Part shown: piece by piece, positions 1-64,000 of the stretch
Layout: the number at the start of each line of letters is the position of its first letter
How positions within the stretch are numbered: position 1 is the first letter of the stretch
IMG/VR virus record: IMGVR_UViG_2518285548_000002
Location: 1 to 64,000 of that record
DNA length: 64,000 nt
Direction: 5' to 3' (one strand)
Origin: a virus
Taxonomy: Duplodnaviria > Heunggongvirae > Uroviricota > Caudoviricetes
Made by a program: the position numbers and the translations under genes
The notes under the pieces: model-generated
Told to the model about the DNA's origin: nothing
Seen by the model: the letters and a program-made list of their open reading frames with translations, nothing else
Databases searched by the model: none

Positions 1-585
1 TTAAGCCAATTCTTCTTTAACTAGGATACGTACATTGAACTTCCCTTGCTCGTCTTTCAAGAAGCTACTGATCTTGTTGAAACGAGCCAACAGCTCATCT
101 CCACTGAATGTTCCATTGTAGTTGATCTTGATGCCCTCTGATGATTGCTCAGGGGCAATGCTCTCAAACACCGAGATGTTTACGGAGAATTCACCACCCT
201 CATCTTCCAAGAACCCAACGATTTTCTTGAACTTAGCTTCGAGGTCAGTTACATTAAACTCCCCTGCATAGCTTATTCCTAATCCCTCGTTGTTTAGTGT
301 TACCACGTTACTTTTGTTCTGACGTTGGACGCTATTGGCACCTATTGACTGTTGTTTACTTTTTGCATTACCTGGAACAGCCGTTTTCAGACCATGTTCT
401 TTAACTACCTTGTAGTACTGATGGGTTTTCATTCCCCAGGTGCGCTCAATCGTAGCGTTGTTGAACTTGTCTCTCCACCCTTGCAGTACTTGAGCACGTT
501 TTTCTTGTGGCTCAATCTTCATAAATTCCTCATATGGCATGATGTTCTCGTACATATTAGACACCTCAACTTTTCCTGGTTTCAC
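1..585 (-). CDS. hypothetical phage protein with two tandem ~45-aa internal repeats
   Basis: Complete ORF with stop at 1-3; repeated EF(N/S)V..L.A.F.KI..FL.DE.G.F segments. Confidence 0.5.
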   Translation of the reverse strand: MKPGKVEVSNMYENIMPYEEFMKIEPQEKRAQVLQGWRDKFNNATIERTWGMKTHQYYKVVKEHGLKTAVPGNAKSKQQSIGANSVQRQNKSNVVTLNNEGLGISYAGEFNVTDLEAKFKKIVGFLEDEGGEFSVNISVFESIAPEQSSEGIKINYNGTFSGDELLARFNKISSFLKDEQGKFNVRILVKEELA

Positions 586-804
586 GAATTTCCTATCTTG
601 AAGGGGAATCGTTTTGACTTAGCCTTATGAGAGATTAGGAATTACTTCCAATCGGTTTATTTTCGTTAACGTCATCCTCAACAATTTTACTGATCGGTTC
701 CCCGACTGACACTGATTTCGACCCTTCCAAGGAGTTTATACGAAATAGTATACACTTGCCCAAAAGAAAAAGGAAGTGGAGTACCCACTTCCTCTCGGAA
801 TAAT

Positions 805-2295
805 CTATACAATCTGGCTTTGGAGTCTCGCGCGAATCTCTCCTAAGCTCTCGTCACGAAGCAACTTACCGTCAAGGAACACTACTTCGAGCTGATCGAG
901 GTGCGCGATCTCGTTATAATCCTCACGGAACATTCCGTCAACATACTTGAAACCACCGTTACCGTCAGACATTACAGCGACCAAACCTCTTTGGGATTTC
1001 TTAATGCCACTGTCTGTCTTAGGGTCTTTGTAGATTAGCTGTTCCTGACCGTTAATAACTACTTGAGTGGCTTTCATAGCATACATGAATGTGTCACGGG
1101 TGTTGTATTGGTAGGTGAAAGAACCGATTCCAAACACTACGTTTGTAGAAGCAAACCCCTTTGCCATTAGAAGCTTACTGATTTCCTCAGCGCGGTCGAG
1201 AGTAATGGAGTCTCCGTAGATAGCTCCAATATGAGGGTCGAGCTGTTTGTACCCCCTAGGTGTTAACGAGCCATTGAAGGTATCCCATAGTACTTCGATC
1301 AATCCCTTGCGAACGATCTCATCCTCCGCATCAGGGTCACCACATAGGATAAGAACAGGGTCTCCTGAGTCAGGGCGAATAACCACTCTACCGTCACGAC
1401 CCATGATCTCTTTTTTAAGGGAAGGGATAACCTCTCCCACAACATGCCAGAAGTCCCACGTATCACAAACGATAGACGCGAATCCTTCGGGATATACCTC
1501 TGTAATCAATCGTTTAATTACAGTCTTTTCATCCTGCCCATTGGCACACATTACAGCGTGTTCGGTAGCAGGAATAGAGGTTCCCACTAATTCCTTCTCG
1601 ATGTCTGCGTTATAGTACTTCTCAAGATAGCCGATAGCGGGGCAGGTGTCCGTACCACTAAAGGATAGAAGATGACCTGCACCGCTTGAAGCCGCCGCTG
1701 AACGACCTGCCATACCACGCATAGAGAAATCATGACCTTGGAATTGTACAGCGTTCAGGTCGCCCCCTGTCAATTTTGCATACTTAGTCAGAATCTCAAG
1801 GTATTGGAAGGCAATCGTAGCACTCGTTGACGGCATCCAAACTTCGCAGGACATAACTGTTTCGATGAAGTTTGTAAGCCAGTAGAACTCTGGTAAAGTG
1901 TTCTCTACTGTAACTACTGGAACTCGTATCTCAGCGCGACTACCTTCTTTCAAGGCTTTGATCTTCAGCGGCAGGTATCCTAGGTCATGGAGAGCGGCTA
2001 TACGTGAACAGTCAGGATTTGTGTGACCTAATGTATGACGAATAAAGCGAACATACTCAGCGATCACAGCTTCCTTCGGGCGGGCGAAGAAGTTGTCATT
2101 GAAGTAGTTAATCAAGAAGTCCTTAATGAATCCCTGTACCCCGAACACCACAACTTTATTGATACCTGGATTGCGGCTACCACGAGGAGTCCATGTGGAG
2201 AACACATACTCTGTTCCTTCAGGGTACTGCTCGGGGTGAGACAGTTTATAGAAGTCACACATGAGTTCAGGCGGGAAGTTATTGGTCGTAGACAT
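805..2295 (-). CDS. nicotinamide phosphoribosyltransferase family protein (NadV / Namat-like)
   Basis: NAMPT-family motifs (DFYK, GTDT, ATEHAVM, IRPDSGDP, YGDSIT). Start taken at internal ATG MSTTNN (2295), which has an AAAGGGG RBS and sits 1 nt after the HAD gene stop. The ORF-track upstream extension to 2535 is unlikely. Confidence 0.85.
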   Translation of the reverse strand: MSTTNNFPPELMCDFYKLSHPEQYPEGTEYVFSTWTPRGSRNPGINKVVVFGVQGFIKDFLINYFNDNFFARPKEAVIAEYVRFIRHTLGHTNPDCSRIAALHDLGYLPLKIKALKEGSRAEIRVPVVTVENTLPEFYWLTNFIETVMSCEVWMPSTSATIAFQYLEILTKYAKLTGGDLNAVQFQGHDFSMRGMAGRSAAASSGAGHLLSFSGTDTCPAIGYLEKYYNADIEKELVGTSIPATEHAVMCANGQDEKTVIKRLITEVYPEGFASIVCDTWDFWHVVGEVIPSLKKEIMGRDGRVVIRPDSGDPVLILCGDPDAEDEIVRKGLIEVLWDTFNGSLTPRGYKQLDPHIGAIYGDSITLDRAEEISKLLMAKGFASTNVVFGIGSFTYQYNTRDTFMYAMKATQVVINGQEQLIYKDPKTDSGIKKSQRGLVAVMSDGNGGFKYVDGMFREDYNEIAHLDQLEVVFLDGKLLRDESLGEIRARLQSQIV

Positions 2296-2296
2296 A

Positions 2297-2740
2297 TTAG
2301 GTAAGCCCCTTTTCGATTTGGGATACTGCTTCAAGCAGTGCGTAATAAGACGAGTGCAAACCTGCTCTGTCGTCAAGCAGGATGTTGTAGTATACCTTGC
2401 GACCACCAAACGGGGTGAAGTCCATGTTCTCATTGATCTTGTCGTAAGGAATAAGATTCTCGTGAAGGTACTCACGGATGTCATCGTACTGACCTTCATG
2501 ACAGCAGGTAAACACGATGAAGTGGGCACCTGCACGTTTGCACCGTTGAAGGAGCGAGATCACGTCATTGTACTTATCCCCTCGCTTATGGAAGTCGAAT
2601 ACGGTGTCATCGAAGTCGTAGGCTATAATTATCTTGCCATGCTCACGCCATTCCTTCAGAAGACGCTGAACTACGTTGTACTGGTCTAGGAAGAAGTCAG
2701 CCACTAGATCATCTCCGTTACTTGGATACTGCTCTCCCAA
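2297..2740 (-). CDS. HAD-superfamily phosphatase
   Basis: DxDxT motif (IIAYDFDDTV) near N-terminus; translationally coupled between the Prs-like and NAMPT-like genes. Confidence 0.7.
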   Translation of the reverse strand: MGEQYPSNGDDLVADFFLDQYNVVQRLLKEWREHGKIIIAYDFDDTVFDFHKRGDKYNDVISLLQRCKRAGAHFIVFTCCHEGQYDDIREYLHENLIPYDKINENMDFTPFGGRKVYYNILLDDRAGLHSSYYALLEAVSQIEKGLT

Positions 2741-3534
2741 ACCTCAGGGATTTCGATTAGCAGTGTGTTGGTGGTGTACACCTTGTCGATCAGATCGGAT
2801 GTGAACACACTGCCCTTGAAAATGGAGTCCTCAGCGTGGGTAACTAGGAGGTATACCTTATCCGCGCCGACATCACGGAGAGCGTTAGAACTACGGATGA
2901 AGGTGTTACCGTAGGAGCAAAGGTCATCAACAATAATAGCCTTGAATCCTTTACCTTCGACAGAGCCAACCAATTGGAGTTTGTCAATCTGCCCTGTCTT
3001 GAAGTCACGCTCTTTAAACCCTACCAGTTGCTTAAACTTGGTGAAGTGCTTGCCATACCGCTTCTGAGCACCCTGATCGGGGAAGAATAGGTAATCCTTT
3101 TCAATGTCGAAGTTCAGGTCTGCCATGACTTCGTGTAGCAACCTGGTTGTAGGGTAGAGTGCTACACTACGATCAAGGAGAGCCATAGTCACGTCCGAGT
3201 GCGGCTCGATCACCGTGACATACTCAAAATTCATGCCGTTAATCATATTGGCTACATACTTTAAGGTAAACACAGAGTTCCCTTCTACCCTATCCATCCT
3301 GCTGTAAGGCATGTACGCGATAGTTAGGTTGGTTGTGAAATAATAGCTATCCAAGAATGATTTAACGAACAGGAGCTTCAGAAGATCGCTATCGTTCTCA
3401 TACTTGAGAGTTACTTCAACTTCTACCTCTCTTGATTTGAATTTAAGAAGTTCGATAATTTGTTCCCCGTCAACCAAAGTCTCCCCGTTAGGGAAGACTT
3501 TGAAGTTGAGGGGGGTACCGTTCAATTTAATCAT
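2704..3534 (-). CDS. ribose-phosphate pyrophosphokinase family protein (Prs / Adps-like)
   Basis: PRPP-synthetase-like fold motifs incl. IIVDDLCSYGNTF (cf. Prs DD..DTGGT PRPP-binding loop); 276 aa, shorter than canonical Prs. Confidence 0.8.
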   Translation of the reverse strand: MIKLNGTPLNFKVFPNGETLVDGEQIIELLKFKSREVEVEVTLKYENDSDLLKLLFVKSFLDSYYFTTNLTIAYMPYSRMDRVEGNSVFTLKYVANMINGMNFEYVTVIEPHSDVTMALLDRSVALYPTTRLLHEVMADLNFDIEKDYLFFPDQGAQKRYGKHFTKFKQLVGFKERDFKTGQIDKLQLVGSVEGKGFKAIIVDDLCSYGNTFIRSSNALRDVGADKVYLLVTHAEDSIFKGSVFTSDLIDKVYTTNTLLIEIPEVWESSIQVTEMI

Positions 3535-3557
3535 AAAATGGCTCCCCCTTTATTTGC

Positions 3558-3785
3558 TTACTTACCAAGACCTTTAGAAGTACCATACTGTAGCTTGTCA
3601 TCAAACGCCTTCAACTGCTCAGCGATTTCATCATGAACCAAACCCCACCCAAAGGAGAATACTTCCTCCGTGGTTTCGCCCTTCGCAGGTACCATACGAA
3701 CACCCGCTGTCGGCTTGTAGTTTTGATAATTAGGTAGAGATTTAGTGAATGTTGCTTCAACGTACACTTCGGTTACTTTAGGCAT
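3558..3785 (-). CDS. hypothetical protein
   Basis: ORF in same operon, overlaps next gene start by 13 nt (coupled). Confidence 0.5.
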   Translation of the reverse strand: MPKVTEVYVEATFTKSLPNYQNYKPTAGVRMVPAKGETTEEVFSFGWGLVHDEIAEQLKAFDDKLQYGTSKGLGK

Positions 3786-4069
3786 GGGTGAATCCTCCTC
3801 GGATAGTAGATGATGTATTTACAGAGCGATAACTTCTGCTTATGAGTGATGTAACCAACTAGTTGGTGGTGGTTACAGATACTTTGTACGAGTCTGTCAA
3901 ACCCGTCCATTTGTCCTGAAAGCTCTTTGGAAGCTCGGTAGAGTATGCGTATCCTCCTAATCAATTCATCTTCCTGTACAGCCATTAGTTCATCCATTGG
4001 GTCATCAGGTTGATCGAAATAAGCATCCATCATGGCTTGCTCGTAGTAGTAATCAGCGATCTCACCCAT
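3773..4069 (-). CDS. hypothetical protein
   Basis: ORF, packed in minus-strand operon. Confidence 0.5.
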   Translation of the reverse strand: MGEIADYYYEQAMMDAYFDQPDDPMDELMAVQEDELIRRIRILYRASKELSGQMDGFDRLVQSICNHHQLVGYITHKQKLSLCKYIIYYPRRIHPCLK

Positions 4070-4503
4070 CAGAACTTATCCCTAACACATTTGTCGAGGA
4101 AGGTTTCGCTCATAACGTTGTAGAACGGTGTACCGTTTCCTTTGATAACCTCAACGAAGTAGGTGAAGCTGTTATTCACCCCACACAACTGAGGTGATAT
4201 GCTGACAACCTTCATGGTACGGCTAGACATAGGGTGATCGAACTGGTCTCCTACATGGTACTTAGGACGAGGTACCTTAGCTAGATCATTTAGATCGACC
4301 AGTTGATGCAACTCACTTAACGGATGCATCGAAGGTCGATCATGGTCGCTAATTTTTAGCACAACGTAGTCCTGACCTTCAATCTTCATAAACGATACAA
4401 TCTCGTACTGGACAAACGTAGTAGAGCTACGGTAAACGTCTTCAGCTTGGTACTCAGTACCTTTGTAATAAACACTCATGGTTGTTTTAGCCATGGTTAG
4501 TTT
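4069..4503 (-). CDS. hypothetical protein (start trimmed to internal Met)
   Basis: ORF-track version overlaps upstream gene by 200 nt; internal MKLTMAK start removes overlap. Confidence 0.45.
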   Translation of the reverse strand, partial: KLTMAKTTMSVYYKGTEYQAEDVYRSSTTFVQYEIVSFMKIEGQDYVVLKISDHDRPSMHPLSELHQLVDLNDLAKVPRPKYHVGDQFDHPMSSRTMKVVSISPQLCGVNNSFTYFVEVIKGNGTPFYNVMSETFLDKCVRDKF

Positions 4504-4912
4504 CATCTCCTTGCTCAATAGGTAGTGGATATGTGCAGTCTTGACAAAGCGCTGTGAACTCGCCAGTTGTATTACAATGACACCGTTCGCAGAATGTGAC
4601 TGGTAGTAGGTTCCCAAAGTGGTGTAATTCTCCGTGAGTGTCCCAAATATTAGGATAGGGCTTGGTCTGTATCTCGATAACCTCACCCGTCAGCTTGTTA
4701 AGGCAGGGACGGTTAATTGAGAACCAGGAGTAGTAGTCCTTGGTTGAAAGGACACTATGGGAATCGAATCGGTACAGGATGTCGGTGCCCTTGAAGCGTA
4801 ACAACAAGGGCATTAGCTCATCCTCGGTGATCTCCATAACCTCTCCCCACCTTCCTGCAAATCTTAGGGAGTGGGCGGGGAGGACAAACACAAGGTCACC
4901 GACATTAATCAT
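4487..4912 (-). CDS. hypothetical protein, Cys-rich C-terminus
   Basis: CERCHC..C..C cluster suggests Zn binding. Confidence 0.5.
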   Translation of the reverse strand: MINVGDLVFVLPAHSLRFAGRWGEVMEITEDELMPLLLRFKGTDILYRFDSHSVLSTKDYYSWFSINRPCLNKLTGEVIEIQTKPYPNIWDTHGELHHFGNLLPVTFCERCHCNTTGEFTALCQDCTYPLPIEQGDETNHG

Positions 4913-5379
4913 CCTTTGACCGCCGATACAATCAGACGAGGAGCATCATACTTCTCAATCCAAGCATGAGCCTTCAGTGCTTCAAGGTCGATTTCACCAC
5001 GCTCGATATACTCAGAAAGCACCCCTTCATTGACAACCTTACGAACCTCTATAATGGATTCCACCACTTTGTATGGGAGGTTGGCTTCAAGAAACTCTTT
5101 GACCTTCTCCATATCGAAGTTGGATTTATCAGGCGTAGAGTAGGAAGCTCGGAATCCACCCCAGTCAGCCTTACGCTTTCCTAGCTCTTGCAGACCCTTT
5201 AGGATTAGACCCTTGTTTACCTTGAGCCACTTCTCGTCCTGCTTCTTGCGCTCGTTACGGAAATGATACTCTTGTAGGGTTTCTTCACCTACCGAAGATT
5301 GCTGAGCGAATACATCCTTTTCTGCTTCAACCTCAGAGGAGGTTTCTTTACCTAAAACATGATTTGCTAGTGAGTTCAT
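4909..5379 (-). CDS. hypothetical protein
   Basis: ORF with RBS AAGGGAGATGAG; first gene downstream of promoter-like motif P1. Confidence 0.55.
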   Translation of the reverse strand: MNSLANHVLGKETSSEVEAEKDVFAQQSSVGEETLQEYHFRNERKKQDEKWLKVNKGLILKGLQELGKRKADWGGFRASYSTPDKSNFDMEKVKEFLEANLPYKVVESIIEVRKVVNEGVLSEYIERGEIDLEALKAHAWIEKYDAPRLIVSAVKG

Positions 5380-5399
5380 TTGCTCTCATCTCCCTTCAC

Positions 5400-5432
5400 T
5401 TTCTCTATACGAAGTCGGATAAGAGCAGTTAA
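5400..5432 (-). promoter_or_regulatory. promoter-like motif P1 (TTAACT-N17-TATAGAG, minus strand)
   Basis: rc of 5403-5408 = TATAGA, rc of 5426-5431 = TTAACT, exact 17-nt spacer; ~20 nt upstream of gene start 5379. Confidence 0.5.
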
Positions 5433-5445
5433 GACCTGCATAAAA

Positions 5446-5480
5446 AAAGCCGCTCTTTAAAATCGTGAGCGGCTTTTTGG
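5446..5480. terminator. bidirectional rho-independent terminator
   Basis: GCCGCTC-loop-GAGCGGC hairpin flanked by A7 on one side and T5 on the other. Confidence 0.6.
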
Positions 5481-5533
5481 GCGGGCTATGTTGATGACCT
5501 TCTCCCAAAGATATTCTTACCAAACTTCTTGCT

Positions 5534-5562
5534 ATTGACTAATGACACAAATGTGGGTAATT
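5534..5562 (+). promoter_or_regulatory. sigma-A-like promoter (TTGACT-N17-TAATTT) with downstream palindrome TTTTGATCAAAA
   Basis: Hexamers at 5534-5539 and 5557-5562; palindrome at ~5583-5597 could be an operator. Confidence 0.4.
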
Positions 5563-5656
5563 TATCGTATTACTGTCAAAAATTTTGATCAAAAGTTCAA
5601 TAATGTTTAACTGTTATCTTAAATGTTAAGACTGTTATCAAAATGATTAATGGGAG

Positions 5657-5863
5657 TTGATATTTTTGATCGGCACTCTAACAAAGAATTTTCAGGGTAG
5701 ATATGCCTTACCTAACGGACAATACTTTACAACAGGTGATGAAATTGAGGTTAAGCTAGATATAACTTGGATAAAAACAAGCGTACATCATGACTTAAAA
5801 GATTATTACCTAGTTGATTATCCAAATGTTCCAATGAAAGGATTATTGGCAAGGAAGCCATAA
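5657..5863 (+). CDS. small hypothetical protein (TTG start)
   Basis: GGGAG RBS 5 nt upstream of TTG; lone plus-strand gene in minus block. Confidence 0.45.
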   Translation: MIFLIGTLTKNFQGRYALPNGQYFTTGDEIEVKLDITWIKTSVHHDLKDYYLVDYPNVPMKGLLARKP

Positions 5864-5878
5864 TTCGTGTTCTGATCA

Positions 5879-6145
5879 TTAGGTACCTTTTTTAGGTCGA
5901 GTAGAAATCTCCTTTTCTCCATCGGGAAGTCCCCCAATCACTTCGTTATCTTTTAGATATTCAAGGTCATAAATAAAGTCATGCCCACAGGTTGTGTATT
6001 TGAAGTTAGGCATTTCAGTAGAGTAGGGGATGTAGTCGTAGTAAGATATTTCATCACACTTCCTGCACCACATCCATCTTCTTTTATGCCCCTCAGGAAT
6101 AGGGGGGACATCAGGAAGTTTTACTTTACCAATAGGTTTAGACAT
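5879..6145 (-). CDS. hypothetical protein (CxxC..C.H)
   Basis: ORF. Confidence 0.5.
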   Translation of the reverse strand: MSKPIGKVKLPDVPPIPEGHKRRWMWCRKCDEISYYDYIPYSTEMPNFKYTTCGHDFIYDLEYLKDNEVIGGLPDGEKEISTRPKKGT

Positions 6146-6149
6146 TTCA

Positions 6150-6350
6150 CTACCTCCATAGTTGTATTTCTCTGTTTGTAGCCCTTTTTACAGATGGTTT
6201 ATTAACGGGGGTATCCTTTCCATCGAAGAGGTACCACCACCCACATTCACTTACTTCAGCTATCCTGCCGTAGCCGTGACGTTGACAAAAGCCCCACTCA
6301 CCAACTCGCGGTTTACGATATTCGTTTAAGTCAATAACCTTCATCAGCAT
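6150..6350 (-). CDS. hypothetical protein
   Basis: ORF. Confidence 0.45.
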   Translation of the reverse strand: MLMKVIDLNEYRKPRVGEWGFCQRHGYGRIAEVSECGWWYLFDGKDTPVNKPSVKRATNREIQLWR

Positions 6351-6375
6351 AACCTTCTTTCATAATGAAACCGCC

Positions 6376-6582
6376 CTATAAAGGACGGTTATTCAGCCAG
6401 TTATTGAAGTGCTTCACGTCTTTTATGTCAACACAGTCGTCTATGATTGTGATTTTATCAGGATGAACTTCATTATATTGAAGGTATACCGCGTAAGACT
6501 CCATGTATATTACAGCGGCTTGATCTGATTGTCTAAGGAAGTTTTCTGTATTTGTGACTTTGTTCAAAATTCTAACCCCCAA
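6376..6582 (-). CDS. hypothetical protein
   Basis: ORF. Confidence 0.45.
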   Translation of the reverse strand: MGVRILNKVTNTENFLRQSDQAAVIYMESYAVYLQYNEVHPDKITIIDDCVDIKDVKHFNNWLNNRPL

Positions 6583-6751
6583 TTACAATTGTATCTGAAG
6601 CTCTAATCCAACGGGCGACATAACCAACCACGGAATATCTCATGGTACCCAAAATGGACTCAGCTTCCCCTTTAACGAGTAAGCCTTGACCAATCTTATT
6701 TCGGTACCGTGCTCCTTTACTGGTCGCACCCGTTATGAGCACGGTTTTCAT
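6572..6751 (-). CDS. small ORF (59 aa) MKTVLITGATSKGARY..., ATGA-coupled to helicase stop
   Basis: Not in ORF track (<60 aa); ATG overlaps TGA of SNF2 gene; N-terminus resembles a Rossmann TGxxxG motif. Confidence 0.35.
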   Translation of the reverse strand: MKTVLITGATSKGARYRNKIGQGLLVKGEAESILGTMRYSVVGYVARWIRASDTIVIGG

Positions 6752-8607
6752 GTAATCATCCTTTCATCAATACCTGCAAGTGACGCTATGATCTGCTTCG
6801 CCACGCCAAGATCGAGGTTGTTGATTCCCTCATCAAGCATGGTTTGAGCCATGGCTTCTTTGCGCTGTAATGTCTCCTGAACATGCTCGTCAATCGTTCC
6901 CTCACACACAAGATAGTAGACCGTCACGGCGTTCTGCTGACCAATACGGTGGGCGCGGGAGAAGGCTTGCTCTACATAAGCAGGTGACCATTCACAGTCA
7001 AGGAAGATAACGTGAGTAGCCTTGGTAAGAGTTAGCCCCTCACGACAAGCAGGTGTACACCCGATGAAAATTTTGCAGTCATTGTCATTCTGGAATCGGT
7101 ATACTTCCTTCTGCCGATCAGATGTCATGGTCTCATCGAGTAGCTTCCTTTTCTGCTCCTCAGGCATGTCGTACCATTCCTGTCTGTACTTTTTCTTCAG
7201 GATACGTACAGCGGAGTTCTCTGTTTTACCGTTGGCATCCACGTCACCATGTATAACCGCAGGTTGGTATTTAGAATACCGTTTTTCAATAAGTTCAACC
7301 ATTGTGCGAAAACGGGAGAATATGATAACTTTTTCCTCGCCACTATCAACCAATTCCTCGATCATCTCATCAAGGGCAAGAAGCTTAGAGCTTGTGTTCT
7401 TACCTGGGGAAACCCCGATTAACTCAATAGAGTCTGTTACTTGCTGAAGTCGTAGTAGCTTGGTTAGTGCTGATGGAATCCTATCTAATGACGTATCCTT
7501 CAATTCCTCCGTGATCTCTTCCTTGACAGCCTGATACAACTTGGACTGAGTAGGGGTCATGCTAAGGTTGATCTTCTTAAATGCTACCTCAGGAAGCTCC
7601 TTGAGCTTGTCCTTCTTACGTCTTCGGAGCATGTTGATCTGAATAAGGTTCTTCAGCTCCATAATATTCTGATAACCCACAATTTCCTTACCATTGAAGC
7701 CACCCATGATAGCGTAGCGGGCTTGGAACTGCCACCAGTTGTAATCCGTTCGTTTACCGAATCTAAGGTAGTTGAAGGACTCAATAGGGCTGTTGGGGAG
7801 TGGTGTGGCGGTCAGAACATAGCGACTGCGAAAGTTAATTCTATGAATCAGGGAACCAATCTTACTATTAGGGTTCTTAATCTTGTGAGCTTCGTCCATG
7901 ACGCAGAATTGAAGTTCCCTATAGTTGTCTAATAGCTCAAGATTATGGATATCACATCTAAAAGTCTCGTAGGACATAATGATGACATCCCAATCTTCAT
8001 CATTGGTTAGTTGGTTGTACAGCTTGGCACGTTGATTAACCGTTCCCGCCATGACAACTGACTTGAGATTAGTGTGCATGTGTATCTCGTCACGCCAGTT
8101 AAATAGCAGACTAGCCTTCGCTAGGACAATTCCGCGCTTTAAATGACCAAGCTTCTTCTTAGCTTCGATGGCATTAGCTACCTGCCAAGACTTCCCGAGT
8201 CCCGCATCATCGGCTAAGATCAGGAAATCCTTGCTAACCATGAGGTTGAACCCTTTGACTTGAAATTCACCCCAAGGGCGTGTCTTGAACCCCCTATGGT
8301 CAATAATCTCTCCATGCTCGTTATAAGTGACTCCGTACCCAGGAACAGTAGGCTCAGAAGGGATGTCGTCTTCACTTATACCGCCGTTGCTTCTTTTTTC
8401 CTCGTCAGTCCAGTTGATTAGGAAGCCACCCATCTTACTTTCAAAATCCTCACGAAATGCGAGAGGGATAGCCCAAACCTTTTGAGCAGGACTGTAGATA
8501 GCCCCTTTAACTTGACTCATTGCATCAACTAGGGTTTTGACGGAGCGAAAAGAAGCCTTAATCCACCATTTACCATCATTGCCTTTAATCTTTTCAGCTC
8601 TTATCAT
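6748..8607 (-). CDS. SNF2-family helicase
   Basis: Walker A DDAGLGKS, DEAH box (VMDEAHKIKN), C-terminal helicase motifs; RBS AGGAGGTG. Confidence 0.85.
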   Translation of the reverse strand: MIRAEKIKGNDGKWWIKASFRSVKTLVDAMSQVKGAIYSPAQKVWAIPLAFREDFESKMGGFLINWTDEEKRSNGGISEDDIPSEPTVPGYGVTYNEHGEIIDHRGFKTRPWGEFQVKGFNLMVSKDFLILADDAGLGKSWQVANAIEAKKKLGHLKRGIVLAKASLLFNWRDEIHMHTNLKSVVMAGTVNQRAKLYNQLTNDEDWDVIIMSYETFRCDIHNLELLDNYRELQFCVMDEAHKIKNPNSKIGSLIHRINFRSRYVLTATPLPNSPIESFNYLRFGKRTDYNWWQFQARYAIMGGFNGKEIVGYQNIMELKNLIQINMLRRRKKDKLKELPEVAFKKINLSMTPTQSKLYQAVKEEITEELKDTSLDRIPSALTKLLRLQQVTDSIELIGVSPGKNTSSKLLALDEMIEELVDSGEEKVIIFSRFRTMVELIEKRYSKYQPAVIHGDVDANGKTENSAVRILKKKYRQEWYDMPEEQKRKLLDETMTSDRQKEVYRFQNDNDCKIFIGCTPACREGLTLTKATHVIFLDCEWSPAYVEQAFSRAHRIGQQNAVTVYYLVCEGTIDEHVQETLQRKEAMAQTMLDEGINNLDLGVAKQIIASLAGIDERMIT

Positions 8608-8626
8608 GTCAACACCTCCTAGTTGC

Positions 8627-8655
8627 TCTATACGAATTAAGTATGGGTATGTTAA
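8627..8655 (-). promoter_or_regulatory. promoter-like motif P2 (TTAACA-N17-TATAGAG)
   Basis: rc 8627-8632 TATAGA; rc 8650-8655 TTAACA; 17-nt spacer; precedes helicase start. Confidence 0.5.
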
Positions 8656-8659
8656 ATTC

Positions 8660-8701
8660 TCTTTTTAAAAAAGAAAACCTCAAGTCCCTAGAGACTTGAG
8701 G
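8660..8701 (-). terminator. rho-independent terminator (overlaps last codons of 8680..9174 gene)
   Basis: CCTCAAGTC-loop-GACTTGAGG then T-run on minus strand. Confidence 0.5.
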
Positions 8702-9174
8702 TAATGTTTAACGTCAACACCCTGCTTTTTAGCACGGTAGTAGACTTTGTTGTATATGGACTGAGGAAGGGGAGGGAAGGAGCCATCATCTGCCCTTAGC
8801 TTCCTCAGATCTTTTTCGATGTCAATTGTACGGGATTTGTATTGAACCTTAAAACCCATGCCCTCAACTACCTCCTTAGGTGAGCCTAGTTCAAGGAGGT
8901 AGTTATATACCGTCCTGTATACTTGCCTGACCTCAGACAAGTCAACGATCTCTCCATAGTGGTATCTTAAAAACATCCTGATCTTCTCATATGATCTTAA
9001 AGTTTTTGAATCATCCAGTACCTCCACACCTTGTTCGGCAAGTGAGGGGGCAAGGTGCCCAAGATTGGACTTCAAATATAGGTAGAGGGGGTAGTTTCGG
9101 GGCTTGAGCGCACTAAAAATAACAATCCCATTTCGTTTATATTTGGAAATAATGTCTAATGAATGCATTAGCAA
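8680..9174 (-). CDS. hypothetical protein
   Basis: ORF. Confidence 0.55.
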   Translation of the reverse strand: MLMHSLDIISKYKRNGIVIFSALKPRNYPLYLYLKSNLGHLAPSLAEQGVEVLDDSKTLRSYEKIRMFLRYHYGEIVDLSEVRQVYRTVYNYLLELGSPKEVVEGMGFKVQYKSRTIDIEKDLRKLRADDGSFPPLPQSIYNKVYYRAKKQGVDVKHYLKSLGT

Positions 9175-9417
9175 CTATACCTGATGCATTGCCAAAATAT
9201 CATCTTCAGTAAGGTCAAGGTCAAGCTCAGAAAAACCTCTACATACCTTCTGGAAAGCAGTAAGTGTTTTTGTATTGTACATAATCTCCGTAGGGTCGAA
9301 TCCAAGCATAGCTAAAGAGTCTACCAACTCAGATTGGTCAACCTCCATCCCTTGCAGTGCTTCAATCATTGTTCCAATAACTGCAAGATAGAGTACTGCT
9401 CTGTTTAAATTCTCCAT
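9175..9417 (-). CDS. hypothetical protein
   Basis: ORF. Confidence 0.5.
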   Translation of the reverse strand: MENLNRAVLYLAVIGTMIEALQGMEVDQSELVDSLAMLGFDPTEIMYNTKTLTAFQKVCRGFSELDLDLTEDDILAMHQV

Positions 9418-9617
9418 ATGTTCTGCTCCTTCCGTTTTCTCCGCTCCTCATACCATCCTATAAGGTATATTACTAGGATAACCAGGGTGAGGTGGAAAAT
9501 AACGCGAAGCACCTGTATAAATGAATAATTTGTGATTGTAGACATCCCATATATAAGGAAGCATAACATGCTTACAGGAAATAACTTGGAATAAAACTCT
9601 TTCACAACCAACCTCAT
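9405..9617 (-). CDS. hypothetical small membrane protein
   Basis: Two hydrophobic segments. Confidence 0.45.
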   Translation of the reverse strand: MRLVVKEFYSKLFPVSMLCFLIYGMSTITNYSFIQVLRVIFHLTLVILVIYLIGWYEERRKRKEQNIWRI

Positions 9618-9628
9618 TTATGTATGTT

Positions 9629-10054
9629 TTATTTTCTTTCTGCCTTAACTTCTTCTATTATTTCAGTAACCATCTTATCATCTATAAGCGTGCTTGCTTT
9701 CTCAAGTGCCACTAAGACCCCTTGAGGGTTATCAAAATAAACCTTAAAAAGTATTGGAGCTACATCACTTAATAAAATTCTCTCGGCTTCAACCATACTT
9801 ATTAAGGCAACAACTATCTCGTGCCCCTCAACTTCCTCTCTCATAAACCTGTCCCTAAGGTGGGTAGCTATCGCTTCGATTTGTGCATTTGAATACGTCA
9901 TCTTGATAACCTCCGAGATAAATGATCTTGTTATGCTCTCCCCTTGAGTGTAGTCTAATCCCGCGTTGTCTGAGGAGTCACCAACAATAATAAGACAAGT
10001 GAGGGAAATTAGCAATAGCACCTCGAACACTTCACTTTCTAATATTTCCCTCAA
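9629..10054 (-). CDS. hypothetical protein
   Basis: ORF. Confidence 0.5.
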   Translation of the reverse strand: MREILESEVFEVLLLISLTCLIIVGDSSDNAGLDYTQGESITRSFISEVIKMTYSNAQIEAIATHLRDRFMREEVEGHEIVVALISMVEAERILLSDVAPILFKVYFDNPQGVLVALEKASTLIDDKMVTEIIEEVKAERK

Positions 10055-10065
10055 AAGTCTAAACT

Positions 10066-10212
10066 ACTCATGAACAATGTTCTTACACTTTCGACACTTA
10101 ATTCGGACAGAGCCATTAACATAATCATTCGTCGCTTCGTAGAGCAGGTGGTTACAGTAAGGACACCTATGCTGTTTCCAAACAACCCTTGATAATTTTT
10201 TCGACCTCATTA
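10066..10212 (-). CDS. possible 49-aa zinc-ribbon protein (CPYC...CRKC), overlaps 3' end of next ORF out of frame
   Basis: ATG...CxxC-17aa-CxxC; weak RBS; not in ORF track. Confidence 0.3.
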
Positions 10213-10385
10213 GTCGCTTGAGTGCATTTAATATCTGCACCCACGATCACCTCCTTCCGTAGAGTCTCTTTAGCTTCTAGTATAAATTGATCTACTTCAA
10301 GTAACAACTCTGTATGTGATAACATGTTAGAGGGTTTTCTGTTTCGTAAACAATTCATAAAGGATGTTCTCCTCCTCGTTCGCAT
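10167..10385 (-). CDS. hypothetical Arg-rich small protein
   Basis: ORF. Confidence 0.4.
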   Translation of the reverse strand: MRTRRRTSFMNCLRNRKPSNMLSHTELLLEVDQFILEAKETLRKEVIVGADIKCTQATNEVEKIIKGCLETA

Positions 10386-10433
10386 AAAGAAAAGACCTCT
10401 CGTGTAATGGAGTAGGTCTCCTGTAGTAAACTA

Positions 10434-10973
10434 CTATTTTTCTGAGTACTTATTTGCGAGAAGTTCAGACAACTGTTCTGCCCTTACCTTCGATAAATCT
10501 ACATTCTCCCATTCCTTAGAGAGTGATGAGATCATCCTAGTCATTCGGAGAACACCGTACCTACCCATCATGTTCTGCAACATTTGACGAGTCTCAGACG
10601 AGACTTCAGTACCCGTGACCTCTTGGAAATAGTCAACGATTTCTACTTCCTCTTGAGAGGGTATATGACCAAAACCGAACTTTAGCCACCCGCGTAACAT
10701 CCCGATGACATACGGGAAGTTTCTCTTTTCTACATTTTTCTTAGAAACTACATGAAAGGCTTCGAGAATCCACTCATAAGCAGGAAGACCTCTGTTCTGA
10801 ATCAATCTGTAGTACTCGCTAACTCCCTCTCTTACTTCTGAAGTGATAAAGTTGTACTGCATCAAGTCTTTGAAGATATTGCACAGAACATCTAAAGTCT
10901 CTTTATCTCCATTAGGTTTTCCGTACTTTTCTTCATAGTACTCTCTCAATGAAGTGGCAACATTTTCAATCAT
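10434..10973 (-). CDS. putative DnaD-domain replication protein
   Basis: FPYVIGMLRGWLKFG resembles DnaD C-terminal Y-x3-I-x3-W motif. Confidence 0.45.
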   Translation of the reverse strand: MIENVATSLREYYEEKYGKPNGDKETLDVLCNIFKDLMQYNFITSEVREGVSEYYRLIQNRGLPAYEWILEAFHVVSKKNVEKRNFPYVIGMLRGWLKFGFGHIPSQEEVEIVDYFQEVTGTEVSSETRQMLQNMMGRYGVLRMTRMISSLSKEWENVDLSKVRAEQLSELLANKYSEK

Positions 10974-11079
10974 CTTAAATCTCCTCTCGTAGTATCAGGG
11001 CGAGGGTGTGGACTACCACTGATGCACTAGGGCACCCCTTTCTACCACCGTCCGTAGACAGTGGCAGGGTAGTGGTGTC

Positions 11080-11259
11080 CTAGTTAATTTCATGGAAAGC
11101 GTATTGGAACTCAGACTGATCTTCCATGGGAAGCTCAATGTATCGGTAACGCTGTTCACTGGTGTTCAGTTCAAAAGTCCCGTCAGCGTCTATGAATATA
11201 TCCCCGTACTCAACTCCAAAATGCTCCATGATTGCATCCACTACGCCTACTTTATTCAT
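11080..11259 (-). CDS. small hypothetical protein (59 aa) with strong RBS AAGGAGG
   Basis: Not in track; antisense partner 11092..11283 (+) judged spurious. Confidence 0.45.
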   Translation of the reverse strand: MNKVGVVDAIMEHFGVEYGDIFIDADGTFELNTSEQRYRYIELPMEDQSEFQYAFHEIN

Positions 11260-11354
11260 ACGAATCCTCCTTGTGTTAGTTAATACTTAGATGAAATTAG
11301 TCCTTTAAGACCAGTGTCCCAATACCACCTTTGGTGTTTGTCACACCTTCATAT

Positions 11355-12323
11355 TCAACAGACATCACTCTGTTCCTTTATGAACCGTTCTAAGTCTAGT
11401 GCTTGGAGGGCACGGTTATACATGTCCAAGCCCACCTCGCTGATGAAATAATCTCGGTTGTAATCCTCAAACCACCTAACATCATTCTCATCAACGTACC
11501 CGAACTCAATCGCCTTGTAGCAGACATAGGTAGGGGTCATGTCCGTGCCGCACTCTTTAGGGACCATGAACTCCTCATCCTCGTGCTCACCCTTATTGAA
11601 CCTTATGACAGCCATACCTAAGTCTTGAGCGAGATCGTGGTTAATCGTCCGTTTGTATCCGTAACGGTATATATAGTTCAGCATAATCTCATCGCAAACT
11701 AACTCACCCAATTCACTTAACTCATCCTCTACCCAGGCTACTCGGAGTTCATCAATCTCGTCCTCAGCAACCTGTTCCGATTCATGCTCGGACTCCAAAT
11801 CTTTCAGGTCACCGTTATCGGGGTCATACTTGAATATTACATAATGGTTTCGGAATGACCAATTAGCTTCCTCGTCACTATGCTCCTTGAGGTAAGCAAT
11901 AGCCTCCTCAGCATCTTCCACATCCGTGCAGGTGGAGCCTTCAACTGCTTCGCTACCATCCCATCCGAAGGTAATAGAAGGGTATCTTGGGTCGTAAACT
12001 ACAAATAGCGATTCGATCTTGTAAACAAGAGCAGATTTTTCTTCAAGGTGCTCACGGTATGCTTCTTCTGATCTCCATTCGCTACCATTAGGGGCGGTGT
12101 GGGTACCCGTCACAATCTCGTAATCGGTCATCCATTCATACTCACTGATGTCGGAGGACTTCATAGTGATACTGCTGACAGGAATCCACGCCTGAATATT
12201 ATTGTACTGCACCTGCTTAATCTCAGTCACAATGTAGCTCAGGCTCTCACGAAGTGGTTTTTCATCCTCAGGAATGAAACGGATGAGAGCATTATAAGCA
12301 TTGTCGATCTTGGAGTAAGACAT
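11355..12323 (-). CDS. hypothetical acidic protein
   Basis: ORF; start ATG overlaps stop of an 18-codon upstream uORF (TAATG). Confidence 0.6.
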   Translation of the reverse strand: MSYSKIDNAYNALIRFIPEDEKPLRESLSYIVTEIKQVQYNNIQAWIPVSSITMKSSDISEYEWMTDYEIVTGTHTAPNGSEWRSEEAYREHLEEKSALVYKIESLFVVYDPRYPSITFGWDGSEAVEGSTCTDVEDAEEAIAYLKEHSDEEANWSFRNHYVIFKYDPDNGDLKDLESEHESEQVAEDEIDELRVAWVEDELSELGELVCDEIMLNYIYRYGYKRTINHDLAQDLGMAVIRFNKGEHEDEEFMVPKECGTDMTPTYVCYKAIEFGYVDENDVRWFEDYNRDYFISEVGLDMYNRALQALDLERFIKEQSDVC

Positions 12324-12417
12324 TAGGTTACCTCTTTTCTGTGCTCGGCGGCACTAATAGTGAGGGGTAAGCCCTCCATGACACCCACCACCCGAAGGTG
12401 ATGGGTGGGAGCAGGGT

Positions 12418-12960
12418 TTAACGGAAACCTTCACCAAGTTCTACACCATATACATCGTTGACCCACTCACGAATAGTATCGCCGTATCCAATAAACCCGT
12501 TCCACGTAAGCAGTAGGTTGAATATTTCATCCTTGGGCATCTTCATAATCTTTTTGTCCATAGAGGTGTCGTCACTCTCAAGATCGAGGTTCTGGCGTAT
12601 AGCTTCCATAACCTCATCAGGGTACTCCACAGGCTTACCCACAGGCTTATCCACAGATTTATCCCTCATCTTTGCGTCAAGGGCAGGAAGGAGGATGTCG
12701 GTTACTATACTCTCAATGACCACAGCATCACCACTCATGATGTCATGCTCCTGAAGTTTATAGGCACAATTGGTAGGTTGTGTAGTCTCCATAGATACCC
12801 AATAGTTAGGAGCCGAGATAATGTATACCTCACGGGCAGGGTTATAAGCTATGGATACCTGATACCTGCCCCCCGACCAACCTGAGTCAACCTCTACAGC
12901 TACGGAGATGATCTCCTGTACATTCTTAATTTCCTTTAGTTCCAAGTCAGTTTTCTGCAT
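12418..12960 (-). CDS. hypothetical protein (start trimmed to MQKTDLE with AAGGAGG RBS)
   Basis: Upstream 126 nt of track ORF correspond to the conserved leader element. Confidence 0.55.
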   Translation of the reverse strand: MQKTDLELKEIKNVQEIISVAVEVDSGWSGGRYQVSIAYNPAREVYIISAPNYWVSMETTQPTNCAYKLQEHDIMSGDAVVIESIVTDILLPALDAKMRDKSVDKPVGKPVEYPDEVMEAIRQNLDLESDDTSMDKKIMKMPKDEIFNLLLTWNGFIGYGDTIREWVNDVYGVELGEGFR

Positions 12961-13113
12961 GATAAATCCTCCTTGATTTGAGTGCTCGTGGCACTTGTTA
13001 GAATTGGGTGGAGTGGGGAAGCGGCTTCCCATGGGAGGGGTGTCCCTTCTAAGGGATACCATAGACCACTCCATTGAACAACCCACCTTCAGGTGAGCTA
13101 TTCTAGTAGGGGT

Positions 13114-14160
13114 CTATTCCCAAATCTTTATGGTATCGTGAGGACGTTCAATAAGAAAGTACTGAACGCCCATGTTTCTCAAGTACTTGAGAAAGTCATT
13201 TTCATCGAATATTTCCTGAGCTTGTTTATGACAATTATCAGGGTCAACATAATCGTCCCCATCAGATTCACTCAATGAACTTTCCTTAGCTTTTTCGATT
13301 GCTTGTGATCGAAAGTCCGCAAGGTGCTTTTCCACGATGTCAGGAGTTATATCGGCATTGATGTAAGCGATATTACCATCATCGTCATTCCAAAGGTCAT
13401 ACCAATGACTCCCTGTTGGCTGTAGCAAAGGCTCCCAATGAACTTCCCTAACCCATGCGCTAAACTCGGCATAGAATAGATTTTGCGAATCGAGCGAGAA
13501 CACCACCTCGGTGAAATTCTTGCTTTGTAGGTCGGCTAGAATTTCATAAGGTTTGTCGTTCATACCTTGGTGCAGTCCCAACTGGTAGCTATGCTCGTTG
13601 TACTTCCTGAACCCTGCGGCGATCAGCTCATCTTTGGAGAGGAGGGCGGACTGCACTGCCTTATTGGGATTGTTGATGCATTGATTCAGGTAGTCGTCCT
13701 TGTAGTTTTTATCCTTGAAGCACGAGGTGCATACTTTTCCGTTCTCTATCTGATAGTAAATGTCAGGGGATGATGAGTTGAACTCAATTACCTCCTCACA
13801 CTCAGAACACTTTTCGTACTGATCTGAGAACCCATACTCACCGTATATGTCCTCGAACCATAGCCCATCAAACCCTGCCGTACTCAAGGCTACCTCAAGC
13901 TCTTTAGGAACCGAAAAACCTCCATACGCTAGGCTACCGTAAGTGAGCAACTGATCTAGTTGAACCAACCCTGCTTCACGGTACATTGGCATAACCTGTG
14001 GGGTGAGGGAGCTGACCAAGTGAAACAGTAATCTATTAATAGCTGACCAACCTTCCACAATAGCGAAATCCTCACCATTACGTAGGCAAGGGATAATTCC
14101 GTCATAAAGGTTGTTCTCAGTCATCCATTCACGGATAGTGTTTTTCGTAGGTATAATCAA
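13114..14160 (-). CDS. hypothetical protein with CxxC pairs (start uncertain, TTG at 14160 after AAAGGAGAG)
   Basis: Track start 14232 lies in terminator T-run without RBS. Confidence 0.5.
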   Translation of the reverse strand: MIIPTKNTIREWMTENNLYDGIIPCLRNGEDFAIVEGWSAINRLLFHLVSSLTPQVMPMYREAGLVQLDQLLTYGSLAYGGFSVPKELEVALSTAGFDGLWFEDIYGEYGFSDQYEKCSECEEVIEFNSSSPDIYYQIENGKVCTSCFKDKNYKDDYLNQCINNPNKAVQSALLSKDELIAAGFRKYNEHSYQLGLHQGMNDKPYEILADLQSKNFTEVVFSLDSQNLFYAEFSAWVREVHWEPLLQPTGSHWYDLWNDDDGNIAYINADITPDIVEKHLADFRSQAIEKAKESSLSESDGDDYVDPDNCHKQAQEIFDENDFLKYLRNMGVQYFLIERPHDTIKIWE

Positions 14161-14239
14161 GCTAATCTCTCCTTTACCTTCTCTATACGTGGTATAGGGA
14201 TGGTTGTTTAGTAGCACTCGATAGGTGCTCAAGAAAAAG

Positions 14240-14275
14240 ACCCATCCAATGGTATCGGATGGGTCTCTCTATCAG
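14240..14275 (-). terminator. rho-independent terminator
   Basis: GACCCATCC-loop-GGATGGGTC then TTTTTCTT on minus strand. Confidence 0.6.
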
Positions 14276-14330
14276 CATCTATTCTGTTAAGGGTTACCTA
14301 TGTAGCTACCTAGGGATATTTTTCCGTCTT

Positions 14331-14789
14331 TCATCCGAACACCCATTCTCCGAAGATACCTAATTGGAGTATCACGTCAGAATCACCTGCGTCAAGCTGA
14401 CCTGCGTCTAGCTTCCCATCGTAAACGAAATTCACCGTGTTACGCTCTGCTCGGTTGGCAACAAATAGCTCAAGACCTTTCTTTAGTCCTTCAAGAGTGA
14501 GAGTACCATTGTATTCGCCGCCCTCGTTGTCCTCGAAGTAGATAGTTCCACCATCTAGTAAGGCATGGAAAGCCCACTCTGAGGTGCACCAGTCATGGGC
14601 ATGTGCTTCCTTCTTGTCAGGGATGGTCGGGTGGTTGACCTCAACTTTACCTACCCAGTATGTACTACCACCTTCCCAAGCACCAATCAGGATGCACTCT
14701 AAGTCGTTCAATGTGTAGCTGATCGGCACTGGTACAGTACCCTCAGCCTTGTTATACCTCTCTTCTAACTCTTTACGGTTGATCGTCAT
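14331..14789 (-). CDS. hypothetical protein
   Basis: ORF. Confidence 0.55.
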   Translation of the reverse strand: MTINRKELEERYNKAEGTVPVPISYTLNDLECILIGAWEGGSTYWVGKVEVNHPTIPDKKEAHAHDWCTSEWAFHALLDGGTIYFEDNEGGEYNGTLTLEGLKKGLELFVANRAERNTVNFVYDGKLDAGQLDAGDSDVILQLGIFGEWVFG

Positions 14790-14791
14790 GG

Positions 14792-15508
14792 TTACTCACC
14801 TTTACCTTTCTGTATTTTGTAGGTCTTAGCTTCCTTAACAGCATCAGGGTCGAGGATGATCTCCTTTTCAGGGAACCATCTTACCTCACCGTTCCTTAAC
14901 CTACGGTGATGACCCTTCCGAGTCCATCTGTGGGTGTGACGTTCATAATCTCTCTTTTCCCGTTCCTCAGTAGGGGATGGGGGAGGGGTGACTACTCTGT
15001 AGGTGGTCTGCCTAATGTATACCGTGCGGTTCTTACTTTTCTTACCTTTAACCTTGCCTTTTTTGATCTTGGGTACCTTGCTCTCTTGCTTCTTAACCTT
15101 AACAGTGTTGTCAGTCATACGTTGCATGACTGCCTTGAATAGGTTGCTGAAGTAACGAGCTATATCGGTTAGCTTATCACGATCACCAGGGTTGCGAGGG
15201 GTGGTTAGGAGAGTGATCTCCGTACCTGAGGTCTTCCACTCAAGGATAAGGTCTTCTACAGGCTTATTCATCTTAAAGTGACCGTTACCTGATTGGTCAT
15301 CCTCAAGGTGAAAGATTATCTCCATATCATCCTTACCACCGTAATCTAGGTTCAAGATACCCCTCAGTAGGGGGTACCTGAAGTTGCTAAGGACTCCAAA
15401 TAGTGCGAATACACTGCTAGTAGCGTAGTTCATCATGTCGTACTTCTTACATAATGCGTCAGCAAACTGACCTTCAATCACGACTTTATCATAGGCTGCC
15501 TTGTCCAT
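14792..15508 (-). CDS. hypothetical protein with basic K/R-rich C-terminal half
   Basis: ORF. Confidence 0.55.
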   Translation of the reverse strand: MDKAAYDKVVIEGQFADALCKKYDMMNYATSSVFALFGVLSNFRYPLLRGILNLDYGGKDDMEIIFHLEDDQSGNGHFKMNKPVEDLILEWKTSGTEITLLTTPRNPGDRDKLTDIARYFSNLFKAVMQRMTDNTVKVKKQESKVPKIKKGKVKGKKSKNRTVYIRQTTYRVVTPPPSPTEEREKRDYERHTHRWTRKGHHRRLRNGEVRWFPEKEIILDPDAVKEAKTYKIQKGKGE

Positions 15509-15523
15509 TTAGGTCAATCCTCC

Positions 15524-16003
15524 CTACACCGCTTCATTGTGCCACCGTAGACCACGCTTCTTGTAAAGTGGAACCCAGTGGCTTTCGTAGAAGTTGTACC
15601 CTGCACCATTGATGCCGAAGAAGATACCTAAATCATCGTCATCGTACACCCAAAAGCCACACTCTCGCATGGCTTCGAGACCGCCATGATTTCGTACCCA
15701 GTCAGTATCGAGAGAGTCACCGAACGTCCACATAGTTCCCCACATAGGGAAGTCGCGGGCTTCATGGAACTCGTTACGCCCACATGACATGCAGATTAAG
15801 GTGTCGTCATCTTCATCATCGGAGCTTTCTGTGGTGTATTCAGTACAACCGCAATAGTCACATGTAAGATCAGTAGCAAGTACCTCAATGTGGCTGTCAT
15901 CCAGACCGTAAGGGAAAGTGCGGAGGATGAATGATTGCGGGATAGAGTTGAAGTCCCTTACCCAGTGTTTAGTTGCTTCCAATACATTTTCAAATTTTGA
16001 CAT
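15524..16003 (-). CDS. hypothetical Cys-rich protein (CDYCGC..CMSCG)
   Basis: ORF. Confidence 0.55.
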   Translation of the reverse strand: MSKFENVLEATKHWVRDFNSIPQSFILRTFPYGLDDSHIEVLATDLTCDYCGCTEYTTESSDDEDDDTLICMSCGRNEFHEARDFPMWGTMWTFGDSLDTDWVRNHGGLEAMRECGFWVYDDDDLGIFFGINGAGYNFYESHWVPLYKKRGLRWHNEAV

Positions 16004-16103
16004 CTAAAGTCACCTCATGCTATTTAGTGGTGGCGTTGCTCTAGGCAATCAGGCACCCTATCCTATACCCCACGGCAGGGTGGGGTATGGTAACGGTGTC
16101 CGA

Positions 16104-16976
16104 CTATTCGGTGTATTCTTTTGCCCACTGGCTGATCTTATTCTGAGTGAACCTATCCACCCTGTTGTAGTAGTCATCCCGTGCTTGGGTGCCGAACTTC
16201 TTCTCGAACTCTACCGCCCAATCGTGAATCTCACTCAGGAGGCGGCGGGAGTCGTAACCGTCAGGCATCTTGTCTTGGTTTAGGGCTATCCAAGCACCGA
16301 CCTGAATGGATATGTCCATGATTACCTCGTCCAGTCTTCGGTAGGACAAATCCTTATAGCTACCATACGGCTTCTCTTTGTTGGAAGCCCTTAGGTCAAG
16401 GCTGTATAGATTGTGTTTAATCCTATCCTCCTGAACCCTCGGTGTACCATTCGGAGTGAATCCAATCATTTGCTGACCGTTCTCACCGTGATACTGGATG
16501 TCAACAATCACATCCTTGCGGTCACGCATAATCATGCCGCATACCGTAATGTGGTCACCTGCGGGTAGCTTCATGACTAGGGTGTGACCGTCCTCAACCT
16601 CACCGAAGTCAAGAACAGTGTGGTTATACCAGTTGAAAATAGGGGTACCACTCGATTCAAGCTGATTCAGCATGGAAGGGGAGTATACCGAGGTGGGGAG
16701 GGGCTTGGCTTCAATCATAGGTACAAGCACCGAGTACTCACTATGTAACACTTGGATTAAACCTTCGTCCTTCTTAACTAAAACCTCCTGACGGTTATAG
16801 TCAGATACCTCATACACCTGACCTTTCTTGTAATGACCTATCGTTTTTGTGGTGATAATCTTCTCACCGCGTTTAGCGTTGCGGCTCTCTACGTGGTACG
16901 GAACACCTTCATGGGTGTAGAAGTCCTTGGTCAGGATGATTGCAGGTTCATAATTAGCCAGTTTCTTAGTGTTCAT
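16104..16976 (-). CDS. hypothetical protein
   Basis: ORF preceded by conserved leader element. Confidence 0.55.
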   Translation of the reverse strand: MNTKKLANYEPAIILTKDFYTHEGVPYHVESRNAKRGEKIITTKTIGHYKKGQVYEVSDYNRQEVLVKKDEGLIQVLHSEYSVLVPMIEAKPLPTSVYSPSMLNQLESSGTPIFNWYNHTVLDFGEVEDGHTLVMKLPAGDHITVCGMIMRDRKDVIVDIQYHGENGQQMIGFTPNGTPRVQEDRIKHNLYSLDLRASNKEKPYGSYKDLSYRRLDEVIMDISIQVGAWIALNQDKMPDGYDSRRLLSEIHDWAVEFEKKFGTQARDDYYNRVDRFTQNKISQWAKEYTE

Positions 16977-17078
16977 GAGAACAGCTCCTCATCGTGGTAG
17001 TAGTACTCGTGCTCTTGGCACTCATAGGTACTCCATTGGAACACCTCACCTTTGGGGGGGGGGGTGCCCTAGCAGTGT

Positions 17079-17453
17079 CTATGCGGCTTCAGCTTCCCGC
17101 TTATCCTTCAGGTACTCCTCGGTGTAGTACTCATCAGGTACCTCACCGTTAGCCTGAACAAAGTCACTGTTGGTGTCATGAGTAAGGAACCAAGGGACGA
17201 ACTCAAGGAAGTTCTTGCCGCTCCCTGCGACATCCTTGAACTCTATCGCATCCCCAGGGTAGTATACGATGGTAGGGTTCATGTCGCTGACCGATTGATA
17301 GTAACGGTCAGTAACATTGCCCTCATCGTCAAGCTCAGCTTCCCCGTGAAGTATGGCTTGCTCAAGCTCAAGGGTGAAGCTGTTCAGGCAGGTTACAGCA
17401 TCCCAGTTTAGGTCGTTTCCGTTCAATCCGTATTTATAGCTCATGTTTTGCAC
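17079..17453 (-). CDS. hypothetical protein
   Basis: ORF. Confidence 0.5.
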   Translation of the reverse strand: MQNMSYKYGLNGNDLNWDAVTCLNSFTLELEQAILHGEAELDDEGNVTDRYYQSVSDMNPTIVYYPGDAIEFKDVAGSGKNFLEFVPWFLTHDTNSDFVQANGEVPDEYYTEEYLKDKREAEAA

Positions 17454-17638
17454 ACCTCGTTTTTAAATTTTTTGATGGTTTCACCGCTTTCCAACTGGAT
17501 GAATACTTCCTTCTTCCAGTTGTACTTAGTACCGTCAGGGGAGGGGGCGACCCTACCGTACATCCCTGCATGGTCTCCAATCTCAATACGTACCCTCTCA
17601 TCCTTGTTGAATCTCACTCTCATTCCTAAACTTCTCAT
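17441..17638 (-). CDS. hypothetical small protein
   Basis: ORF. Confidence 0.45.
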   Translation of the reverse strand: MRSLGMRVRFNKDERVRIEIGDHAGMYGRVAPSPDGTKYNWKKEVFIQLESGETIKKFKNEVCKT

Positions 17639-17677
17639 TTTTCTATCTCCTCTTAGCTCAGCTCATCTAGGCTCGTC

Positions 17678-18376
17678 TTATTGCAGTGCATCAAACATAT
17701 GGTGGTACTCTTTGGGGATGTTCTCGGCTATCCCGTTCTCTACAGGGTTGCTACCGTAGAATCCCCAATAGCTATCCTTATCAGTGAGAAATCGGTTCAG
17801 CTCATCCTCACTCAAGTCATCTCGCTCGGCACCGATCAGCTCAAGGTACTTACCCAGTTTTTCGGTGTCTATCTTTGCGAAGGTGAACCCGTACACATCA
17901 CCTGTTAGGTACTGGTCGTATACCTTAACCTCGTTCCTTAGCATCTCCTTAGCCTTGCCACCTTTGAACAGTTCCTCCTCGGTGTAACCTGTCTCGTTTC
18001 GGAACGCCTCTTTTGTGGCATATATCCAACCAATCTGACCACTATCCCAAAGGCAAGAGAACCCAGTTGTGTTCATCGTTATTCCGCTGTGGTCGTACAA
18101 GAACAGGGGGAGGATGACTATATGAGGGTCGATAATCTCCATCAACTCGTAGTCCTTCAGCTCGTCCAAGTCTCTGTCACTTTCGTCATAATCAACAGCA
18201 AGCGACATCAGGAAGTCACGTGGTGAATCATGGGTATGTTTATCACCCAAGGAGTAGCGGCTGTGCCAACAGACCATCTTGCCAAGATTGTCCCAGTTGC
18301 GGGGGCTATCAGGTATTGTGTCCTGTTCAATCACCAACAGAGCCGTATCAGTCATAGCTTTCTTTTTCATAAACAT
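17678..18376 (-). CDS. hypothetical protein
   Basis: ORF preceded by conserved leader element. Confidence 0.55.
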   Translation of the reverse strand: MFMKKKAMTDTALLVIEQDTIPDSPRNWDNLGKMVCWHSRYSLGDKHTHDSPRDFLMSLAVDYDESDRDLDELKDYELMEIIDPHIVILPLFLYDHSGITMNTTGFSCLWDSGQIGWIYATKEAFRNETGYTEEELFKGGKAKEMLRNEVKVYDQYLTGDVYGFTFAKIDTEKLGKYLELIGAERDDLSEDELNRFLTDKDSYWGFYGSNPVENGIAENIPKEYHHMFDALQ

Positions 18377-18455
18377 TCACCTCATCGTATAAGTAGCACT
18401 CATAGGTGCTCCATCGGATACCCCAACCATGGTGGAGGTACCCTAGTAGCATCTA

Positions 18456-18989
18456 TTACACCAATGTCATTTGCTCGGGCTTATCCGACTTCGATAGGTC
18501 GATAGGTGCTTGGGCAGGTGTCTTAGGTACAGGCTTATATACGTTCAGGTTCATTTTGATGGTCTTAAACAGCGGCAGGTTACTACCTGTCTTGGCGATA
18601 AGAATGTTCTTGCCGCTACCCGACTCACCAAGGTCAGAGGTCAGGTCAACCGCAATAGTCAGCTTAGAACCTGCTACCTTGGCAGTACCACCTGCAAAGC
18701 CGATCTCAGCCTTGGCTCCTTTGAAGTCAATCGCAGGTTCTTCTGCACTCTTAGGCAGAGCCTTGTATACATTCAGGTTGATCTTCACACCGCCCGCACC
18801 GATTGGCATATTGGAACCTGTTTTTGCGATAAGGATGTTCTTGCCGCTACCAGATACGCCCAGGTCTTGCGATAGGTCTACCTCGATGATTGCCTTGTTG
18901 TTAGCTACCGATTTTACGATTACGTTTTCCATGTGTACATTCTCCTTTTTGCCCTCAGTGGGGCTAGTTATTTTGGTGCCTTTAGGCAC
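18456..18989 (-). CDS. hypothetical protein with two tandem ~65-aa repeats (IEVDLS..SGSGKNILIAKTGSN..NLNVYK)
   Basis: Internal repeat; paralogous to 20579..20977. Confidence 0.55.
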   Translation of the reverse strand: MPKGTKITSPTEGKKENVHMENVIVKSVANNKAIIEVDLSQDLGVSGSGKNILIAKTGSNMPIGAGGVKINLNVYKALPKSAEEPAIDFKGAKAEIGFAGGTAKVAGSKLTIAVDLTSDLGESGSGKNILIAKTGSNLPLFKTIKMNLNVYKPVPKTPAQAPIDLSKSDKPEQMTLV

Positions 18990-19032
18990 TCCTTTAGGTA
19001 CCCCACGGGTGGGTGAGGTACCTTAGTAGTGT

Positions 19033-19266
19033 CTAATCCATCAATCTTCTCAGCTCAACTTGTAGTGAGTTCAATCGTCTTCCTTGCTCTCTAAGTTCCC
19101 TCAGCTCTAACTCAACTGCATCTATCTCATCTATGCTAACCTTGCCGTTCATCAATCTATCGGAAAGGTTAGCGATCTTGAAACGATTGCTCTCTATCGC
19201 TTTCTCAAGCAACCCTTGGGTACTTGATAAGATGGAGGTGGATCTATCAAGAGTCATTACACCCAT
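19033..19266 (-). CDS. hypothetical coiled-coil protein
   Basis: ORF. Confidence 0.5.
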   Translation of the reverse strand: MGVMTLDRSTSILSSTQGLLEKAIESNRFKIANLSDRLMNGKVSIDEIDAVELELRELREQGRRLNSLQVELRRLMD

Positions 19267-19852
19267 TTCAGTTCCTCTCCCTCCTGTACCGCCTTGACTA
19301 GGTAGCGTTCGTCATTCTGAATCCAGTGACTCCGATCGTTTTCATCAGGGGTTTCCACATCGACTACATCATCAAACCAATCTTTAAATTTCACACCAAT
19401 CACCTCGGTGAATTAGTAGTGCTCGTAGGCACTCCATGGGGATACCTAACCAGAAGGTTAGATACCCTAGCAGTGTCTAAGATGAGTCACTTGGGCGATA
19501 GTTGACCATAGATATATAGATTCCTGAATGCTAGTCTTCGGGATAGCCTACTAATTGCCACGATCTGCTGAGTCCTTGTGAGCATATTAGGCACCCTTCC
19601 TTTCCTGTTCAGCTATAAGTTGTCTGAGATATTCGATGAGTCCGCCGACTTTGCCAAAGTAAGCCACTATCAATTTAGTCACGCTGATTCCTCCTTGAAT
19701 TTGACACATCTATGCCAACCAGAAACCCAGGATATAAGCACACTCCGTTTAGGTACTAGCAGTACTCATGGGTATGCTTTTTCCTGCACCACCGTACCCC
19801 AAATCGGGGTGGGGCGGGGGGTAGGGCTAGGCATGGTCAGGCACTCAACTCA

Positions 19853-19881
19853 GCTATACGATACAGATATATAAGAGTTAA
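19853..19881 (-). promoter_or_regulatory. promoter-like motif P5 (TTAACT-N17-TATAGC), candidate start of long minus-strand operon
   Basis: rc 19853-19858 TATAGC, rc 19876-19881 TTAACT, 17-nt spacer. Confidence 0.45.
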
Positions 19882-20512
19882 GAGCTTGAACATACCTAGC
19901 CGTGGGTATGGGTAGCCTTCTTGGGCACTCAGGTATACCAATAGGGTAGAGAGTGGGCACCTCAAGCTATCTCCACCACAGCTAGATGGGTAAAGTATGG
20001 TTGACCGTATCATGTGACTACTCACACTGCACTCGGGATTAAAGGGCATGTCTATATAAGCCTGAGCGGTATCCCGTGGGGATGGCTAGGCACACTCATA
20101 CCAAAAGTGGGGCGGGCGGGGGCAGAGTATCCTGTTGGATGCTTACACTCCTATATAAGAGACACCCATCATATAAGAGCATGACACTAGAGAAGGAAGC
20201 TATAAGAGAGACTGCCGAGGTATCGGTCACCATCATGGATAGACTTCACCCGTGACTCGTACTTGCCTATGCAGTCTCATACCCGCTACATATTAGCCTT
20301 CTAGGTACACTCCTAGACGTACCCTTGTGGGTACAGAAGTACTAGGCTTCGCTTTCTCTGCTCAAGCTCTCGGTTGGTGCGTGGTGTGTGAAGTGGTAAT
20401 AACTTAGACCCAAATTGCGGCTGTTGAACTGACTTCTTTATATAGGAATAGCGGCTCATTGGATTATTGGCTAATTCCACAACATCACATAATACGGATT
20501 ATGTGCAATAGG

Positions 20513-20575
20513 CTCCTAGGTCTGCCACTCATGGGCTAGTCAGGACTACCCAAGCATAGGCATGGGTAGGTCTTG
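20513..20575. repeat. left arm of ~40-bp inverted repeat flanking gene 20579..20977
   Basis: AGGTCTGCCACTCATGGGCTAGTCAGGACTACCCAAG; its rc matches 20993-21055. Confidence 0.6.
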
Positions 20576-20578
20576 ATA

Positions 20579-20977
20579 TTAGTTAGTGCCTTGCATCGCT
20601 TTGAACTGCTTGAATGCTTGGAACTCAGCCCAAAGTTTAGCATCTTCCTCGCTCATGGTAGGTACACTGGTAGCAGGTGTAGCAAGTTCTTGTACTGGTG
20701 AAACATACTCGTCAATAGGGATATAGGCGTTCAGGTTCAAGACTACATTCTGAAAGCCTTCCTTTTTCAAGCGAATACCGCCTAAAGTAGATGCTACGCG
20801 GGCAGACTTCTCGCTTTGTGTGAGAACTTCCTTATCAATCACGTTCAAATCAACCTCAATAATGAGCTTGTTTTTGTCGTTCACGCTTATTTTCATGTTC
20901 TCAGGTGCCTTCTTTGATTGCGCTCGTTTAGCCGCTTCCTTCTCGAATTTAGGCATAGTGATAGCTTTGTTTATCAT
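20579..20977 (-). CDS. hypothetical protein, single-repeat paralog of 18456..18989
   Basis: Shares IIEVDL...GFQNVVLNLNAY motif. Confidence 0.55.
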   Translation of the reverse strand: MINKAITMPKFEKEAAKRAQSKKAPENMKISVNDKNKLIIEVDLNVIDKEVLTQSEKSARVASTLGGIRLKKEGFQNVVLNLNAYIPIDEYVSPVQELATPATSVPTMSEEDAKLWAEFQAFKQFKAMQGTN

Positions 20978-20992
20978 GGATAATCAGTCTCC

Positions 20993-21055
20993 TTTGGTGT
21001 GGTTTGACTACCTTTGGTAGTCCTGATTAGCCCATGAATGAACAGACCTCTAGCA
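20993..21055. repeat. right arm of inverted repeat
   Basis: GGTAGTCCTGATTAGCCCATGAATGAACAGACCT. Confidence 0.6.
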
Positions 21056-21908
21056 TAGCAAGGCATCTGTAACCACCGAACCAGTCGGCTCTCGCACCTT
21101 GTACTATGCACGTCATAACGCAGACGTATTGCGTGATATCCTCGCCATGTTGGGCATGAACTGTAAAGCGTAGGCTGTTGCCATAGTTCAATCCGTCATG
21201 TCACACACATAAGTGTGGCAAGAGAAGTTGCGTATCCCATGCACATGTAGTGCATGTTTCGGGTATCGAGTTGTCAAAGGACGTGAGACACATTTCGTGC
21301 CTTGCCACATGTCTTGCATTCGAGTTGTTACTCGTTCGAGTCGTTCGTGGCGACCGATTCGACACCCATATCTAAGAACGCAATAGAGTCGGATTGCAAT
21401 ACCTCTTGAACAGGTTTTTTTATAAAAAATAAAATCAAACAGAAGTCAAAATCGTACTCCCCCCAGTGTCTTGGTTTTTTCAATGATTCCGAATCGGCGC
21501 ACGGAGTGTCATGATACATATGGGAAATTTTTAGTGAACCTTGATGCGCGATAGGTCTTTTCTAAAGGGGGTGTCTCGTGAGGTCTCGGATGGTGCGAAA
21601 GGGGAAAGGAAATTGTCTTGGAGAAATGTTTTGGGGCGAGGGTGGCGGGGTCTTTGGCAAGGGGGATTGGTAAGGTGTTGGGAGAGGGGAAGGGCAAATT
21701 GAAAGAGAGTCGTTCCTCTTATATAAGGAAAGCGACTCTCTTGGGGGAGCAGGGAATTTTTTGTGGAACCTTGGTGCGGTACGGTTCCGTGATTGTTACG
21801 ATGTTACCTTACTTTATATGTATTATACGTTTTTCCGCTACGCGGATTACTGTTATGTTCGGCAGGGCGCACTTCCCTAGCATAGGTACGAGCGTGATCA
21901 GACCGTTG

Positions 21909-22187
21909 CTATCTGTTTTGAGGTTCACCTTTGTCAAATACCTTGCTTACTACTCCTAGTGCGAACCCTAAGGCGGCGGCTACAAGCCAACCCTGCTTAC
22001 CGTTTTCTTCATCTATTAGATACTCCAAAGCTCCTAAGTAAGCAAGAGCCACACCGATCAGAATGCAAGATATGAAGCTAGTTGCAGGATACGAGTGGGT
22101 GAATGCCGCTATTAAAATGAATATAATGATTCCAATTGCGATTGTCATGTTACACCTACTTACTCGAATATTTAGATAGCTCGCCAT
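21909..22187 (-). CDS. small membrane protein (2-3 TM)
   Basis: Hydrophobic segments; overlaps end of SLH protein gene. Confidence 0.5.
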   Translation of the reverse strand: MASYLNIRVSRCNMTIAIGIIIFILIAAFTHSYPATSFISCILIGVALAYLGALEYLIDEENGKQGWLVAAALGFALGVVSKVFDKGEPQNR

Positions 22188-22953
22188 TATCCTTTAGGTG
22201 GTTGTACAGGCGATGTAATATGGTCACGGCTTCAGCCCTGGTGACCTGATCGGCGGCTTCAAATTCTCCATTATATGTTGTCATGATACCGTGCTGTTGA
22301 AGGGATGCCACTTTCGGGGCAACAACTTCCGTGTAATCGTCAAAGATTTTCATAGTACCATTGTCTAAGTAGTCAATTACGAAAGGGAATACAGTGTTGG
22401 TCATATCGACTCCATACATGTATCTGTTGTCATCGTAGTTATCGGAGACTACGATCTTGAAGTCTTGCATCTTGGAGACTCTCTTATACGCTTCGTCTAA
22501 AGAAATTGGACTGTAAACTTCAGGCAGAAGGTTCACGACCCCCATTCTTGTAAGTTCTTTATCAGGATCGAACACCTTACCTTCCTTTGTATAGTAAGAG
22601 AAGTTCCCAGTATCCATCATTGGTGCCATGTCGTAGATCGCAGTGTACGCCCAGTAATTCTTCGGGACATCAATGAATTTGTCCACAACTAGCTCCTGTG
22701 ATCTGTACTTGTCAAATAGCTTGTGAGTCATCGAGATAAACTCGGCTTTGGTGACTTTCTCATCAGGCTTGAATGTCCCGTCCGAGTATCCCGTGACTAC
22801 TCCTTTCTCGGTCATGAAGCTGATGGAACTGATCGCCCACGAGTGTTGGGTCTCACTCACATCTTTGAAATTGGAGGTCTGTGCGCTTGCGGCAGTGGAG
22901 CCGATAAGCAGTGATGAAGCTAGTGTTATCGCTAGTACAATCCTCTTCTTCAT
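22156..22953 (-). CDS. secreted SLH-domain protein
   Basis: Signal peptide MKKRIVLAITLASSLLIGSTAASA; SLH motifs (..GYSDGTFKPDEKVTKAEF.., ..ADQVTRAEAVTIL..). Confidence 0.7.
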   Translation of the reverse strand: MKKRIVLAITLASSLLIGSTAASAQTSNFKDVSETQHSWAISSISFMTEKGVVTGYSDGTFKPDEKVTKAEFISMTHKLFDKYRSQELVVDKFIDVPKNYWAYTAIYDMAPMMDTGNFSYYTKEGKVFDPDKELTRMGVVNLLPEVYSPISLDEAYKRVSKMQDFKIVVSDNYDDNRYMYGVDMTNTVFPFVIDYLDNGTMKIFDDYTEVVAPKVASLQQHGIMTTYNGEFEAADQVTRAEAVTILHRLYNHLKDNGELSKYSSK

Positions 22954-23237
22954 AGTTACTACCTGCCTTTCTTATGATGTTTCCCCATATTAGCATAGAA
23001 CGATTTGATTCGTATATACGAGACAATACACGATAATCCACCTATAGGAACCTATAGCATCGTCCACTGCTAGGAGCGTACTACAGACTTCCATCGTCCC
23101 CCTTAAAACACAAATTCCCTTCTCATCAGAATCTAAGATATTTATTACATAATTTAACTACTATTTACAAATATATACATTTAAGGTAATATGTTAAGAA
23201 ATATCACGTTTTATTAATTTTCTGGAAGGGGATTTGT

Positions 23238-24524
23238 ATGGACGAAATTTTAACTTCCACAACATTGGGGGAACTGATAAAGAAGAAAAGAGAGGATTTA
23301 GGTATTAGTTTGTCTGAGGTTTCCAGAAAAACTGGCATTAGCAAGGGAGGGATTTCCAAGATTGAAAATGGTGAAACAAAAGGACCAGAGCTGGCTACTT
23401 TAAAGCCAATTGCCGATGTTTTAGAAATCCCTTATGAGGAAATAATTGAATATTGCATCAGGGCAGAATATCGTTATGATGTCTACGATGATCTCTTGGA
23501 AGAAGCCATAGAAATTGCTAACCCTTCTTTGATTGATAAAGTGGCAATCAAATTCCTAGAAAATATTAAGCATGAAACAGATTCAGCGCTGGAGCATTTG
23601 GAACGATTTGCAGATTCCAGCACAAACAACGATACAAAGGTAACGCTCTATAACACAATTGTGAAGTACTCTAGACAGCATGGGCTACCACATTACATAG
23701 CTAAAGGGTTATATCAAAAATACTTAATTGAGAGACAAAATTTAAAACGTTTGGAAGAATCCTTTAGAGATGGTGAAGAAATCACTCACTATGTTGATTT
23801 TTTATCTGATAATGAAAAGATAACATATTACTTTAAAATGGCTTTACATGCTCATAATACTAAAAAATATAATGAGTGTATCGAGTATTGTGAAGCAGGT
23901 CTTAGACTAGATGTTTCAAGCAACGAGTTGAAGGCTAGAGCTTATTTATCTATGATAAATTCCTATGGTTTCCTGAAAAATTACGATATGGCAGAGTACC
24001 ATCTGGACTTTTTAGAAAAATACGGATTTGAGTTCGTTTCCGATTCATGTAAAATTACTAGAGCTATTATACAAGGGAAAAGGAAACATTTCAGTATAGC
24101 TATTCCAGCACTAAGAAAATGCTATGAAGTGGTACAAAGTGACTTGAAGATACATGTAATCAATGAATTATTAGATTTGTATCTTCAGGAGAGTGATTCT
24201 ACTTCGATTGAAGAAATTTTTAACCTTGAGCCAGAATTTCTACCTCAAAATCCAACAACTCCTTATAAAAAAATAGCTATCGGTAAATACTTCCAGTATA
24301 AAGGGAATTATTTGACCAAAAATTGCATATTTAATGAAGGAGCAAGATCATATTTACTAAGCTTAAAGACATTTGGAGCTGTTTATGCAATTCAAGAACT
24401 TGCAGAATGCATGACCGAATTTTTAGCTTTGTTTACAGCAAATTCTAAATCAATGGATTTGGAATATGTTGTAAGACTAAAAGAGGTGTATACTGATATT
24501 GCAAACAAAAAGGAGGGGTTATAA
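23238..24524 (+). CDS. RNPP-family regulator (N-terminal XRE HTH + TPR-like helical repeats; AimR/NprR/PlcR-like)
   Basis: HTH LGISLSEVSRKTGISKGGISKIENGET; long helical C-terminal region; coupled downstream peptide gene. Confidence 0.7.
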   Translation: MDEILTSTTLGELIKKKREDLGISLSEVSRKTGISKGGISKIENGETKGPELATLKPIADVLEIPYEEIIEYCIRAEYRYDVYDDLLEEAIEIANPSLIDKVAIKFLENIKHETDSALEHLERFADSSTNNDTKVTLYNTIVKYSRQHGLPHYIAKGLYQKYLIERQNLKRLEESFRDGEEITHYVDFLSDNEKITYYFKMALHAHNTKKYNECIEYCEAGLRLDVSSNELKARAYLSMINSYGFLKNYDMAEYHLDFLEKYGFEFVSDSCKITRAIIQGKRKHFSIAIPALRKCYEVVQSDLKIHVINELLDLYLQESDSTSIEEIFNLEPEFLPQNPTTPYKKIAIGKYFQYKGNYLTKNCIFNEGARSYLLSLKTFGAVYAIQELAECMTEFLALFTANSKSMDLEYVVRLKEVYTDIANKKEGL

Positions 24525-24525
24525 T

Positions 24526-24669
24526 TGAGAAAAGCATATGGAATGTTGATGTTGTCGTTAGCCTTAGTGATGACTCTAGGCATTACAGCAAATACTGAAA
24601 CTGCAAGTGCTAAAGAATTAAATTCTCCGCAAAAAGCTCAATCTTATTTTGTTGATCCTGGTCATTAAT
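24526..24669 (+). CDS. secreted signalling pro-peptide candidate (47 aa, TTG start)
   Basis: AAGGAGGGG RBS; signal-peptide-like MLMLSLALVMTLGITA; starts 2 nt after regulator stop. Confidence 0.5.
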
Positions 24670-24696
24670 TCAATTGTTTTATCCTCAAATAAAAAA

Positions 24697-24730
24697 GAGA
24701 GCGCTAAATAAATAGCGTTCTTTTTTTTTG
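24697..24730 (+). terminator. rho-independent terminator
   Basis: AGCGCTA-loop-TAGCGTT followed by T9. Confidence 0.55.
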
Positions 24731-24972
24731 TGAAAATTTTATTGCTCATCATAAATATAGTTAGAACGTTTCCTCGAAAAAAAAATAGGGGGATTCCCCT
24801 AAACGGATGGTAAAATAATCAATAACAGGAAAAAGGAGGGATTTAGTTAATTGGTATCAGTTAAACAACGGGGTGTCCCAACGGTCGCTAAACTAATTGG
24901 AACACCCCGCTTTGATCAACTAAAAACGTTGTTCAGAAAAATTATATCATCGAATTAAAGGAGGAAAAAGCA

Positions 24973-25158
24973 TTATTTCACTGTCTGAAAATGATTTATT
25001 AAAGTCTTTTGAAGACCTCCAGCAAAAATTAGTAGAACTATATCGTACAGAAGGTTCATTTTTAAGTCCAACAGTGTTGCAAATAAGTCAACAACTAGAC
25101 GAATATATTGTCGCAATTCAGAAGATGGCAAAAAATCTAAATGAATGTCGAGACTAGA
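24973..25158 (+). CDS. Spo0E-like small protein, apparent AUU start
   Basis: SQQLDEYI matches Spo0E family signature; no ATG/GTG/TTG in frame after upstream TGA; GGGAGG RBS 7 nt before ATT. Confidence 0.4.
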
Positions 25159-25249
25159 ATAGACTGTACGGAAGCCCTTGCGATATATGAATAGCCGTTT
25201 TTAGCTATTCGAAGTCCGACAGACCTTTAAATTAGGAGGAAATGCACGA

Positions 25250-25810
25250 ATGAGAAAAAAACTAAAGATTGCAATTGTTACTACTTTATCATGTGTATCT
25301 CTTTTTTCTGCTGTAGCATATGCTGATTACGGCAAGAAATATCTGTTTACGGGAGGGTTACGGGCTTCAGATGTTAAGAAAATCAAGTATGTAATAGCTG
25401 GCGGAAGTTCTTCCTATCAAAGAAATGTAATGAAAGCTGGAGTTGAGGCTTGGAACGGAATTTCATCAAAGGTTAAGCTAACTGAGGGTAACTCTGGTGC
25501 AAAAGTGAGTGTGATACTCACAAATGCTGATAATGATGATTTATATGGGATTATGATGCCATTTAGCAATGGAGCTAGAGATTATGATCTAGATGAAATT
25601 TGGGACAACATAGATGTTATTGGATATGACAATACTCTATCGAGAATTGGGCTTAGCGAACAAAGGGGCGTATTTACTCACGAGATGGGACATGCATTGA
25701 GTTTAGCACATAATAACTCAGACTCAGATTTGATTATGCACCCATATGCATTAAGTACAGATATTCAGACAGATGATGAGAAAAATCTGAAGTTGAAGTG
25801 GGGGAAATAG
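25250..25810 (+). CDS. secreted zinc metalloprotease (HExxHxxxxxH, matrixin/snapalysin-like)
   Basis: Signal peptide; THEMGHALSLAHNN. Confidence 0.7.
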   Translation: MRKKLKIAIVTTLSCVSLFSAVAYADYGKKYLFTGGLRASDVKKIKYVIAGGSSSYQRNVMKAGVEAWNGISSKVKLTEGNSGAKVSVILTNADNDDLYGIMMPFSNGARDYDLDEIWDNIDVIGYDNTLSRIGLSEQRGVFTHEMGHALSLAHNNSDSDLIMHPYALSTDIQTDDEKNLKLKWGK

Positions 25811-25813
25811 TTA

Positions 25814-26401
25814 ATGAGCATGAAAAAACTGGCAGGAACAATTGTTTGTTCGGTTGCATTGGTTGCTGGTGGCTTTTACTTTTTGACGCCATCTAAAATT
25901 ATGAAGGTCGAGGCTAAAGTAGTAGGTTACAAAAATGTCGAAGCGTTAGAAAGGGGAGCAGATTATATTGTAGTAGGACATCTTGAAAGGGACTTCTCAG
26001 AATATGAGCCAACCTTTAAATATACTTCAGAGGGAAGAGTTGGAGAATTCTATACAAAAACTGATATCATCATTGATAAAACCCTCAAAGGAGACGCTGA
26101 TACAAAGGTTATTCCTGTCCTTCAAGCCGCCGCCTATGTAGAAAGCTCTTTTAAATATCAAGCCGATTTAGAAACAATAGAGGGTTTTACACCTATGGAA
26201 AAAGGAAAAGAGTACCTTCTGTTCTTAAAAAAGGCTCATGACGGTGAAAACTATAGTTTGTTAGGTGTATACCAAGGCAAATTTGATATTGATGAGTCTG
26301 ATAAGGTACAAGGGTTAGCATCAGAGAATAGCCACTATCAAAATTTGAGAGATGAAGTAGTGGAAAAATATAAAGATATTTTCGAAAAGTCAGTTCCATA
26401 A
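25814..26401 (+). CDS. secreted/membrane-anchored hypothetical protein
   Basis: N-terminal hydrophobic anchor. Confidence 0.6.
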   Translation: MSMKKLAGTIVCSVALVAGGFYFLTPSKIMKVEAKVVGYKNVEALERGADYIVVGHLERDFSEYEPTFKYTSEGRVGEFYTKTDIIIDKTLKGDADTKVIPVLQAAAYVESSFKYQADLETIEGFTPMEKGKEYLLFLKKAHDGENYSLLGVYQGKFDIDESDKVQGLASENSHYQNLRDEVVEKYKDIFEKSVP

Positions 26402-26425
26402 AGTTGAGACTTAGGGGGAAGTAAT

Positions 26426-26626
26426 ATGCAAGCTTGGGCTGATTCCGACCCTATTGATTGTACACAGCTTCAAAGGGACAAGAAAAAGGTTCAGAGAGCA
26501 ATTGACTTTGAAAAGTCACTGGAAGGTAAGCGTCTTACAGGAGAAAGTCCCCAAAACAAAAATCAAACAGGAGTGCTTTTGTATGACAGCGCTAAAGAAA
26601 CTTGCAACCAGTCCAATACGGGCTGA
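26426..26626 (+). CDS. possible small ORF (66 aa) with strong RBS, overlaps start of next regulator
   Basis: GGGGGAAG RBS before ATG. Confidence 0.3.
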   Translation: MQAWADSDPIDCTQLQRDKKKVQRAIDFEKSLEGKRLTGESPQNKNQTGVLLYDSAKETCNQSNTG

Positions 26627-28016
26627 GATCGAACACCATCTCAAATCATATAACTACACGCTTAGTAAGCTCAGTGAATTGACCAATATCAATACTGGTC
26701 ATCTAAGTGGGTATTTGAAGGGACATAAGTATAGGAAACTAACACTTGACCAATTGAATGCAATTGGACAAGTGTTTGAAAAACCTGATGGGTGGTTATA
26801 CGATTTATACGTTGAGGAATACTTCTATAGAGTAAAAATTACTCTCAGACGAGCGAAATCATTTCTGGTGCAATGTGCAGAATTAGGGAGATATGATTGT
26901 ATTCAGTTGGTAATTCCTCTACTCTTGGAACACCCTGATAAAATTAAAATTTTTTTTGGTGTAGCAGAACAGTTGTTTTACAAAGGGAGACAGAAGGAGT
27001 CCATCTTTTTTTACCAATTAGTGGTCGATAACGAAAAAAATATGTTCAAAGAACCAATCATCATGAGTCACTACCGGCTATTTCAACTCTCAGAGAGCAC
27101 AAACACCGAGGCACTATGGAAGGCTGTTCTTATTTTTGAGCCTGTTCGGAGGGAACTGTCTATATATTGCCAATTGGATGCGCTTTTACGACTAGGAAAT
27201 CATTGTTGTACATTGCGTAGATGGAAAGAGGTAGAGAAATTTGCGGACGAACTTTTAGAACTTACTAATTTGGTTTACAAAGATGAGCTGTCTAAGAAAA
27301 AGAGGGGAAATGGTGACGGAATAGAACTGCTTAATCTTGAGAGTCATTTGGTCGCTTACTATGGTCAGGGCTATCTTTTAAAAGCAGTATCTTTAGAGAA
27401 ACAAGGGCTGTATGAAGAAGCCAAGGAATTTGTTTCTGGTTATGCTGATCTGAGCTGGTTTGAACTACTTGACGAGTCTGGACAGGCAGAGGTAGCTAAA
27501 TATAAGAAATTAGCGTTGCTTAACATGTGTAGGCTAGATCTCCTCATGGGAGATACAAGTATACTTCCTGACTTTGTGGAATTCCTTGAATATAACCCAA
27601 CAGAATTATTGTTTGGTTTTATAACAATCGTGGAATCAGCCAACAAGTATGGATTTTCAATAGACATCATACTAGACAAGTTCTCGAAGGAGATTAACTA
27701 TTTTGATAATTACCATGATTCAGCCAATGTAGATCGACATCTACAATTTAGGTATCAGTTAGCTGTTTACCATTTAAAAAATAAGCGCCCTAACAGTGGT
27801 ATCAAAGAAATATTAAGATGCATGACTTTATCTACTGTATTGAATGGCAGTAAAGATTTCATACGATGCGTAGCACTATTTGAAGCGCATAGATACCAAG
27901 CATCAGCTCATCAGGAAATAGAATACAAAAAAAAATTGGAGGAGGTGATGCGTGATGAAAGATTAATTGGACGCTCCCAACCCCTCAGTAAGGAACGTCC
28001 AACAGTAAAACATTGA
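26583..28016 (+). CDS. HTH-domain regulator with long helical (TPR-like) C-terminal region
   Basis: Start trimmed to MTALKK (AGGAGTG RBS); HTH LSKLSELTNINTGHLSGYLKG. Confidence 0.6.
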   Translation: MTALKKLATSPIRAEIEHHLKSYNYTLSKLSELTNINTGHLSGYLKGHKYRKLTLDQLNAIGQVFEKPDGWLYDLYVEEYFYRVKITLRRAKSFLVQCAELGRYDCIQLVIPLLLEHPDKIKIFFGVAEQLFYKGRQKESIFFYQLVVDNEKNMFKEPIIMSHYRLFQLSESTNTEALWKAVLIFEPVRRELSIYCQLDALLRLGNHCCTLRRWKEVEKFADELLELTNLVYKDELSKKKRGNGDGIELLNLESHLVAYYGQGYLLKAVSLEKQGLYEEAKEFVSGYADLSWFELLDESGQAEVAKYKKLALLNMCRLDLLMGDTSILPDFVEFLEYNPTELLFGFITIVESANKYGFSIDIILDKFSKEINYFDNYHDSANVDRHLQFRYQLAVYHLKNKRPNSGIKEILRCMTLSTVLNGSKDFIRCVALFEAHRYQASAHQEIEYKKKLEEVMRDERLIGRSQPLSKERPTVKH

Positions 28017-28276
28017 AGTATTGTAACTATCTTAGCACAAAATGATTGCGATTTACAAAAATTCACAAAACTTTTAAAAGAATTAGACACTAGTTGGTCG
28101 ATATGAATAGGCTGTACGGGAAACTTTACAAAGCCCAATAGGGGGAATAATTATAAAGCCGTGTTCCAGCTATTCTTTGAAGACGACTAAAATTCCCCAT
28201 TATAAACGCTGATCTTCACAAGATGATGAAGTAAATATTTGTAATTTTTTAATCAATTTGGTATATTATAGAAGGA

Positions 28277-28930
28277 GTGTTATGTATGAAAAAGGAAATA
28301 TTAACTGGAGTATTATCCGTAACCTTGTTATCAACGGGTATCATTCCAGCAGTAGCTTCAAATAACATTGACTCTAATCTGTCGATCGAACAAAAAAACC
28401 AATATGTTCAAGCGGAGATGGACAAAGAAGGACTCTCCTTGTTAGCAGGTTTAAAAGTTGACATGGGGCAATATGTCACCTTGGGTAAAGATAATTTACT
28501 ACATCTCGATCCTGAAGCTAAGGAACTGATTGGTGAGAAAGCGTATAGTATTTTCGAGCGTGGCGTTAAGACAATCAATGACGCTTTAAACAGCGGAGAA
28601 TATCAAATACAAAATAACAAATTAGTAAAAACAGACCTAGTACATCCTCAATTTGATCACGAAGAATTTTGGTGGGGAATATCACTGCAATACAATAATA
28701 GAGAAACAAAAGAACTTGCCGCTTTGTGTGAAGAATATTCTACTGATTGGTCATTAGCGTCAGCACTTACTGGCTTGGTTCCAGGTGGACAAAGTATAGG
28801 TATTGCTTCAGCAATTATGTCATGGGGAAACGCAAAATTTGCAAGAAAACTTACTAGCAAAAATAAGGGGAAAGGTGTAAACGTCGATATAGCTTGGGTA
28901 CCAGTAGTTATCTCGATCTATGGTAGGTAG
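28277..28930 (+). CDS. secreted hypothetical protein
   Basis: Signal peptide; strong promoter TTGTAA-N17-TATATT and RBS AGAAGGAG. Confidence 0.6.
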   Translation: MLCMKKEILTGVLSVTLLSTGIIPAVASNNIDSNLSIEQKNQYVQAEMDKEGLSLLAGLKVDMGQYVTLGKDNLLHLDPEAKELIGEKAYSIFERGVKTINDALNSGEYQIQNNKLVKTDLVHPQFDHEEFWWGISLQYNNRETKELAALCEEYSTDWSLASALTGLVPGGQSIGIASAIMSWGNAKFARKLTSKNKGKGVNVDIAWVPVVISIYGR

Positions 28931-28970
28931 TAATTACTTATAGAGATAGCTGGAAGGAGAGAGTTATACT

Positions 28971-29123
28971 ATGGTGTCTTTTTTGACAGCTGTCGTCCTG
29001 TTTAGTCTATTAGGTTACCTATATTTCAATTCTGAAGTAAACCCAATGATACTGATCTTATTAGGGATATCAGCTTCCGTAAATGTGTATCGTGGGTTCA
29101 AAGAATTAAAGAAAAAATCGTAG
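28971..29123 (+). CDS. small hydrophobic membrane protein (50 aa)
   Basis: GGAAGGAGAGAG RBS; not in track. Confidence 0.4.
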   Translation: MVSFLTAVVLFSLLGYLYFNSEVNPMILILLGISASVNVYRGFKELKKKS

Positions 29124-29318
29124 TATTTAAAATACGATTTACAGATCGTGTCCCGATAATAACTTTTAAATAGACAAACGTCAGAGTCTCTTGTATTCTG
29201 ACGTTTGTCTTATTATTTAGATTTAAGTTACACTTTTATTTACAAACTAAATTACTTGTTTTGAGTCTCCTGTCTACTTGCAATCTACATCCGTAGATAA
29301 TAGTGGCTGACCGCTCGA

Positions 29319-29936
29319 TTACTTACCAGTTGTTGCTGTCTGAACAGTCACTTTGGACTGACCTGCGGCTACAACAGCATTAGTAGCGATAGATTCAACA
29401 CGGCTGTTAGCAGATTTCAGTTCCTCACGCAATGTTTCGATCATATCTTCCTGAGAACTTACTGTTTCTTCAAGTGTAGCGATGCGGTTTTCAAGAACAC
29501 GCTTGTCGGCTTTGTTCTCGGCATCCTGCAAACGAATCTCGTTGTCGAAATCTTTCTTCGCATCTGTCTTACCTTTATTGAAGCCTTGTGTTTCCGCTTT
29601 AGCCAACAGGTCAGGAATAGCGTCTACCTTAGCTTTAAGTGTTTCCATACTTTGCTCTGCATGGTCGATTGCGTTTTCACGTTCAACTACTTTAGCTTCA
29701 CGATCAGCTACTTCTTTTACTCGATCTTGTAACTCTGTTTCGAGGCTATCTTCACGAGCACGTTTCTCTTTATTGAACTGGTACAGGTCTTCTTCTTTCT
29801 GGCGAGCCAGTTCTTTTTTCCATGTCGCCGCTTGCTCTGCTTTTTCAACTTCAAACTCCTGGCGAGCTTCTTCAATTACAAGTGCGTATGCGTCTAGTAA
29901 AGCCTTTTTAGTTTCTTGAGTAGTTTTCTTAGCCAT
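29319..29936 (-). CDS. coiled-coil protein
   Basis: ORF, heptad-rich E/K/A sequence. Confidence 0.6.
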   Translation of the reverse strand: MAKKTTQETKKALLDAYALVIEEARQEFEVEKAEQAATWKKELARQKEEDLYQFNKEKRAREDSLETELQDRVKEVADREAKVVERENAIDHAEQSMETLKAKVDAIPDLLAKAETQGFNKGKTDAKKDFDNEIRLQDAENKADKRVLENRIATLEETVSSQEDMIETLREELKSANSRVESIATNAVVAAGQSKVTVQTATTGK

Positions 29937-29974
29937 TTTCTCATTTCCCCCTGTTTTCTCTTGTTAGGTTGCTG

Positions 29975-30120
29975 AAGTGTGGGAGTCAAACCCACTTTGC
30001 AACGGGTATGAGCCGCGCTAGAAACCGTCCTAGCCACCAGCAACAGAGACCGTAGGTGGATTTGAACCACCGATACTTTCACCCATTCTATTCGTGAGCA
30101 GGAATCGAACCTGCGTGGAA
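29975..30120 (-). other. three tRNA 3'-half-like fragments (T-arm + acceptor strand)
   Basis: Minus-strand GTGGG-TTTGACT-CCCAC, GGTGG-TTCAAAT-CCACC, GCAGG-TTCGATT-CCTGC, each followed by 7 nt + discriminator; none folds into a full cloverleaf by eye. Confidence 0.4.
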
Positions 30121-30137
30121 GTGCCCCATAACGGTCA

Positions 30138-30211
30138 TGGCAACGGATACAGGAATCGAACCTGTGCGAACGGCTTCAAAGACCGTTGTTCTACCACTAA
30201 ACTAATCCCCT
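30138..30211 (-). tRNA. tRNA-like gene, anticodon UUG (Gln-like), one G.G mismatch in acceptor stem
   Basis: Manual fold: acceptor AGGGGAT/ATCCGTT, D-arm GTTT-AGTGGTA-GAAC, anticodon stem-loop ACGGT-CTTTGAA-GCCGT, T-arm ACAGG-TTCGATT-CCTGT, encoded CCA. Confidence 0.4.
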
Positions 30212-30306
30212 ACACCCCATATTGGCACACCCTTGTGCGCTGTGAGACTCGCTCACTCGCGTGGTGTGATCTGTTAAAACCTAGATTAGGGATGATTTCG
30301 TAGAAT

Positions 30307-30469
30307 CTAACGCTTTTTCAAAAATATTTTCCACTTACTGATCTCCCGAGCACCTTCGTTAGGAAGGGTGATTCCACAATAGGTTGGGTCTTTAATGCAA
30401 CCGTAGTGGGATTCTTCATTAACCGCTATCCTATGCCATTCTTGGATTAGCTCCGTAGTGCTAAGCATC
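30307..30469 (-). CDS. small hypothetical protein (start at internal Met overlapping upstream stop, ATGCTTAG)
   Basis: AGGAGGA RBS. Confidence 0.35.
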
Positions 30470-30622
30470 TTCGCTATCTTCCTCCTGTTCCTTCTTGGCT
30501 TCGATATCATTCTCAGACGCTCCGCAGTCAGGGCAGAATGAGTGCTGACAGCAAGGACAACTCACTAGGAAAGACATGCAATCAGGGCAATCGTACATAT
30601 TAGAATCATCTCCTTTCTTCAT
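30461..30622 (-). CDS. small Cys-rich protein (CPDC..CPCC..CPDC)
   Basis: Not in track; GGAG RBS. Confidence 0.35.
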   Translation of the reverse strand: MKKGDDSNMYDCPDCMSFLVSCPCCQHSFCPDCGASENDIEAKKEQEEDSEDA

Positions 30623-30664
30623 TAGAATAGGAAAAAGAGAGGATTTCTCCTCCCTCTCTCTTCT

Positions 30665-31525
30665 TTATTTGCCAGCCGTAGGTAATGCAGGGAGTTGTGT
30701 GATCGTATTACCACCCATTACCTGAGGGTACTTACCATCCCAACGCTTAGCCATTTCGTAGTCGATTAAATGTTGAGTGATAGACTGTTGGAGCTTAGCG
30801 TTCGCCTGAGCTGTACCTTGAGCTTCCGCAATCTTGGCTTCGGCGTTACCTTGAGCTTCCACCAACTGCTTTTCAGCAGTTACTTCAGCTTGAGCCTTTT
30901 CGATCTTCAACTGCTCAAGCTTGAGCTGTGAGTCAACTAAGGACTGAATAGCCTTGAGAGATTCACCGTCAGGCTCAATTTTACTGAAGTTAAAGGTTTC
31001 GATCACGATTCCAACAGAGTCAAGGTCTTTCTTAAATGCTTCCATAACCTTTACGTTAATCTCGCCACGTTTATCACCATATACTTCAAGCACACCGTAA
31101 TTTGAAGTTATTGTCTGGATGGTAGCAGAGAGGCGGTCTTTCATGTAGGTCGCTTCAATGTCATCATCAGAGCGACCACGGAACTTGGCAAATAAATGTG
31201 GTATACGTTTCTCATCCATATGGTAAGAATACATTAACTCGGCTGTTACGACTTTGCCATCCTTCGTTGCTATACGGAATGCACTTTCTCCCTTGTAATG
31301 TACGGTTTCAGTGCTAATTGGGTATTCTGTCACTTTTTGAGTAGGATAAACTGTGTGCCAACCAGGTTTCAAGGTTTCTTCCTCTAATCCACCTGAGCGG
31401 TCGTATACCACACCAACATACCCAGGGGATATTATGGTTAATGTCAACGCCAGATAGATCAGTACACCAATTATGAGAGTACCTACTAAACTACCACCAA
31501 GGACGAACCAGTTACGATTACTCAT
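30665..31525 (-). CDS. SPFH/band-7 (prohibitin/stomatin-like) membrane protein
   Basis: N-terminal TM helix then SPFH-like domain and coiled-coil. Confidence 0.75.
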   Translation of the reverse strand: MSNRNWFVLGGSLVGTLIIGVLIYLALTLTIISPGYVGVVYDRSGGLEEETLKPGWHTVYPTQKVTEYPISTETVHYKGESAFRIATKDGKVVTAELMYSYHMDEKRIPHLFAKFRGRSDDDIEATYMKDRLSATIQTITSNYGVLEVYGDKRGEINVKVMEAFKKDLDSVGIVIETFNFSKIEPDGESLKAIQSLVDSQLKLEQLKIEKAQAEVTAEKQLVEAQGNAEAKIAEAQGTAQANAKLQQSITQHLIDYEMAKRWDGKYPQVMGGNTITQLPALPTAGK

Positions 31526-31654
31526 ACAATCTACCCCTCTTCTTTATCTTTTAAATTGTCAATGAACGGTTTTGCTAATCTCCTTACGAACTTCGCTACT
31601 CGGACGAAGATCACAGCCGCAAAGAACCAGAAGGCTAGAGCGGCTAAAATCACG

Positions 31655-31909
31655 CTAAACAAAAGTGCAATCAATGTACCCAATGGCAATCACGTCCCTC
31701 TCTGCGATAAGGTTCCCCTCATCGACATGTTGATCTCGGAGGTAATCCGATGTGCAGTCTGTGTGAGTGATCTCACCTCCATGCAGAACGTCAATGTTGT
31801 CGCCTTCAACAATGTCTTCCTCGCAGTAGGGGCAGGTCTTACCGATAGGCAGTGGCTCGTCTTTGTGATCGGGAGCCTTAAATCTGTCCATCATTTTATT
31901 CCCCCTCAC
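31655..31909 (-). CDS. hypothetical zinc-ribbon protein
   Basis: CPYC...HTDC. Confidence 0.5.
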   Translation of the reverse strand: MRGNKMMDRFKAPDHKDEPLPIGKTCPYCEEDIVEGDNIDVLHGGEITHTDCTSDYLRDQHVDEGNLIAERDVIAIGYIDCTFV

Positions 31910-31913
31910 TTCC

Positions 31914-31942
31914 TCTATACGAGGTCATTCCTTGAGAGTTAA
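31914..31942 (-). promoter_or_regulatory. promoter-like motif P3 (TTAACT-N17-TATAGAG)
   Basis: Immediately upstream of 31909 start with GAGGGGG RBS. Confidence 0.5.
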
Positions 31943-32203
31943 GGCTTTAATTTAATGCAGGTTCTTTCTGTATAAAATGGAATGAACGATTTTTGGAGGC
32001 ACAGCAAAGGGCTGATAAAGTATTGTGCTCAAATCTATATCATTACTGCTGAAGAGTTCGAGATCAAGGAACGAGCAAAGGAAGTTGCCAAACCATAGAT
32101 AACTTACCAAATAGACCCGCCCCTCTCATGTAGAGGGGTTTTTCGTGATGCGTTTTGGTGCGTTCAGCCTAACCTAAGAGATAAAGCGAAAGAGGTGAGG
32201 TCA

Positions 32204-32803
32204 ATGGCAGAGGAGAGAAATAGTGAACTCTCACTTACCTCGAAGCAAAGCAAGATCGTTAAGTACAAACTTGAGGAAGATGTAGTGAACCTTCGCTTGA
32301 GCGGTATGTCCTATCAGCAGATCGCTGACGAGATGAACGCGAGTGGGAAAGTTCCTGATGGTGATCTTCTCGATAAGTACGTGGTCATGCGATTCTTCGA
32401 GAAACTTCCTGATATTAACAAACAGATCGTGAAGGAAGACAAACGAAGACTTGTTCAAGTCGTAAACAACCACTTGGATATTATCCATGAGGTAACTTCT
32501 CTATTCAATAAAACTAAGGTGCTTCTCGAAGCTATGGAAGAAGATGCTTACGAAAAGGGTAAGTTTGTTAACCCGTACCAGTACAAGGCATTAGTTTCCG
32601 AGATGCGAGAGTTCTTGAAGCAAATGACCGAAATTCAGAAAGAGATCAACGACTACAATAACATCCGAAAGTTCATGGAAATTGTCCTATCCACACTTCA
32701 AGATGAATGTCCTGAGAAGATTCCTGTGATCGCGGAGAAATTGAAAATGGCTAAGGGAACAACATGGTTTGCAGACATGATGAGGGGGAAGCCGAATGAG
32801 TAA
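32204..32803 (+). CDS. putative terminase small subunit / HTH DNA-binding protein
   Basis: HTH-like SYQQIADEM; position upstream of TerL; AAGAGGTGAGG RBS. Confidence 0.4.
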   Translation: MAEERNSELSLTSKQSKIVKYKLEEDVVNLRLSGMSYQQIADEMNASGKVPDGDLLDKYVVMRFFEKLPDINKQIVKEDKRRLVQVVNNHLDIIHEVTSLFNKTKVLLEAMEEDAYEKGKFVNPYQYKALVSEMREFLKQMTEIQKEINDYNNIRKFMEIVLSTLQDECPEKIPVIAEKLKMAKGTTWFADMMRGKPNE

Positions 32804-33341
32804 GCACGGAGAGCTGACGGTGTTTTGGGGAACTATGTTCGCGGGTAAATCAACAAATCTGATCACCAACTTAAAAGAAGCGGGTGCAGGTGCGATCTGT
32901 TTCAAGCCTTACTCAGATAATAGGGACGAGCCTAATGTTATTAGAACGCATGACGGTCTTATGTACCCAGTAACGAGGGTAAAAAAGGCAAGCGAAATAC
33001 TTCTACACGTTAATCCAGGTCTGACTACTGTGGGAATTGAGGAAGCATCTTTGTTCTACGAAGACCCGACTCTTATACCAACTATTCAAACACTAAGGGA
33101 GATCGGAGTTAACGTAGTAGTAACTGGATTGGATATGGACAGGCATGGAGTCCCATTCTCCCAAATGCCCTCTATCGCGGCAATTGCTGATAACTGTTTC
33201 AAATTGAGAACTCGGTGCTCGTGTGGGGAGTTTGCTTCACTTAACTACTACAGAGGTGACGGTAGCACATTTGTAGCTCGGGACGACATGTACGAGCCTA
33301 TGTGCAGAACATGTTTCTCAAAGCAGAAGCCATCCCTTTAA
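32796..33341 (+). CDS. tdk: thymidine kinase
   Basis: P-loop GTMFAGKST, VGIEEASLF, C-terminal Cx2C..Cx2C zinc ribbon. Confidence 0.85.
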   Translation: MSKHGELTVFWGTMFAGKSTNLITNLKEAGAGAICFKPYSDNRDEPNVIRTHDGLMYPVTRVKKASEILLHVNPGLTTVGIEEASLFYEDPTLIPTIQTLREIGVNVVVTGLDMDRHGVPFSQMPSIAAIADNCFKLRTRCSCGEFASLNYYRGDGSTFVARDDMYEPMCRTCFSKQKPSL

Positions 33342-33387
33342 CAGGATGGCTTCTCTATAGGAGGGGTATTAATCGTTCTCTACTTTC

Positions 33388-33416
33388 TCTATACGAAAGA
33401 ACCTACTGAGAGTTAA
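33388..33416 (-). promoter_or_regulatory. promoter-like motif P4 (TTAACT-N17-TATAGAG), no obvious minus-strand gene downstream
   Basis: Direct repeat of P3 (CTCTATACGA-N10-TGAGAGTTAAGG). Confidence 0.35.
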
Positions 33417-33431
33417 GGACGGTGAACATAA

Positions 33432-35135
33432 ATGGGTGATTTTTTAGGGAACTTGATGGACGACTTCATAAATCTTGCGGAAGGTAATATTCAGAAAACA
33501 GGTATTTGGCGGGAGGAGCCTGTTGATCTAATAACCTTTTTCTCATCTAAGGACTTCTGTAACGAGAAGCCATACCCTGGTAAGCAGACTGAGCTTTTAG
33601 AGAAGTGCAATTCTATCTTATGGTACAAGATGACAGGTGACGAAAAGCTGTGCGCTGAAGACCTCAGACAGATCACAGAGCTTGTTGTGATGTTTGGTAA
33701 GGGGTCGGGCAAGGACTTCCTGGCATCGGGTATCTTGGCTTACGTAGGCTACCTTCTGTGCTGTATGAACGACCCTCAGGATTACTTCGGCTTTGGTCAG
33801 GATGAGAATATCGACCTTGTAAACGTGGCAATTAATGCCTATCAAGCAAACAACGTATACTTCAAGAAGCTGAAGGCGCGTCTGAACAATTGTCCATGGT
33901 TCAAGAGGGTTTCTTCTGAACCTAAAGCTTATAATGAGTTCCAACTCACTAAGAACCAAATCCGATTCTACAAAAACATTACAGCTCACAGTGCCCACTC
34001 AGAAGCAGATTCATTTGAGGGATACAATCCTCTCGTTATTATCTTTGACGAGATCGCGGGTTTCGAGTACGACAAGGCTGAGGACGCTTATGCGACTTTC
34101 CGTTCCTCCGCTCTCTCTCGTTATGAGAGTAAGGCTTTTATGATTTTCATTTCGTTCCCGCGTTCCCAAGACGACTTTATGTTCAAAAAGTACGAAGAGT
34201 ATCTGCAAGGAGACCCTGAGGTTTATGGTATGATCGGGAAGACGTGGGAGGTAAACACATCCAAGAGTCAAGCTTCCTTCAAGAAGGACTATGACCGAGA
34301 CCCTGAAGGCTCTATGATGAAGTATGAGTGTATACCTCCGAAATACAAAGAAGGTCTATTCCAGTTTCCTGAACGAATTGACGAGGTTATCAAGGTTGGG
34401 AAGCAGTCGCAATGTCCTAACCTTGTTGTACAGACTAAAATTTCCACACGCACCCTCCAAAACGGTGTAGAGCGCCACTTCCTTGGTCTTGAGTTACATA
34501 ATCTTGCACTAGACCCTAGCTTCACCTACTACCTTGGTGGTGACGGGGGTGTAGAAACAGACTCCTACTGTATCTCTCTATTCCACGCGGAGCCTACGAT
34601 TATTCAGATAAATGAGGGTGGAGGGATAATTGAGAAGTGGGTTAATAAGCCTGTAGAAGACCTTATCCTTGAGTGGAAGCCTTCCAAGAAGGAGAGGCTA
34701 CCTGTTGATCTCCTGAACGTAGCAGAGGTACTTGAGATGATCTGTCAGCAAGTGCATGTTAAGAAGGCAATTTTCGATAAGTTTAACTCCGCAGATGTCG
34801 TTCAGCGGCTCATGCAGTACGGGGTTGAAGCCGAGGACAAGAACTGGTCTAATCCGTTCCAATTGCAAATCTACACCAACCTCAAGGGTTTGATCTATAC
34901 GGGGATGATTGAGCTTCTTGACCATGTAATCCCTGAGGATACTCACATGAACGCCAATGAGGAGCTACGTAACCTCAAGCTTATTAATGGGAATAAGATT
35001 GACCACGACAAGGACAAAACTAAAGACTTCTCCGATGCCCGTGCAGGAGCTACTTGGATTTGTTCCATGGATGAAGTCGAGTCAACTGAGCACTTTGCTA
35101 TGCCAGTAATCCAAGGAGCACGTAGAAAGTCGTAG
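33432..35135 (+). CDS. terminase large subunit
   Basis: Walker A GKGSGKD, ATPase + nuclease-like C-terminal region, size 567 aa. Confidence 0.8.
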   Translation: MGDFLGNLMDDFINLAEGNIQKTGIWREEPVDLITFFSSKDFCNEKPYPGKQTELLEKCNSILWYKMTGDEKLCAEDLRQITELVVMFGKGSGKDFLASGILAYVGYLLCCMNDPQDYFGFGQDENIDLVNVAINAYQANNVYFKKLKARLNNCPWFKRVSSEPKAYNEFQLTKNQIRFYKNITAHSAHSEADSFEGYNPLVIIFDEIAGFEYDKAEDAYATFRSSALSRYESKAFMIFISFPRSQDDFMFKKYEEYLQGDPEVYGMIGKTWEVNTSKSQASFKKDYDRDPEGSMMKYECIPPKYKEGLFQFPERIDEVIKVGKQSQCPNLVVQTKISTRTLQNGVERHFLGLELHNLALDPSFTYYLGGDGGVETDSYCISLFHAEPTIIQINEGGGIIEKWVNKPVEDLILEWKPSKKERLPVDLLNVAEVLEMICQQVHVKKAIFDKFNSADVVQRLMQYGVEAEDKNWSNPFQLQIYTNLKGLIYTGMIELLDHVIPEDTHMNANEELRNLKLINGNKIDHDKDKTKDFSDARAGATWICSMDEVESTEHFAMPVIQGARRKS

Positions 35136-35149
35136 ATGCTTTAGTGCGA

Positions 35150-35235
35150 TAAAATCCTGTTTTTTGGGATATTAAATCCTATTTTTTGGGACGTGAAATC
35201 CTGTTTTTTGGGACATGAAATCCCAAAATTTGAGC
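35150..35235 (+). repeat. three tandem ~22-bp direct repeats (AAATCCTGTTTTTTGGGAC) plus one inverted partial copy
   Basis: Directly visible downstream of terL stop. Confidence 0.7.
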
Positions 35236-35447
35236 ACAAAGAATATAAAGATGATAATAACCAATCTGAGCATAACCAATGCTAATATTCCCTCGCGTTG
35301 CGCGGGACTTTCTTCCAAGGAGTCTACCACTTTTGGTAGGCTCTTTTCTTATACCCTCCCCAACCCCTCCCGCGTCAGGACTTGCGTTGCCGCCTACTTG
35401 TTTCGGTCTAGTCTATATAAAGACTAAATAAGGGGAGGAGAAAGTGA

Positions 35448-36221
35448 ATGAAGCAGTTCTTATCGGGATACAGCGGCTCTCACCAGTCGATGTACGTTCT
35501 ACCGATTGGAGACATCCACTTCGGAAACAGGTACCACAATCCCAAATATCTTGACAAAGCATTGCAGTTTGCTGTTAAGAACCGAAATCGTACTCGCATT
35601 CTATTGATGGGAGACTTAATGGAGGTAGCTACTAAGACATCTGTAGGACGGTCTGTTTACGATGAAGCATACCCAACTCAAAGACAGTTTGAGATCGCAG
35701 TGGAGACATTTAGACCTGTAGCAGACCTTATAGACATTGTAATCGAAGGTAATCACGAGGAGCGAATCATACGAGACACCTCTTTTGAGATCATGCAAGA
35801 GTTTTGTCATCGAATTGGTCGTCCTGATGCTTATGGCAAGTTCTCTGGAATTGTGAACTTCAATCTTGGTAGTGGGCAGACATATTCCACATACGCATGG
35901 CACGGAGCCACTGGCGGTACAACGGAATCGTCTGTTATCAATGCCATGTTAAAGATGCGTGAGACTGCAATAGCGCATATGTACTTCATGGGTCACACTC
36001 ATAAACTCCTGAAGTTTGAACGTGAAGTATTCTTACCCGCGCCTGGGAAAGACGAGCCTGTAGTACTCAAGCAGATGTTCGTCAACACAGGTGCATCCCT
36101 CGAACACGGCGGATACGGTGAGCAGAAAGGGTTCCCTGCGAGTCTCCCAGGATACGGAGTAGTTCAACTGTTCGCGGAGGAGCATCGAAAAGTGTTCCAC
36201 AAGATTGATGACTTGATTTAA
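35448..36221 (+). CDS. calcineurin-like metallophosphoesterase
   Basis: GDIHFG, LMGDL, GNHE, GHTH motifs. Confidence 0.75.
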   Translation: MKQFLSGYSGSHQSMYVLPIGDIHFGNRYHNPKYLDKALQFAVKNRNRTRILLMGDLMEVATKTSVGRSVYDEAYPTQRQFEIAVETFRPVADLIDIVIEGNHEERIIRDTSFEIMQEFCHRIGRPDAYGKFSGIVNFNLGSGQTYSTYAWHGATGGTTESSVINAMLKMRETAIAHMYFMGHTHKLLKFEREVFLPAPGKDEPVVLKQMFVNTGASLEHGGYGEQKGFPASLPGYGVVQLFAEEHRKVFHKIDDLI

Positions 36222-36236
36222 GAGGAGGTGTGACGA

Positions 36237-37832
36237 GTGGGTTTACTTGATAGATTTACAAGCCTGTTCCGCAGGAAGAAGCCCGAGCAACAAAGCCGAC
36301 AGACCTATCAGCAGTATCAGCAGAAGGCTCCCGAAAAGAAGGGGTTCTTCGGTAATCTGTTCGGTGGCGGTAGTAAGCGCGGTCAACGACTTGCCGCAGG
36401 TGAGATTATAACCAGTAGTGACCCGTTGTGGACGGGTGAAAGCACTTCTGAGTTTGGCGGCACCCGTACCACGATTCCTAAGTTTGCATCGGGCGGCGGT
36501 GGCGCGGGTGGTGCATTACCTCGGAGAGTTCAGAGGGACATGCGTCTTGATGATCGGAGCTTGTCAGGCTCTTCCATTGAAGACCTTATCGACATCCTTA
36601 TGGATGCTCACCCTGATATGTCCTTTGCGCTTTGGAACTTCCTGCGACTTGGGCGAGGAAAGTTCACCACAAAGGTGTACAAGGTCGGCAGTGATAAGAA
36701 CGACAAGGCAGGGGAGAAGCTGATTCAACAGCTTTTCCAACGGCTTGAAGCTCCTAACATCATGCAATTTGAGCCATCTCACTCAATTCATAAGGTTCTG
36801 AACCAGTTGTTGCTTAGCGTGGTCACCCGTGGGGCGGGGGCACTTGAATTGGTTCTGACCCAGGATTTGCAGAACGTGGCTTTCCTGGCACCAGTTGACC
36901 CAGGGACGATCACATTCAAGTTTGAGCAAGACCGCTACGTGCCGTACCAAGACACTGACAAGGTAAACCTGGACATTCCTACGTTCCTGTACGAGACACT
37001 AGATGCCCGCGTAGACGACCCTTACGGACGATCTCCGCTACTGGGAGCAATTAACACGGTAATGTTCCAGATGCAGGTCTTGAACGACATCAAGGCGGTT
37101 GTCCATAACCAAGGTTATCCGAGGTTTGACATTACGATTCTTGAGGATGTTCTTCTACAAAGGATGCCTGTGAACATTCGAAATAACGAATTGGCAAAAC
37201 AGAAGTGGTTGAATGAGAAGCTGAAAGAAATTATCGACATGTACAACAACCTGGAAGTCGATGACACGTTTGTTCACTTCAACAGCATCGAGATCGGAAT
37301 GGTTGGTGGTAAGGGCGGCAGTGGTGGCGGTTCCTTGATCGACCCTGAGAAGCTGATGCGTGCTATAGATGGACTCATCACAGCAGGTCTCAAGACGCTC
37401 TCCACGATCTTGGGTAGACGCTCCACTGGTAACACTGAAAGCTTTGCCAAGATGGAGATTAAGCTCTACCTGAAGGGCGTAGAAGCCATGCAAGAGGTTG
37501 TCGAGCGTATTATGAGTCGCGCACTCACGCTGTACCTCAACATCATGGGTAAGCAAGGAATCGTGGAGTTTAAGTTCGAGCCAGTTGAAATCCGCACAGA
37601 GCTTGAGCAAGCACAATTCGAGCAAATAGCACTTCAAAACTGGGCGTACAAGCGTGACCAAGGATGGATTGACCAAGAAATGGCATCTATTGGTGCTGTG
37701 GGAACTCCTGCGGTGGCTGAGCCTGACTGGGAGCACTTGGGTAAGAGTACGGTTCAGAACAAGGATGGAAGTGACACGAAAGGAACCACAGACGAGAAGG
37801 ACGCGACAGACCCCTCAGACACGACCAAGTGA
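36237..37832 (+). CDS. putative portal protein
   Basis: Size/position after TerL; Gly-rich N-term, acidic C-term. Confidence 0.5.
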   Translation: MGLLDRFTSLFRRKKPEQQSRQTYQQYQQKAPEKKGFFGNLFGGGSKRGQRLAAGEIITSSDPLWTGESTSEFGGTRTTIPKFASGGGGAGGALPRRVQRDMRLDDRSLSGSSIEDLIDILMDAHPDMSFALWNFLRLGRGKFTTKVYKVGSDKNDKAGEKLIQQLFQRLEAPNIMQFEPSHSIHKVLNQLLLSVVTRGAGALELVLTQDLQNVAFLAPVDPGTITFKFEQDRYVPYQDTDKVNLDIPTFLYETLDARVDDPYGRSPLLGAINTVMFQMQVLNDIKAVVHNQGYPRFDITILEDVLLQRMPVNIRNNELAKQKWLNEKLKEIIDMYNNLEVDDTFVHFNSIEIGMVGGKGGSGGGSLIDPEKLMRAIDGLITAGLKTLSTILGRRSTGNTESFAKMEIKLYLKGVEAMQEVVERIMSRALTLYLNIMGKQGIVEFKFEPVEIRTELEQAQFEQIALQNWAYKRDQGWIDQEMASIGAVGTPAVAEPDWEHLGKSTVQNKDGSDTKGTTDEKDATDPSDTTK

Positions 37833-37890
37833 CGTTTGAGGAGAAGTGTCTACTCTAAGTTTAGAATAGATGAATCAAGGAGGTGTTCAC

Positions 37891-39354
37891 ATGCCAAGAC
37901 CAACACCCGAGCAACTTGAGCGAATCAATAAATTCACTGCACGAGAGTTGACTACTGAGGAAGTATATGTCTTCCCCAACATGATGATTGACGATCAGGT
38001 GACTGCTTATTCGTCCAAGTTGCACCCGAACCTCCTTCGAAAATTCGTCAAGGACGCGAACAAAGGGGTAGGACTTCTTATGAACCATAACAGCAGAAGT
38101 CTACCCGTAGGTCGCTCTTTTGGTGCGGATATTCGTGAGGAGTTTGACGAGGAGTATGGGTACACACAATCTGTCTACGGACAGTTCTATATCGACCTTG
38201 GTAGGCAGACCGAGAGCGGTATGAGCACTGATGACATTGTTAAAGGGATTGACGCAGGTACGATCTTCGATACGTCCATTGGATTCAATGCAACACAGTG
38301 GAACTGCACAATCTGTAATCACGACATTAGAGATTACATAAACTGCTCTCACTTTCCTGGTGAGAAGTACGAGGTTAAAGGTGAAGATGGAGTTTACCGT
38401 ACCGATACTTGTTACGTTATGGCGGGCGAGGACGGAGATGGTGAACTGTTAGAGAACTCCCTCGTGTATTCGGGTGCTTGTAATAGAGCCGCAATCAAGA
38501 ATAACTTTTCTCGTGGTGGTGGCGTTAGCGGAGAAACCAAAGGTTCTAAACTACACTTAGTAGAGAACTTCAAAAACATTCCGTTAAACGCGACCATTAC
38601 CCAGTATTACACGAAAGACGGTTCTGTACTATTTACGGATACTGATGATCGCACTGACGGTGCTGAATATCTGAAGCAAAGGAGTGAATCCGAAGTGGAA
38701 TATGCAAAAATCCAAGCTATGTTCTCACAAGTAGGTGTTGAGATCACTGAAAACCTGACTGCTGATGAACTTACTGCAAAGGTTAAAGAAGCGTTCTCAG
38801 CAAAAGACTCGCAAGTTCAAACTTTGACTGCTGAACTTGAATCTGTTCGCGGTGAACTAGCTACAGCAACTACGGATTTAGAAGCTGAGAAACAACTATC
38901 TGCAACTAAAGACCAGGCTATCGAGGAACTTACTCGCACGAACGAGGAGCTGACGGAGAAGGCTGAACTGGGAAACACATATCGGCAAGACTTGACTAAT
39001 CAAGCACTTGAGCTAGGTGTTCGCGCACAAGGCAATGCCTTTAACTCGAAGATGTACGAGAAGTTCTTGGGTACATTGTCTGTTGCTGAAATCAAGGAAG
39101 TCATTCAAGGATTTGATGCTGAAGTGAACACTCGCTTCTCAGGAGCGCGAGTTAGTGACGGAAGTACTGGTGGAGAGCAACGATTGAATAATGGTACTCC
39201 AAAGTCTCGTGAAGATTTCGAGAATGAGACAGAGTTTCGAAACTTCGTAGCCGATGAAGCTACCAAGTACTCAAAGGAACAAGGTGTTTCGATCACAGAA
39301 GCAACTAAGTTCATGTTTAAGAAATATTCTAAACAAGATGGGAGTGCTGAGTAA
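37891..39354 (+). CDS. head morphogenesis/scaffold-like protein (coiled-coil C-terminal half)
   Basis: Start trimmed to MPRPTPEQ after AAGGAGGTG. Confidence 0.45.
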   Translation: MPRPTPEQLERINKFTARELTTEEVYVFPNMMIDDQVTAYSSKLHPNLLRKFVKDANKGVGLLMNHNSRSLPVGRSFGADIREEFDEEYGYTQSVYGQFYIDLGRQTESGMSTDDIVKGIDAGTIFDTSIGFNATQWNCTICNHDIRDYINCSHFPGEKYEVKGEDGVYRTDTCYVMAGEDGDGELLENSLVYSGACNRAAIKNNFSRGGGVSGETKGSKLHLVENFKNIPLNATITQYYTKDGSVLFTDTDDRTDGAEYLKQRSESEVEYAKIQAMFSQVGVEITENLTADELTAKVKEAFSAKDSQVQTLTAELESVRGELATATTDLEAEKQLSATKDQAIEELTRTNEELTEKAELGNTYRQDLTNQALELGVRAQGNAFNSKMYEKFLGTLSVAEIKEVIQGFDAEVNTRFSGARVSDGSTGGEQRLNNGTPKSREDFENETEFRNFVADEATKYSKEQGVSITEATKFMFKKYSKQDGSAE

Positions 39355-39788
39355 TGGCAGGTCAATTCACGAGACATCAAAAGTCTTACCGCATTGATGC
39401 GAATAACGTCAACCCTGACACAGGGAAGAACGAGATTCCTCTGTACCGCATTGTCGAGCACAGCGGCGAAGACTTGACGAAGCTTGCAGGTGCCAACACT
39501 ATCCCGTTGGGTGTCGCTGACAATGACGAACGAGTGGATGACCCGTTGCGTGATGGTGGTTCTCAAGCAGGACGCCAAATTGCAATCAAACTGGAAGGTA
39601 TCGCAAGTATCAAATTGGCGGGTACCGTAGCGGTTACTGATCGCATCTACACGGTTGCAGGTGGTAAGGGTGATTCCGTGGACAACGCTCCTGCGGGCAC
39701 TTACAACGTCTTAGGCTTCGCTGAAAAGGGCGGGGTTGCAGGTGATGTAATCCCTGTACGGATGTCGTACCACTTGTTCACAAAGTAA
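39354..39788 (+). CDS. hypothetical head protein
   Basis: ORF between scaffold and capsid genes. Confidence 0.45.
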   Translation: MAGQFTRHQKSYRIDANNVNPDTGKNEIPLYRIVEHSGEDLTKLAGANTIPLGVADNDERVDDPLRDGGSQAGRQIAIKLEGIASIKLAGTVAVTDRIYTVAGGKGDSVDNAPAGTYNVLGFAEKGGVAGDVIPVRMSYHLFTK

Positions 39789-39846
39789 TAACTGGGCTTC
39801 GGAGACGGAGCCTTCTTATCCTAATATTAACTAAGGAGTGACATAG

Positions 39847-40821
39847 ATGCCAACAGTTCAGAAGGTGCATATCGACAAACCCTTGTCGAACATCTCCATC
39901 GGCTACAAGAACGAAGCGTATATCGCTGACCAAATCTTCAAACCGTTGGAAGTAAAGAAGCAGTCTGACCGTTACTACGTATACGGTATGGAGAAGTTCC
40001 GTACTCATAACGACCTTCGTGCCCCTGGTACAGAAGCGAATGAGATCAACTGGACGCTTTCCAATGATACGTACTTCACCGAAGGACATGCCCTCCGTCA
40101 CGCTATTGCTGACGAAGAAAAGGCAAACGCAGATGAGGAGTTCGACCTCGAAACCGAGGGTACAGAGCTTGTTACCGAAGGTATCCTCTTGAATAAAGAG
40201 GTTGACGCGGCTAACCAAGTAATGAACGCGAACAACTATCACAATGATCTGCGGCTGACTCTCGGTACGGCAGGTACGTACAAGTGGAGTGACTACGAGA
40301 ACTCCGACCCAATCCTGGACGTTCACAAGGCAAAGGAAGCACTTCACCAGAAATCGGGTATTCGTCCTAACACGATGATTATGTCCGAGCAAGTCATGAA
40401 CGTGCTGAAACTTCACCCTAAGATCAAGGAAGTCATCAAGTATGTTGAGCGTGGAATCATCTCCACTGAACTGCTAAAAGCAGTGTTTGGCGTTGATAAC
40501 TTCTTGGTCGGTTCAGCGCTAGTGTCTGACGCGACCAACGCAGGGTCTTACCAGCCTGGACAGCGTGAAGACCTGAACTACATTTGGGGAACCTCGGTAG
40601 TTCTTGCATACATTGCTCCACGTCCAGGCAGGAAGCAAGTGTCGCTTGGATACAGCTTCATGTGGAACAAAGACGGTAACGGTGCTGTCCAAGTGCGTAA
40701 GTGGTACGAGGTTGGTCGTAAGGCTACCATCGTAGAAGCTGAGCGTTGGTACAACCAAAAGATGATCTCGGATGTTGCGGGCTTCATCTTCGCAGATGCG
40801 GTAATTCCGTTCAGCGGCTAA
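39847..40821 (+). CDS. putative major capsid protein
   Basis: Size, position, followed by strong terminator. Confidence 0.55.
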   Translation: MPTVQKVHIDKPLSNISIGYKNEAYIADQIFKPLEVKKQSDRYYVYGMEKFRTHNDLRAPGTEANEINWTLSNDTYFTEGHALRHAIADEEKANADEEFDLETEGTELVTEGILLNKEVDAANQVMNANNYHNDLRLTLGTAGTYKWSDYENSDPILDVHKAKEALHQKSGIRPNTMIMSEQVMNVLKLHPKIKEVIKYVERGIISTELLKAVFGVDNFLVGSALVSDATNAGSYQPGQREDLNYIWGTSVVLAYIAPRPGRKQVSLGYSFMWNKDGNGAVQVRKWYEVGRKATIVEAERWYNQKMISDVAGFIFADAVIPFSG

Positions 40822-40834
40822 TCCGCGTCACAAT

Positions 40835-40884
40835 AGGTCGCTACTGTAAGGCTATCGCCTAGCGGTAGCGACCTTTCTTATTCT
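40835..40884 (+). terminator. rho-independent terminator
   Basis: AGGTCGCTAC-loop-GTAGCGACCT then T-rich. Confidence 0.6.
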
Positions 40885-40910
40885 AAACCAATTGAGGAGG
40901 GCTAACCCCT

Positions 40911-41396
40911 ATGAAGAAGGCTGACGTAATCAAGGCACTCAAAGACCTCGGTGTACCTGCTGAGCAGATCGAGGAAATGGAATACAACGAGCTGAAAGCA
41001 TTGCTCAAGGAGAAGGAGGAGGTTCAGGATGGACAAGCAGATGCAGGAACTCAAGGTGAAGAAGGGGGAACTGGCAAAGCAGTTGTCGAGAAAGAACAGC
41101 TTAAAGCCTCAAGCAATGATGGTACAGACAAAGCTAACAACGCTGAACCGCTAGTTGCTTTCGACTATCATCTACGACTGTACGAGAACAAGATCATCAG
41201 CGTACATCCGCAAGCTAAGCGGGTGGTCATCACAAACTTGGGTGAGGGAGACCTTTACTCGGATGTGGACGCGATTAGCTTCGACCCTGCTGACCGATTG
41301 GAGCCAGGAGCTTCTAAAGAGTTTAAGGGAGCCAACAAGGTGTTCGTTCGATCTGCAAGCCGACCAACGGTACGTATCGAGCAGTTTACTAACTAA
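40911..41396 (+). CDS. hypothetical structural protein
   Basis: ORF with RBS. Confidence 0.5.
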   Translation: MKKADVIKALKDLGVPAEQIEEMEYNELKALLKEKEEVQDGQADAGTQGEEGGTGKAVVEKEQLKASSNDGTDKANNAEPLVAFDYHLRLYENKIISVHPQAKRVVITNLGEGDLYSDVDAISFDPADRLEPGASKEFKGANKVFVRSASRPTVRIEQFTN

Positions 41397-41410
41397 GGAG
41401 GAGGGGCACC

Positions 41411-41845
41411 ATGCTAATTCTAAGCGAAGGTTATGAGACATCTGTCAGGTCTAAGTTGGGGGCTAAGGAGTCTGAGCTTCCTAACCAGGAGATCAACCAA
41501 CCTCTAATAACTGACCTCGCTGAAGCTGTGATTACCAAACGGGTGCCCAAGTACTCCGAAATCACTGATGCTGTCGATCTCCTACTTATTAAAAATGCTG
41601 TGGTCTGTTATATCTGCTACTTGGTTTGCCCGAGCATGTCACGGCGGGTGAACCAAGAGGTATCGACCATTGATGTGAAGTGGAAGAAGGACAAAGTGGA
41701 CTGGGATGAAAGGGCACAGCAGTTCTTGGCTGATTGTGAGAACTCCTTAGGTCAGATCAGTACGGTAGAGGTGGACAACGGAAACGGTGATGCCGCATTG
41801 CTGACGGTCATCAAGTCCAACCGTAACTGGGATTCGGGAGCGTGA
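41411..41845 (+). CDS. hypothetical head-tail joining protein
   Basis: ORF, position. Confidence 0.45.
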   Translation: MLILSEGYETSVRSKLGAKESELPNQEINQPLITDLAEAVITKRVPKYSEITDAVDLLLIKNAVVCYICYLVCPSMSRRVNQEVSTIDVKWKKDKVDWDERAQQFLADCENSLGQISTVEVDNGNGDAALLTVIKSNRNWDSGA

Positions 41846-41849
41846 TTAA

Positions 41850-42461
41850 GTGAAGGACATCAAACGACAAATCATTCTTGATGAGGGCACTCCCGTAGAG
41901 GTTATCGACTCCACGGGATCTGTTGTTGAATCTACAACTGCGCTCGTAGGTAAGGCAAACAAGGTTTCCTACGCTGAAATCTCCCTGGAAGCCCACAGGC
42001 AAGGGCAGTTCATTCCCGAGGTAGCTGTGGGGAACGGGAACCTAATCCGAAGCGTTATAACGGACACTCACTACCTCGTACTTGCTTCAATGGATGAGAT
42101 CGTCCAGGCAGAGAAGATCGCCACCATCTGTCGGATGCTTGAGTGCAATAGCGGTATGACCCTTGAGCGAATTGAGGAGACCGCTGATGATAACGGGAAC
42201 ATCAAGAAGACTCCCGTTAAGGTGGCAGACAACCTAAAAGTCTATGTCGAGTCGGGGCGGGCGACTATCGAGCAGAAGAAGCCAGGACTACAGCCTGAAG
42301 TGGAGTTCCGCGTATACGCTCCGCTGATTGATGTAAGGCTCCTCGACAAGATCACATTGGACATCAACGGTAAGCAGGTACCTTTCAAGGTAGATGCCGT
42401 GGACTATGTTAGTTTTGCAGGTGTTGTCATTGCTGATGTTTGCACTGAGACAAGGAAGTGA
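41850..42461 (+). CDS. hypothetical structural protein
   Basis: ORF. Confidence 0.5.
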   Translation: MKDIKRQIILDEGTPVEVIDSTGSVVESTTALVGKANKVSYAEISLEAHRQGQFIPEVAVGNGNLIRSVITDTHYLVLASMDEIVQAEKIATICRMLECNSGMTLERIEETADDNGNIKKTPVKVADNLKVYVESGRATIEQKKPGLQPEVEFRVYAPLIDVRLLDKITLDINGKQVPFKVDAVDYVSFAGVVIADVCTETRK

Positions 42462-43207
42462 TGCGAATGGCGCGAGGAGGACGAGGAAGACCGTCACAAA
42501 AGAATAATATTATCTACTTCCAAGAGCAAGAGTTTTTGATTGCACTAAAGAGTGCTCTGAAGGAATCGACCATGACTATCAGGCAGAACATCCTTGCTAC
42601 TGCTCTTGCAAATGCAAGGAAACTCGACATGAGGGAAAAGAAGACAGTTCGTATAGAAGGACAGCCTATCACGAGTGACCGTGACCGAAGAAACGATTTG
42701 ATAAAGTCCATTGTGGCTCTACAGACTGAGTGGTTGTCAAGCTCTGTCGGTGGTAAAGCCAATACACTCTTGAGGATGGGTGTAGGGGCAATGGAGCAGG
42801 ACGCATCGTTTAAGAAGTCGTATGTGGGTCTCTACTACGAGTACGGTATTGGGGGAAAGCAAGACCCTTCAGGTTACTGGATTGAAGTTATGGCTGACCC
42901 TAACCCTTGGCGTAGTCCAGGGCAGTATTCTGTAACAAGGTCTAAATTCAAACCTGAAGGGAGGAAAGGACGTTGGCGAGACCTCGGTGGGAACATACGT
43001 ATCACTAAATCACCAAGGGGTGGTGAGAGGAATCCAGTATTAAAGAGGATTGGGCAAGACTTTAGCGCACAGTTTTGGTTTCGGAGTGCCTTTAAACAGT
43101 TCTCGACCAAGAAGTTTGTCCTAGACCAGTACAAGGCGGCAATCAATAAGGTAGACCCGAGAAAGTATATCGTTTCCAAAAAGACATTTACTCTCGGAAA
43201 AGACTAG
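42461..43207 (+). CDS. hypothetical structural protein (TGATG-coupled start)
   Basis: ORF. Confidence 0.5.
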   Translation: MRMARGGRGRPSQKNNIIYFQEQEFLIALKSALKESTMTIRQNILATALANARKLDMREKKTVRIEGQPITSDRDRRNDLIKSIVALQTEWLSSSVGGKANTLLRMGVGAMEQDASFKKSYVGLYYEYGIGGKQDPSGYWIEVMADPNPWRSPGQYSVTRSKFKPEGRKGRWRDLGGNIRITKSPRGGERNPVLKRIGQDFSAQFWFRSAFKQFSTKKFVLDQYKAAINKVDPRKYIVSKKTFTLGKD

Positions 43208-43221
43208 AGGTGGAAAACTAA

Positions 43222-43662
43222 ATGGCAGTAGTTGATTTGTATAACGGTATCTACAAGGTGTTAGCGAATGACACTGACGTTCTAAACTACTTAGGAGTAG
43301 GGGGTAGTACTAATAATCTCACGAAGGCAAGACGCATTCAGAAGCGTTCTAAGCCTACTAACTTGGTTGAGGATAACGTCCCACTCGTGGCTTTCTATAC
43401 ACCTAACGGAGGTCGCAATCCTGATAATCACTATGTGTACGTTTGCCCATTTGTCTTCGACATCTACACCAATGATGATGTGGATGCCGCACAGCGATTA
43501 GCAAATCGAATCATTAAGTTGTTTGATGGTGAGCTACACCCAATGCAAGGAATCGAGAGTTTCGAGTCTTATTTCGTTCAAGGATTCGAAACCGATGTGG
43601 ATGTCACAAATATGTATTGCTTCACGGTAGTCATCGAGTTCTCGGTGACTCTTGAGGAGTAA
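43222..43662 (+). CDS. hypothetical structural protein
   Basis: ORF. Confidence 0.5.
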   Translation: MAVVDLYNGIYKVLANDTDVLNYLGVGGSTNNLTKARRIQKRSKPTNLVEDNVPLVAFYTPNGGRNPDNHYVYVCPFVFDIYTNDDVDAAQRLANRIIKLFDGELHPMQGIESFESYFVQGFETDVDVTNMYCFTVVIEFSVTLEE

Positions 43663-43690
43663 CTTTTACTAACTAAAAGGAGTGAACGAG

Positions 43691-44518
43691 ATGGCAAAGA
43701 AAATGATTATCAAGGGCGTAGGTACATTCATGGCTAAACGCCTCCCTACTGACCCGTTGGGTGCTGTAGAGGTAATTACTCTTGGTACACTTCAAGACTT
43801 GAAAATCGACCTTAACGTAGAGCTTGAGGACATCTTCGGCGGTGACGGTCTGTTCGCAATTGACGTATTGGTTAAATCCAAGTCCATTGAAGTATCCGCA
43901 ACGGACGCGAAGTTCGATCTGGATGCGATTCAGTTGATGATGGGTTCCACTGTTCAGGATCAAGTTAACTCCTTCGTGTGGGTGCTAAATGAACAGGATT
44001 CGGCTTCTGCTAGTACCGTCAACAAAGGGTATGCAGAGGTAACTCCTAACTTCGCGGATACTATCTACGGAGCTGACGGTGAGATGGCTGTTCGCTTGAA
44101 GGATGTTAACAAGTTGCTGAAGAAGAAAGCGTCCCTGGGTACTACACCTGACCTTGCGACTGATGAGTTCTACTTCGATGATACTAATGGAGTTGTTGTC
44201 TTGAACGCGGCTCACGTAGGTAAAGATGTCGTGATGAACTACAAGCGCGAAGAAGTCGTTGACATGGTAGACCTGCTTGTTGACGAAGTACCGTTCCCAA
44301 TCACGGTTATCCACCACGGTACATTCCAACAAAAAGATGGTACGTTCGCGGGTGTAGAAACCGAGCTGTATATGTGCCGTGCAAAGGGTACGTTCAGTAT
44401 CAACGCTCAACGTGCTTCCGCTTCTGCGTCTGCTATCTCACTGCAAATCCTAGACCCTGAACGGGCTGACGGTAAACTGGGTAGCATCAAACGCTTTAGC
44501 GCGACTTCTAGGGTCTAA
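43691..44518 (+). CDS. putative major tail protein
   Basis: Position, followed by compound terminator. Confidence 0.45.
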   Translation: MAKKMIIKGVGTFMAKRLPTDPLGAVEVITLGTLQDLKIDLNVELEDIFGGDGLFAIDVLVKSKSIEVSATDAKFDLDAIQLMMGSTVQDQVNSFVWVLNEQDSASASTVNKGYAEVTPNFADTIYGADGEMAVRLKDVNKLLKKKASLGTTPDLATDEFYFDDTNGVVVLNAAHVGKDVVMNYKREEVVDMVDLLVDEVPFPITVIHHGTFQQKDGTFAGVETELYMCRAKGTFSINAQRASASASAISLQILDPERADGKLGSIKRFSATSRV

Positions 44519-44534
44519 TCTATAGCTGAATAAT

Positions 44535-44604
44535 CCTGGCAAGGTATCGAACGGAATCTGTGTCTTCCCCTGCACAGACCCTTGCCTTGCCAGGTTTTTT
44601 ATTT
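44535..44604 (+). terminator. compound rho-independent terminator
   Basis: CCTGGCAAGG...CCTTGCCAGG + T-run with inner CTGTG/CACAG hairpin. Confidence 0.6.
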
Positions 44605-44637
44605 TCAGGGGATATAAACTCAGGGGAGGATTACATA

Positions 44638-45117
44638 ATGGAAACAGAAAAGGAACGTGCAGAGCGTGAGTTGGCTGAGAAGATGAATGCTGAAGCCGCT
44701 GAACGATTTAAGAATGACCCAAACAACAAGAAGGTAACTCAGGAGGAAGCAGATGCCGCTGAGAGGGCTTTCTTCGAGGATGATGAGGTTATTACTCTCC
44801 GAGATAAACGAAAATACCGTATCCCTCCGTGTAACCTGAAGGATGCCCGCCGATTGATGAAGCTCCTGAAGACGGTGAACGTAGATGCTATCATCCTAAA
44901 CTTCATCCCAACGGACGATGCAGAGAACGATGAGAAGCGGCAAAACGACTTGTTCGACATCCTAGCCATGGCGTTCAAGAACTACCATCATATTGTTACT
45001 AAGGGAGAGAACGGGGAGTATATTGTGAACCGAGACTACCTGGACGAGTACCTTGATCTTAATACCGCACGTTCGGTGATCGACATCCTTATCGGTTTGA
45101 ACGGTCTAAAAAAGTAG
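44638..45117 (+). CDS. putative tail assembly chaperone
   Basis: Start moved from track GTG (inside terminator) to ATG after GGGGAGGA; position before TMP. Confidence 0.4.
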   Translation: METEKERAERELAEKMNAEAAERFKNDPNNKKVTQEEADAAERAFFEDDEVITLRDKRKYRIPPCNLKDARRLMKLLKTVNVDAIILNFIPTDDAENDEKRQNDLFDILAMAFKNYHHIVTKGENGEYIVNRDYLDEYLDLNTARSVIDILIGLNGLKK

Positions 45118-45137
45118 AACGCGCCGAGGGGGAGCCA

Positions 45138-45479
45138 ATGGAGGGCACCGAAATCCGTGACGTGGAGACACAGGAGCCACTGCACTGGGGAGAGATTTTC
45201 TTCACCCTCCATAAGCATTGTGGACTGAACAAGTGGGAGATATGGGAGTACACACTCCCTCAGGTTGCGGAGCTGTGTAAGTCAGCCGATAAGTACATTC
45301 AGTTCGAGGTTGAGCTTATGACAGCACCTCTCCGTATGTTCGGTGGCGGTGGGGGAGAAGAAGCAGAAGCAGTAGGTGCTGACGGAACTATCAGACGTAA
45401 GAGAACCTTCGATGATGAAGACTATATTGAGATTAGCGAAGATGACATCGGTCTCTTAGCACAAGCTCTTGGAGGGTAA
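45138..45479 (+). CDS. hypothetical protein (tail chaperone region)
   Basis: ORF with RBS. Confidence 0.45.
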   Translation: MEGTEIRDVETQEPLHWGEIFFTLHKHCGLNKWEIWEYTLPQVAELCKSADKYIQFEVELMTAPLRMFGGGGGEEAEAVGADGTIRRKRTFDDEDYIEISEDDIGLLAQALGG

Positions 45480-45488
45480 GTGAGTTCT

Positions 45489-45528
45489 ATCCCGTTCTGC
45501 CTAAACTAAGGTAGGACGGGATTTTTTT
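45489..45528 (+). terminator. hairpin + T7 immediately before TMP start
   Basis: ATCCCGT...ACGGGAT TTTTTTT. Confidence 0.5.
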
Positions 45529-48500
45529 ATGAGGACGGTGATTATTTTGGGTGAGACTCAAGGACAAAAACACTCTTTAACAACCGAGATTCTTATGGAC
45601 TTCGGTCAGTCCGTATCTGAGACTGGAAAGTTCGCGGGTGAGGTTACTAAACTGGGGGCTTCATTCAATGTCCTCTCGGACGCTGTTCATAAAGTAGCTA
45701 ACGATTCTGAGCGTATGAACCTTGCTATTGGCGACAAGATTGCTAGAGCTGTTGCTGAAATCAAAGATGGTTCTAACATAAAGCTCAATGCAAATTCGAT
45801 TAAGAGTGCGGTAGAGTCTGCTATTGCATCTAAGCTTATACACGGTAAGGTCAATATCGAAGGAGACCTGTCACCGCTTAGCGTAAACCTTACGCAAAAG
45901 AAGTGGAGTAGTATGACTTCTGAGGTAAGAGCTAAAATGAAAGAAGCCATTGAAGCGTCTTCGATTAAGGTAGGAAATGTTAAACCTTTCGTCTTCTCGG
46001 AGTACGGATTCCGTGAGCTTCAAGAGAGATTCAATAAGGAGCTTCAGAGCGCAATCTCTACACGTATGTCCTTCGCTTGGGGTAGTGTAACTAAGGAGAT
46101 GAAGGACGGTACGATGGCTAGGGTTCCTAAGCCTATGAAGTTTGAGGTGAAGGAAGAAGACCTGAAGCATCTTATGAACACTGTATCCAATGAGTTCATG
46201 AAGCATATTAGTGACCCTAAGAACATTGTAGTCGGAAACATTCAGCCAGTACAGTTCGACTCTGCTCGTTTGAACATGGCTGTAGGACGTATCAAGGAAG
46301 CTATTGGTGACATTGACAAGCATTTGCTGAATGTTAACCTGGACGAACTGAAGAAGCTCCCTAACCTTGACAAGAGCATGATGAACTTCCGTACTGCGAT
46401 GGAGACCACTGTAGCACAGATCACTCAACTTGACGCTGAGTTGAAAGGTCTTCGCCTTAACGGTCAGGAGAAGGAATTGGCATCCGTGCTTAGCAAAATT
46501 CAAGGTCTTAGAACGACAATCGTGGATAAAGTTGGTTTACTTATCACAAGTGTGGGCGAGGAGATCAAGAAAGTCCCACTAGGTACTAAAGAGTACGCGA
46601 ACTACAAGGCTACTCTTGACAATGTTGGTCATATAGTAGACAGGCACATCCAAGCTGAGATCAATGGTATGGTTACGGGTTTGGCGGCTCGACTTGGAAT
46701 TGACCCTGCAACAGGAGCATCCACAAAGGGCGCAGGTGAGAACAATAAGTGGATTGCCAGTATCAAGGGGGTGCAAGAGCTTCTTATTACTTCTGCTGAA
46801 AGTGCGGTTAAGAACCTTGCACATGCTGACTTAGGAATCGACTTCAACCTGATTATCAACCACTTCCGTGAATGGTCTTCTCAGATGAGAGCTAAGATGC
46901 TTCTTGACTCCCAACATTCCTTAGAGAAACTGACAGCACAGCTAACTGCAAGCAACAAGGAGGTTCTTGACTCTTTTTCTCAAGCCATTACTAGGGTTGC
47001 TAAGTTCCAATTTGAACCGACTGCTGTAGGTAACGTGATGGTAAACCTTCCAGTAGATCAGCTACGTCCTCGTGTTCTTGCTGAGATAGAGAAAGTAGTA
47101 AAAGAGATGGTTCAGGGATTCAAGGCAGTCCCTCACGGGGCGGCAGGAACAGTAGATACTGTTACCTTGCCTGAGAGTACTACTTCCTCTATCAATACTG
47201 CGTTAAAAGGTATTCTGATGGCTCAATCCGAGCAGTTGTTGGCTCAGCTTCGTGCGGGAGAAGGTGTAAAACCATCTGCTTCTGATCTTGCTCAACTTGA
47301 TGCAGTAATGGCACAGGAGTCCAAAGAGCTGATTAAGTTGATCGTTGACCAAGCATCCAAGAATGCTCGAACCCTTGCTGAAGGAATCAGTGCAAACGGG
47401 TTCCAATCCTTTACGAAGGACGACCAAGCACGAATTAAAAAAGAGATGGAGATGACACTTCAGAAGACCGTTACTGAGTTTACGAAGGCAGTAGATTCTG
47501 CTTTTGGGGCTTTCACTATGACTGTCGCTACAGCTCAGTCCATGCACAGTAAGTTGAGTGAGGAACTGAACCGTAAGATTGCTACGAGCAATATCACGTT
47601 CCTCGATGCTAAGGAGCCTTTGGTTCTTACGGGAGCTGTCACAACCATTCAGAAGAAACTACATGAAGCTGTATTGTCCAATATCGCGGCATGGAAGCCT
47701 GACTCTATTCCCTTACATATCGCTACTGATGCTCCTGCTACAGCTATGCGTAATGCCATTCAATCCATGCTGAACATGGCTTCGAGCAAGGTTGTTGAAG
47801 GTGTGGGAGGTATTGCTGATGGTGCTAATGCGATCTTTCTGAACCCTAAGAAACTCCATAAAGATGTTAGACGTGCACTGGCTACAGCGGAAGGGTTTGA
47901 TAAAGTAGCTGACTGGGAGAAGGCTTTCAAGGCGGGTGTGTCTCTTGAGAAGGCTACTGGTCAGATCATGGAAGAAGGGGTACGTACTGTACTTAACAAG
48001 TTCCATAACGCAATTGCGAAGAATACTTCCTCAGCAATTTCTGCATACAGCGAAGCTTTGGGGAAAGTAGACGTTCAACCTGATCTTACTAGCGTTCATG
48101 TCCTTGTAAGACGTGTTGGGGAGATGATGGACAATGTTCAGTTCCGTATGGTCGAGGTACTTACCAAGAACTTGGAATCCTTCTACAAAGGTGCTATAGA
48201 CGGAATTAAGAATTTGCCACACATCACATCGAGTATTGGGTACCGTCCACCTGCGGGAGGTTCTTTGGAATTGACCTCTCAGCCATTCCCATTTGGAGAG
48301 CCGAGAGCGAACCTTCCTGTAGACACACGTTACCCTACAGCAGACAAGCCACCTAAAGGGTACTCAGAGTTCGACATGATGAATCGTTGGGAAAGGGAAG
48401 CACGAATTAGGGTTCTTAACACCAAGAACAGATTCGAGAAAAGCAACCTTTCCGAAGATCAAAGAAGTCGTTTGCATGACTTTCTTGACAACGACTACAT

Positions 48501-51500
48501 GGTGCGGGTGCAGGAAGCTGTAAGTAGATTCCAGCAAGGTCATAGAGTAGGGGATATGTCTCCTTATCAAACCTTGCGTGAATCCATCCTTGATGCGTCT
48601 TTGTCACTGAGATACATGGTTGAGCAGTTCAGGAAGATTAACTTGGGTGCAACGACTCAATCCAATGTAGCGGAGATGAAGAACAAGCTGACTGAGTACC
48701 GAGGCAGTTCTGCTATCAAGATGGAGTCTCTAAGAACCAAATTTATCGGAAAGCTCAATTCTGAGCAAATGGGGGACTTGGAAGATCATCTTAGTAGCTT
48801 AAAACGTAGGGTAGACTCTCTTGCCAATGCTGACATTATTAACGAGGAAGACATCACAAAAGCTCAGAAGGCTATGAGACAGCTCAACCGCGAGATTGAC
48901 TTGGTTGCAAAGGGATATGACCGAATCCTGAAGGTAAGTGGTATTGAGCGTGAAATCGACAAGCTTAGCGAGAAGATGAACCGTTTGATGGCGGGAAGTC
49001 TGTTGCCAGTTAATAAGATGGCTCGACTTGGTGACCTCATTAACGATTCATACGCTGATCATTCGAAGTTCAAAGACGCGAAAGAGTACTACGCTGACCT
49101 TGTTCGGGAAAGCAGACAGCTTAATGCTAATCAACGCCATGAGAAGTCCCTTCAAGTATCGAAGAACGCTCTTAACAGAGACCTCGAAACGCTTAGAATG
49201 GACAGCCTCGTTGACGAAGGGCAGTTGAGCCGCTTAGCTGAACTCATTGATCGGGCTATTGACCCTCAGGACATTGCTGAAGCCCGTGCTTTCAAATCTG
49301 AGCTTATGGCGATCAACCGTGAGCTAAAGAAGCAAGAGGAGATCAGACGTAAGCGCGGCGAGAAGATTGCAGAGTCTCCGATGTTGAAGGGTGATAAGGT
49401 AGTATTTACTGAGCAGTTGAACTCTGTTCTGAAGACTGTAGATGCCCTCAAAGGGTATGAAATTACTCAGATGAATGTTAATAATGCTACCAATACCTGG
49501 ACGGTTAAACTAAGGGATGCTGAGGGTAATCTCAGAACTCTTACTGGTTCAATCGACAAAGCTACTGGTGAGCTGTTCAAGCACAGTGAAGCATTGCAGA
49601 TGGTTACTCAGAACGCCATGAGAGCTTCCAGTTCCATCGGTTCAACAATCGGTAGGACGGGTGATATCCTCGGAAACTACGTGAGCAATCCTGTCCAGGA
49701 TAAACGTCAGAATGGCGGCGGGATTAGGGGTGGATTTGGTACATCAGTAGTCAATACCATGCGGTACATCACAGCGGGTGCGCTTATGGGGTACCCTACA
49801 ATGCTTCTGCACGAATCCTTCCAGTCTGCTAAGGAGTTTGACTATCAGCTTGCGAAGGCTAGGCAGAATTTCGAGGTTAAGTACCTGGAACCAGTTGGAG
49901 GTAACTACGAAATTACTGATTCCAACGGGGAGAAGGTTACAGCTCCACGAGTTCTTCCTAACATGTCCCGTCTTGGTGAGGTGTTAGTCGATGGGGCTAT
50001 GAAAGAGTTGGAAGATCGCAACGGTGGTAAGCTGACAAAACAGAAGAGAGATGATGAAGTTGCTCTCGCTACAACCGAAGTAAAGGAGTACATGAAAACA
50101 GGGGTTGTAAAAGACCTTCAGATGATTGCCCTCCTAAACGGTCTTGATCAACAGGAGGTGGGTCTTGCTTACCACATCGCTTCCCGTAGGTACGATAACC
50201 CTTACGAAGCTACTGCTTTTGCAAGGGAAGTCGCTAAGGTACGTTCGATTGAGGAAGTTGACGTTGAGAAAACGGCTACGGGCTTTGAAGCCATCTCCTC
50301 GCAGTGGGGTATTAACGGTTATACTCTCCAAAAAGTCTCTAACATGATGATTATGGCGGCTAACATATCTCAAGCGAAGATCGAAGACCTTATTGCTACT
50401 CAACAAAAGGCAGGTTCCCTGTTCCGTAATGCCATGGGTAATAGGAGCAAAGAAGACGCATTGGCACACTCCATTGCCTTCTCGTCCATGTTCGTTCAAG
50501 CGACTGCCCGCTCTGGTACGGAGGGTGGTACGTTCTGGAAAGCTATCATTGAAAAGCCTTATACCAAACAGGGTCGAGATGAGCTTGTGAAAATGGCATC
50601 TATGAATCCTGAGCTGTTCGGAGACCTTAATCCATACAATAAGGACGGCTCCGCTAGGGACTTTGTAGACATCTTCGGAAGTATCCTTGAAACGAGCATG
50701 AAGATGACAGATAAAGACCGTATCGAGATGTGGAAGCCGCTGTTCCCTCAATGGCACACGGGTAGTGCGGCGGCTGTATCTGCATTCACTCAAGACCTTC
50801 AACATACCATGGAGAAGGTAATGCACGTCACAAAAGACGACAAGTTTGATGCCAACAAGGATGGGGAACTAAGCATTAAGGAATCCATAAATGCTTACGT
50901 TGAGAGCATCAAGAATGCAGATGAAGATACCTCCACGTACATCCGTGCAGGAATGATGGATACATGGAAGTTCCGTCAAAGCCAAGTCAAAACAGCATGG
51001 CAAATCTCCACATATGACGCTTGGGAGGAACTAAAAGGGGAGTTCTCTAACCTTGCAACTTACCTTACTTCTTTCTTGCGTATGATCGGTGAAAATGCGG
51101 GAGGTATTGTAGACACCATGGGTCTAATCGCTCGTATTATGGCGGGCGTAGGGGTTAAGATCGCATGGGGCAAGTTCAGTGATGCGGTGGACAATGCAGA
51201 TAAGAAGAAACACGCGAAGAAAATTGAGAGCTACGGTAATGCCATTAATGAGAACGCTCGAATGGAAAATCTTAGACGCATTGGTATCCAAGAAGAGATC
51301 GCTCACCATCAGAACCGTGCGAACGCTAGAAACTCTTACAGAGCTGAGGTTAACACAAAGATCGTGGGTAAGGAGGGAGAAATTCACGGACTGAAAGCCA
51401 AACGCGACGAACACCAATCTCTCTATGAGAAGGCTATTAAGAAAGGTGATACAACAGCCGCTTCTTTCCACTCTGTAGAGCGAGACCATGCGGAAAGTAC

Positions 51501-53742
51501 AGCCAAAGCTAAGGGTAAAGAGATTGAACAGCTTCGTAAGGAGCTTCAACAATTGGACCAGCAGGACGGAAAGACGAGACGTAGTCTTGAAGCCCTGGAC
51601 GCTGAACTTGGTGACAATGGTAGGGCGATGGCTCAACTTCAAAATCGTGCTAGGGCACTGACATTGGCAATGGACGACATGGGAATCGACTCGACACAGC
51701 TGAAGAGTAACCTGAACTTCTTGAACCGTGAGTTCCAAACTGGCACCATAGATGCTTCTCGATATGATGCCGAGATCAAGAAGATCGGTAAGGAAGCAGG
51801 AATGTCGGACGGCGACATCTCGAAGTTGAAGCGAGAAGTTGATAAGCTCAACAAATCCTTCAAGGAAGGTGCCATGGATGCCACAAAATATGTCAGCAAG
51901 ATGAAGGAGCTTGAACGTGCCCACCTTACAGGTTCCCTGGGTGTCCCTGGTGGCGGTGTTGCGAATGTGGGAAGTGCAGGTCACAGCGGTGTCGGTCTCA
52001 TGGATATGGCTATGATGGGTCTCCTAGCCAAGGATTTGATTGGCGGCGGTAAGCGTGGTGTGTTCGGTAAGGTTAAGGACGTGTTCCAAACCAAGAGCCT
52101 GGGTTCACTGTTCAGCAAGAACACGCCTATGCGTGGAGTTAACGGCGAAATACTCCGCGACCTGGATGGCAAGGTCATCAAAGAGCGGGCTGTTAACGCT
52201 GAACGTGCCGCAAGAGCAGGGGCGGCAGGTGCAGGGGAAGCAGGGGCGGCGGCAAGAGCAGGTAAAGGTCTTCTCGGTGGAATCACCAAGGCAGGTAAGA
52301 CTGTAGGGAAGTTTGGCAAGTTGCTACGACCACTGAAGGCGATTCCGTACCTCGGAACAGCACTTGCGGGGGCAGATGCACTAATGGCTCTTATTGACCC
52401 TCTTACTGCAATGGGAATGACCGACCATGAGAAGAAGGCAATCAGGTCAGAGAACAAGAAGGAGCTTGCTAAGGACTTCAAGGATTGGGAGGAGTCCTCT
52501 GGCTTAGGTGCTTGGTGGAAAGGTGCCAACCTTGCATGGGACGGTGTATTTAGTGGAATCGGAGCCGCGCTCGGTGGTAATAACTCTTCGTGGAGTGACT
52601 ACTGGAAAGGGTTCAAGGCAGTAGGTGATGGTGACGGAAAGTACGTAGAGGAAACTCTCAAGAAAGAGTACAACTACGAACAGGAAGCCCTCGATGCTAA
52701 GGTAGAAGCCCAAATGGAGATTAACAAGAAGTTGGAGGAACAAAACAAGTACCATCCACTTGATACCAACAAGGATGGATTACTTGACCCTGCAACTGAC
52801 GGTGCAAACCAAACGATAACATACGAAAGCCTCGATGCGCTTCTTCAGAAAATCAACGGAGAGCTTGCCAAGAGTGTAGGTAACAACGAGACTGACTACC
52901 AAGTAACACGTTCCCGACTTCTTATCAGCGGGGTTCGTGAGGACTCTAAGCAGATGCGTGACCTGATGGAAAACTACCTCAGGGAAAACATCAAGTTCTT
53001 CGACAAAGCCATCAATAAACTCCAAGAGACTTACGATATGATGGCAGATGGTGTAGAAAAGGACAAGGTTGGTGCGGAGCTGAACGATAAGAAGCAACAG
53101 AAAGCCCAATCCGAGCTTCAGTTGACAGGGGTCAAGAATAGTAAGATTGACGAACTTCAACGTAGGATGACTGACCAACTTGACCTTACTCAAATGGGGT
53201 ACGACAAGAGGATGTACGAACTTCTGGCTAGTAACGGCGGGAAGGAAGACGCTCCTGAGGTTGTAAAGCTGAACAAGGAACGTATATCAGCAGTTAATGA
53301 GAAACTTGCGGGTTTCCAAGGTGAGTGGGACGTTCTTCTCAAGACTGGTGGGTTTAAACCTAACTCTGATGAGTACATGACCATTTGGAAGAATCTTCAG
53401 TCCATTGGCGTGGAACAGGCTAAGAACCTAGCTGAGATGAATAAGAAGATGAGCAAGCCACAGTCTACCTTCAACGTTCCGAGTGGTCTCAAGGTAATGG
53501 ACTACTACGATTACATGACTAAGAATAATACTCACAAGAGTACTATAGTCGGTGCAGGTAACGTCACTGTGAATGTGAACATCGACAACATGACAGGCGA
53601 CACCAAGGATGTTGAGAAGATGACTTCTGCGCTTGAGAATACCCTCAAGAAAAACAACAGCAACCAGTACCTTGTGAACCAGTTCGCGGGCAACGTAAAG
53701 GCGAACATGGGTAGTAACTACAAAGGAATCAAAGGAGGCTAA
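45529..53742 (+). CDS. tape measure protein (2737 aa)
   Basis: Very long coiled-coil-rich ORF in tail module. Confidence 0.75.
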   Translation: MRTVIILGETQGQKHSLTTEILMDFGQSVSETGKFAGEVTKLGASFNVLSDAVHKVANDSERMNLAIGDKIARAVAEIKDGSNIKLNANSIKSAVESAIASKLIHGKVNIEGDLSPLSVNLTQKKWSSMTSEVRAKMKEAIEASSIKVGNVKPFVFSEYGFRELQERFNKELQSAISTRMSFAWGSVTKEMKDGTMARVPKPMKFEVKEEDLKHLMNTVSNEFMKHISDPKNIVVGNIQPVQFDSARLNMAVGRIKEAIGDIDKHLLNVNLDELKKLPNLDKSMMNFRTAMETTVAQITQLDAELKGLRLNGQEKELASVLSKIQGLRTTIVDKVGLLITSVGEEIKKVPLGTKEYANYKATLDNVGHIVDRHIQAEINGMVTGLAARLGIDPATGASTKGAGENNKWIASIKGVQELLITSAESAVKNLAHADLGIDFNLIINHFREWSSQMRAKMLLDSQHSLEKLTAQLTASNKEVLDSFSQAITRVAKFQFEPTAVGNVMVNLPVDQLRPRVLAEIEKVVKEMVQGFKAVPHGAAGTVDTVTLPESTTSSINTALKGILMAQSEQLLAQLRAGEGVKPSASDLAQLDAVMAQESKELIKLIVDQASKNARTLAEGISANGFQSFTKDDQARIKKEMEMTLQKTVTEFTKAVDSAFGAFTMTVATAQSMHSKLSEELNRKIATSNITFLDAKEPLVLTGAVTTIQKKLHEAVLSNIAAWKPDSIPLHIATDAPATAMRNAIQSMLNMASSKVVEGVGGIADGANAIFLNPKKLHKDVRRALATAEGFDKVADWEKAFKAGVSLEKATGQIMEEGVRTVLNKFHNAIAKNTSSAISAYSEALGKVDVQPDLTSVHVLVRRVGEMMDNVQFRMVEVLTKNLESFYKGAIDGIKNLPHITSSIGYRPPAGGSLELTSQPFPFGEPRANLPVDTRYPTADKPPKGYSEFDMMNRWEREARIRVLNTKNRFEKSNLSEDQRSRLHDFLDNDYMVRVQEAVSRFQQGHRVGDMSPYQTLRESILDASLSLRYMVEQFRKINLGATTQSNVAEMKNKLTEYRGSSAIKMESLRTKFIGKLNSEQMGDLEDHLSSLKRRVDSLANADIINEEDITKAQKAMRQLNREIDLVAKGYDRILKVSGIEREIDKLSEKMNRLMAGSLLPVNKMARLGDLINDSYADHSKFKDAKEYYADLVRESRQLNANQRHEKSLQVSKNALNRDLETLRMDSLVDEGQLSRLAELIDRAIDPQDIAEARAFKSELMAINRELKKQEEIRRKRGEKIAESPMLKGDKVVFTEQLNSVLKTVDALKGYEITQMNVNNATNTWTVKLRDAEGNLRTLTGSIDKATGELFKHSEALQMVTQNAMRASSSIGSTIGRTGDILGNYVSNPVQDKRQNGGGIRGGFGTSVVNTMRYITAGALMGYPTMLLHESFQSAKEFDYQLAKARQNFEVKYLEPVGGNYEITDSNGEKVTAPRVLPNMSRLGEVLVDGAMKELEDRNGGKLTKQKRDDEVALATTEVKEYMKTGVVKDLQMIALLNGLDQQEVGLAYHIASRRYDNPYEATAFAREVAKVRSIEEVDVEKTATGFEAISSQWGINGYTLQKVSNMMIMAANISQAKIEDLIATQQKAGSLFRNAMGNRSKEDALAHSIAFSSMFVQATARSGTEGGTFWKAIIEKPYTKQGRDELVKMASMNPELFGDLNPYNKDGSARDFVDIFGSILETSMKMTDKDRIEMWKPLFPQWHTGSAAAVSAFTQDLQHTMEKVMHVTKDDKFDANKDGELSIKESINAYVESIKNADEDTSTYIRAGMMDTWKFRQSQVKTAWQISTYDAWEELKGEFSNLATYLTSFLRMIGENAGGIVDTMGLIARIMAGVGVKIAWGKFSDAVDNADKKKHAKKIESYGNAINENARMENLRRIGIQEEIAHHQNRANARNSYRAEVNTKIVGKEGEIHGLKAKRDEHQSLYEKAIKKGDTTAASFHSVERDHAESTAKAKGKEIEQLRKELQQLDQQDGKTRRSLEALDAELGDNGRAMAQLQNRARALTLAMDDMGIDSTQLKSNLNFLNREFQTGTIDASRYDAEIKKIGKEAGMSDGDISKLKREVDKLNKSFKEGAMDATKYVSKMKELERAHLTGSLGVPGGGVANVGSAGHSGVGLMDMAMMGLLAKDLIGGGKRGVFGKVKDVFQTKSLGSLFSKNTPMRGVNGEILRDLDGKVIKERAVNAERAARAGAAGAGEAGAAARAGKGLLGGITKAGKTVGKFGKLLRPLKAIPYLGTALAGADALMALIDPLTAMGMTDHEKKAIRSENKKELAKDFKDWEESSGLGAWWKGANLAWDGVFSGIGAALGGNNSSWSDYWKGFKAVGDGDGKYVEETLKKEYNYEQEALDAKVEAQMEINKKLEEQNKYHPLDTNKDGLLDPATDGANQTITYESLDALLQKINGELAKSVGNNETDYQVTRSRLLISGVREDSKQMRDLMENYLRENIKFFDKAINKLQETYDMMADGVEKDKVGAELNDKKQQKAQSELQLTGVKNSKIDELQRRMTDQLDLTQMGYDKRMYELLASNGGKEDAPEVVKLNKERISAVNEKLAGFQGEWDVLLKTGGFKPNSDEYMTIWKNLQSIGVEQAKNLAEMNKKMSKPQSTFNVPSGLKVMDYYDYMTKNNTHKSTIVGAGNVTVNVNIDNMTGDTKDVEKMTSALENTLKKNNSNQYLVNQFAGNVKANMGSNYKGIKGG

Positions 53743-53747
53743 AGAAT

Positions 53748-54398
53748 ATGTCCCAACGTGACCCGTTTGGTTCACCCAATGATAAGTACAAGCGTAAACT
53801 GTTCGTTGACACTGGGGCGGGATTCGTGGAGGTAAAGGCTCGTATCATCGAGCCTTACTCCTCCCCATCCCCACAACCGCAGGTTAAGGAAATTAAGATA
53901 ATAAATGCTCCATCACACTTCCATCAGATGGGGGTCTCATCTTATAAAGCCATCCTGAACATGTTATTTAAGGACAAGGAAGCATACCATGACTACGCTA
54001 TGTTCGTAGGTTGGACTCATAAGTACTACGATGAGAAGGGGAACATATATCACGGGGTGGTTGAATCAATTAAGATTGACCCTGTGTTCTATCATCAAAG
54101 AGACCCTAACATAGATCAAAAGGGTTACAAGGTAGAACTTACAATGACCCTGATTAAGAAGGATGGGTATGATGCCAAGAGCGTCATGCAGTACCAGGAT
54201 TTACAGACAACAGAAGGTAAACCTCACTGGGCGAAGGGGGCTGTGGATGAGATGGCAAACCTTGGACTTATCGTAGTCACTGAGCTTGATGGTACACCTA
54301 TTCTATACTTCAGACCAGAGGATTATATCACGAGAGCTGAGTTCGTAACGTTCCTTATGAGAACAAAGAGATTACTAGAGCGAATCATCAGGGAGTAG
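53748..54398 (+). CDS. tail protein with C-terminal SLH-like motif
   Basis: HWAKGAVDEMANLG...DGTPILYFRPEDYITRAEFVTFLMR. Confidence 0.55.
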   Translation: MSQRDPFGSPNDKYKRKLFVDTGAGFVEVKARIIEPYSSPSPQPQVKEIKIINAPSHFHQMGVSSYKAILNMLFKDKEAYHDYAMFVGWTHKYYDEKGNIYHGVVESIKIDPVFYHQRDPNIDQKGYKVELTMTLIKKDGYDAKSVMQYQDLQTTEGKPHWAKGAVDEMANLGLIVVTELDGTPILYFRPEDYITRAEFVTFLMRTKRLLERIIRE

Positions 54399-54447
54399 GG
54401 CGACCTACTCCTTTTTCTGTCTATCCTAAAGTGAGGAGGTGTTTTCA

Positions 54448-55845
54448 TTGCGAAAGTGGGTAGATGTTAACGAAGGTGACTGGTTCTACAACGACATTAT
54501 GGAAGCCACTAACCTATATCTCGAAGACGGGGAACCGCTTGTAGCAGGTATTAATTACAATCAGTTCGCCGAGGGTAAGCCATTCCTTTTTGAGGAGATC
54601 AAAGCTGTCAAAGATCAGAAAGTCTTTAAACTTTCTGTCAAGATCGAGCCTACAGACGGTAATCCTTTGTATGTCTTTATTGACGGTGTTCAGACCATAT
54701 ACAAGATCGCAAAGACTAACACATCAGGTAAAACAGATGTTGAGTTGTTTGTGGGATGCAAGGATGGGCAGATCGTGGCTTTCTGTAGCTACGGAGCACC
54801 ACTACTAGACCCTGATTGGAAACGACCGCCCAAGAGTTGGTTAGGCGATCTTCCAAGAACAGTAATTCCTAAAAACGACCTGTATTTCTACGACCCTTAC
54901 AGCCGAAGCCACCAAGAGTATCTTTATGCTGGAGGGCAACCTCTAAAGAGACTAAGTATTCCAAAAGAGGTTTGGGCAAACACAATGGGTGATGTATCAA
55001 AGGTAACTGAAATTGCAACTAAAGCAATCGGGTACCGAACGGATGTTTACTGTGTAAGCCCAGGAGGTTCATTATTTCTACCATTTAACCTGAACGGGGT
55101 TACTTGCAAGTTCAATTACTGGATTGTAGAGAATGGTGCTTACAAGTTGATGAGTCAGAATGTAAAGGCGGTATCAACCAACCCTTCATATAATAACCGA
55201 TTCTTTCCTAATGCGGTCATTACAAGAGGAGAAGCCTTCCATCTCATCAACAAACTAAGGAAGATTTTCTATTCTCGCTTCACTGATATAGACGCACCTA
55301 CCAATGGAGTTAAGCAGACGGTAATAGCGTACCAAGGTCAGCGTGTAATCCGTATCAACGGAAACTACCCTGCGGGGGCGAAGAACCTGATAGTTAAGCT
55401 AAATGGGTCGAAGCGTGAGGTTGACAAGCACTACAAGGAGATTGATAACCACACTATCGTATTTAACTCCCCATTATTAGATGGGGATAAGGTGTATGTG
55501 GAATACGTTAAGGGTGAGAGCGAACGGTTTGAGGACATCGGAAGACCTTCAGCGTTCTACTATCAAAATAAGAATGAGAGGGTAGATCAAGCCGCTAATG
55601 TTTGGTGGAAGGTGTCCGTATCGGAGATGGAGGATGAGACCTTCTCAAATGGAGACCACCTCATCGAGGGTATACCTATTAAGAAGACCCTAAGTGGAGC
55701 GGCAGTGGTTACCAACATGGGAAGACCTGTTGGTGGAATTCAAACACCCGAAACGTGGTTCTTAGGAGACTCCGCAATGACCCGTGCGGAAGCTGTTACG
55801 TTCCTTAACAGATTTATAAAGTGGACTATCGAGAGATTTAAATAA
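54448..55845 (+). CDS. tail protein with C-terminal SLH-like motif
   Basis: TWFLGDSAMTRAEAVTFLNRF; TTG start 9 nt after GGAGG. Confidence 0.5.
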   Translation: MRKWVDVNEGDWFYNDIMEATNLYLEDGEPLVAGINYNQFAEGKPFLFEEIKAVKDQKVFKLSVKIEPTDGNPLYVFIDGVQTIYKIAKTNTSGKTDVELFVGCKDGQIVAFCSYGAPLLDPDWKRPPKSWLGDLPRTVIPKNDLYFYDPYSRSHQEYLYAGGQPLKRLSIPKEVWANTMGDVSKVTEIATKAIGYRTDVYCVSPGGSLFLPFNLNGVTCKFNYWIVENGAYKLMSQNVKAVSTNPSYNNRFFPNAVITRGEAFHLINKLRKIFYSRFTDIDAPTNGVKQTVIAYQGQRVIRINGNYPAGAKNLIVKLNGSKREVDKHYKEIDNHTIVFNSPLLDGDKVYVEYVKGESERFEDIGRPSAFYYQNKNERVDQAANVWWKVSVSEMEDETFSNGDHLIEGIPIKKTLSGAAVVTNMGRPVGGIQTPETWFLGDSAMTRAEAVTFLNRFIKWTIERFK

Positions 55846-55858
55846 GGGGGAGAGCAGT

Positions 55859-58800
55859 ATGATTCCAATTTCAGAGGAGGTTTTAAAAGTCCTATCTCAA
55901 CGCTTGAAACTAGGGGAGAGGTCTCTCCCTAATGTAAGGGTGGAGGTGGACAGGCTTGCCTTCATCCCAGGTCGTACTGAGGAGTTCAGGAACATTATTA
56001 ACGACCCTAAACAGGTTACGCAGGTTAAGAAGGTTTGGATTACTGAGTCCACTGACGGGGTTTACGATGGGTCTACTTCTGCGAACGGGCAAGACATCTG
56101 CTTCCCAGTACAAGGTAAAACAATAGACACCATCACGATTACAGATGAGTTCGGAGCGAGCCGTGATGGCGGCAAGAGTCACAGAGGTATTGACCTATGG
56201 GACGATATGGGGAAACCAATCTTAGCGGCGTGGGAAGGTAAGGTAGTAAATATTACTCGTAATAGAACAGAAGGTGCAGGGTACTCTGTAACCATTAAAC
56301 ATGCGGGCGGTGTTATGACAAAATACATGCACCTTAGTGAGATCAATTGCTCCTTGGATGAAATTGTTACCCAAGGTCAGATGATTGGTAAGTTAGGGAA
56401 TACGGGAAATGTTTATACTAACGGGCACAAAGTATCTGAAGCTGAACGTGCTGAGGGTAAAGGTCGTCACCTTCACTTTGAAATCTGGGATGGCGTAAAC
56501 CAGGACTCCAAAACAGGTGAGGGAGGGAAGGCGGTTAATCCGAAAGCATACCTTACGGGACAGAGAAAGATGTACGGTGATACTGTGTCAACTGGAAACG
56601 TAGTGGACGAGGGTTTTGTAACAGGGTTTCCAGGAGAGGTAAAGCTAAGCGAGAACTTCGATAAGAGAAACTGGTACGAGAATGGAGTGTATAGGCTAGG
56701 ATTTAACTTCCATCAAGTTGGTTCGATTCAAACAGGTTGGACTCTATTTGATTCAGGTGGAAAACTGGTATACACCTTTGGACAAAGTTCCACTACTGTT
56801 GAGTTCGAGATTGATGTCTCAAAGATGAGTATGCCTACTGAAGGACTTCTTAGTATTGGGCTAGGTACGAACTTCACGAGTTCAACGGACGGGGATTCGT
56901 TTACAGTCCTTATTGATGGCAAGGCTTTCGCAAATGTCACCGAATTCACTGGTGCCTACGACCTCTCAAAGCTAACAGAGCTGAAGAACATTGTAGTACC
57001 TGCTAATTCCAAGATCATAAAGATTAAAGTCGTTTATGGGGGGAAAATGCAGGAGTTCTATAAAGGGTTCCCTGAGCCTAAGAAGTTAGCGATTGACTAC
57101 ATCCGTATTCAAGAGTTGCTTCCCGCACCTCCGACAAACGATAAATCGGAAGAAGGTCTCGACCCTTCAAAAGGGTACTGGCATGAATTGGAATATAATA
57201 CTTTCATTAATAACGAAATAACTCAAGTGGACTACTTACAAGTTGGTTCGTTCGTATACATGGATACCCAAGTTCTTCCGAATATCATTAATGTTGAAGT
57301 TGACAATCAGTACGAAGCAGAAGCAATGGAAGCGAGAATTTCAATCTCAAATCCAAGAGGTTATTTCTCCCCTGATTACAACCCTGCTTACTTTCCAGAG
57401 ATGGTCGGAATCACCTCACCGTGGTCGTACTTCGTCAACGGTTTCCATATCGGGGTGCTTAGCGAGAACACACCAATCAGAATTTACATGGGTTACGGAC
57501 TGCACCTAATGAGGGTATTCACTGGACTCATTGATAAGGTGGATATGACAGGTGAGGGTTCAATATTGGACATCTCTGCTAGAGACATGTACAAGAAAAT
57601 AATCGAGAAAGTAATTAGCGAGAAGAAGGCTTACCCTGACGTAGGGCATGTAGACAATGTTCCCGACCCTGTTCCTCCATCAGGAGGTGGAGGTCGTCTG
57701 AACGAGATCATCTTAGCGGCTCAGACTCAAGCGGCGGCTTACGGAGTTCCCGATCACAAGTTTCTACTTGCTATCTGTAAGCATGAGACAGCCCTTGGTA
57801 CGGCGGGCATGGGTACAGAAGCTAATGGTAGCTTCGTCTTGGGATACGGGTGTGTTAGAGATGGATACTGCCATCCTCAATATAAAGGTGTACAAGAGCA
57901 GATGAAGCGCGGAGCCGAGCGTATGTCGAAAGCATTAGCATCCCGTGGTAAGAAGGTAGCAACTAAGGCAGATGTGTTGTACTTCCATGGTGGCGGCGAC
58001 ATTGCTCCGATGGTTTGGTCAGGAGACCGAGATAACTGGGTTAATAGAGTTTGGACTTATTATCAGGAGATGCTAGCTAACCCAAGCAACTGGGAGAGAA
58101 CTGCTTCGACTCCTTCTGCACCACCTGCCGCTAAACAACCTATGGACTTAGAGAAACCTGCATGGGTAAAGTCTACGGTCATCCTTGATCTTGTAAAACA
58201 TGCAGGTATGGTCGGGTGGCGGGCAACAAGCGAAGACTTAGCCTACCCTGACTATGTAATTGACGAGACATACCTTATCGAAGTAAATCAGAAGACTGGT
58301 AGGGTTATTGTCCCTGTCCCTGGTCAAGAAGGAGAGTTTGAAGTCAAGGTTGCAAGCACTATCCTTACACCTAACGGATGGAAGAATCCTTTTGTAGAGG
58401 AATATGGAAGGACGTTTGAAAAGTATTCTACAAAGGTAGCTGAAGCCCTCTCTGAAGTCATAGGTGATCTCGCTTATAGGAGCTATTGCGACAGGTACGG
58501 AACCTACAGGTTTGAGCGAATTAACTACAATAAGCCAGTTGTTGCAGAGTTCACAGAGCATGAGAACCTAATCTCTATCAATAAATCCCTTGACTGGTCT
58601 CGGGGAAGAAGTCACGTAGCAGTCATCGACTCGGACGGAAACCACGGAAACTTCATTGATAAGGAGATTCTGCTTGAGTTGAAGGGGGAGATCAGAACGA
58701 TGGTCGCTCCTGTGGCATGGGCTAAGACTATTGAAGCAAAGAAGGCTGTTGCAGAAAAGGCATTCTTCGATATGAAGCGATTGTGCCGAACTCTTCAAGT

Positions 58801-58975
58801 TTCCATCCCTGCTAACCCTGCTCTGGAATTGTTGGACAACGTGCTCATCTCGGATAAAACCACCACAACACGTTCCGTCTACACTATTAAGGGAATCAGA
58901 ACTAGCTTCTCTATTGATAGTGGAATGATTCAAGTTATTGACCTCATGTGGTCTCAGAAAGGAGCAATAGTCTAA
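55859..58975 (+). CDS. tail-associated lysin with M23 peptidase domain
   Basis: HRGIDLW...HLHFE M23 motifs; possible glycosidase-like region AICKHETALG. Confidence 0.7.
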   Translation: MIPISEEVLKVLSQRLKLGERSLPNVRVEVDRLAFIPGRTEEFRNIINDPKQVTQVKKVWITESTDGVYDGSTSANGQDICFPVQGKTIDTITITDEFGASRDGGKSHRGIDLWDDMGKPILAAWEGKVVNITRNRTEGAGYSVTIKHAGGVMTKYMHLSEINCSLDEIVTQGQMIGKLGNTGNVYTNGHKVSEAERAEGKGRHLHFEIWDGVNQDSKTGEGGKAVNPKAYLTGQRKMYGDTVSTGNVVDEGFVTGFPGEVKLSENFDKRNWYENGVYRLGFNFHQVGSIQTGWTLFDSGGKLVYTFGQSSTTVEFEIDVSKMSMPTEGLLSIGLGTNFTSSTDGDSFTVLIDGKAFANVTEFTGAYDLSKLTELKNIVVPANSKIIKIKVVYGGKMQEFYKGFPEPKKLAIDYIRIQELLPAPPTNDKSEEGLDPSKGYWHELEYNTFINNEITQVDYLQVGSFVYMDTQVLPNIINVEVDNQYEAEAMEARISISNPRGYFSPDYNPAYFPEMVGITSPWSYFVNGFHIGVLSENTPIRIYMGYGLHLMRVFTGLIDKVDMTGEGSILDISARDMYKKIIEKVISEKKAYPDVGHVDNVPDPVPPSGGGGRLNEIILAAQTQAAAYGVPDHKFLLAICKHETALGTAGMGTEANGSFVLGYGCVRDGYCHPQYKGVQEQMKRGAERMSKALASRGKKVATKADVLYFHGGGDIAPMVWSGDRDNWVNRVWTYYQEMLANPSNWERTASTPSAPPAAKQPMDLEKPAWVKSTVILDLVKHAGMVGWRATSEDLAYPDYVIDETYLIEVNQKTGRVIVPVPGQEGEFEVKVASTILTPNGWKNPFVEEYGRTFEKYSTKVAEALSEVIGDLAYRSYCDRYGTYRFERINYNKPVVAEFTEHENLISINKSLDWSRGRSHVAVIDSDGNHGNFIDKEILLELKGEIRTMVAPVAWAKTIEAKKAVAEKAFFDMKRLCRTLQVSIPANPALELLDNVLISDKTTTTRSVYTIKGIRTSFSIDSGMIQVIDLMWSQKGAIV

Positions 58976-59391
58976 TGGCGGGTATAGTTAATGATAACAT
59001 AGTCTTTCCTGTCCTTGACCTCATCCATAGGGAAATTCGTAAGTATACCAACATCAACAATATGGAAGGCGACCCTCTTGAAGGGGTGCCTTCCGTTACT
59101 TTATTTAGGGAACACCCGATGGATGTTGACCGAGTAACGGGAGCTGACATGCTCTACGAATCTGCGTGGAAGATTTCAGTTTGGATGAAGTTTGGCTCGG
59201 AGGATGGTTTAGGATTTCCAGCGGGCGTTGGATACTCCCACCCTGATTATTCTTATTATAAGCACTTCCGCTTGACGCAAGTCACACAGCGGGCTTTTAA
59301 TCCAAATGGCGAGTCGGTAGTCACTTACCACATCAGTCTAAACTATGATGATGAAGGACGCTTAACTGGGACAAGTGTGAATCGTATATAG
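58975..59391 (+). CDS. hypothetical tail/baseplate protein
   Basis: Start trimmed to ATG after AAAGGAG. Confidence 0.5.
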   Translation: MAGIVNDNIVFPVLDLIHREIRKYTNINNMEGDPLEGVPSVTLFREHPMDVDRVTGADMLYESAWKISVWMKFGSEDGLGFPAGVGYSHPDYSYYKHFRLTQVTQRAFNPNGESVVTYHISLNYDDEGRLTGTSVNRI

Positions 59392-59409
59392 AAATTAGGG
59401 GGTGGTTAG

Positions 59410-59820
59410 GTGGCATTTAATATTGTATATGTCGCGGGCGGAGTTATCGACAAAGTGCGCGAGTTGCCATATCCACACTTCAGCAAGAAAACTATCCCTT
59501 TCATTAGGGGTCAGATGTTGGACATACCTGCCGCTAAGACCACTAAATCTGACACATTTAGCCTTCCATACGATACAGAGTTCTTGTCTATCGCTTTCGC
59601 GGCAAGTCAGTACTGTGTAGGGGATTACTGGGAATTAACTATTGGAAAAGAAAAGGTGTGTCAGACTATTTTTACTAAAGAGCTTCCTGAGTCAGTCTCG
59701 ATGGGTAACAGCTTTGGTATCGTTTACCCTATTGAGGCGGGAACTCCAATCAAATTTGACTTCGTAAACACGAGTGGTCAGGCAAAGTCGGTATGGTACA
59801 ACATTAAATTCTTGAGATAA
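59410..59820 (+). CDS. hypothetical tail/baseplate protein
   Basis: GTG start after AGGGGGTGG. Confidence 0.5.
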   Translation: MAFNIVYVAGGVIDKVRELPYPHFSKKTIPFIRGQMLDIPAAKTTKSDTFSLPYDTEFLSIAFAASQYCVGDYWELTIGKEKVCQTIFTKELPESVSMGNSFGIVYPIEAGTPIKFDFVNTSGQAKSVWYNIKFLR

Positions 59821-59833
59821 GGAGGGTGACAGG

Positions 59834-61786
59834 GTGGTATTACAGAAACCTCTAAACAATGTAGGTGCCTTTATTGATGGGGAAACTGAAGCACAGAACC
59901 TCATCTTTAGCTTGGCTGACGAGATTGTAGGGGCTAAAGTCCCTAGAATCGAGGGAGGCACTGATGCTAATAGGTGGGAGGGAGTTTACCAGTCTGAAGG
60001 GTCAAAGTGGGTTACTTATAAGAAGGATTACCACAAGGACATACAAGGTATGTATAAACATACTGATGGTAACCTCTATGAGGTGTACAAGATCCCAGAC
60101 TGGACTGAAGCAAAGAACAGTAAGGGAGATTTTGCTGTTGATAAGGAAGGTAACCTTTGGGAAGTAAGGCAGTCTTACTGGGATGAAGCAGTCGAAGATA
60201 GGTCTGAGCCTAATTCATCGGATATTGGAAGACATTGTGGGAACTATCAGACAGGAAGGAAGATTCAGGTAGTGCAGTTCTCCTACATAGACAGTCTGAC
60301 AAACGAGACCAAGTATGTAGACGTGCCAGGGTGCTTAGTTACTGTTGTTCCAGACGTTTCCGTTCCTGAGGGATACCGAGCCTATTTAGTTCGTCAGGTT
60401 ATCAAGAAGTTGGACGGGACAACAGTGCCTACGTCTGAGTGGAATCAATTTGAGATTGTCACGGAGATGCCGACTGACTGGGCATACGCTATTAAGTTAG
60501 CGCCTAGAGGTAAGTTCCAGTACAACTTCAGTAGACCAGTTCAAAAATATGATAATTCTCCTGGTTGGAATTGGGGAGCTTTTGTTGACAGCTTCTACGA
60601 ACCTACCAAGCAGTTATACAAGTTTAATGAGCGATTCTATGTAGCAGACCCGTTGCATCATGTACCCGCGCGAGCAGTTATTAAAGGTACTCCAACCGTT
60701 CCGACTGGAATCCCTGTTCGAGATTATTTCGTAATGTTTGAGCAACCCGATGACTGGAACTACATCAACGTATACTACGGAGAAGGTTTTGAGGGAAAGT
60801 TGGCTCAAGGCGAAGGGGCAAAGACCTATGATGGCATTTGTGACCCTGACACCATCAAGATTGGGGTGGCACCAAAAGTTATCGACCAGTTAAAGGCTCA
60901 CCATATGTACCTGACATGGAATGACCCAGAAGCTGTTCAACCGTTCACTCCGCCATCTATTAAATGGAGACTTGACTATGACGGTAAAACGGAGATCGTA
61001 AGCCCTGCGGCTCACTTCTTCCATGGTAGGGATTCAACAACATCATGGTTGCCTAACAAGAAGAGAAGACCTGACTACTTGGTGGCGTATACAATGTCCG
61101 TGAATAATGATCGAGTGGTCTTAGTTCTTGAAGGAGACCCTTCGCCAAACATTCACGGGTACTACCGTAGCTTCGGGTACATTGGTAAGATCGTTTCATT
61201 CAACGAGTACGACCATGCAGGTAACTTCGGTGTTACAGTGGGTATGGGCGACTTGTTAACAGACATGACAGGTTTCACAAAGGAAGACGTACTTACTGAC
61301 CTCAATCCTGAGCTGTACGCGAAGTATGGAGAGTATACTTCAAATGGGATGGATTCGATGTCGATGTTGAGGACGCGAAGTAACGTATTATTCCAACGAT
61401 ACTATCCTGCATTCATTACGCATCTCCCTAATTATCCATCGGTAGGTACACTTCCACCAGGTCTGTCTAAACTAATTGTTGACAAGGACGGTTTTCAAAA
61501 GTCGGTGTGGACGGACAAGTACCATGCAAGTCCGATCTACTTAGTCCATCAAGCTGAGGGTTATCGTGGCTACATGGACGGAGTTGTTGCAATCCACGAC
61601 CATAACTTAATTAACCGTGACGAGCTTATCGTTGACACTGAGATTCATAAAGACAATGAAAATCCTGCGTTAGGTACCTGGACTGAAGTGTACAAGTTCT
61701 TCAGTATCAAGAGTCCATTGAACCTGTTCAAGCACTCACCATCACCTGACGTAATTACAATTGCGTTCTTGAAAGAGATAAAATAA
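59834..61786 (+). CDS. tail fibre / receptor-binding protein
   Basis: Paralogous C-terminal ~150 aa with next gene. Confidence 0.55.
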   Translation: MVLQKPLNNVGAFIDGETEAQNLIFSLADEIVGAKVPRIEGGTDANRWEGVYQSEGSKWVTYKKDYHKDIQGMYKHTDGNLYEVYKIPDWTEAKNSKGDFAVDKEGNLWEVRQSYWDEAVEDRSEPNSSDIGRHCGNYQTGRKIQVVQFSYIDSLTNETKYVDVPGCLVTVVPDVSVPEGYRAYLVRQVIKKLDGTTVPTSEWNQFEIVTEMPTDWAYAIKLAPRGKFQYNFSRPVQKYDNSPGWNWGAFVDSFYEPTKQLYKFNERFYVADPLHHVPARAVIKGTPTVPTGIPVRDYFVMFEQPDDWNYINVYYGEGFEGKLAQGEGAKTYDGICDPDTIKIGVAPKVIDQLKAHHMYLTWNDPEAVQPFTPPSIKWRLDYDGKTEIVSPAAHFFHGRDSTTSWLPNKKRRPDYLVAYTMSVNNDRVVLVLEGDPSPNIHGYYRSFGYIGKIVSFNEYDHAGNFGVTVGMGDLLTDMTGFTKEDVLTDLNPELYAKYGEYTSNGMDSMSMLRTRSNVLFQRYYPAFITHLPNYPSVGTLPPGLSKLIVDKDGFQKSVWTDKYHASPIYLVHQAEGYRGYMDGVVAIHDHNLINRDELIVDTEIHKDNENPALGTWTEVYKFFSIKSPLNLFKHSPSPDVITIAFLKEIK

Positions 61787-61802
61787 GGGGGACTTCAACT
61801 CG

Positions 61803-62948
61803 ATGGCAAACTTCAAATACGTTGAGACAATTACCACTTCCCAGGACGTACTGACACATATTAGAAACGAGGTTACTGGGTTTGATAGTTATCCGTTCGA
61901 GACTACAGCAAAGGAAGCTCAAGTGCAAAACCTGTGGGAAGTGTTCTATGAGGAGAAAGACGAAAATGACCGTGTAAAAGAACTTATTCTTCAAGGGGTA
62001 ATTACGATTGGTACACAAGCCGCTCCGATTACCAAGAAGTTCTATGTAAGCTTCATCAACCATGCACTTGTTCCGCGTGTAACGTCACCTTCATCTAAAC
62101 CTGCTTACGATGAACATAGTACCTTGACAGTTCAGTTGCTTGAAGGGCTGGAAGGTAAGGAGCCTGTAGAGCTTCCATTGACCACACGACCTACATTTAA
62201 GCTAACAGGTCACCCAGTACTATACCAATGGTCGGTTGAGGATTACACTCCTACTGACCGCAACAAAGAGAAGCCAGTGTATATGTACATCAACGTTATG
62301 AACAACCGACTGGCTATGGTGCTTGTTGCCGACCCTGCGGTTAACTTTTTGGACTACAAGAAATCATTCCTGTATGTTGGTGCCTTGAAGCCGTTCAAAT
62401 ACAACCTGAATGATGTGGATGGTAACGTAATGTTGACTGCGGGAGCTGTAATCGCGGAGCCTGACATCACCAAGATTGCTACCGATAAAACGTACTATTT
62501 TGGTCAGTACACATCAGCAGGTAACAACACCTTGCAAATGCTTAAAACGAAGTCGGGTATTGAGTTCCAACGTCACTACCCATCCTTCATAACGCAGGCT
62601 CCACCTAAAGGTAAAGCGTACCTTGACCCTGTTTTGAAAGACACTGGTCTGGAACTAGAACCACAAGGTTTCCAAGCATCCAAATGGACTTCTAAATACC
62701 ACTTGTCACCAATCTACGTTGTCCATCCTTACGAGGGTTACCGTGGTCAGTTTGATAACTGTATTGCGGTTGCTAAGCACAACATTCTACATCTGGATGA
62801 GCTTATCATTGACGTAGAGGGAAAGGCTTGGAGCCAAGAAGTGTACCGATACTTCGATACGGATACAGAGCAAACCTTCATGAACCTTTCTGCTAACCAA
62901 CGAATGGGTGTAGCAATTCTGAAGGAAGTCCGTTACCCAGTTGCTTAG
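61803..62948 (+). CDS. tail fibre / receptor-binding protein paralog
   Basis: Shares YRG(Y/Q)(M/F)D...H..I....EL and FQR(Y/H)YP(A/S)FIT motifs with previous gene. Confidence 0.55.
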   Translation: MANFKYVETITTSQDVLTHIRNEVTGFDSYPFETTAKEAQVQNLWEVFYEEKDENDRVKELILQGVITIGTQAAPITKKFYVSFINHALVPRVTSPSSKPAYDEHSTLTVQLLEGLEGKEPVELPLTTRPTFKLTGHPVLYQWSVEDYTPTDRNKEKPVYMYINVMNNRLAMVLVADPAVNFLDYKKSFLYVGALKPFKYNLNDVDGNVMLTAGAVIAEPDITKIATDKTYYFGQYTSAGNNTLQMLKTKSGIEFQRHYPSFITQAPPKGKAYLDPVLKDTGLELEPQGFQASKWTSKYHLSPIYVVHPYEGYRGQFDNCIAVAKHNILHLDELIIDVEGKAWSQEVYRYFDTDTEQTFMNLSANQRMGVAILKEVRYPVA

Positions 62949-62986
62949 TTAAACTGTATGATAGCTGAATCGTATAGATTCAGTGA

Positions 62987-63025
62987 GGGAACTTTCTGAG
63001 ACTCCTCTCAGGAGTTCCCTTTTTT
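62987..63025 (+). terminator. rho-independent terminator
   Basis: GGGAACT...AGTTCCC TTTTTT. Confidence 0.6.
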
Positions 63026-63044
63026 AATACAAGGGGGCGGTGAC

Positions 63045-64000
63045 GTGAACCGAGTAGTAAACCAGTATGATTTTACTGTAATAGATTACACGACCACTCA
63101 GCACGGTTACCTATTCACCGTTGGGACTACAGGTAGCAGGAGCGAAGAATATCGGTTTATTTACATTCCTTACAGTCGCTATCCTAGTGTCCTTATGCTT
63201 GATTTCCATATTGCTCGATCTATCTCCCAGGGTATGAACCACGATCTTGTCGAAGCCATTCGTAAGGACACGGAATCCGAGGAAGGGTTCATCCTGCTAG
63301 GTGATGGGAAGCAGTCAAAAACGGGGGTAATGCACGAGAAATCAGAAGGTTCTACTTTCAATAATATAGGTAAGATAATGGAGTTTTCGTTTGAAGCCGA
63401 GAGAACGGCACTGATTGAAGCTCTTGAATTAAATGAGCAACCTAAAGCCCATAGACCCAACTTCCTGAAGGACGCATCACTTGATGCTGACATGGGAGAA
63501 AGTTGGCGGGTGGACAACGACAAGGAACTGAAGATCGTTCGTAATCTAGGACTTACCCGCAGGTTAGTTCAGAATCTCGGAAAAATTGACCCTAGTAAGA
63601 TCAGCTTCAGAGAAAATGAGTTCGGAATGGTCGCTGACTACGCAGATAGTGCTGAGATAGATGATAGTGAATACGAATTGGTGATTAGTCAACTCGTGGA
63701 CTCGGTAAGGGACAATCAACCCGACTTGGACTTGGCAGGGGTTTACGCCGAGGTTGAGCGCCTTGTTGGTCATTCCTCTGAAAACGCCCCACTATTAGAA
63801 GCTGTTGTGAACTACCTGAGGGACACCGAAAGAAGCGAGACCATCAAGGCTGAACGTGTCACACGGCATGATGTTGAGCTACTGTACCAAGACCTTCTAG
63901 GTATCCGTGTCAGCGATAAACACGCGACAGTCCAAAAAGCAACTATTACAGGGATCATAGTCACTGACAACCATGGCATTGTCGAACATTCATTTTCTAT
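63045..64000 (+). CDS. hypothetical protein, 3' truncated by window end (GTG start)
   Basis: Open frame with no stop to 64000; AAGGGGG RBS; absent from track, apparently because no in-window stop. Confidence 0.5.
   Translation, partial: MNRVVNQYDFTVIDYTTTQHGYLFTVGTTGSRSEEYRFIYIPYSRYPSVLMLDFHIARSISQGMNHDLVEAIRKDTESEEGFILLGDGKQSKTGVMHEKSEGSTFNNIGKIMEFSFEAERTALIEALELNEQPKAHRPNFLKDASLDADMGESWRVDNDKELKIVRNLGLTRRLVQNLGKIDPSKISFRENEFGMVADYADSAEIDDSEYELVISQLVDSVRDNQPDLDLAGVYAEVERLVGHSSENAPLLEAVVNYLRDTERSETIKAERVTRHDVELLYQDLLGIRVSDKHATVQKATITGIIVTDNHGIVEHSFS

Follow-up and report, generated by a model that had tools for sequence, protein, structure and literature searches.

Three co-directional genes on the minus strand together occupy positions 805–3534 of the window (the whole 64-kb stretch of DNA analyzed, which is part of a phage genome and includes phage structural genes). 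The first, a Prs-like gene (adps, 2704–3534), extends from an ATG at 3534 to a TAG at 2706–2704 and encodes a protein of 276 aa; the second (2297–2704), extending from a GTG at 2704 to a TAA at 2299–2297, encodes a predicted capless phosphatase of the HAD type (135 aa); and the third, a NAMPT-like gene (namat, 805–2295; ATG at 2295, TAG at 807–805), encodes 496 aa. A preliminary description of the locus had reported these three genes within 805–3534, and all three reading frames are confirmed. Antisense ORFs inside the three genes (e.g., 2261–2689 and 1247–1615, both on the plus strand) were taken to be by-products of the coding strand.

The HAD stop codon is separated from the namat ATG by exactly one nucleotide (T2296), as previously noted, whereas the reported 37-nt overlap between the Prs-like and HAD genes holds for the longest HAD ORF (TTG at 2740 to TAA at 2299–2297; 147 aa), in which the sequence GAGG lies just 1 nt upstream of the TTG. 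The true start is probably the in-frame GTG at 2704–2702, which overlaps the Prs-like TAG by a single nucleotide (TAGTG); HAD homologs have a start codon at this position, and an independent gene call on a contig 99% identical to the present one gives a 135-aa HAD protein starting there. The overlap is thus reduced to 1 nt, and the coupling of the genes is even tighter than described earlier.

Putative Shine-Dalgarno sequences, all on the minus strand, precede each gene: AAGGGGGAG (3542–3550), 7 nt ahead of the adps ATG; GGAG (2713–2716), 8 nt ahead of the HAD GTG; and a Shine-Dalgarno-like AAAGGGG (2306–2312), 10 nt ahead of the namat ATG and within the end of the HAD gene. A terminator-like hairpin on the same strand (768–796; a 13-bp stem followed by a T-run) begins 9 nt past the namat stop and ends the operon. 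A 75-aa gene upstream has its stop codon just 23 nt from the adps start; no promoter-like site is found directly upstream of adps, which makes co-transcription of the operon with the small early genes that precede it probable. The 3-kb region has no nucleotide relative among 50,697 phage records (Megablast), and the phage lacks any close sequenced relative, its terminase being only about 50% identical to those of Brevibacillus phage Jenst and Bacillus phage EZ-2018a. The host of this Bacillota phage is probably a member of the Paenibacillaceae.

The Adps-like and Namat-like Proteins

The NARP1 pathway consists of Adps and Namat and has been characterized for Bas63, SPbetaL1, and FADO (Osterman et al. 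2024, bioRxiv 10.1101/2024.02.11.579819); the Pfam signature of the two core proteins of the present operon is that given for NARP1 in the same study. As here, NARP1 comprises these two enzyme families, phage-encoded, with Adps first and no NMNAT nearby, and at the FADO locus Adps and Namat are 51% and 62% identical, respectively, to their counterparts in the window (tblastn). NARP1 as published has two genes, whereas here a third, the HAD gene (408 nt), is translationally coupled between adps and namat; the preliminary description was correct in regarding it as lying outside the two-gene pathway.

PF14572 is the sole Pfam domain above cut-off in the Adps-like protein, which scores 244 bits against phrog_619. 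Against the Prs model TIGR01251 it reaches 90.6 bits (cut-off 113), and it falls far under the cut-off of all other curated NCBIfam Prs models. It is 54% identical to the characterized SPbetaL1 Adps (256 bits), compared with 57 bits for its best match among solved Prs structures, and K174 corresponds in the alignment to the catalytic lysine of the SPbetaL1 enzyme (K162). Placement in the Adps clade, rather than with canonical Prs, is supported by these identities, bit scores, and model cut-offs, which were used in place of a formal phylogeny.

The Namat-like protein (Pfam PF04095 and PF18127) is 64% identical to SPbetaL1 Namat, and its top PDB matches are 9w5w and 9w5x (731 bits, versus about 200 bits for NAMPTs). 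Namats are recognized by an SCH motif (GS-X-Phi-X-Phi-X-Phi-TRD), whose positions 3 and 7 are aromatic, together with a stacking residue of the SCL loop; the published adenine clamp is specific to Namats, and its motif is absent from Nampts. This selectivity-clamp motif (GSFTYQYNTRD) is identical in the Namat-like and SPbetaL1 proteins, as are 19 of the 20 residues that contact NAD+; the stacking arginine of the SCL loop (R41) aligns with R40 of SPbetaL1 Namat and the catalytic R307 with R306.

Family-level models do not discriminate between NARP1 and classical salvage (NCBIfam PRK09198 gives 537 bits), and phage annotations name the homologs Prs and Nampt. Such observations favor the alternative raised in the preliminary description, a classical salvage in which a true PRPP synthetase and a NadV-type Nampt would produce NMN, to be converted to NAD+ by host NadR/NadD or by a phage NMNAT outside the window (NARP2-like), as do the in vitro synthesis of NMN from PRPP by SPbetaL1 Namat when ADPR-PP is absent and the presence of only part of the genome in the window. 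This alternative is nonetheless highly improbable, given that the Adps-like protein lies below every curated Prs threshold and has its 54% identity to an enzyme shown to be without Prs activity, that the Namat clamp motif is fully conserved, that no NMNAT is found among the ORFs scanned, and that NARP1 and NARP2 have never been found in one phage. The NMNAT scan (Pfam) took in 29 ORFs 120 aa or longer between 1 and 33 kb, up to the structural region, and one 75-aa ORF; none contains an NMNAT/CTP_transf_like domain, in agreement with the earlier remark that no NMNAT was visible. NARP2, exemplified by NadV-NatV of KVP40 (Nampt plus Nmnat), employs a homologous NAMPT-family enzyme toward the same goal of NAD+ restoration, but it needs an NMNAT and uses PRPP, and the clamp motif is missing from its Nampt, which has no linkage to an Adps; none of this fits the window. 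NARP3, a PnuC/NadR system, was considered as a further comparison and set aside as irrelevant.

Every sequence-level test that was run agrees with the NARP1 reading put forward in the preliminary description, and the comparison with the SPbetaL1 proteins, which are those used in the in vitro assays, gives no support to canonical Prs and NadV. The close homology to enzymes of demonstrated activity indicates that the adps/namat core very probably constitutes NARP1.

The HAD Protein and Its Genomic Associations

All four HAD catalytic motifs are kept in the product of the middle gene (I, DxDxT/V; II, S/T; III, K; and IV, DD), and a confident structure model has a Rossmannoid HAD fold. The protein contains no Pfam domain, and searches of the PDB, whether by single sequence or by profile, yielded only noise or marginal matches; its identity is taken from motifs and predicted fold, which indicate a catalytically intact, capless phosphatase. 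The nearest folds are BT0820, class C acid phosphatases, the 3′-phosphatase domains of Pnkp, and a phage pentose-1,5-bisphosphate phosphatase; the closest solved structures are uncharacterized or act on other substrates; matches in a viral fold library are limited to uncharacterized HAD, nucleotidase, and PNKP-like proteins. A score of 18.3 bits against the NCBIfam BT0820 model (NF046079; curated cut-off 165) places the protein outside that equivalog, with BT0820 merely its closest fold. Other capless HADs (the BT0820 family, PDB 2obb; the T4 and Clostridium Pnkp 3′-phosphatase domains; and AfhF of phage HY126, PDB 9iqw) share the fold and catalytic motifs and are likewise small and without a cap domain, and the substrates found near this fold are nucleotides, nucleic-acid ends, and phosphorylated pentoses. 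Their sequence identity to the present protein is only 11%–23%, and they have no known link to NAD+ metabolism.

The association of this HAD family with NARP1 was examined in 160 HAD-seeded loci (80 from IMG/VR and 80 from genomes or MAGs), counting as partners co-directional genes no more than 6 kb away. Adps and Namat both lie beside the HAD gene in 78 of these (30 of the IMG/VR loci and 48 of the genome or MAG loci), a very large enrichment because NARP1 is found in only about 4% of phages; among the 23 closest IMG/VR relatives, 20 have both partners. The order Adps-HAD-Namat is shared by the present phage and 56 other loci, Adps-Namat-HAD occurs in Bacillus Wphvirus and Phass-1, HAD-Adps-Namat in 12 Cohnella or Paenibacillus genomes, and Namat-HAD-Adps in the crAss-like cr126_1. 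The reading frames usually overlap or nearly abut, and the loci span Bacillota phages, Bacteroidota phages (crAss-like ones among them), and Paenibacillaceae chromosomes. Genes of this kind are currently annotated as "phosphoheptose isomerase," "Prs," and "Nampt." Related contigs carry a "deamido" NARP1-like variant (nicotinamidase, Adps, a Namat-like protein, and HAD::NadE), and three proteins in which HAD is fused to NadE are encoded within nicotinamidase-Adps-Namat operons. Other fusion partners (GIY-YIG, P-loop, and DUF1256) are one-offs, and the N- or C-terminal extensions of some homologs contain no recognizable domain.

In about half of the sampled HAD family, neither Adps nor Namat is encoded within 6 kb. 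Two radical-SAM genes flank the members of a clade from human gut phages, and the surroundings of stand-alone bacterial copies are heterogeneous. Essentially no residues were found that separate NARP1-linked from unlinked HADs; the conservation of the same noncatalytic residues in both suggests one shared activity, not necessarily specific for ADPR. Conserved residues of the HAD protein include R14, W19, D37, N91, Y105, N107, and R113.

Possible Roles of the Phosphatase

Defense NADases (such as Thoeris, DSR, SIR2-HerA, and SEFIR) yield ADP-ribose (ADPR), which Adps, by homology, is predicted to convert with ATP to ADPR-PP; Namat would then combine ADPR-PP with nicotinamide to form NAD+. Gene context and analogy suggest that the HAD protein serves this pathway as a Mg2+-dependent phosphomonoesterase, returning to ADPR a phosphorylated form that Adps cannot use, and so might widen the range of NAD+-depleting systems that are overcome or enlarge the precursor pool. 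The leading candidate substrate is ADPR-1″-phosphate, which RES-domain NAD+ phosphorylases (aRES) generate; others are 2′-phospho-ADPR from NADP+ cleavage and the 1″/2″-phosphates from ADPR-cyclic phosphate, a spontaneous breakdown product of ADPR-PP. Our analysis favors, with moderate confidence, this explanation as a whole, that is, an extended NARP1 operon in which the HAD phosphatase would feed ADPR to Adps.

The closest published analogy is NARP1-AP of Vibrio phage Gary (Adps-Adpp-Namat), in which Adpp is a Macro-domain, Poa1p-like ADPR-1″-phosphate phosphatase that counters aRES (Osterman et al. 2026, preprint January 2026, bioRxiv 10.64898/2026.01.28.702374). Both are three-gene operons with a phosphatase in the middle slot between Adps and Namat, and the expected logic is the same, conversion of phosphorylated ADPR to ADPR for use by Adps. 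Adpp is a Macro domain, whereas the phosphatase here has the HAD fold and the nucleophile chemistry of DxDxT, an unrelated superfamily, and its candidate substrate may differ from the ADPR-1″-phosphate of Adpp; with that substrate, it would be a nonhomologous functional counterpart of Adpp. An accessory gene also extends the NARP1 locus of mycobacteriophage DyoEdafos, where RyDEP (gp78; bioRxiv 10.64898/2026.05.28.727677) yields linear ADPR that feeds Adps and Namat; unlike the HAD phosphatase, to which it is unrelated in both sequence and fold, RyDEP is a glycosidase whose substrates are cyclic ADPR signals. With the appearance of the NARP1-AP preprint, the proposal in the preliminary description that the HAD protein could add a new accessory step is no longer new as regards a phosphatase in NARP1; what stands is the recurrent association of an HAD phosphatase with NARP1, a widespread conserved architecture. 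No description of an HAD protein in a NARP1 locus was found in the literature, nor was the three-gene HAD layout found in print.

The HAD and Macro phosphatases were mutually exclusive in the loci sampled. In a Namat-seeded sample of 80 loci, 14 (about one-sixth) have an adjacent HAD gene, 12 a Macro domain, and none both, and two close relatives (L227 and L230) have a Macro domain in the middle slot. A profile of four published Adpp sequences (E ≤ 1) detects no Macro domain in the window, although it recovers the 12 Macro genes of other NARP1 loci; a Macro HMM detects none in the 160 HAD-seeded loci, and the two families do not co-occur in any of about 90 loci with HAD and NARP1. Taken by themselves, the Namat-seeded loci do not make the exclusivity significant (Fisher p = 0.11), and host lineage may partly account for it. 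Predicted aRES systems occur in Paenibacillus, Cohnella, Brevibacillus, B. cereus, and Flavobacterium; the position of the gene, the exclusivity with Macro domains, and the prediction of aRES in candidate host genera are the grounds for proposing ADPR-1″-phosphate as the substrate.

It is possible, though unlikely, that the enzyme is not a mere stand-in for Adpp and that it acts on a different phospho-ADPR, either 2′-phospho-ADPR or the 1″/2″-phosphates or cyclic phosphate derived from labile ADPR-PP. The same enzyme would then serve the "deamido" variant as well. If true, this would constitute a third branch of NARP1, and it would imply either that Bacillota and Bacteroidota have an undescribed noncanonical NAD(P)+-cleaving defense or that the pathway itself includes a further step of salvage or proofreading.

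A comparably doubtful proposal is that the HAD protein dephosphorylates nucleotides or sugar phosphates in general (e.g., as a (d)NMP nucleotidase or a 3′-phosphatase), its gene being an auxiliary metabolic gene that tends to lie near NARP1 in the early region and has no part in NAD+ reconstitution. The half of the family found away from NARP1, with its heterogeneous contexts, the similarity of the conserved noncatalytic residues across contexts, and structural neighbors named 5′-nucleotidase, acid phosphatase, and PNKP phosphatase are all consistent with such a role. Against it, adjacency to NARP1 survives four gene orders and multiple phyla, the frames in most cases overlapping or almost touching, and reaches a frequency (78 of 160 loci) far above that of NARP1 in phages; the fusion to NadE inside NARP1-type operons and the lack of a Macro phosphatase wherever the HAD is present, and vice versa, also argue for a function tied to the pathway.

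The reactions of both Namat and NadE release PPi, and HAD might instead act on the product side, hydrolyzing PPi from Namat (or from NadE in the fusions) to make NAD+ formation irreversible, or clearing some other inhibitory by-product. The fusion to NadE in three proteins is in keeping with this, as is the association with both amide and "deamido" operons, which indicates a function independent of the pyridine moiety, and there are inorganic pyrophosphatases in the HAD superfamily (e.g., BT2127). Such a role is nevertheless improbable: host inorganic pyrophosphatase is abundant, a pyrophosphatase gives no reason for the lack of any co-occurrence with Macro domains, the fold neighbors are monoesterases of nucleotides, nucleic acids, and sugar phosphates rather than pyrophosphatases, and a molecule of the small size of PPi would be an unusual substrate for the open active site of a capless HAD.

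Depletion of NAD+ is among the commonest antiphage strategies of bacteria, and the principal counter known from phages is NARP1, whose weak point is its reliance on plain ADPR. The sole published remedy is the Macro-domain phosphatase directed against aRES. That a second, unrelated phosphatase family recurs in the NARP1 operon, in about one-sixth of the loci sampled around the present Namat, points either to convergent evolution of one counter-defense or to another NAD+-derived dead-end product that phages need to recycle. Resolving the function of the HAD protein would improve the annotation of genes now called "phosphoheptose isomerase," "Prs," and "Nampt," and would help in selecting modules that restore NAD+ when therapeutic phages are engineered.

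The probable NARP1 core of the operon

Positions 805–3534 of the window hold three consecutive genes, all on the minus strand, with a G+C content (45%) equal to that of the remaining early region. Gene 1 (2704–3534; ATG at 3534, TAG at 2706–2704) encodes an Adps-like protein of 276 aa and has a strong Shine-Dalgarno sequence (AAGGGGGAG) 7 nt 5′ of its ATG; an upstream 75-aa gene stops just 23 nt ahead of that ATG. Gene 2 (2297–2704; GTG at 2704–2702, TAA at 2299–2297) encodes a HAD phosphatase of 135 aa, and gene 3 (805–2295; 496 aa), which is Namat-like, starts with an ATG at 2295, one base past the gene 2 TAA, and is followed by a hairpin resembling a terminator (13-bp stem, T-run; 796–768, minus strand). 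The preliminary description of a tightly coupled operon is borne out, with its ORFs present as described and 1 nt between the HAD stop and the NAMPT-like ATG; the 37-nt overlap it gave for genes 1 and 2 holds for the longest ORF, from TTG 2740, where GAGG lies merely 1 nt ahead, but not for the supported start at GTG 2704, which has GGAG 8 nt ahead and overlaps the gene 1 stop by one base (TAGTG). The GTG is preferred because the starts of homologues align with it, a database protein 99% identical to the gene 2 product is 135 aa long and begins there, and genes called independently on a nearly identical Logan contig have the same boundaries (276, 135, and 496 aa). Gene coupling is tighter than first described.

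Gene 1 matches PF14572 alone, and gene 3 matches PF04095 and PF18127, the signature that led to the discovery of NARP1 (Osterman et al. 2024, 10.1101/2024.02.11.579819). None of the NCBIfam Prs models scores gene 1 above its curated cut-off (the best gives 90.6 bits versus 113), and the top match of gene 1 among solved Prs structures reaches only 57 bits. The gene 1 product aligns with the Adps of phage SPbetaL1 at 54% identity (256 bits); the SPbetaL1 protein converted ADP-ribose (ADPR) and ATP to the pyrophosphorylated form ADPR-PP and had no Prs activity (Osterman et al. 2024), and the active-site lysine mutated in that enzyme (K162) is kept as K174. Gene 3 is 64% identical to SPbetaL1 Namat, and its top solved matches, 9w5w and 9w5x, score 731 bits versus 180–206 bits for animal and Xanthomonas NAMPTs; they are presumably the structures of Lan et al., since 9w5x has the length of SPbetaL1 Namat (491 aa). 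The Namat-specific adenine "selectivity clamp" consists of the motif GS-X-Φ-X-Φ-X-Φ-TRD and a stacking residue in the β1-β2 loop (Lan et al., PMC12774641); gene 3 has exactly the SPbetaL1 motif (GSFTYQYNTRD), with the loop arginine kept as R41 and the catalytic arginine as R307. Of 20 listed NAD+-contact residues, 19 are retained, the single change (A362 to S) being common to phage FADO. Identity to the FADO NARP1 enzymes, deletion of which abolishes escape from DSR2 (Osterman et al. 2024), is 51% for gene 1 and 62% for gene 3.

These comparisons uphold the Adps/Namat pairing first proposed, and the outer two genes very probably form a NARP1 core. No NMNAT or CTP_transf_like domain was found with Pfam in 29 ORFs of 120 aa or more (1–33 kb) and one 75-aa ORF, a scan restricted to that size class apart from the last and to the region ahead of the structural genes beyond 33 kb, in a window that is part of a genome (one IMG/VR relative is 112 kb, versus 64 kb here). 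With the Prs cut-offs missed, the Namat clamp present, and no NMNAT in the scanned ORFs, classical salvage by a canonical Prs and NadV pair, the alternative first offered, is very unlikely. The pair adds a new member to the known NARP1 system.

Phage context

The window covers part of a large phage or prophage of siphovirus-like type. The minus strand at 1–22 kb carries early and replication genes, among them a SNF2-family helicase (6748–8607); from 33 kb, terminase and portal-to-tail genes follow on the plus strand, with a thymidine kinase (32796–33341, plus) directly 5′ of the terminase and an unusually long tape-measure-like ORF of 2737 aa (45529–53742, plus). On a near-identical Logan contig (L249, SRR27206944_120), the stretch immediately outside window position 1 encodes an Amidase_2 endolysin, a holin, and a serine recombinase (Resolvase), a hint that the phage is temperate or integrative.

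A low-GC island (about 22000–30300; 35–39% versus about 45% elsewhere) may be a moron or accessory region. It encodes an SLH-domain protein (22156–22953, minus), which with the nearest homologues points to a host in the Paenibacillaceae or Bacillales; a secreted M10/astacin-like metallopeptidase (25250–25810, plus); and a tRNA-Gln (30138–30211, minus). An HTH_3 and TPR regulator (428 aa, phrog_32768) and a 47-aa ORF are encoded there side by side (together 23238–24668, plus), the ORF beginning 1 nt past the regulator and having a signal-peptide-like N-terminus (MRKAYGMLMLSLALVMTLGITANTETASA / KELNSPQKAQSYFVDPGH); the two look like an RRNPP-type receptor/secreted pro-peptide pair, an arbitrium-like or Rap/Phr-like communication module. 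An SPFH/Band-7 protein (30665–31525, minus) is encoded just outside the island.

The HAD phosphatase as a companion of NARP1

The gene 2 product has no Pfam match and falls in phrog_1238, misleadingly named "phosphoheptose isomerase" in PHROGs. Alignments of 47 and 66 homologues show little or no variation in HAD motifs I (D30-x-D32-x-T34), II (T66), III (K103), and IV (D111-D112), and the same holds for R14, E18, W19, D37, P86, N91, Y105, N107, and R113. A confident AlphaFold2 model (pLDDT 94.9, pTM 0.89) has 5′(3′)-deoxyribonucleotidase-like proteins and a phage enzyme acting on pentose 1,5-bisphosphate among its fold neighbours. The protein is predicted to be a competent HAD phosphatase, and capless, as 135 residues are too few for a cap domain. 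PDB sequence and profile searches and a viral fold library returned no characterised close relative; membership in the BT0820 equivalog was rejected (18 bits versus a cut-off of 165).

The HAD does lie outside the described two-gene pathway, as the preliminary description noted, and it is a recurrent accessory, not peculiar to this phage: NARP1 accompanies it in 78 of 160 HAD-seeded loci, a very large enrichment given that only about 4% of phages have NARP1. Adps and Namat are both present on the same strand within 6 kb in 30 of 80 IMG/VR loci and both present in 48 of 80 bacterial genome or MAG loci. The latter comprise 36 in the order Adps-HAD-Namat, mostly Bacteroidota (Saprospiraceae, Flavobacterium, Cytophagales), and 12 HAD-Adps-Namat loci in Cohnella and Paenibacillus genomes. 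This chromosomal cluster (L088, L090–L092, L094–L100, and L103) is conserved, with Adps 51–62% and Namat 60–62% identical to the window's; the Adps/Namat pair of Paenibacillus foliorum is active, the HAD being unmentioned (Lan et al., PMC12774641). Where the HAD shares 50% identity or more with that of the window (23 IMG/VR loci), the order is Adps-HAD-Namat in 18 and Adps-Namat-HAD in two. In the closest operon relative (L011/L167, IMGVR_UViG_2693429827_000003, 112 kb), Adps is 78%, Namat 82%, and the HAD merely 63% identical; the HAD evolves faster than its flanking genes or was exchanged.

Other arrangements occur in named phages. A HAD homologue lies immediately 3′ of Adps and Namat in the Bacillus Wphvirus phages Nemo and W.Ph. 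and adjoins an Adps-like gene in Lak-A1; gut phage Phass-1 has the order nicotinamidase-Adps-Namat-HAD, and crAss-like cr126_1 (NC_055884; L247, 18476–21174) the reversed order Namat-HAD-Adps in overlapping frames. The cr126_1 HAD is annotated "phosphoheptose isomerase", and two genes downstream lies an SPFH/Band-7 gene, a family also found in the window. In a neighbour-joining tree, one large clade consists mostly of NARP1-linked HADs, and further linked members fall in another clade.

Searching 1.84 billion representatives with a profile gave 655 family members at E ≤ 1e-10, three of them fused to the NAD synthase NadE; two of these fusions could be placed on contigs, both phage-like, in clusters of nicotinamidase, Adps, Namat-like, and HAD::NadE genes. 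Such fusions link the HAD to NAD+ reconstitution apart from mere adjacency. The clusters (L250, SRR21291535_2851, 5184–9236; L251, SRR18474588_45420, 91–4076; see also Phass-1, L006, 1896–5411) form a "deamido" NARP1-like operon of nicotinamidase (Isochorismatase), Adps, a Namat-like protein (motifs GSYTYQMNTRD / GSYSVQYSTRD), and HAD fused to NadE, for which the searched literature gave no description; its content suggests a pathway in which nicotinamide becomes nicotinate, which leads via ADPR-PP to NaAD and on to NAD+. An Acb2/Tad1-hairpin gene and RtcB lie near the operon in L250.

Candidate role of the phosphatase

Defence proteins with a RES domain (aRES) split NAD+ into nicotinamide and ADPR-1″-phosphate (ADPR-1″P), which NARP1 cannot use; in NARP1-AP a Macro-domain phosphatase, Adpp, found in 15% of NARP1 operons, regenerates ADPR (Osterman et al. 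2026, 10.64898/2026.01.28.702374). In the operon assayed there, that of Vibrio phage Gary, the order is Adps-phosphatase-Namat, with Adpp in the same middle slot as the window's HAD; the accompanying neighbour screen counted Macro Pfams only, and HAD is absent from the text (Osterman et al. 2026). In the literature that could be searched, no HAD-type phosphatase associated with NARP1 is described. Predicted aRES systems are listed in Paenibacillus, Cohnella, Brevibacillus, Bacillus cereus, and Flavobacterium; operons that carry the HAD come from these same host groups.

A profile built on four published Adpp sequences detected Macro genes neither in the window nor in the 160 HAD-seeded loci; at a 15% background, zero among about 79 loci with HAD and NARP1 has a probability of 0.85^79, about 3e-6, a significance inflated by locus relatedness. 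Among the 80 IMG/VR loci closest to the window's Namat, used as a control set, an adjacent HAD was found in 14, a Macro gene in 12 (agreeing with the published 15%), both in none, and neither in about 51, with two more HAD matches weak or more than 4 kb off; within this set the exclusivity is not significant (Fisher p = 0.11). Two IMG/VR UViGs of about 153 kb (L227 and L230) have a Macro gene (about 4440–4955) between an Adps and a Namat that are 52% and 65–66% identical to the window's; here one accessory phosphatase appears to have been displaced by a non-orthologous one.

By homology to the assayed enzymes, Adps would convert ADPR and ATP to ADPR-PP, and Namat would join ADPR-PP and nicotinamide to yield NAD+ and PPi; the HAD may hydrolyse a phosphomonoester on an ADPR derivative to supply ADPR. 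The leading candidate substrate is ADPR-1″P, because ADPR-1″P phosphatase is the sole accessory activity known in the middle slot, because HAD and Macro phosphatases do not co-occur, and because the pentose 1,5-bisphosphate used by a fold neighbour is chemically near a 5-substituted ribose-1-phosphate. Retention of the HAD in both amide and deamido operons likewise argues that the enzyme acts on the ADPR part rather than the pyridine part. Further candidates are 2′-phospho-ADPR from NADP+ cleavage and products of ADPR-cyclic phosphate (ADPR-cP). Since the HAD domain of T4 Pnkp opens 2′,3′-cyclic phosphates and removes the resulting monoester, recycling of ADPR-cP is conceivable. ADPR-cP is a spontaneous decay product of ADPR-PP (Osterman et al. 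2024).

About half of the HAD family members have no NARP1 nearby, stand-alone bacterial copies being surrounded by unrelated genes, and conserved residues beyond the catalytic motifs do not differ between NARP1-linked and unlinked members, which suggests that they share a single activity, perhaps one broader than the hydrolysis of ADPR-phosphate. For these reasons the full reading, a NARP1 core with the HAD as an ADPR-feeding phosphatase, is put forward as somewhat probable, with less confidence than the core. That the HAD is a general phosphatase unrelated to NARP1, as the unlinked members might suggest, is unlikely beside its enrichment at NARP1 loci; a role on the PPi that Namat would release, or on another by-product, is more doubtful still. 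A human-gut-phage HAD clade, 41–45% identical to the window's (L069, 6350–7384; L072, 5277–7372; about 25 similar IMG/VR loci), has no NARP1 nearby and is flanked by two radical-SAM genes (one activase-like, 243 aa; the other 344 aa).

The association of the HAD with NARP1 is widespread and would be a natural next step after NARP1-AP and the glycosidase RyDEP; this variant may reveal that an anti-aRES step evolved convergently, or that the NAD+ arms race involves a phospho-ADPR species new to it.

Follow-up and report, generated by a model that had tools for sequence, protein, structure and literature searches.

A bipartite promoter-like motif and its candidate phage sigma factor in a large temperate phage of Brevibacillus

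Introduction

Several bacteriophages redirect the core RNA polymerase of their host by means of a phage sigma factor. Examples are SPO1, which uses gp28 for its middle genes and gp33/34 for its late genes, T4 with gp55, and phiEco32 with gp36. Xpf is the positive control factor for the late genes of PBSX. This protein of a defective prophage is a sigma factor of the group 4 type that possesses only domains 2 and 4 (PMC10141391). In Bacillus subtilis, ECF promoters carry AAC at -35 and CGT at -10, with CGTA tied to the selectivity of sigma-W and CGAC associated with sigma-X (PMC5758882). The closest described phages are Jenst and SecTim467 of Brevibacillus, in which a promoter-like motif occurs 19-20 times upstream of DNA-metabolism genes (Merrill et al., 2016; PMC4909266). 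The motif of Jenst was not found in a host genome, and a phage sigma factor was proposed as its reader (PMC4909266).

In this study, we describe a related arrangement in a stretch of 64,000 nucleotides, positions 1 to 64,000 of the IMG/VR record IMGVR_UViG_2518285548_000002, which we refer to as the window. The window represents about half of a tailed phage of ~130 kb. Its large terminase shares 51% identity with the enzyme of Jenst and SecTim467, two phages of Brevibacillus with a similar order of genes. Proteins identical to those of the window are encoded on a 130,544-bp contig of the assembly GCA_050478385.1 and also in GCA_000374385.1, where the element is an integrated prophage beside host genes. 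On the former contig, JBCNBA010000003.1, the window would occupy approximately 9544-73543. The sites described below belong to a large, Jenst-like temperate phage or prophage of Brevibacillus. Sites outside the window are cited by locus and position.

Results

A bipartite motif with a fixed spacing

When the copies in the window are aligned, they yield the consensus cCTTAACT-N14-TCGTATAGAGaAAGTg. Eight strong copies occur within the 64,000 nt, six on the minus strand and two on the plus strand. An earlier note on this DNA had listed six minus-strand sites, and every one of them was recovered, with matches at 5405-5432, 8628-8655, 14183-14210, 19854-19881, 31915-31942 and 33389-33416 and with -35 ends that agree exactly with the coordinates given there.

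A search of the window for TTAACW-N17-TATAG with at most one mismatch returned 10 matches, compared with 2.8 +/- 1.7 in shuffled sequences, and 10 or more matches were reached in none of the 100 shuffles. On its own, TATAGAG shows no enrichment (10 occurrences in the window, 8.8 expected). The signal is the bipartite motif and not the word TATAGAG. We also scored the window with an independent matrix, the training set of which comprised 15 sites of one related viral contig and no sites of the window. The eight window sites received scores of 14.5-46.6 from this matrix, and no site in 100 first-order Markov simulations of the window scored above 11.8 (mean maximum, 2.2).

The sequence AAC is present in the -35 box of all eight window copies, and CGTATA follows exactly 16 nt past it in each of the eight. 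When occurrences of AAC-Nx-CGTATA in the window were counted for x from 12 to 21, eight were obtained at x = 16 and none or one at each of the other values. The boxes contain 1.5-1.8 bits of information per position, compared with 0-0.6 bits in the 14-nt spacer, and at orthologous sites in a relative the boxes have been kept and the spacer has diverged. The -10 hexamer TATAGA is invariant in all of the copies, with A and not T at position -7. The earlier note had extended this invariance to TATAGAG; the hexamer bears it out, but the site at 19853 reads CGTATAGCT and not CGTATAGAG. A conserved AAGT(G/A) is located a few bases 3′ of the -10 region. A full-text literature search for the motif string retrieved only incidental primer and barcode sequences. 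The arrangement AAC-N16-CGTA has the promoter geometry of ECF-type sigma factors, and this description suits the boxes better than the housekeeping-like pair TTAACT-N17-TATAGA.

Placement of the copies relative to genes and terminators

Copy 1 (5397..5433, minus strand; score 46.6) consists of the -35 box CTTAACT at 5433-5427, the -10 region TCGTATAGAG at 5412-5403 and AAAGTG at 5402-5397, and it has an ortholog in a relative (L017:5627). The start codon of the gene 4909..5379 lies 24 nt past TATAGA, and the operon that this copy heads reaches the PRPP-synthetase-like and NAPRTase genes of NAD salvage. Copy 2 (8620..8656, minus strand; score 37.2) reads TTTAACA-N14-TCGTATAGAG-CAACTA, and the gene 6748..8607 for the SNF2-family helicase begins with an ATG 19 nt past this TATAGA; the ortholog at L017:8390 has retained the boxes around a diverged spacer. 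Copy 3 (14175..14211, minus strand; score 24.6) reads CTAAACA-N14-ACGTATAGAG-AAGGTA, and a gene of 348 aa begins 21 nt past TATAGA with a TTG at 14160. Copy 5 (31907..31943, minus strand; score 46.6; ortholog L026:2132) reads CTTAACT-N14-TCGTATAGAG-GAAGTG. A gene for a protein of 79 aa begins with ATG at 31894, 19 nt past TATAGA, and is followed by the SPFH/band-7 gene 30665..31525 and then by tRNA-Gln. In an Rfam scan of the window and of L032, the locus of the sigma factor discussed below, tRNA was the only match.

Copies 1, 2, 3 and 5 end 19-24 nt 5′ of start codons (genes at 5379, 8607, 14160 and 31894), and therefore the ribosome-binding site lies within about 5-10 nt of the end of the element. 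The distance of 20-30 nt to the ribosome-binding site that had been suggested earlier is too long. The same note had placed three of the sites immediately downstream of terminator hairpins, and intrinsic terminators on the minus strand are indeed present there. The first (5442..5473; GCCGCTC…GAGCGGC followed by T7; -22.6 kcal/mol) lies 8 nt upstream of copy 1. The second (8667..8702), which belongs to the upstream gene 8680..9174, stands directly before copy 2, and the third (14231..14265; GACCCATCC…GGATGGGTC followed by TTTTTCTT; -32.7 kcal/mol for the stretch) is upstream of copy 3.

The remaining minus-strand copies have other surroundings. Copy 4 (19846..19882; score 26.5) reads CTTAACT-N14-TCGTATAGCT-GAGTTG, with a variant -10 extension, and is followed on its 3′ side by a gene-poor, repeat-rich stretch with small ORFs only. 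Copy 6 (33381..33417, also given as 33375-33419; score 39.3), which is kept in a relative (L026:5897), is an orphan in the 90-nt gap between two plus-strand genes, the one for thymidine kinase, with its stop at 33341, and the one for the large terminase, which begins at 33432. It is antisense and aimed at the 3′ end of the thymidine kinase gene, and its -35 box overlaps the ribosome-binding site of the terminase gene. Some 30-65 nt beyond copy 6, at 33319..33353, lies a minus-strand hairpin (GAAGCCATCC…GGATGGCTTC, then TGCTTTG) that may mark the end of a short antisense RNA that begins at this copy. The position of copy 6, antisense into a gene, is not explained by a simple reading of the copies as operon promoters.

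On the plus strand, copy 7 (59361..59397, also given as 59359-59403; score 30.4) reads CTTAACT-N14-TCGTATATAG-AAATTA, overlaps the 3′ end of the gene 58975..59391 and lies upstream of the GTG at 59410 of a 136-aa protein; genes of 650-aa and 381-aa tail proteins follow on the 3′ side. Its ortholog, L007:3531, occupies the same position past an M23-peptidase tail gene in a lineage in which the sigma factor is 44% identical. Copy 8 (62949..62985, also given as 62947-62991; score 14.5) reads TTAAACT-N14-TCGTATAGAT-TCAGTG and is located directly past the stop of the gene 61803..62948 and upstream of a 1864-aa gene that starts at ~63045. A plus-strand hairpin (62987..63025; GGGAACT…AGTTCCC followed by T6) lies directly 3′ of copy 8 and 5′ of the 1864-aa gene and is possibly an attenuator. 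An additional plus-strand copy, L002:16836, was found just past the right end of the window, and all three of these copies are upstream of plus-strand tail or tail-fibre genes.

The family had been described as one of the minus strand. These three plus-strand copies do not fit that description, and the class follows gene orientation. A motif scan for strand bias, also proposed earlier, does give six minus-strand and two plus-strand copies in the window, but the strand tracks the genes and is not specifically minus. In the window, the next gene has the same orientation as the copy in seven of eight cases, and all seven copies of L032 and all 35 matches in 15 Paenibacillus/Priestia loci are likewise on the gene strand; overall, co-orientation with genes was observed for 50 of the 51 copies counted.

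A weak and uncertain copy is present at 11248..11283 on the minus strand (TTAACT-N14-TCGTATGAAT). It has a ribosome-binding site within the spacer, and the ATG in the element is the start of a 59-aa ORF. It scores 22.6 with a window-trained matrix and falls under the threshold with the independent matrix. In its counterpart in a relative (L017:11074), TTAACT and the 14-nt spacing are kept and the ribosome-binding site is shifted. Apart from the orphan antisense copy 6, the independent matrix detected no copy in the ~27-kb head and tail block (32195-59000). Therefore, at least one other type of promoter must exist in this phage.

For the phage as a whole, at least 16 motif copies were counted across ~130 kb. 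They are located upstream of the replication initiator, primase, sigma and DNA polymerase genes in L032 and, in the window, upstream of the SNF2 helicase gene and the NAD-salvage operon; a weaker copy (L034:15913) precedes the lysis cassette. So far as timing can be inferred from such positions, the suggestion of an early/middle class was too narrow, as copies stand at replication, metabolism and tail or tail-fibre genes and, in weaker form, at the lysis cassette.

A candidate sigma factor encoded outside the window

Pfam scans of 30 window ORFs revealed no sigma gene. Their sole trace of one was a sub-threshold region-4 match in a probable small terminase of 202 aa, and tblastn of the window with the three sigma factors of Jenst gave no match. 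An exact scan for 16 bases of the motif across 2.9 million viral contigs matched 20 contigs. One of these, IMGVR_UViG_2693429827_000003 (112 kb, 73-83% identical to the window), contains 12 exact motif copies and, directly after the primase gene, a 187-aa ORF with the domains Sigma70_r2 and Sigma70_r4 only. An 83%-identical homologue, P0004 (186 aa), is annotated at NCBI as a sigma-70-family factor of Brevibacillus laterosporus. Its Pfam domains are likewise Sigma70_r2 and Sigma70_r4, with no domain 3.

The same pair of sequencing runs yielded P0004 and the window proteins, in each case on nine contigs with similar size distributions. In the 73-83% identical relative, the sigma gene and the counterpart of the window are on one contig. 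From these data we infer that P0004 is the sigma factor of the window phage itself and is encoded outside the window. The order of genes in L032 is integrase, replication initiator, helicase loader, DnaB, ligase, RtcB, ThyX, primase and sigma, and past the sigma gene are DNA polymerase A, RNase H and RecA. Seven further motif copies occur in this locus, one of them before the first replication gene. The copy at L032:8676 is upstream of the primase-sigma operon and the copy at L032:10660 is just past the sigma gene, and the same flanking arrangement is found in L037, L054-L068, L046 and L069. To judge from this gene order, the sigma gene appears to stand behind its own type of promoter, which is an autoregulatory layout. 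A conserved, near-consensus promoter of the housekeeping type, a conserved leader of ~170 nt and a terminator are also present upstream of the sigma gene.

The AlphaFold model of P0004 (mean pLDDT 73) comprises two helical domains joined by a disordered linker (residues 104-130). The best fold and sequence matches of the protein are sigma factors, and its nearest solved relatives are of the sigma-H type; it also matches ECF sigma factors, FliA and sigma-A, and its region 4 resembles those of FliA and of SigF/G sigma factors. The only model that P0004 passed is the general superfamily model TIGR02937 (66.7 bits against a cut-off of 42.9), which also matches the SigF-like sigma factors of Jenst. 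These models identify P0004 as a member of the sigma-70 family with an ECF-like architecture and did not assign it to a curated ECF group. We considered P0004 as a bona fide ECF factor and as a relative of sigma-H or FliA, and none of these assignments was established, only the general TIGR02937 model being passed. No anti-sigma gene was recognised near P0004, where the neighbouring ORFs of 200 aa and 56 aa have no Pfam match. Annotated plasmids searched with the sigma locus gave no match, and tblastn of annotated phages with the sigma factor gave one weak match only and no annotated close relative.

Co-occurrence of the sigma factor and the motif

Homologues of this sigma factor are encoded by 10 of the 20 viral contigs with the exact motif and by only 17 loci in the whole collection of 2.9 million contigs. 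Nine of the 10 contigs are near-identical copies of one element, and therefore they represent roughly two independent lineages. In the genome collection, the motif accompanies the sigma gene at 15 of 15 loci where the sigma factor is at least 73% identical to P0004 (73-81%), with 1-7 matrix matches per locus, and all 35 matches are on the strand of the sigma gene. These 15 loci come from fourteen Paenibacillus genomes and one genome labelled Priestia. The other loci returned, which include distant homologues and unrelated ECF sigma factors, contain a matrix match in 0 of 42 cases.

In more distant lineages, with sigma factors that are 32-48% identical, T(T/A)AA(C/T)-N16-CGTATA is kept beside the sigma gene, and where the identity is 32-45%, AAC becomes AAT. 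The motif particular to Jenst, (G)CAACT-N16-CGACCATAAAgAGTG, is present there in at least nine copies, which lie upstream of replication operons and immediately past the sigma gene. The motif of the window has no match in Jenst, and in the window and L032 the motif of Jenst turns up only within genes and at a level expected by chance. In Jenst, the sigma factor is diverged, the motif is its own and the layout is the same; therefore, the sigma factor and the motif have changed together, and the layout has remained constant. Co-occurrence and analogy are the grounds on which we link the sigma factor with the motif.

Discussion

From this co-occurrence and by analogy with the systems described above, we consider it probable that the sites are promoters that are read by the host core RNA polymerase in combination with the phage-encoded sigma factor P0004. 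The earlier note had thought of a modified host polymerase, and this idea gains support in the sense of a different sigma subunit, for which P0004 is the candidate. Domain 4 of P0004 would contact cTTAACt at -35, and domain 2 would contact tCGTATAGAG (TCGTATAGAG) at -10, with the rigid AAC-N16-CGT spacing between them. Transcription would start inside AAGT(G/A), and the predicted leaders at four sites would be about 10-17 nt long. Most of the lytic operons seen, those for replication, nucleotide and NAD metabolism, the helicase and the tail fibre, would be driven by this class, and probably those for lysis as well. Many copies would serve to restart transcription right past the terminator of the preceding operon. 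Because the sigma gene is flanked by motif copies, positive feedback is implied. The loop must depend on a different input to begin with, since the motif is also found in the operon of the sigma gene. The promoter of the housekeeping type and the ~170-nt leader upstream of the sigma gene are candidates for the primer of the loop.

This need for a first transcription of the sigma operon by something other than the phage sigma factor also speaks for the host's sigma-A, which might read TTAACT-N17-TATAGA directly. The copies would then be weak promoters, or a phage activator or polymerase modifier would account for the extra conserved bases. Each hexamer, TTAACT and TATAGA, matches the housekeeping consensus at four of six positions, and the 17-nt spacer is optimal. 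T at -7 is critical for sigma-A, however, and it is absent from every copy; because TATAGA is invariant without it, the motif is a poor housekeeping promoter. Neither the invariant C-G before TATA nor the GAG after it has a counterpart in promoters of this kind, and no TG of an extended -10 element is present. Matches to housekeeping-type consensus sequences are not enriched in the window (29 vs. 34 and 41 vs. 36 in shuffles). Furthermore, the same phage loci contain near-consensus TTGACA-N18-TATACT promoters, so that, where sigma-A promoters are needed, the phage employs good ones. The motif also tracks the phage sigma gene across several host genera. We therefore regard recognition by sigma-A as unlikely, and the earlier view of a dedicated, phage-specific promoter class that departs from the housekeeping consensus holds.

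P0004 might instead serve different promoters, and the motif might be read by another phage factor, either a polymerase or a second sigma factor comparable to the SigF/G-like pair of Jenst. Jenst encodes three sigma factors, and ~17-25 kb of the present phage lie outside the sequence that we covered. In the ~105-113 kb of the phage and in the loci of the relative, a profile search and phmmer with ORFs of at least 80 aa identified one sigma-family ORF and no second member of the sigma-70 family. Neither the Pfam scans nor the gene tables revealed a polymerase gene that could act as the reader. In all lineages examined, P0004 is flanked by the motif, and no second over-represented promoter-like motif that P0004 could serve was found. 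Such a division of labour is decidedly unlikely.

A host alternative sigma factor could also have been hijacked at induction. The motif shares the spacing and the -10 core of AAC-N16-CGTA with promoters of the sigma-W type (TGAAAC-N16-CGTA). Sigma-D/FliA-like factors have the consensus TAAA-N15-GCCGATAT, and TTAA-N17-CGTATA resembles it loosely. However, the -35 box of the motif is CTTAAC and not TGAAAC, and nothing in the host corresponds to the invariant extension TATAGAGaAAGT. The occurrences found were confined to phage or prophage loci with the phage sigma gene, in Brevibacillus, Paenibacillus and the genome labelled Priestia, and the motif was absent from all 42 control loci, a set that includes many loci for ordinary ECF sigma factors. 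Jenst, a phage of the same host species, pairs another motif with another phage sigma factor, and the Jenst motif was not found in a host genome (PMC4909266). Taken with these observations, hijacking of a host factor is very unlikely.

We consider it highly improbable that the motif is no promoter at all but a repressor or activator site or a signal for replication, recombination or packaging. The copy at 33375-33419, between genes on the opposite strand and with no downstream gene to drive, would suit such a function; against it, the motif is strictly bipartite at the spacing of a promoter, has no dyad symmetry, runs in the direction of the genes in 50 of 51 copies, and stands 19-24 nt before start codons and just past terminators. 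Promoters of T7-like single-subunit polymerases form a contiguous conserved block of ~20 bp and go with a phage-encoded polymerase gene, and they were rejected for a bipartite motif with a variable spacer and no polymerase gene found.

With P0004 as the probable reader, the system is a new example of a known phage strategy and involves no new mechanism. A bolder version of this reading combines several proposals. One positively autoregulated ECF-like sigma factor would be the master switch of nearly the whole lytic programme, from replication and metabolism to tail fibres and lysis, in a family of ~130-kb temperate phages, the invariant region from the -10 element to the start (TCGTATAGAGaAAGTg) would be unusually long, the loop would be primed through the ~170-nt leader RNA with its housekeeping-type promoter and its terminator, and the antisense copy between the thymidine kinase and terminase genes would help to time packaging. 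We regard the combination as possible but doubtful. The family to which it refers is described as widespread in Brevibacillus and Paenibacillus.

The present data amount to a predicted map of transcription for a family of large temperate phages not studied before, the hosts of which matter to bee health and biocontrol, and they name a likely regulator of the lytic genes of these phages. The sister phages possess two diverged pairs of sigma factor and promoter, with AAC-N16-CGTATAGAG here and AAC-N17-CGACCATAAA in Jenst. Orthogonal expression switches for Bacillales could be built from these pairs, and they may represent a natural experiment on the change of specificity in ECF-like sigma factors.

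Among the known systems, SPO1, T4 and phiEco32 share with the present phage the redirection of the host core polymerase by a phage sigma factor, to promoters peculiar to the phage and unused by the housekeeping sigma factor. The consensus sequences of the promoters of SPO1 and of the other phage sigma factors are unrelated to the motif described here. SPO1 is also virulent and employs a sequential cascade of two sigma factors, whereas the present phage is temperate and apparently uses one sigma factor for both replication and tail genes. Xpf of PBSX, which we set beside P0004 by description, is likewise a small two-domain prophage sigma factor in a Bacillales host that acts on prophage lytic genes. 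However, PBSX is a defective element of ~28 kb with one late operon, and here there are at least 16 promoters in a phage of ~130 kb.

The ECF factors of group 4 resemble P0004 in having domains 2 and 4 only and in lying behind their own type of promoter, and their promoters resemble the motif in the rigid gap of 16-17 nt and the close adherence to the consensus. They differ in the -35 box, which is CTTAACT here and not TGAAAC, and in the conserved -10 region, which here extends over ~16 nt (TCGTATAGAGaAAGTg). In addition, the sigma factor of this study is borne by a phage, has no recognised anti-sigma factor, and would control a viral lytic regulon and not envelope stress.

The likeness to Jenst extends to the genes and to the motif. 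In both phages, a small two-domain sigma factor (gp051, 'sigma-24', in Jenst) is encoded directly after the primase, and a bipartite motif lies upstream of replication and nucleotide-metabolism operons, with A-AGTG downstream of it and a copy past the sigma gene. The two sigma factors, although collinear in position, are only 22% identical. Jenst encodes three sigma factors, two of them SigF/G-like, and has palindromic early promoters of the housekeeping type, whereas one sigma factor was found here. The motif of Jenst, CAACT-N16-CGACCATAAA (AAC-N17-CGAC), differs from CTTAACT-N14-TCGTATAGAG (AAC-N16-CGTA) in the window, and this contrast mirrors that between the promoters of two group 4 ECF factors of B. 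subtilis, sigma-X (AAC-N17-CGAC) and sigma-W (TGAAAC-N16-CGTA).

A possible leader region upstream of the phage sigma gene

In the locus taken to carry the primase and sigma genes of the window's own phage (L032, outside the window), a near-consensus housekeeping-type promoter, TTGAC(A/T)-N18-TATA(A/C)T, lies at 8395-8605 together with the approximately 170 nt of almost invariant non-coding sequence that follows it 3′, at the end of which stands an intrinsic terminator with a long stem. Beyond this terminator lie first the phage-type promoter and next the (primase-)sigma gene. The same promoter and non-coding stretch also occur in loci L037 and L038 and in 13 of the 15 sigma-bearing loci from Paenibacillus and one Priestia-labelled source (L054-L068); within this set, L065 is the locus in which it could not be located, and the copies in L061, L062 and L066 are exact duplicates. 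The stretch had no Rfam match. RNAalifold predicted 35 pairs in it, with too little sequence variation to show covariation. Expression of the phage sigma factor could be gated by this stretch, acting as a leader or attenuator, or as a small RNA.

Phage-type promoters and terminators are themselves interleaved at window 62987-63025, L032:11650, L032:3662 and L002:16836, the last belonging to a copy just beyond the right end of the window. In several copies, the loop of the terminator hairpin of the preceding operon is the -35 box TTAACT, and the T-run falls within the spacer. The -10 box at L032:3662 is enclosed by a hairpin, and at window 62987-63025 a hairpin and T6 stand directly 3′ of copy 8, ahead of its 1864-aa gene.

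Individual promoter sites in the window

Copy 6, which with its downstream hairpin spans window 33319-33419, lies between two plus-strand genes and is directed antisense into one of them, that for thymidine kinase. The -35 box of this copy coincides in part with the ribosome-binding site of the terminase gene, and the hairpin is found approximately 30-65 nt downstream. This arrangement is kept in the relative that is 73-83% identical to the window (L026:5897). Copy 6 may produce a short antisense RNA, or may cause transcriptional interference where the packaging genes begin.

A weak motif-like site, TTAACT-N14-TCGTATGAAT, at window 11248-11283 overlaps the ATG and ribosome-binding site of a 59-aa ORF; in the relative, TTAACT and the 14-nt spacing are retained and the ribosome-binding site has moved by two bases.

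The operon headed by copy 1 includes genes for a nicotinamide/nicotinate phosphoribosyltransferase (NAMPT_N and NAPRTase) and a PRPP-synthetase-like protein (window 805-3534). NAD-salvage pairs of this kind are thought to serve phages against NAD-depleting defences.

Repeat-rich and accessory regions

Downstream of copy 4, the gene-poor stretch at window 18400-21000 contains only small ORFs. Several families of short direct repeats occur in it, namely 38-nt hairpin-containing units (18419, 18999 and 19443) and units of the G-rich sequence CCCCGCCCCACCCC; a pair of 83-nt repeats lies at 18574 and 18805. A plus-strand, low-GC (35-39%) island at window 23238-28930, between two minus-strand blocks, encodes, among others, a protein of 428 aa that has an XRE-type helix-turn-helix domain and matches TPR only weakly and below threshold, a 520-aa ORF whose single TPR match is likewise sub-threshold, and a small metallopeptidase-like protein. 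This island may serve lysogeny or signalling, or be an accessory module.

Comparison with Jenst

The plus-strand DUF5348 gene (window 5657..5863) sits within a minus-strand operon region. Together with its upstream region (window 5535-5863), it is 91% identical in nucleotides to positions 61673-62010 of the Brevibacillus phage Jenst, whereas similarity outside this module is only approximately 30-50% protein identity; this difference suggests a recent exchange of the small module. No equivalent was seen in the window of the palindromic housekeeping-type promoter set of Jenst. There (L004-L006, 108-123 kb), very strong promoters of this type are set inside a palindrome (GGGGTATTGACAATACCCC … TATAAT) and look like operator-controlled early promoters.

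Follow-up and report, generated by a model that had tools for sequence, protein, structure and literature searches.

Nine covarying intercistronic hairpins in the early operon of a Brevibacillus laterosporus prophage are candidate RNase III processing signals of the SP82/SPO1 type

The window, i.e., the whole stretch of 64,000 nucleotides analyzed here, comes from a Brevibacillus laterosporus prophage. A B. laterosporus protein at NCBI matches the 230-aa product of the minus-strand gene at positions 17678-18370 with 100% identity, and the same locus is present on contig KB894295.1. The structural genes lie on the plus strand and are nearest to those of the Jenstvirus phages Jenst, SecTim467, and EZ-2018a (portal 45-47%). 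The minus strand, read from about position 21000 down to position 1, carries a single long array of mostly small genes without known function, which terminates with an SNF2 helicase and NAD-salvage enzymes; the operon ends just past the start of the window and is followed there by a lysis cassette and host genes (SASP, TerC). Nine copies of a repeated element, designated E1 to E9, span positions 10971-19482, all on the minus strand, which is the coding strand, and each in an intergenic gap of this early operon. Sigma-70-type promoter-like sites show no excess in the sequence (28 found, 24.6 expected), with none located within the elements or between genes, and the lack of such promoters between the genes fits a single long transcript in need of processing. 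Public gene calls for the B. laterosporus prophage begin inside elements.

The original prediction had described a family of leader elements repeated upstream of minus-strand genes, and both motif counts and a covariance-model scan find the elements where it had placed them. The 5' motif, TAGACACTRCTARGG, has three exact matches and one further match with two mismatches, all on the minus strand. The 3' motif, ATGGAGYRCCTAYGAG, has three exact matches, likewise on the minus strand only, and seven matches when up to three mismatches are allowed, compared to 2.4 expected. The covariance model (R1) was built from an alignment of the nine candidate copies annotated with the structure. Run with filters off over both strands of the 64 kb, it retrieved exactly nine copies with scores of 48-70 bits, the next best match scoring 14.5 bits. 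The element is repeated in the window far beyond chance. The copies originally listed are all among the nine, including the one at positions 10974-11079 that had been put forward as merely possible and that is E9, but two copies, E5 and E6, had been missed. A search of the whole window against Rfam gave no match at the gathering score except one tRNA elsewhere, and a search of positions 10800-22300 gave no match at E<=1.

Table 1. Main hairpin (HP1) and second hairpin (HP2) of the nine elements, in window coordinates.
Feature	Position	Strand	Details
E1 HP1	19418..19482	-	R1 62.7 bits; RNAfold; leader to GTG start at 19394
E2 HP1	18975..19038	-	R1 70.5 bits; downstream gene ATG at 18932
E3 HP1	18395..18458	-	R1 68.2 bits; downstream 230-aa gene starts at 18370
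E4 HP1	17017..17084	-	R1 56.7 bits; downstream ATG at 16976; index copy of the original prediction
E5 HP1	16042..16105	-	R1 60.3 bits; fold z-score -3.9; element 16004-16106
E6 HP1	14221..14284	-	R1 48.2 bits; fold z-score -5.95; element 14161-14330
E7 HP1	13055..13118	-	R1 60.8 bits; long leader to ATG at 12960, with extra hairpins
E8 HP1	12360..12423	-	R1 60.4 bits
E9 HP1	11021..11084	-	R1 54.7 bits; fold z-score -4.5
E1 HP2	19419..19432	-	GUGC-CUACGA-GCAC; 5' arm shared with the HP1 lower stem (its 3' arm)
E2 HP2	18951..18964	-	GCCC-CACUGA-GGGC; directly 5' of the ribosome-binding site
E3 HP2	18396..18409	-	GCAC-CUAUGA-GUGC; covaries with E1
E4 HP2	17009..17021	-	GUGC-CAAGA-GCAC; nested in an outer GUAC/GUAC stem
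E5 HP2	16036..16048	-	UUGC-CUAGA-GCAA; nested
E6 HP2	14214..14228	-	GCAC-CUAUCGA-GUGC; from reading of the sequence
E7 HP2	12982..12994	-	GUGC-CACGA-GCAC; apart from HP1
E8 HP2	12341..12354	-	GUGC-CGCCGA-GCAC; apart from HP1

Each element had been described as containing an imperfect hairpin of 10-13 bp. Such a hairpin is present, but it is only the tip of a larger structure, as the conserved flanks TAGACACTGCTA and ATGGAGTGCCTA also pair with each other to give one long, interrupted hairpin of 22-26 bp (HP1). At its base is an outer stem of the form UAG/CUA, 3-7 bp in length, which often includes the stop codon of the upstream gene. Above the outer stem come a 1x1 A.C mismatch, a 4-bp lower stem of the form CACU/AGUG, and a G.G mismatch, followed by a C-G pair, a 2x2 UA/AU loop, and an apical stem-loop of free sequence with 9-17 bp. 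Downstream of HP1 lie a small second hairpin (HP2) and a ribosome-binding site. This architecture is common to all nine copies, per RNAfold predictions. In E2, E3, E4, E5, E7, E8, and E9, the upstream stop codon is within or directly next to the outer stem; it is a TAG inside this stem in both E2 (19035-19033) and E4 and a TAA contained in a UAA/UUA outer stem in E8. The outer stem of E5 is CGG/CUG. The lower stem occurs in the window as CACU/AGUG, UGCU/AGCA (E3), CACC/GGUG (E5), and CCCU/AGGG (E8).

Covariation analysis, proposed originally as a check on the family, gives strong support for this fold. Among the nine window copies, 84.6% of the cells at paired positions can pair, compared to 38-47% when the partner is slid, and 16 of the 22 pairs show changes on both sides. 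For a set of 21 copies drawn from three prophages (the window and the two relatives described below), the paired fraction is 88.6% versus 38-47% in slid controls, compensatory (double) changes are seen in 18 of 22 pairs, and none of 500 shuffles reached the observed values, although this alignment was fitted to the model and is therefore biased towards the structure. RNAalifold independently recovers the same fold with compensatory changes in 19 of 20 pairs, and it adds the core C-G pair, which covaries to A-U and U-A and is never broken (C13-G64 pairs in 21/21 copies: CG in 16, AU in three, and UA in two). The positions left unpaired are conserved as well, with A.C found in 17/21 family members and G.G or A.G, as well as the UA/AU loop or a close variant of it, in all 21; AUGGAG is present in 12 of the 21, with purine-tract variants in the remainder. 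The consensus is an interrupted duplex of 20-22 pairs, or about two helical turns. Among the paired cells, G.U combinations outnumber A.C combinations 35 to 5, and the predicted fold is more stable on the sense than on the antisense strand in seven of nine copies. The excess of G.U, the single orientation, and the position within an operon argue for a structure of the mRNA rather than of the DNA, and HP1 is thus supported as a structured RNA element within the message.

HP2 consists of a 4-bp stem closing a loop of the form C-N(2-4)-GA. This pattern has 13 matches on the minus strand, compared to 3.4 in shuffled sequences; element leaders account for seven of them. Among the window copies, the HP2 stems covary (GUGC/GCAC, GCAC/GUGC, UUGC/GCAA, and GCCC/GGGC), with UGCC/GGCA and GGCC/GGCC as further variants in one of the related prophages (L033, below). 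A DNA palindrome serving as an operator was considered for HP2 and rejected, given that GUGC/GCAC and GCAC/GUGC differ as DNA while being equivalent as RNA helices. The ACTACTA box noted in the original prediction is present, and we reinterpret it as the 3' arm of HP2, pairing with a GGAGYRC tract. In the compact copies (E1, E3, E6, and several in the related contig L035), this GGAGYRC tract is at once the 5' arm of HP2 and the 3' arm of the HP1 lower stem, so that the 5' box CACUGCUA and the 3' box GCACUACUA, which are near-duplicates, compete for the same partner. HP2 of E7 and of E8 stands apart from HP1, and the mutual exclusion is therefore not universal. When the 3' fragment alone, from AUGGAG onward, was folded, a hairpin within the first few nucleotides was predicted for most copies.

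Relatives were sought through the genomic contexts of homologs of a 232-aa protein, and two loci were positive, so the element is not confined to the window. A Paenibacillus xylanexedens prophage (L033) has three copies, all intergenic and on the coding strand, whose lower stems include the new compensatory variants CGCU/AGCG and CUUU/AAAG. The other locus, L035, is an IMG/VR contig derived from an isolate genome. It carries nine copies and shares synteny with the window, the nucleotide identity being about 70-78%. Compared to L035, E1 (at its HP1), E6, and E7 are conserved islands amid unrelated or more diverged sequence, E6 being 86% identical to its ortholog whereas other aligned segments are 68-78% identical. 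L035 carries one extra gene, which is bracketed by two element copies, and the genes between E1 and E2 as well as the gene after E5 are replaced between the two prophages. The element cassettes thus coincide with gene-swap boundaries between related prophages, i.e., with mosaic junctions.

Beyond these relatives, the distribution is narrow in the collections searched. Model searches gave no match in the whole genomes of Jenst and EZ-2018a, which are close phages by their structural genes, nor in 21 kb of vB_BcoS-136, a phage that also encodes a member of the 232-aa family. In vB_BcoS-136, the corresponding gaps are instead occupied by some 20 strong sigma-A promoters of the form TTGACA-N17-TATAAT. 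The same kind of search found none in the SPbeta-like contig L032 or in 79 other IMG/VR loci encoding the 232-aa family. Megablast and blastn searches with the region and with E1 against 50,697 phage records detected no similarity, and an IMG/VR protein-pattern search with a single protein found nothing. Exact and gapped motif scans of IMG/VR, JGI metagenomes, and GTDB genomes (185,579 species-representative genomes, which may or may not include B. laterosporus) gave single chance matches, in which neither the model nor visual inspection found the hairpin, with the exception of L035/L114.

A link to a known type of signal came from a second covariance model (R2), built from the 21 prophage copies only and searched against 1.5 Mb of fetched loci. 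Beyond the known copies, only three matches had E<0.1, and all three lie in the host-takeover module of phage SPO1 (27, 20.2, and 18.8 bits), intergenic and on the coding strand. The record of this module (AF031901.1) contains six features annotated by its depositors as 'RNAse III site RS-A ... RS-F', and one of the R2 matches overlaps the deposited 'RNAse III site RS-C'; RS-A, RS-B, and RS-D were not reached by R2 at E<=1. The sites RS-A to RS-D share a core of UUGCUAG (UUGUUAG in RS-D), a hairpin, and (C)AUGGAG, followed in most of them by a GCUACUA-like sequence. A 1x1 mismatch with A on the 5' side is seen as A.C in RS-A and as A.A in RS-B, the upstream stop TAG lies in the 5' arm of RS-C and RS-D, and the SPO1 sites overlap the ends of genes 41, 43, 45, and 57. 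Two further SPO1 copies without annotation, one in the leader of gene 44 and one between genes 58 and 57, also fit the consensus, and phage SP82G has the same six sites as SPO1 with compensatory differences. The reciprocal model (R3), built from six SPO1 sequences alone, gave E3, E1, E2, and E6 as its best four matches in the window (E 0.026-1.4, with E3 at the top with 15.7 bits) and missed five of the nine copies. In L033, its best three matches are the three known copies, with a top score of 25.9 bits (E 2.7e-5). The modest scores in the window and the five copies missed indicate that the SPO1 and prophage groups are distant, yet with elements making up less than 1% of what was searched, it is not by chance that all four top ranks fall on them.

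In SPO1/SP82 as in the window, the sites lie between cistrons of an early operon, in sense orientation and with the 5' arm taking in the upstream stop, and they share the YUGCUAG-apical hairpin-(C)AUGGAG core, the CUAG/CAUG 2x2 loop, the lower-stem mismatch with a 5' A, and a downstream CUACUA box able to pair with the GGAG tract. The view that structured leaders of this kind are atypical for phage operons is not supported, since the early regions of SP82 and SPO1 carry the same kind. There are also clear differences. SPO1 is a lytic Herelleviridae myovirus of B. subtilis, whereas the elements here are in a temperate, Jenstvirus-related Brevibacillus prophage and a Paenibacillus prophage. The window copies, unlike the SPO1 sites, carry 4 bp more of stem, separating the A.C mismatch from the core. 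In SPO1, early sigma-A promoters and terminators are interspersed among the sites, whereas the window has no promoters between genes. There is no BLAST-level similarity between the two groups, and cleavage of the window elements is a prediction.

Among phage RNAs cut by B. subtilis RNase III, the SP82 early RNAs are the classic case (PMC4838370, citing Panganiban & Whiteley 1983 and Mitra & Bechhofer 1994), and a single RNase III cut in the 3' strand of the stem is described for the SP82 substrates (PMC1935012, citing Mitra & Bechhofer 1994). RNase III cleavage sites in the SPO1 module are attributed to Stewart et al. 1998 (as cited in PMC3896407). According to PMC7509114 and PMC11805744 (citing Hue et al. 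1995), an SP82 sequence resembling a ribosome-binding site stabilizes downstream RNA and raises LacZ 7-fold. B. subtilis RNase III cuts duplexes to leave a 2-nt overhang, and hairpins downstream of processing sites can stabilize the cleaved isoform (PMC11780869).

We regard the nine elements, each built around a conserved, covarying, sense-strand hairpin that is intercistronic, recurs in relatives, and has family-level similarity to deposited RNase III sites, as probable intercistronic signals of the SP82/SPO1 type for processing by host RNase III, with 5' stabilizers. Of the RNA-level roles proposed originally, processing sites within structured mRNA are thus the best supported. What we infer is that the hairpins are cleaved at all, by which enzyme and where, and that GGAG and HP2 stabilize the product; the sequence of events may be as follows. 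The minus-strand early operon would be transcribed as a long polycistronic RNA, in which the RNA between cistrons would fold into HP1, with its 22-26 bp, its A.C, G.G, and UA/AU imperfections, and its CUAG...CAUG core. Host RNase III would recognize HP1 and cut it, probably once, on the 3' side and near the CAUG/GGAG junction, by analogy with SP82. The upstream message would then retain a 3' hairpin, and the downstream message would begin near the GGAG purine tract, where the freed GGAGYRC could refold with the GYRCUACUA box into a 5'-proximal HP2. HP2, bound ribosomes (for which the purine tract would be a decoy binding site), or both might shield the new 5' end from 5'-to-3' decay, so that the long early transcript would be converted into stable single-gene messages. 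In E6, the 17-bp apical stem is followed by UUUUUCUU and also resembles an intrinsic terminator, and E6 may therefore also divide the operon.

Known 5' stabilizers offer a partial precedent for the last step. They include the SP82 polypurine sequence (Hue et al. 1995) and the cryIIIA STAB-SD (Agaisse & Lereclus 1996), as cited in PMC7509114, PMC11805744, and PMC3997798, and the elements here likewise have, close to where the new 5' end is predicted, a small hairpin and an SD-like purine tract of the form GGAG or AAAGGAG. In contrast to those stabilizers, the tract in the window is 4-7 nt long and would be partly sequestered in HP2 once refolded, and the stabilization is predicted. The SP82 stabilizer could correspond either to the conserved GGAG or to the actual ribosome-binding site, which lies further downstream.

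We would also like to put forward, tentatively and as somewhat doubtful, the idea that the element is both a processing-triggered refolding switch and a portable expression cassette. The tract UGGAGYRC would initially pair with the 5' box YRCUGCUA to form the RNase III substrate and, after the cut, would pair with the near-identical 3' box GYRCUACUA and thereby cap the new 5' end. The three strands covary in the window, and four SPO1 sites are predicted to refold in a comparable way. The cassette is found in a lytic myovirus and in temperate prophages, across three Bacillales genera and at mosaic junctions, and may therefore spread horizontally. If so, it would be a plug-in unit that lets newly acquired early or anti-defense genes be expressed from a foreign operon.

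Several other explanations of the elements were weighed against processing by RNase III. HP1 could be the binding site of a different protein, such as a phage translational regulator or antiterminator or a host RNA-binding protein, that controls translation or stability of the downstream cistron. The A.C and G.G mismatches and the UA/AU loop are conserved although unpaired, as is the C-N(2-4)-GA form of the HP2 loop, and this sequence specificity is above what RNase III usually needs, with chromosomal B. subtilis targets of the enzyme showing only a modest sequence motif (PMC11780869). However, no RNA-binding Pfam domain was detected among the 20 operon proteins scanned, and the phages with the motif, i.e., the SPO1 myovirus and two prophages from different genera, are unrelated and share no obvious regulator. 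The only known factor shared by SPO1 and the prophages is the host enzyme, which favors RNase III, and the SP82 versions are documented RNase III substrates (PMC4838370, PMC1935012), leaving another binding protein unlikely. Equally within the realm of RNA, the elements could be attenuators of read-through, working by a leader peptide or by terminator-antiterminator pairing, as the ability of the GGAGYRC tract to pair with either box and the terminator-like stem of E6 with its U-run might suggest. The short ORFs pointed out originally (MEYL*, MEHL*, an 18-aa ORF ending in TAATG, and one ATG in frame with the gene) do exist, but not as conserved upstream ORFs: only five of the nine copies in the window have the ATG (13 of 21 in the family), no ribosome-binding site precedes this ATG, which is buried in the helix, the ORFs vary in frame and in length (4 to 18 codons, or fusion to the gene), and no peptide is conserved. 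AUGGAG is instead a structural part of the hairpin, found also in the SPO1/SP82 RNase III sites. A U-tract is lacking in all copies except E6, a terminator scan of the window reported none of the nine elements, and the physical separation of HP2 from HP1 in E7 and E8 means that the alternative pairing is not universal. Attenuation, one of the roles first suggested, is in our estimation extremely improbable.

Two further explanations place the function in the DNA. The elements might serve chiefly as linkers for homologous recombination that shuffle gene cassettes, a role described for the PeSLs of T4-type phages (PMC4122927, PMC2839356), which resemble the window elements in being repeated, conserved intergenic cassettes of a variable early-gene region located at breakpoints of gene content. 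The islands E1, E6, and E7 and the extra L035 gene between two element copies are in keeping with this. Recombination requires identity, not pairing, however, and would leave the compensatory changes, the G.U bias of the sense strand, and the conserved mismatches unexplained. Moreover, a PeSL combines a terminator-like stem-loop with an early promoter, whereas the stem-loops here have no sigma-70-type promoter or other promoter consensus, and their boxes covary as RNA pairs. We hold recombination to be quite unlikely as the main role and regard cassette shuffling as a by-product rather than the function of the elements. It is very unlikely that the elements are single-stranded DNA hairpins of a mobile or cassette system recognized by a recombinase or transposase, along the lines of integron attC sites or REP sequences. 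They are built like attC in that their conserved ends pair, some bases are extrahelical or mismatched, and the tip varies, and they follow ORFs in one orientation, often including the stop codon, but the attC core RYYYAAC/GTTRRRY is absent, the ends are of the UAG(A)/CUA type, and GTTRRRY is found at the 3' boundary of no copy. The G.U bias favors RNA, the family resembles RNase III sites, and the chance matches that alone came out of the genome, IMG/VR, and metagenome scans indicate a family that is not dispersed, which argues against such a system. A promoter for a phage RNA polymerase or sigma factor, suggested at first sight by an SP6/K11-like 5' box, was rejected, as the boxes covary as pairs and their spacing follows the apical stem. 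Kink-turn and CsrA-type motifs were likewise rejected, there being no tandem G.A pairs and no GGA loops.

The early region of coliphage T7 also carries RNase III hairpins, which are cut once, on the 3' side, leaving the upstream mRNA with a protective 3' hairpin. The T7 early sites (R0.3-R1.3) follow the same logic as processing of the window elements by RNase III would, with internal-loop hairpins between early genes, whereas they have no sequence relationship to the window elements and the host enzyme differs. T7 substrates are mentioned in the context of RNase III cutting in PMC1935012. The mechanism proposed here is already known, and what is new is its occurrence in new hosts and in a new type of phage. 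The SP82 signal, described in 1983, not in Rfam, and undetectable by BLAST, would be extended from lytic SPO1-like phages to Brevibacillus and Paenibacillus prophages. The 21 new variants, together with the six copies each in SPO1 and SP82G, yield a covariation-backed consensus (A.C, G.G, and the CUAG/CAUG loop) that could guide work on the specificity of RNase III in Gram-positive bacteria and the design of intercistronic insulators or stabilizers for Bacillus expression systems. A family model would flag gene-start annotation errors and mark operon structure, and the overlap of the elements with gene-swap boundaries makes them relevant to the evolution of variable early-gene regions.

The RNA hairpin motif shared by RS-A to RS-D, four of the six features deposited as "RNAse III site" in the SPO1 host-takeover module (AF031901.1), occurs in two further copies each in SPO1 and SP82G that are unmarked as RNase III sites in the deposited record. 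The GCUAG/AUGGAG core is missing from the annotated RS-E and RS-F of SPO1.

Additional copies of the RS-A-D motif in SPO1 and SP82G
Phage (record)	Position	Strand	Context
SPO1 (L125, AF031901.1)	4108-4166	+	gene 44 leader, downstream of promoter PE5
SPO1 (L125, AF031901.1)	10532-10587	-	between genes 58 and 57, adjoining terminator TL2.7
SP82G (L126)	near 5863	+	
SP82G (L126)	near 13080	-	

In the Brevibacillus laterosporus prophage, one of the nine intergenic elements, E6, has at its tip a perfect 17-bp stem followed by UUUUUCUU (window 14233-14270), an arrangement like that of an intrinsic terminator. The E6 ortholog in the syntenic contig L035 retains the stem and has a weaker U-run. E6 may divide the operon into two transcription units. 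Start codons of public gene calls for this prophage also fall inside the elements (window 14161-14232 and 18933-18989), i.e., the public 372-aa call begins at TTG 14232 and the public 177-aa call at GTG 18989; strong ribosome-binding sites and the L035 orthologs instead support TTG 14160 and ATG 18932, respectively, as the starts. Directly upstream of another element, E1, lie two small minus-strand ORFs (about 31 and 32 aa; window 19487-19681) that overlap, with TAATATG at their junction. A good ribosome-binding site precedes the first ORF, and both are kept in L035.

Upstream of the small-gene array, two minus-strand stretches of about 0.9 kb each (window 19700-20578 and 20980-21900) contain no convincing ORF. 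Their nucleotide identity to L035 is 75-78%, equal to the level of coding DNA, and they are partially conserved in the Paenibacillus xylanexedens prophage (L033 5754-6660). Both CTTATATA repeats and C-rich hairpins (CCCCGCCCCACCCCGATTTGGGG) are present in these stretches, along with degenerate pieces of the HP1 hairpin motif, and an Rfam search of them returned zero matches at E<=1. They could represent a long structured leader or a non-coding RNA.

Bacillus phage vB_BcoS-136, which lacks the HP1 element, carries the same kind of small-gene array expressed by a different solution, with a strong, near-identical sigma-A promoter (TCTGTTGACAAA-N17-TATAAT) in each of about 20 intergenic gaps of its early region (record 1-21064).

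Within the operon, the minus-strand gene at window 18456-18932 encodes a 158-aa protein with an internal duplication (DLGxSGSGKNILIAKTGSN...NLNVYK, twice). This protein is similar to the 132-aa product of the operon's first gene (window 20579-20977, minus strand). No Pfam family matched either protein, nor did any PHROG match the 158-aa gene when its 177-aa ORF was scanned. The distal end of the operon (window 805-3534, minus strand) encodes a NAMPT-like phosphoribosyltransferase and a PRPP-synthetase-like protein, which look like an NAD-salvage pair; pairs of this kind can counter NAD-depleting defence systems. Additionally, a minus-strand tRNA-Gln (UUG) gene lies at window 30138-30211, with the regulatory region on one side of it and the packaging genes on the other.
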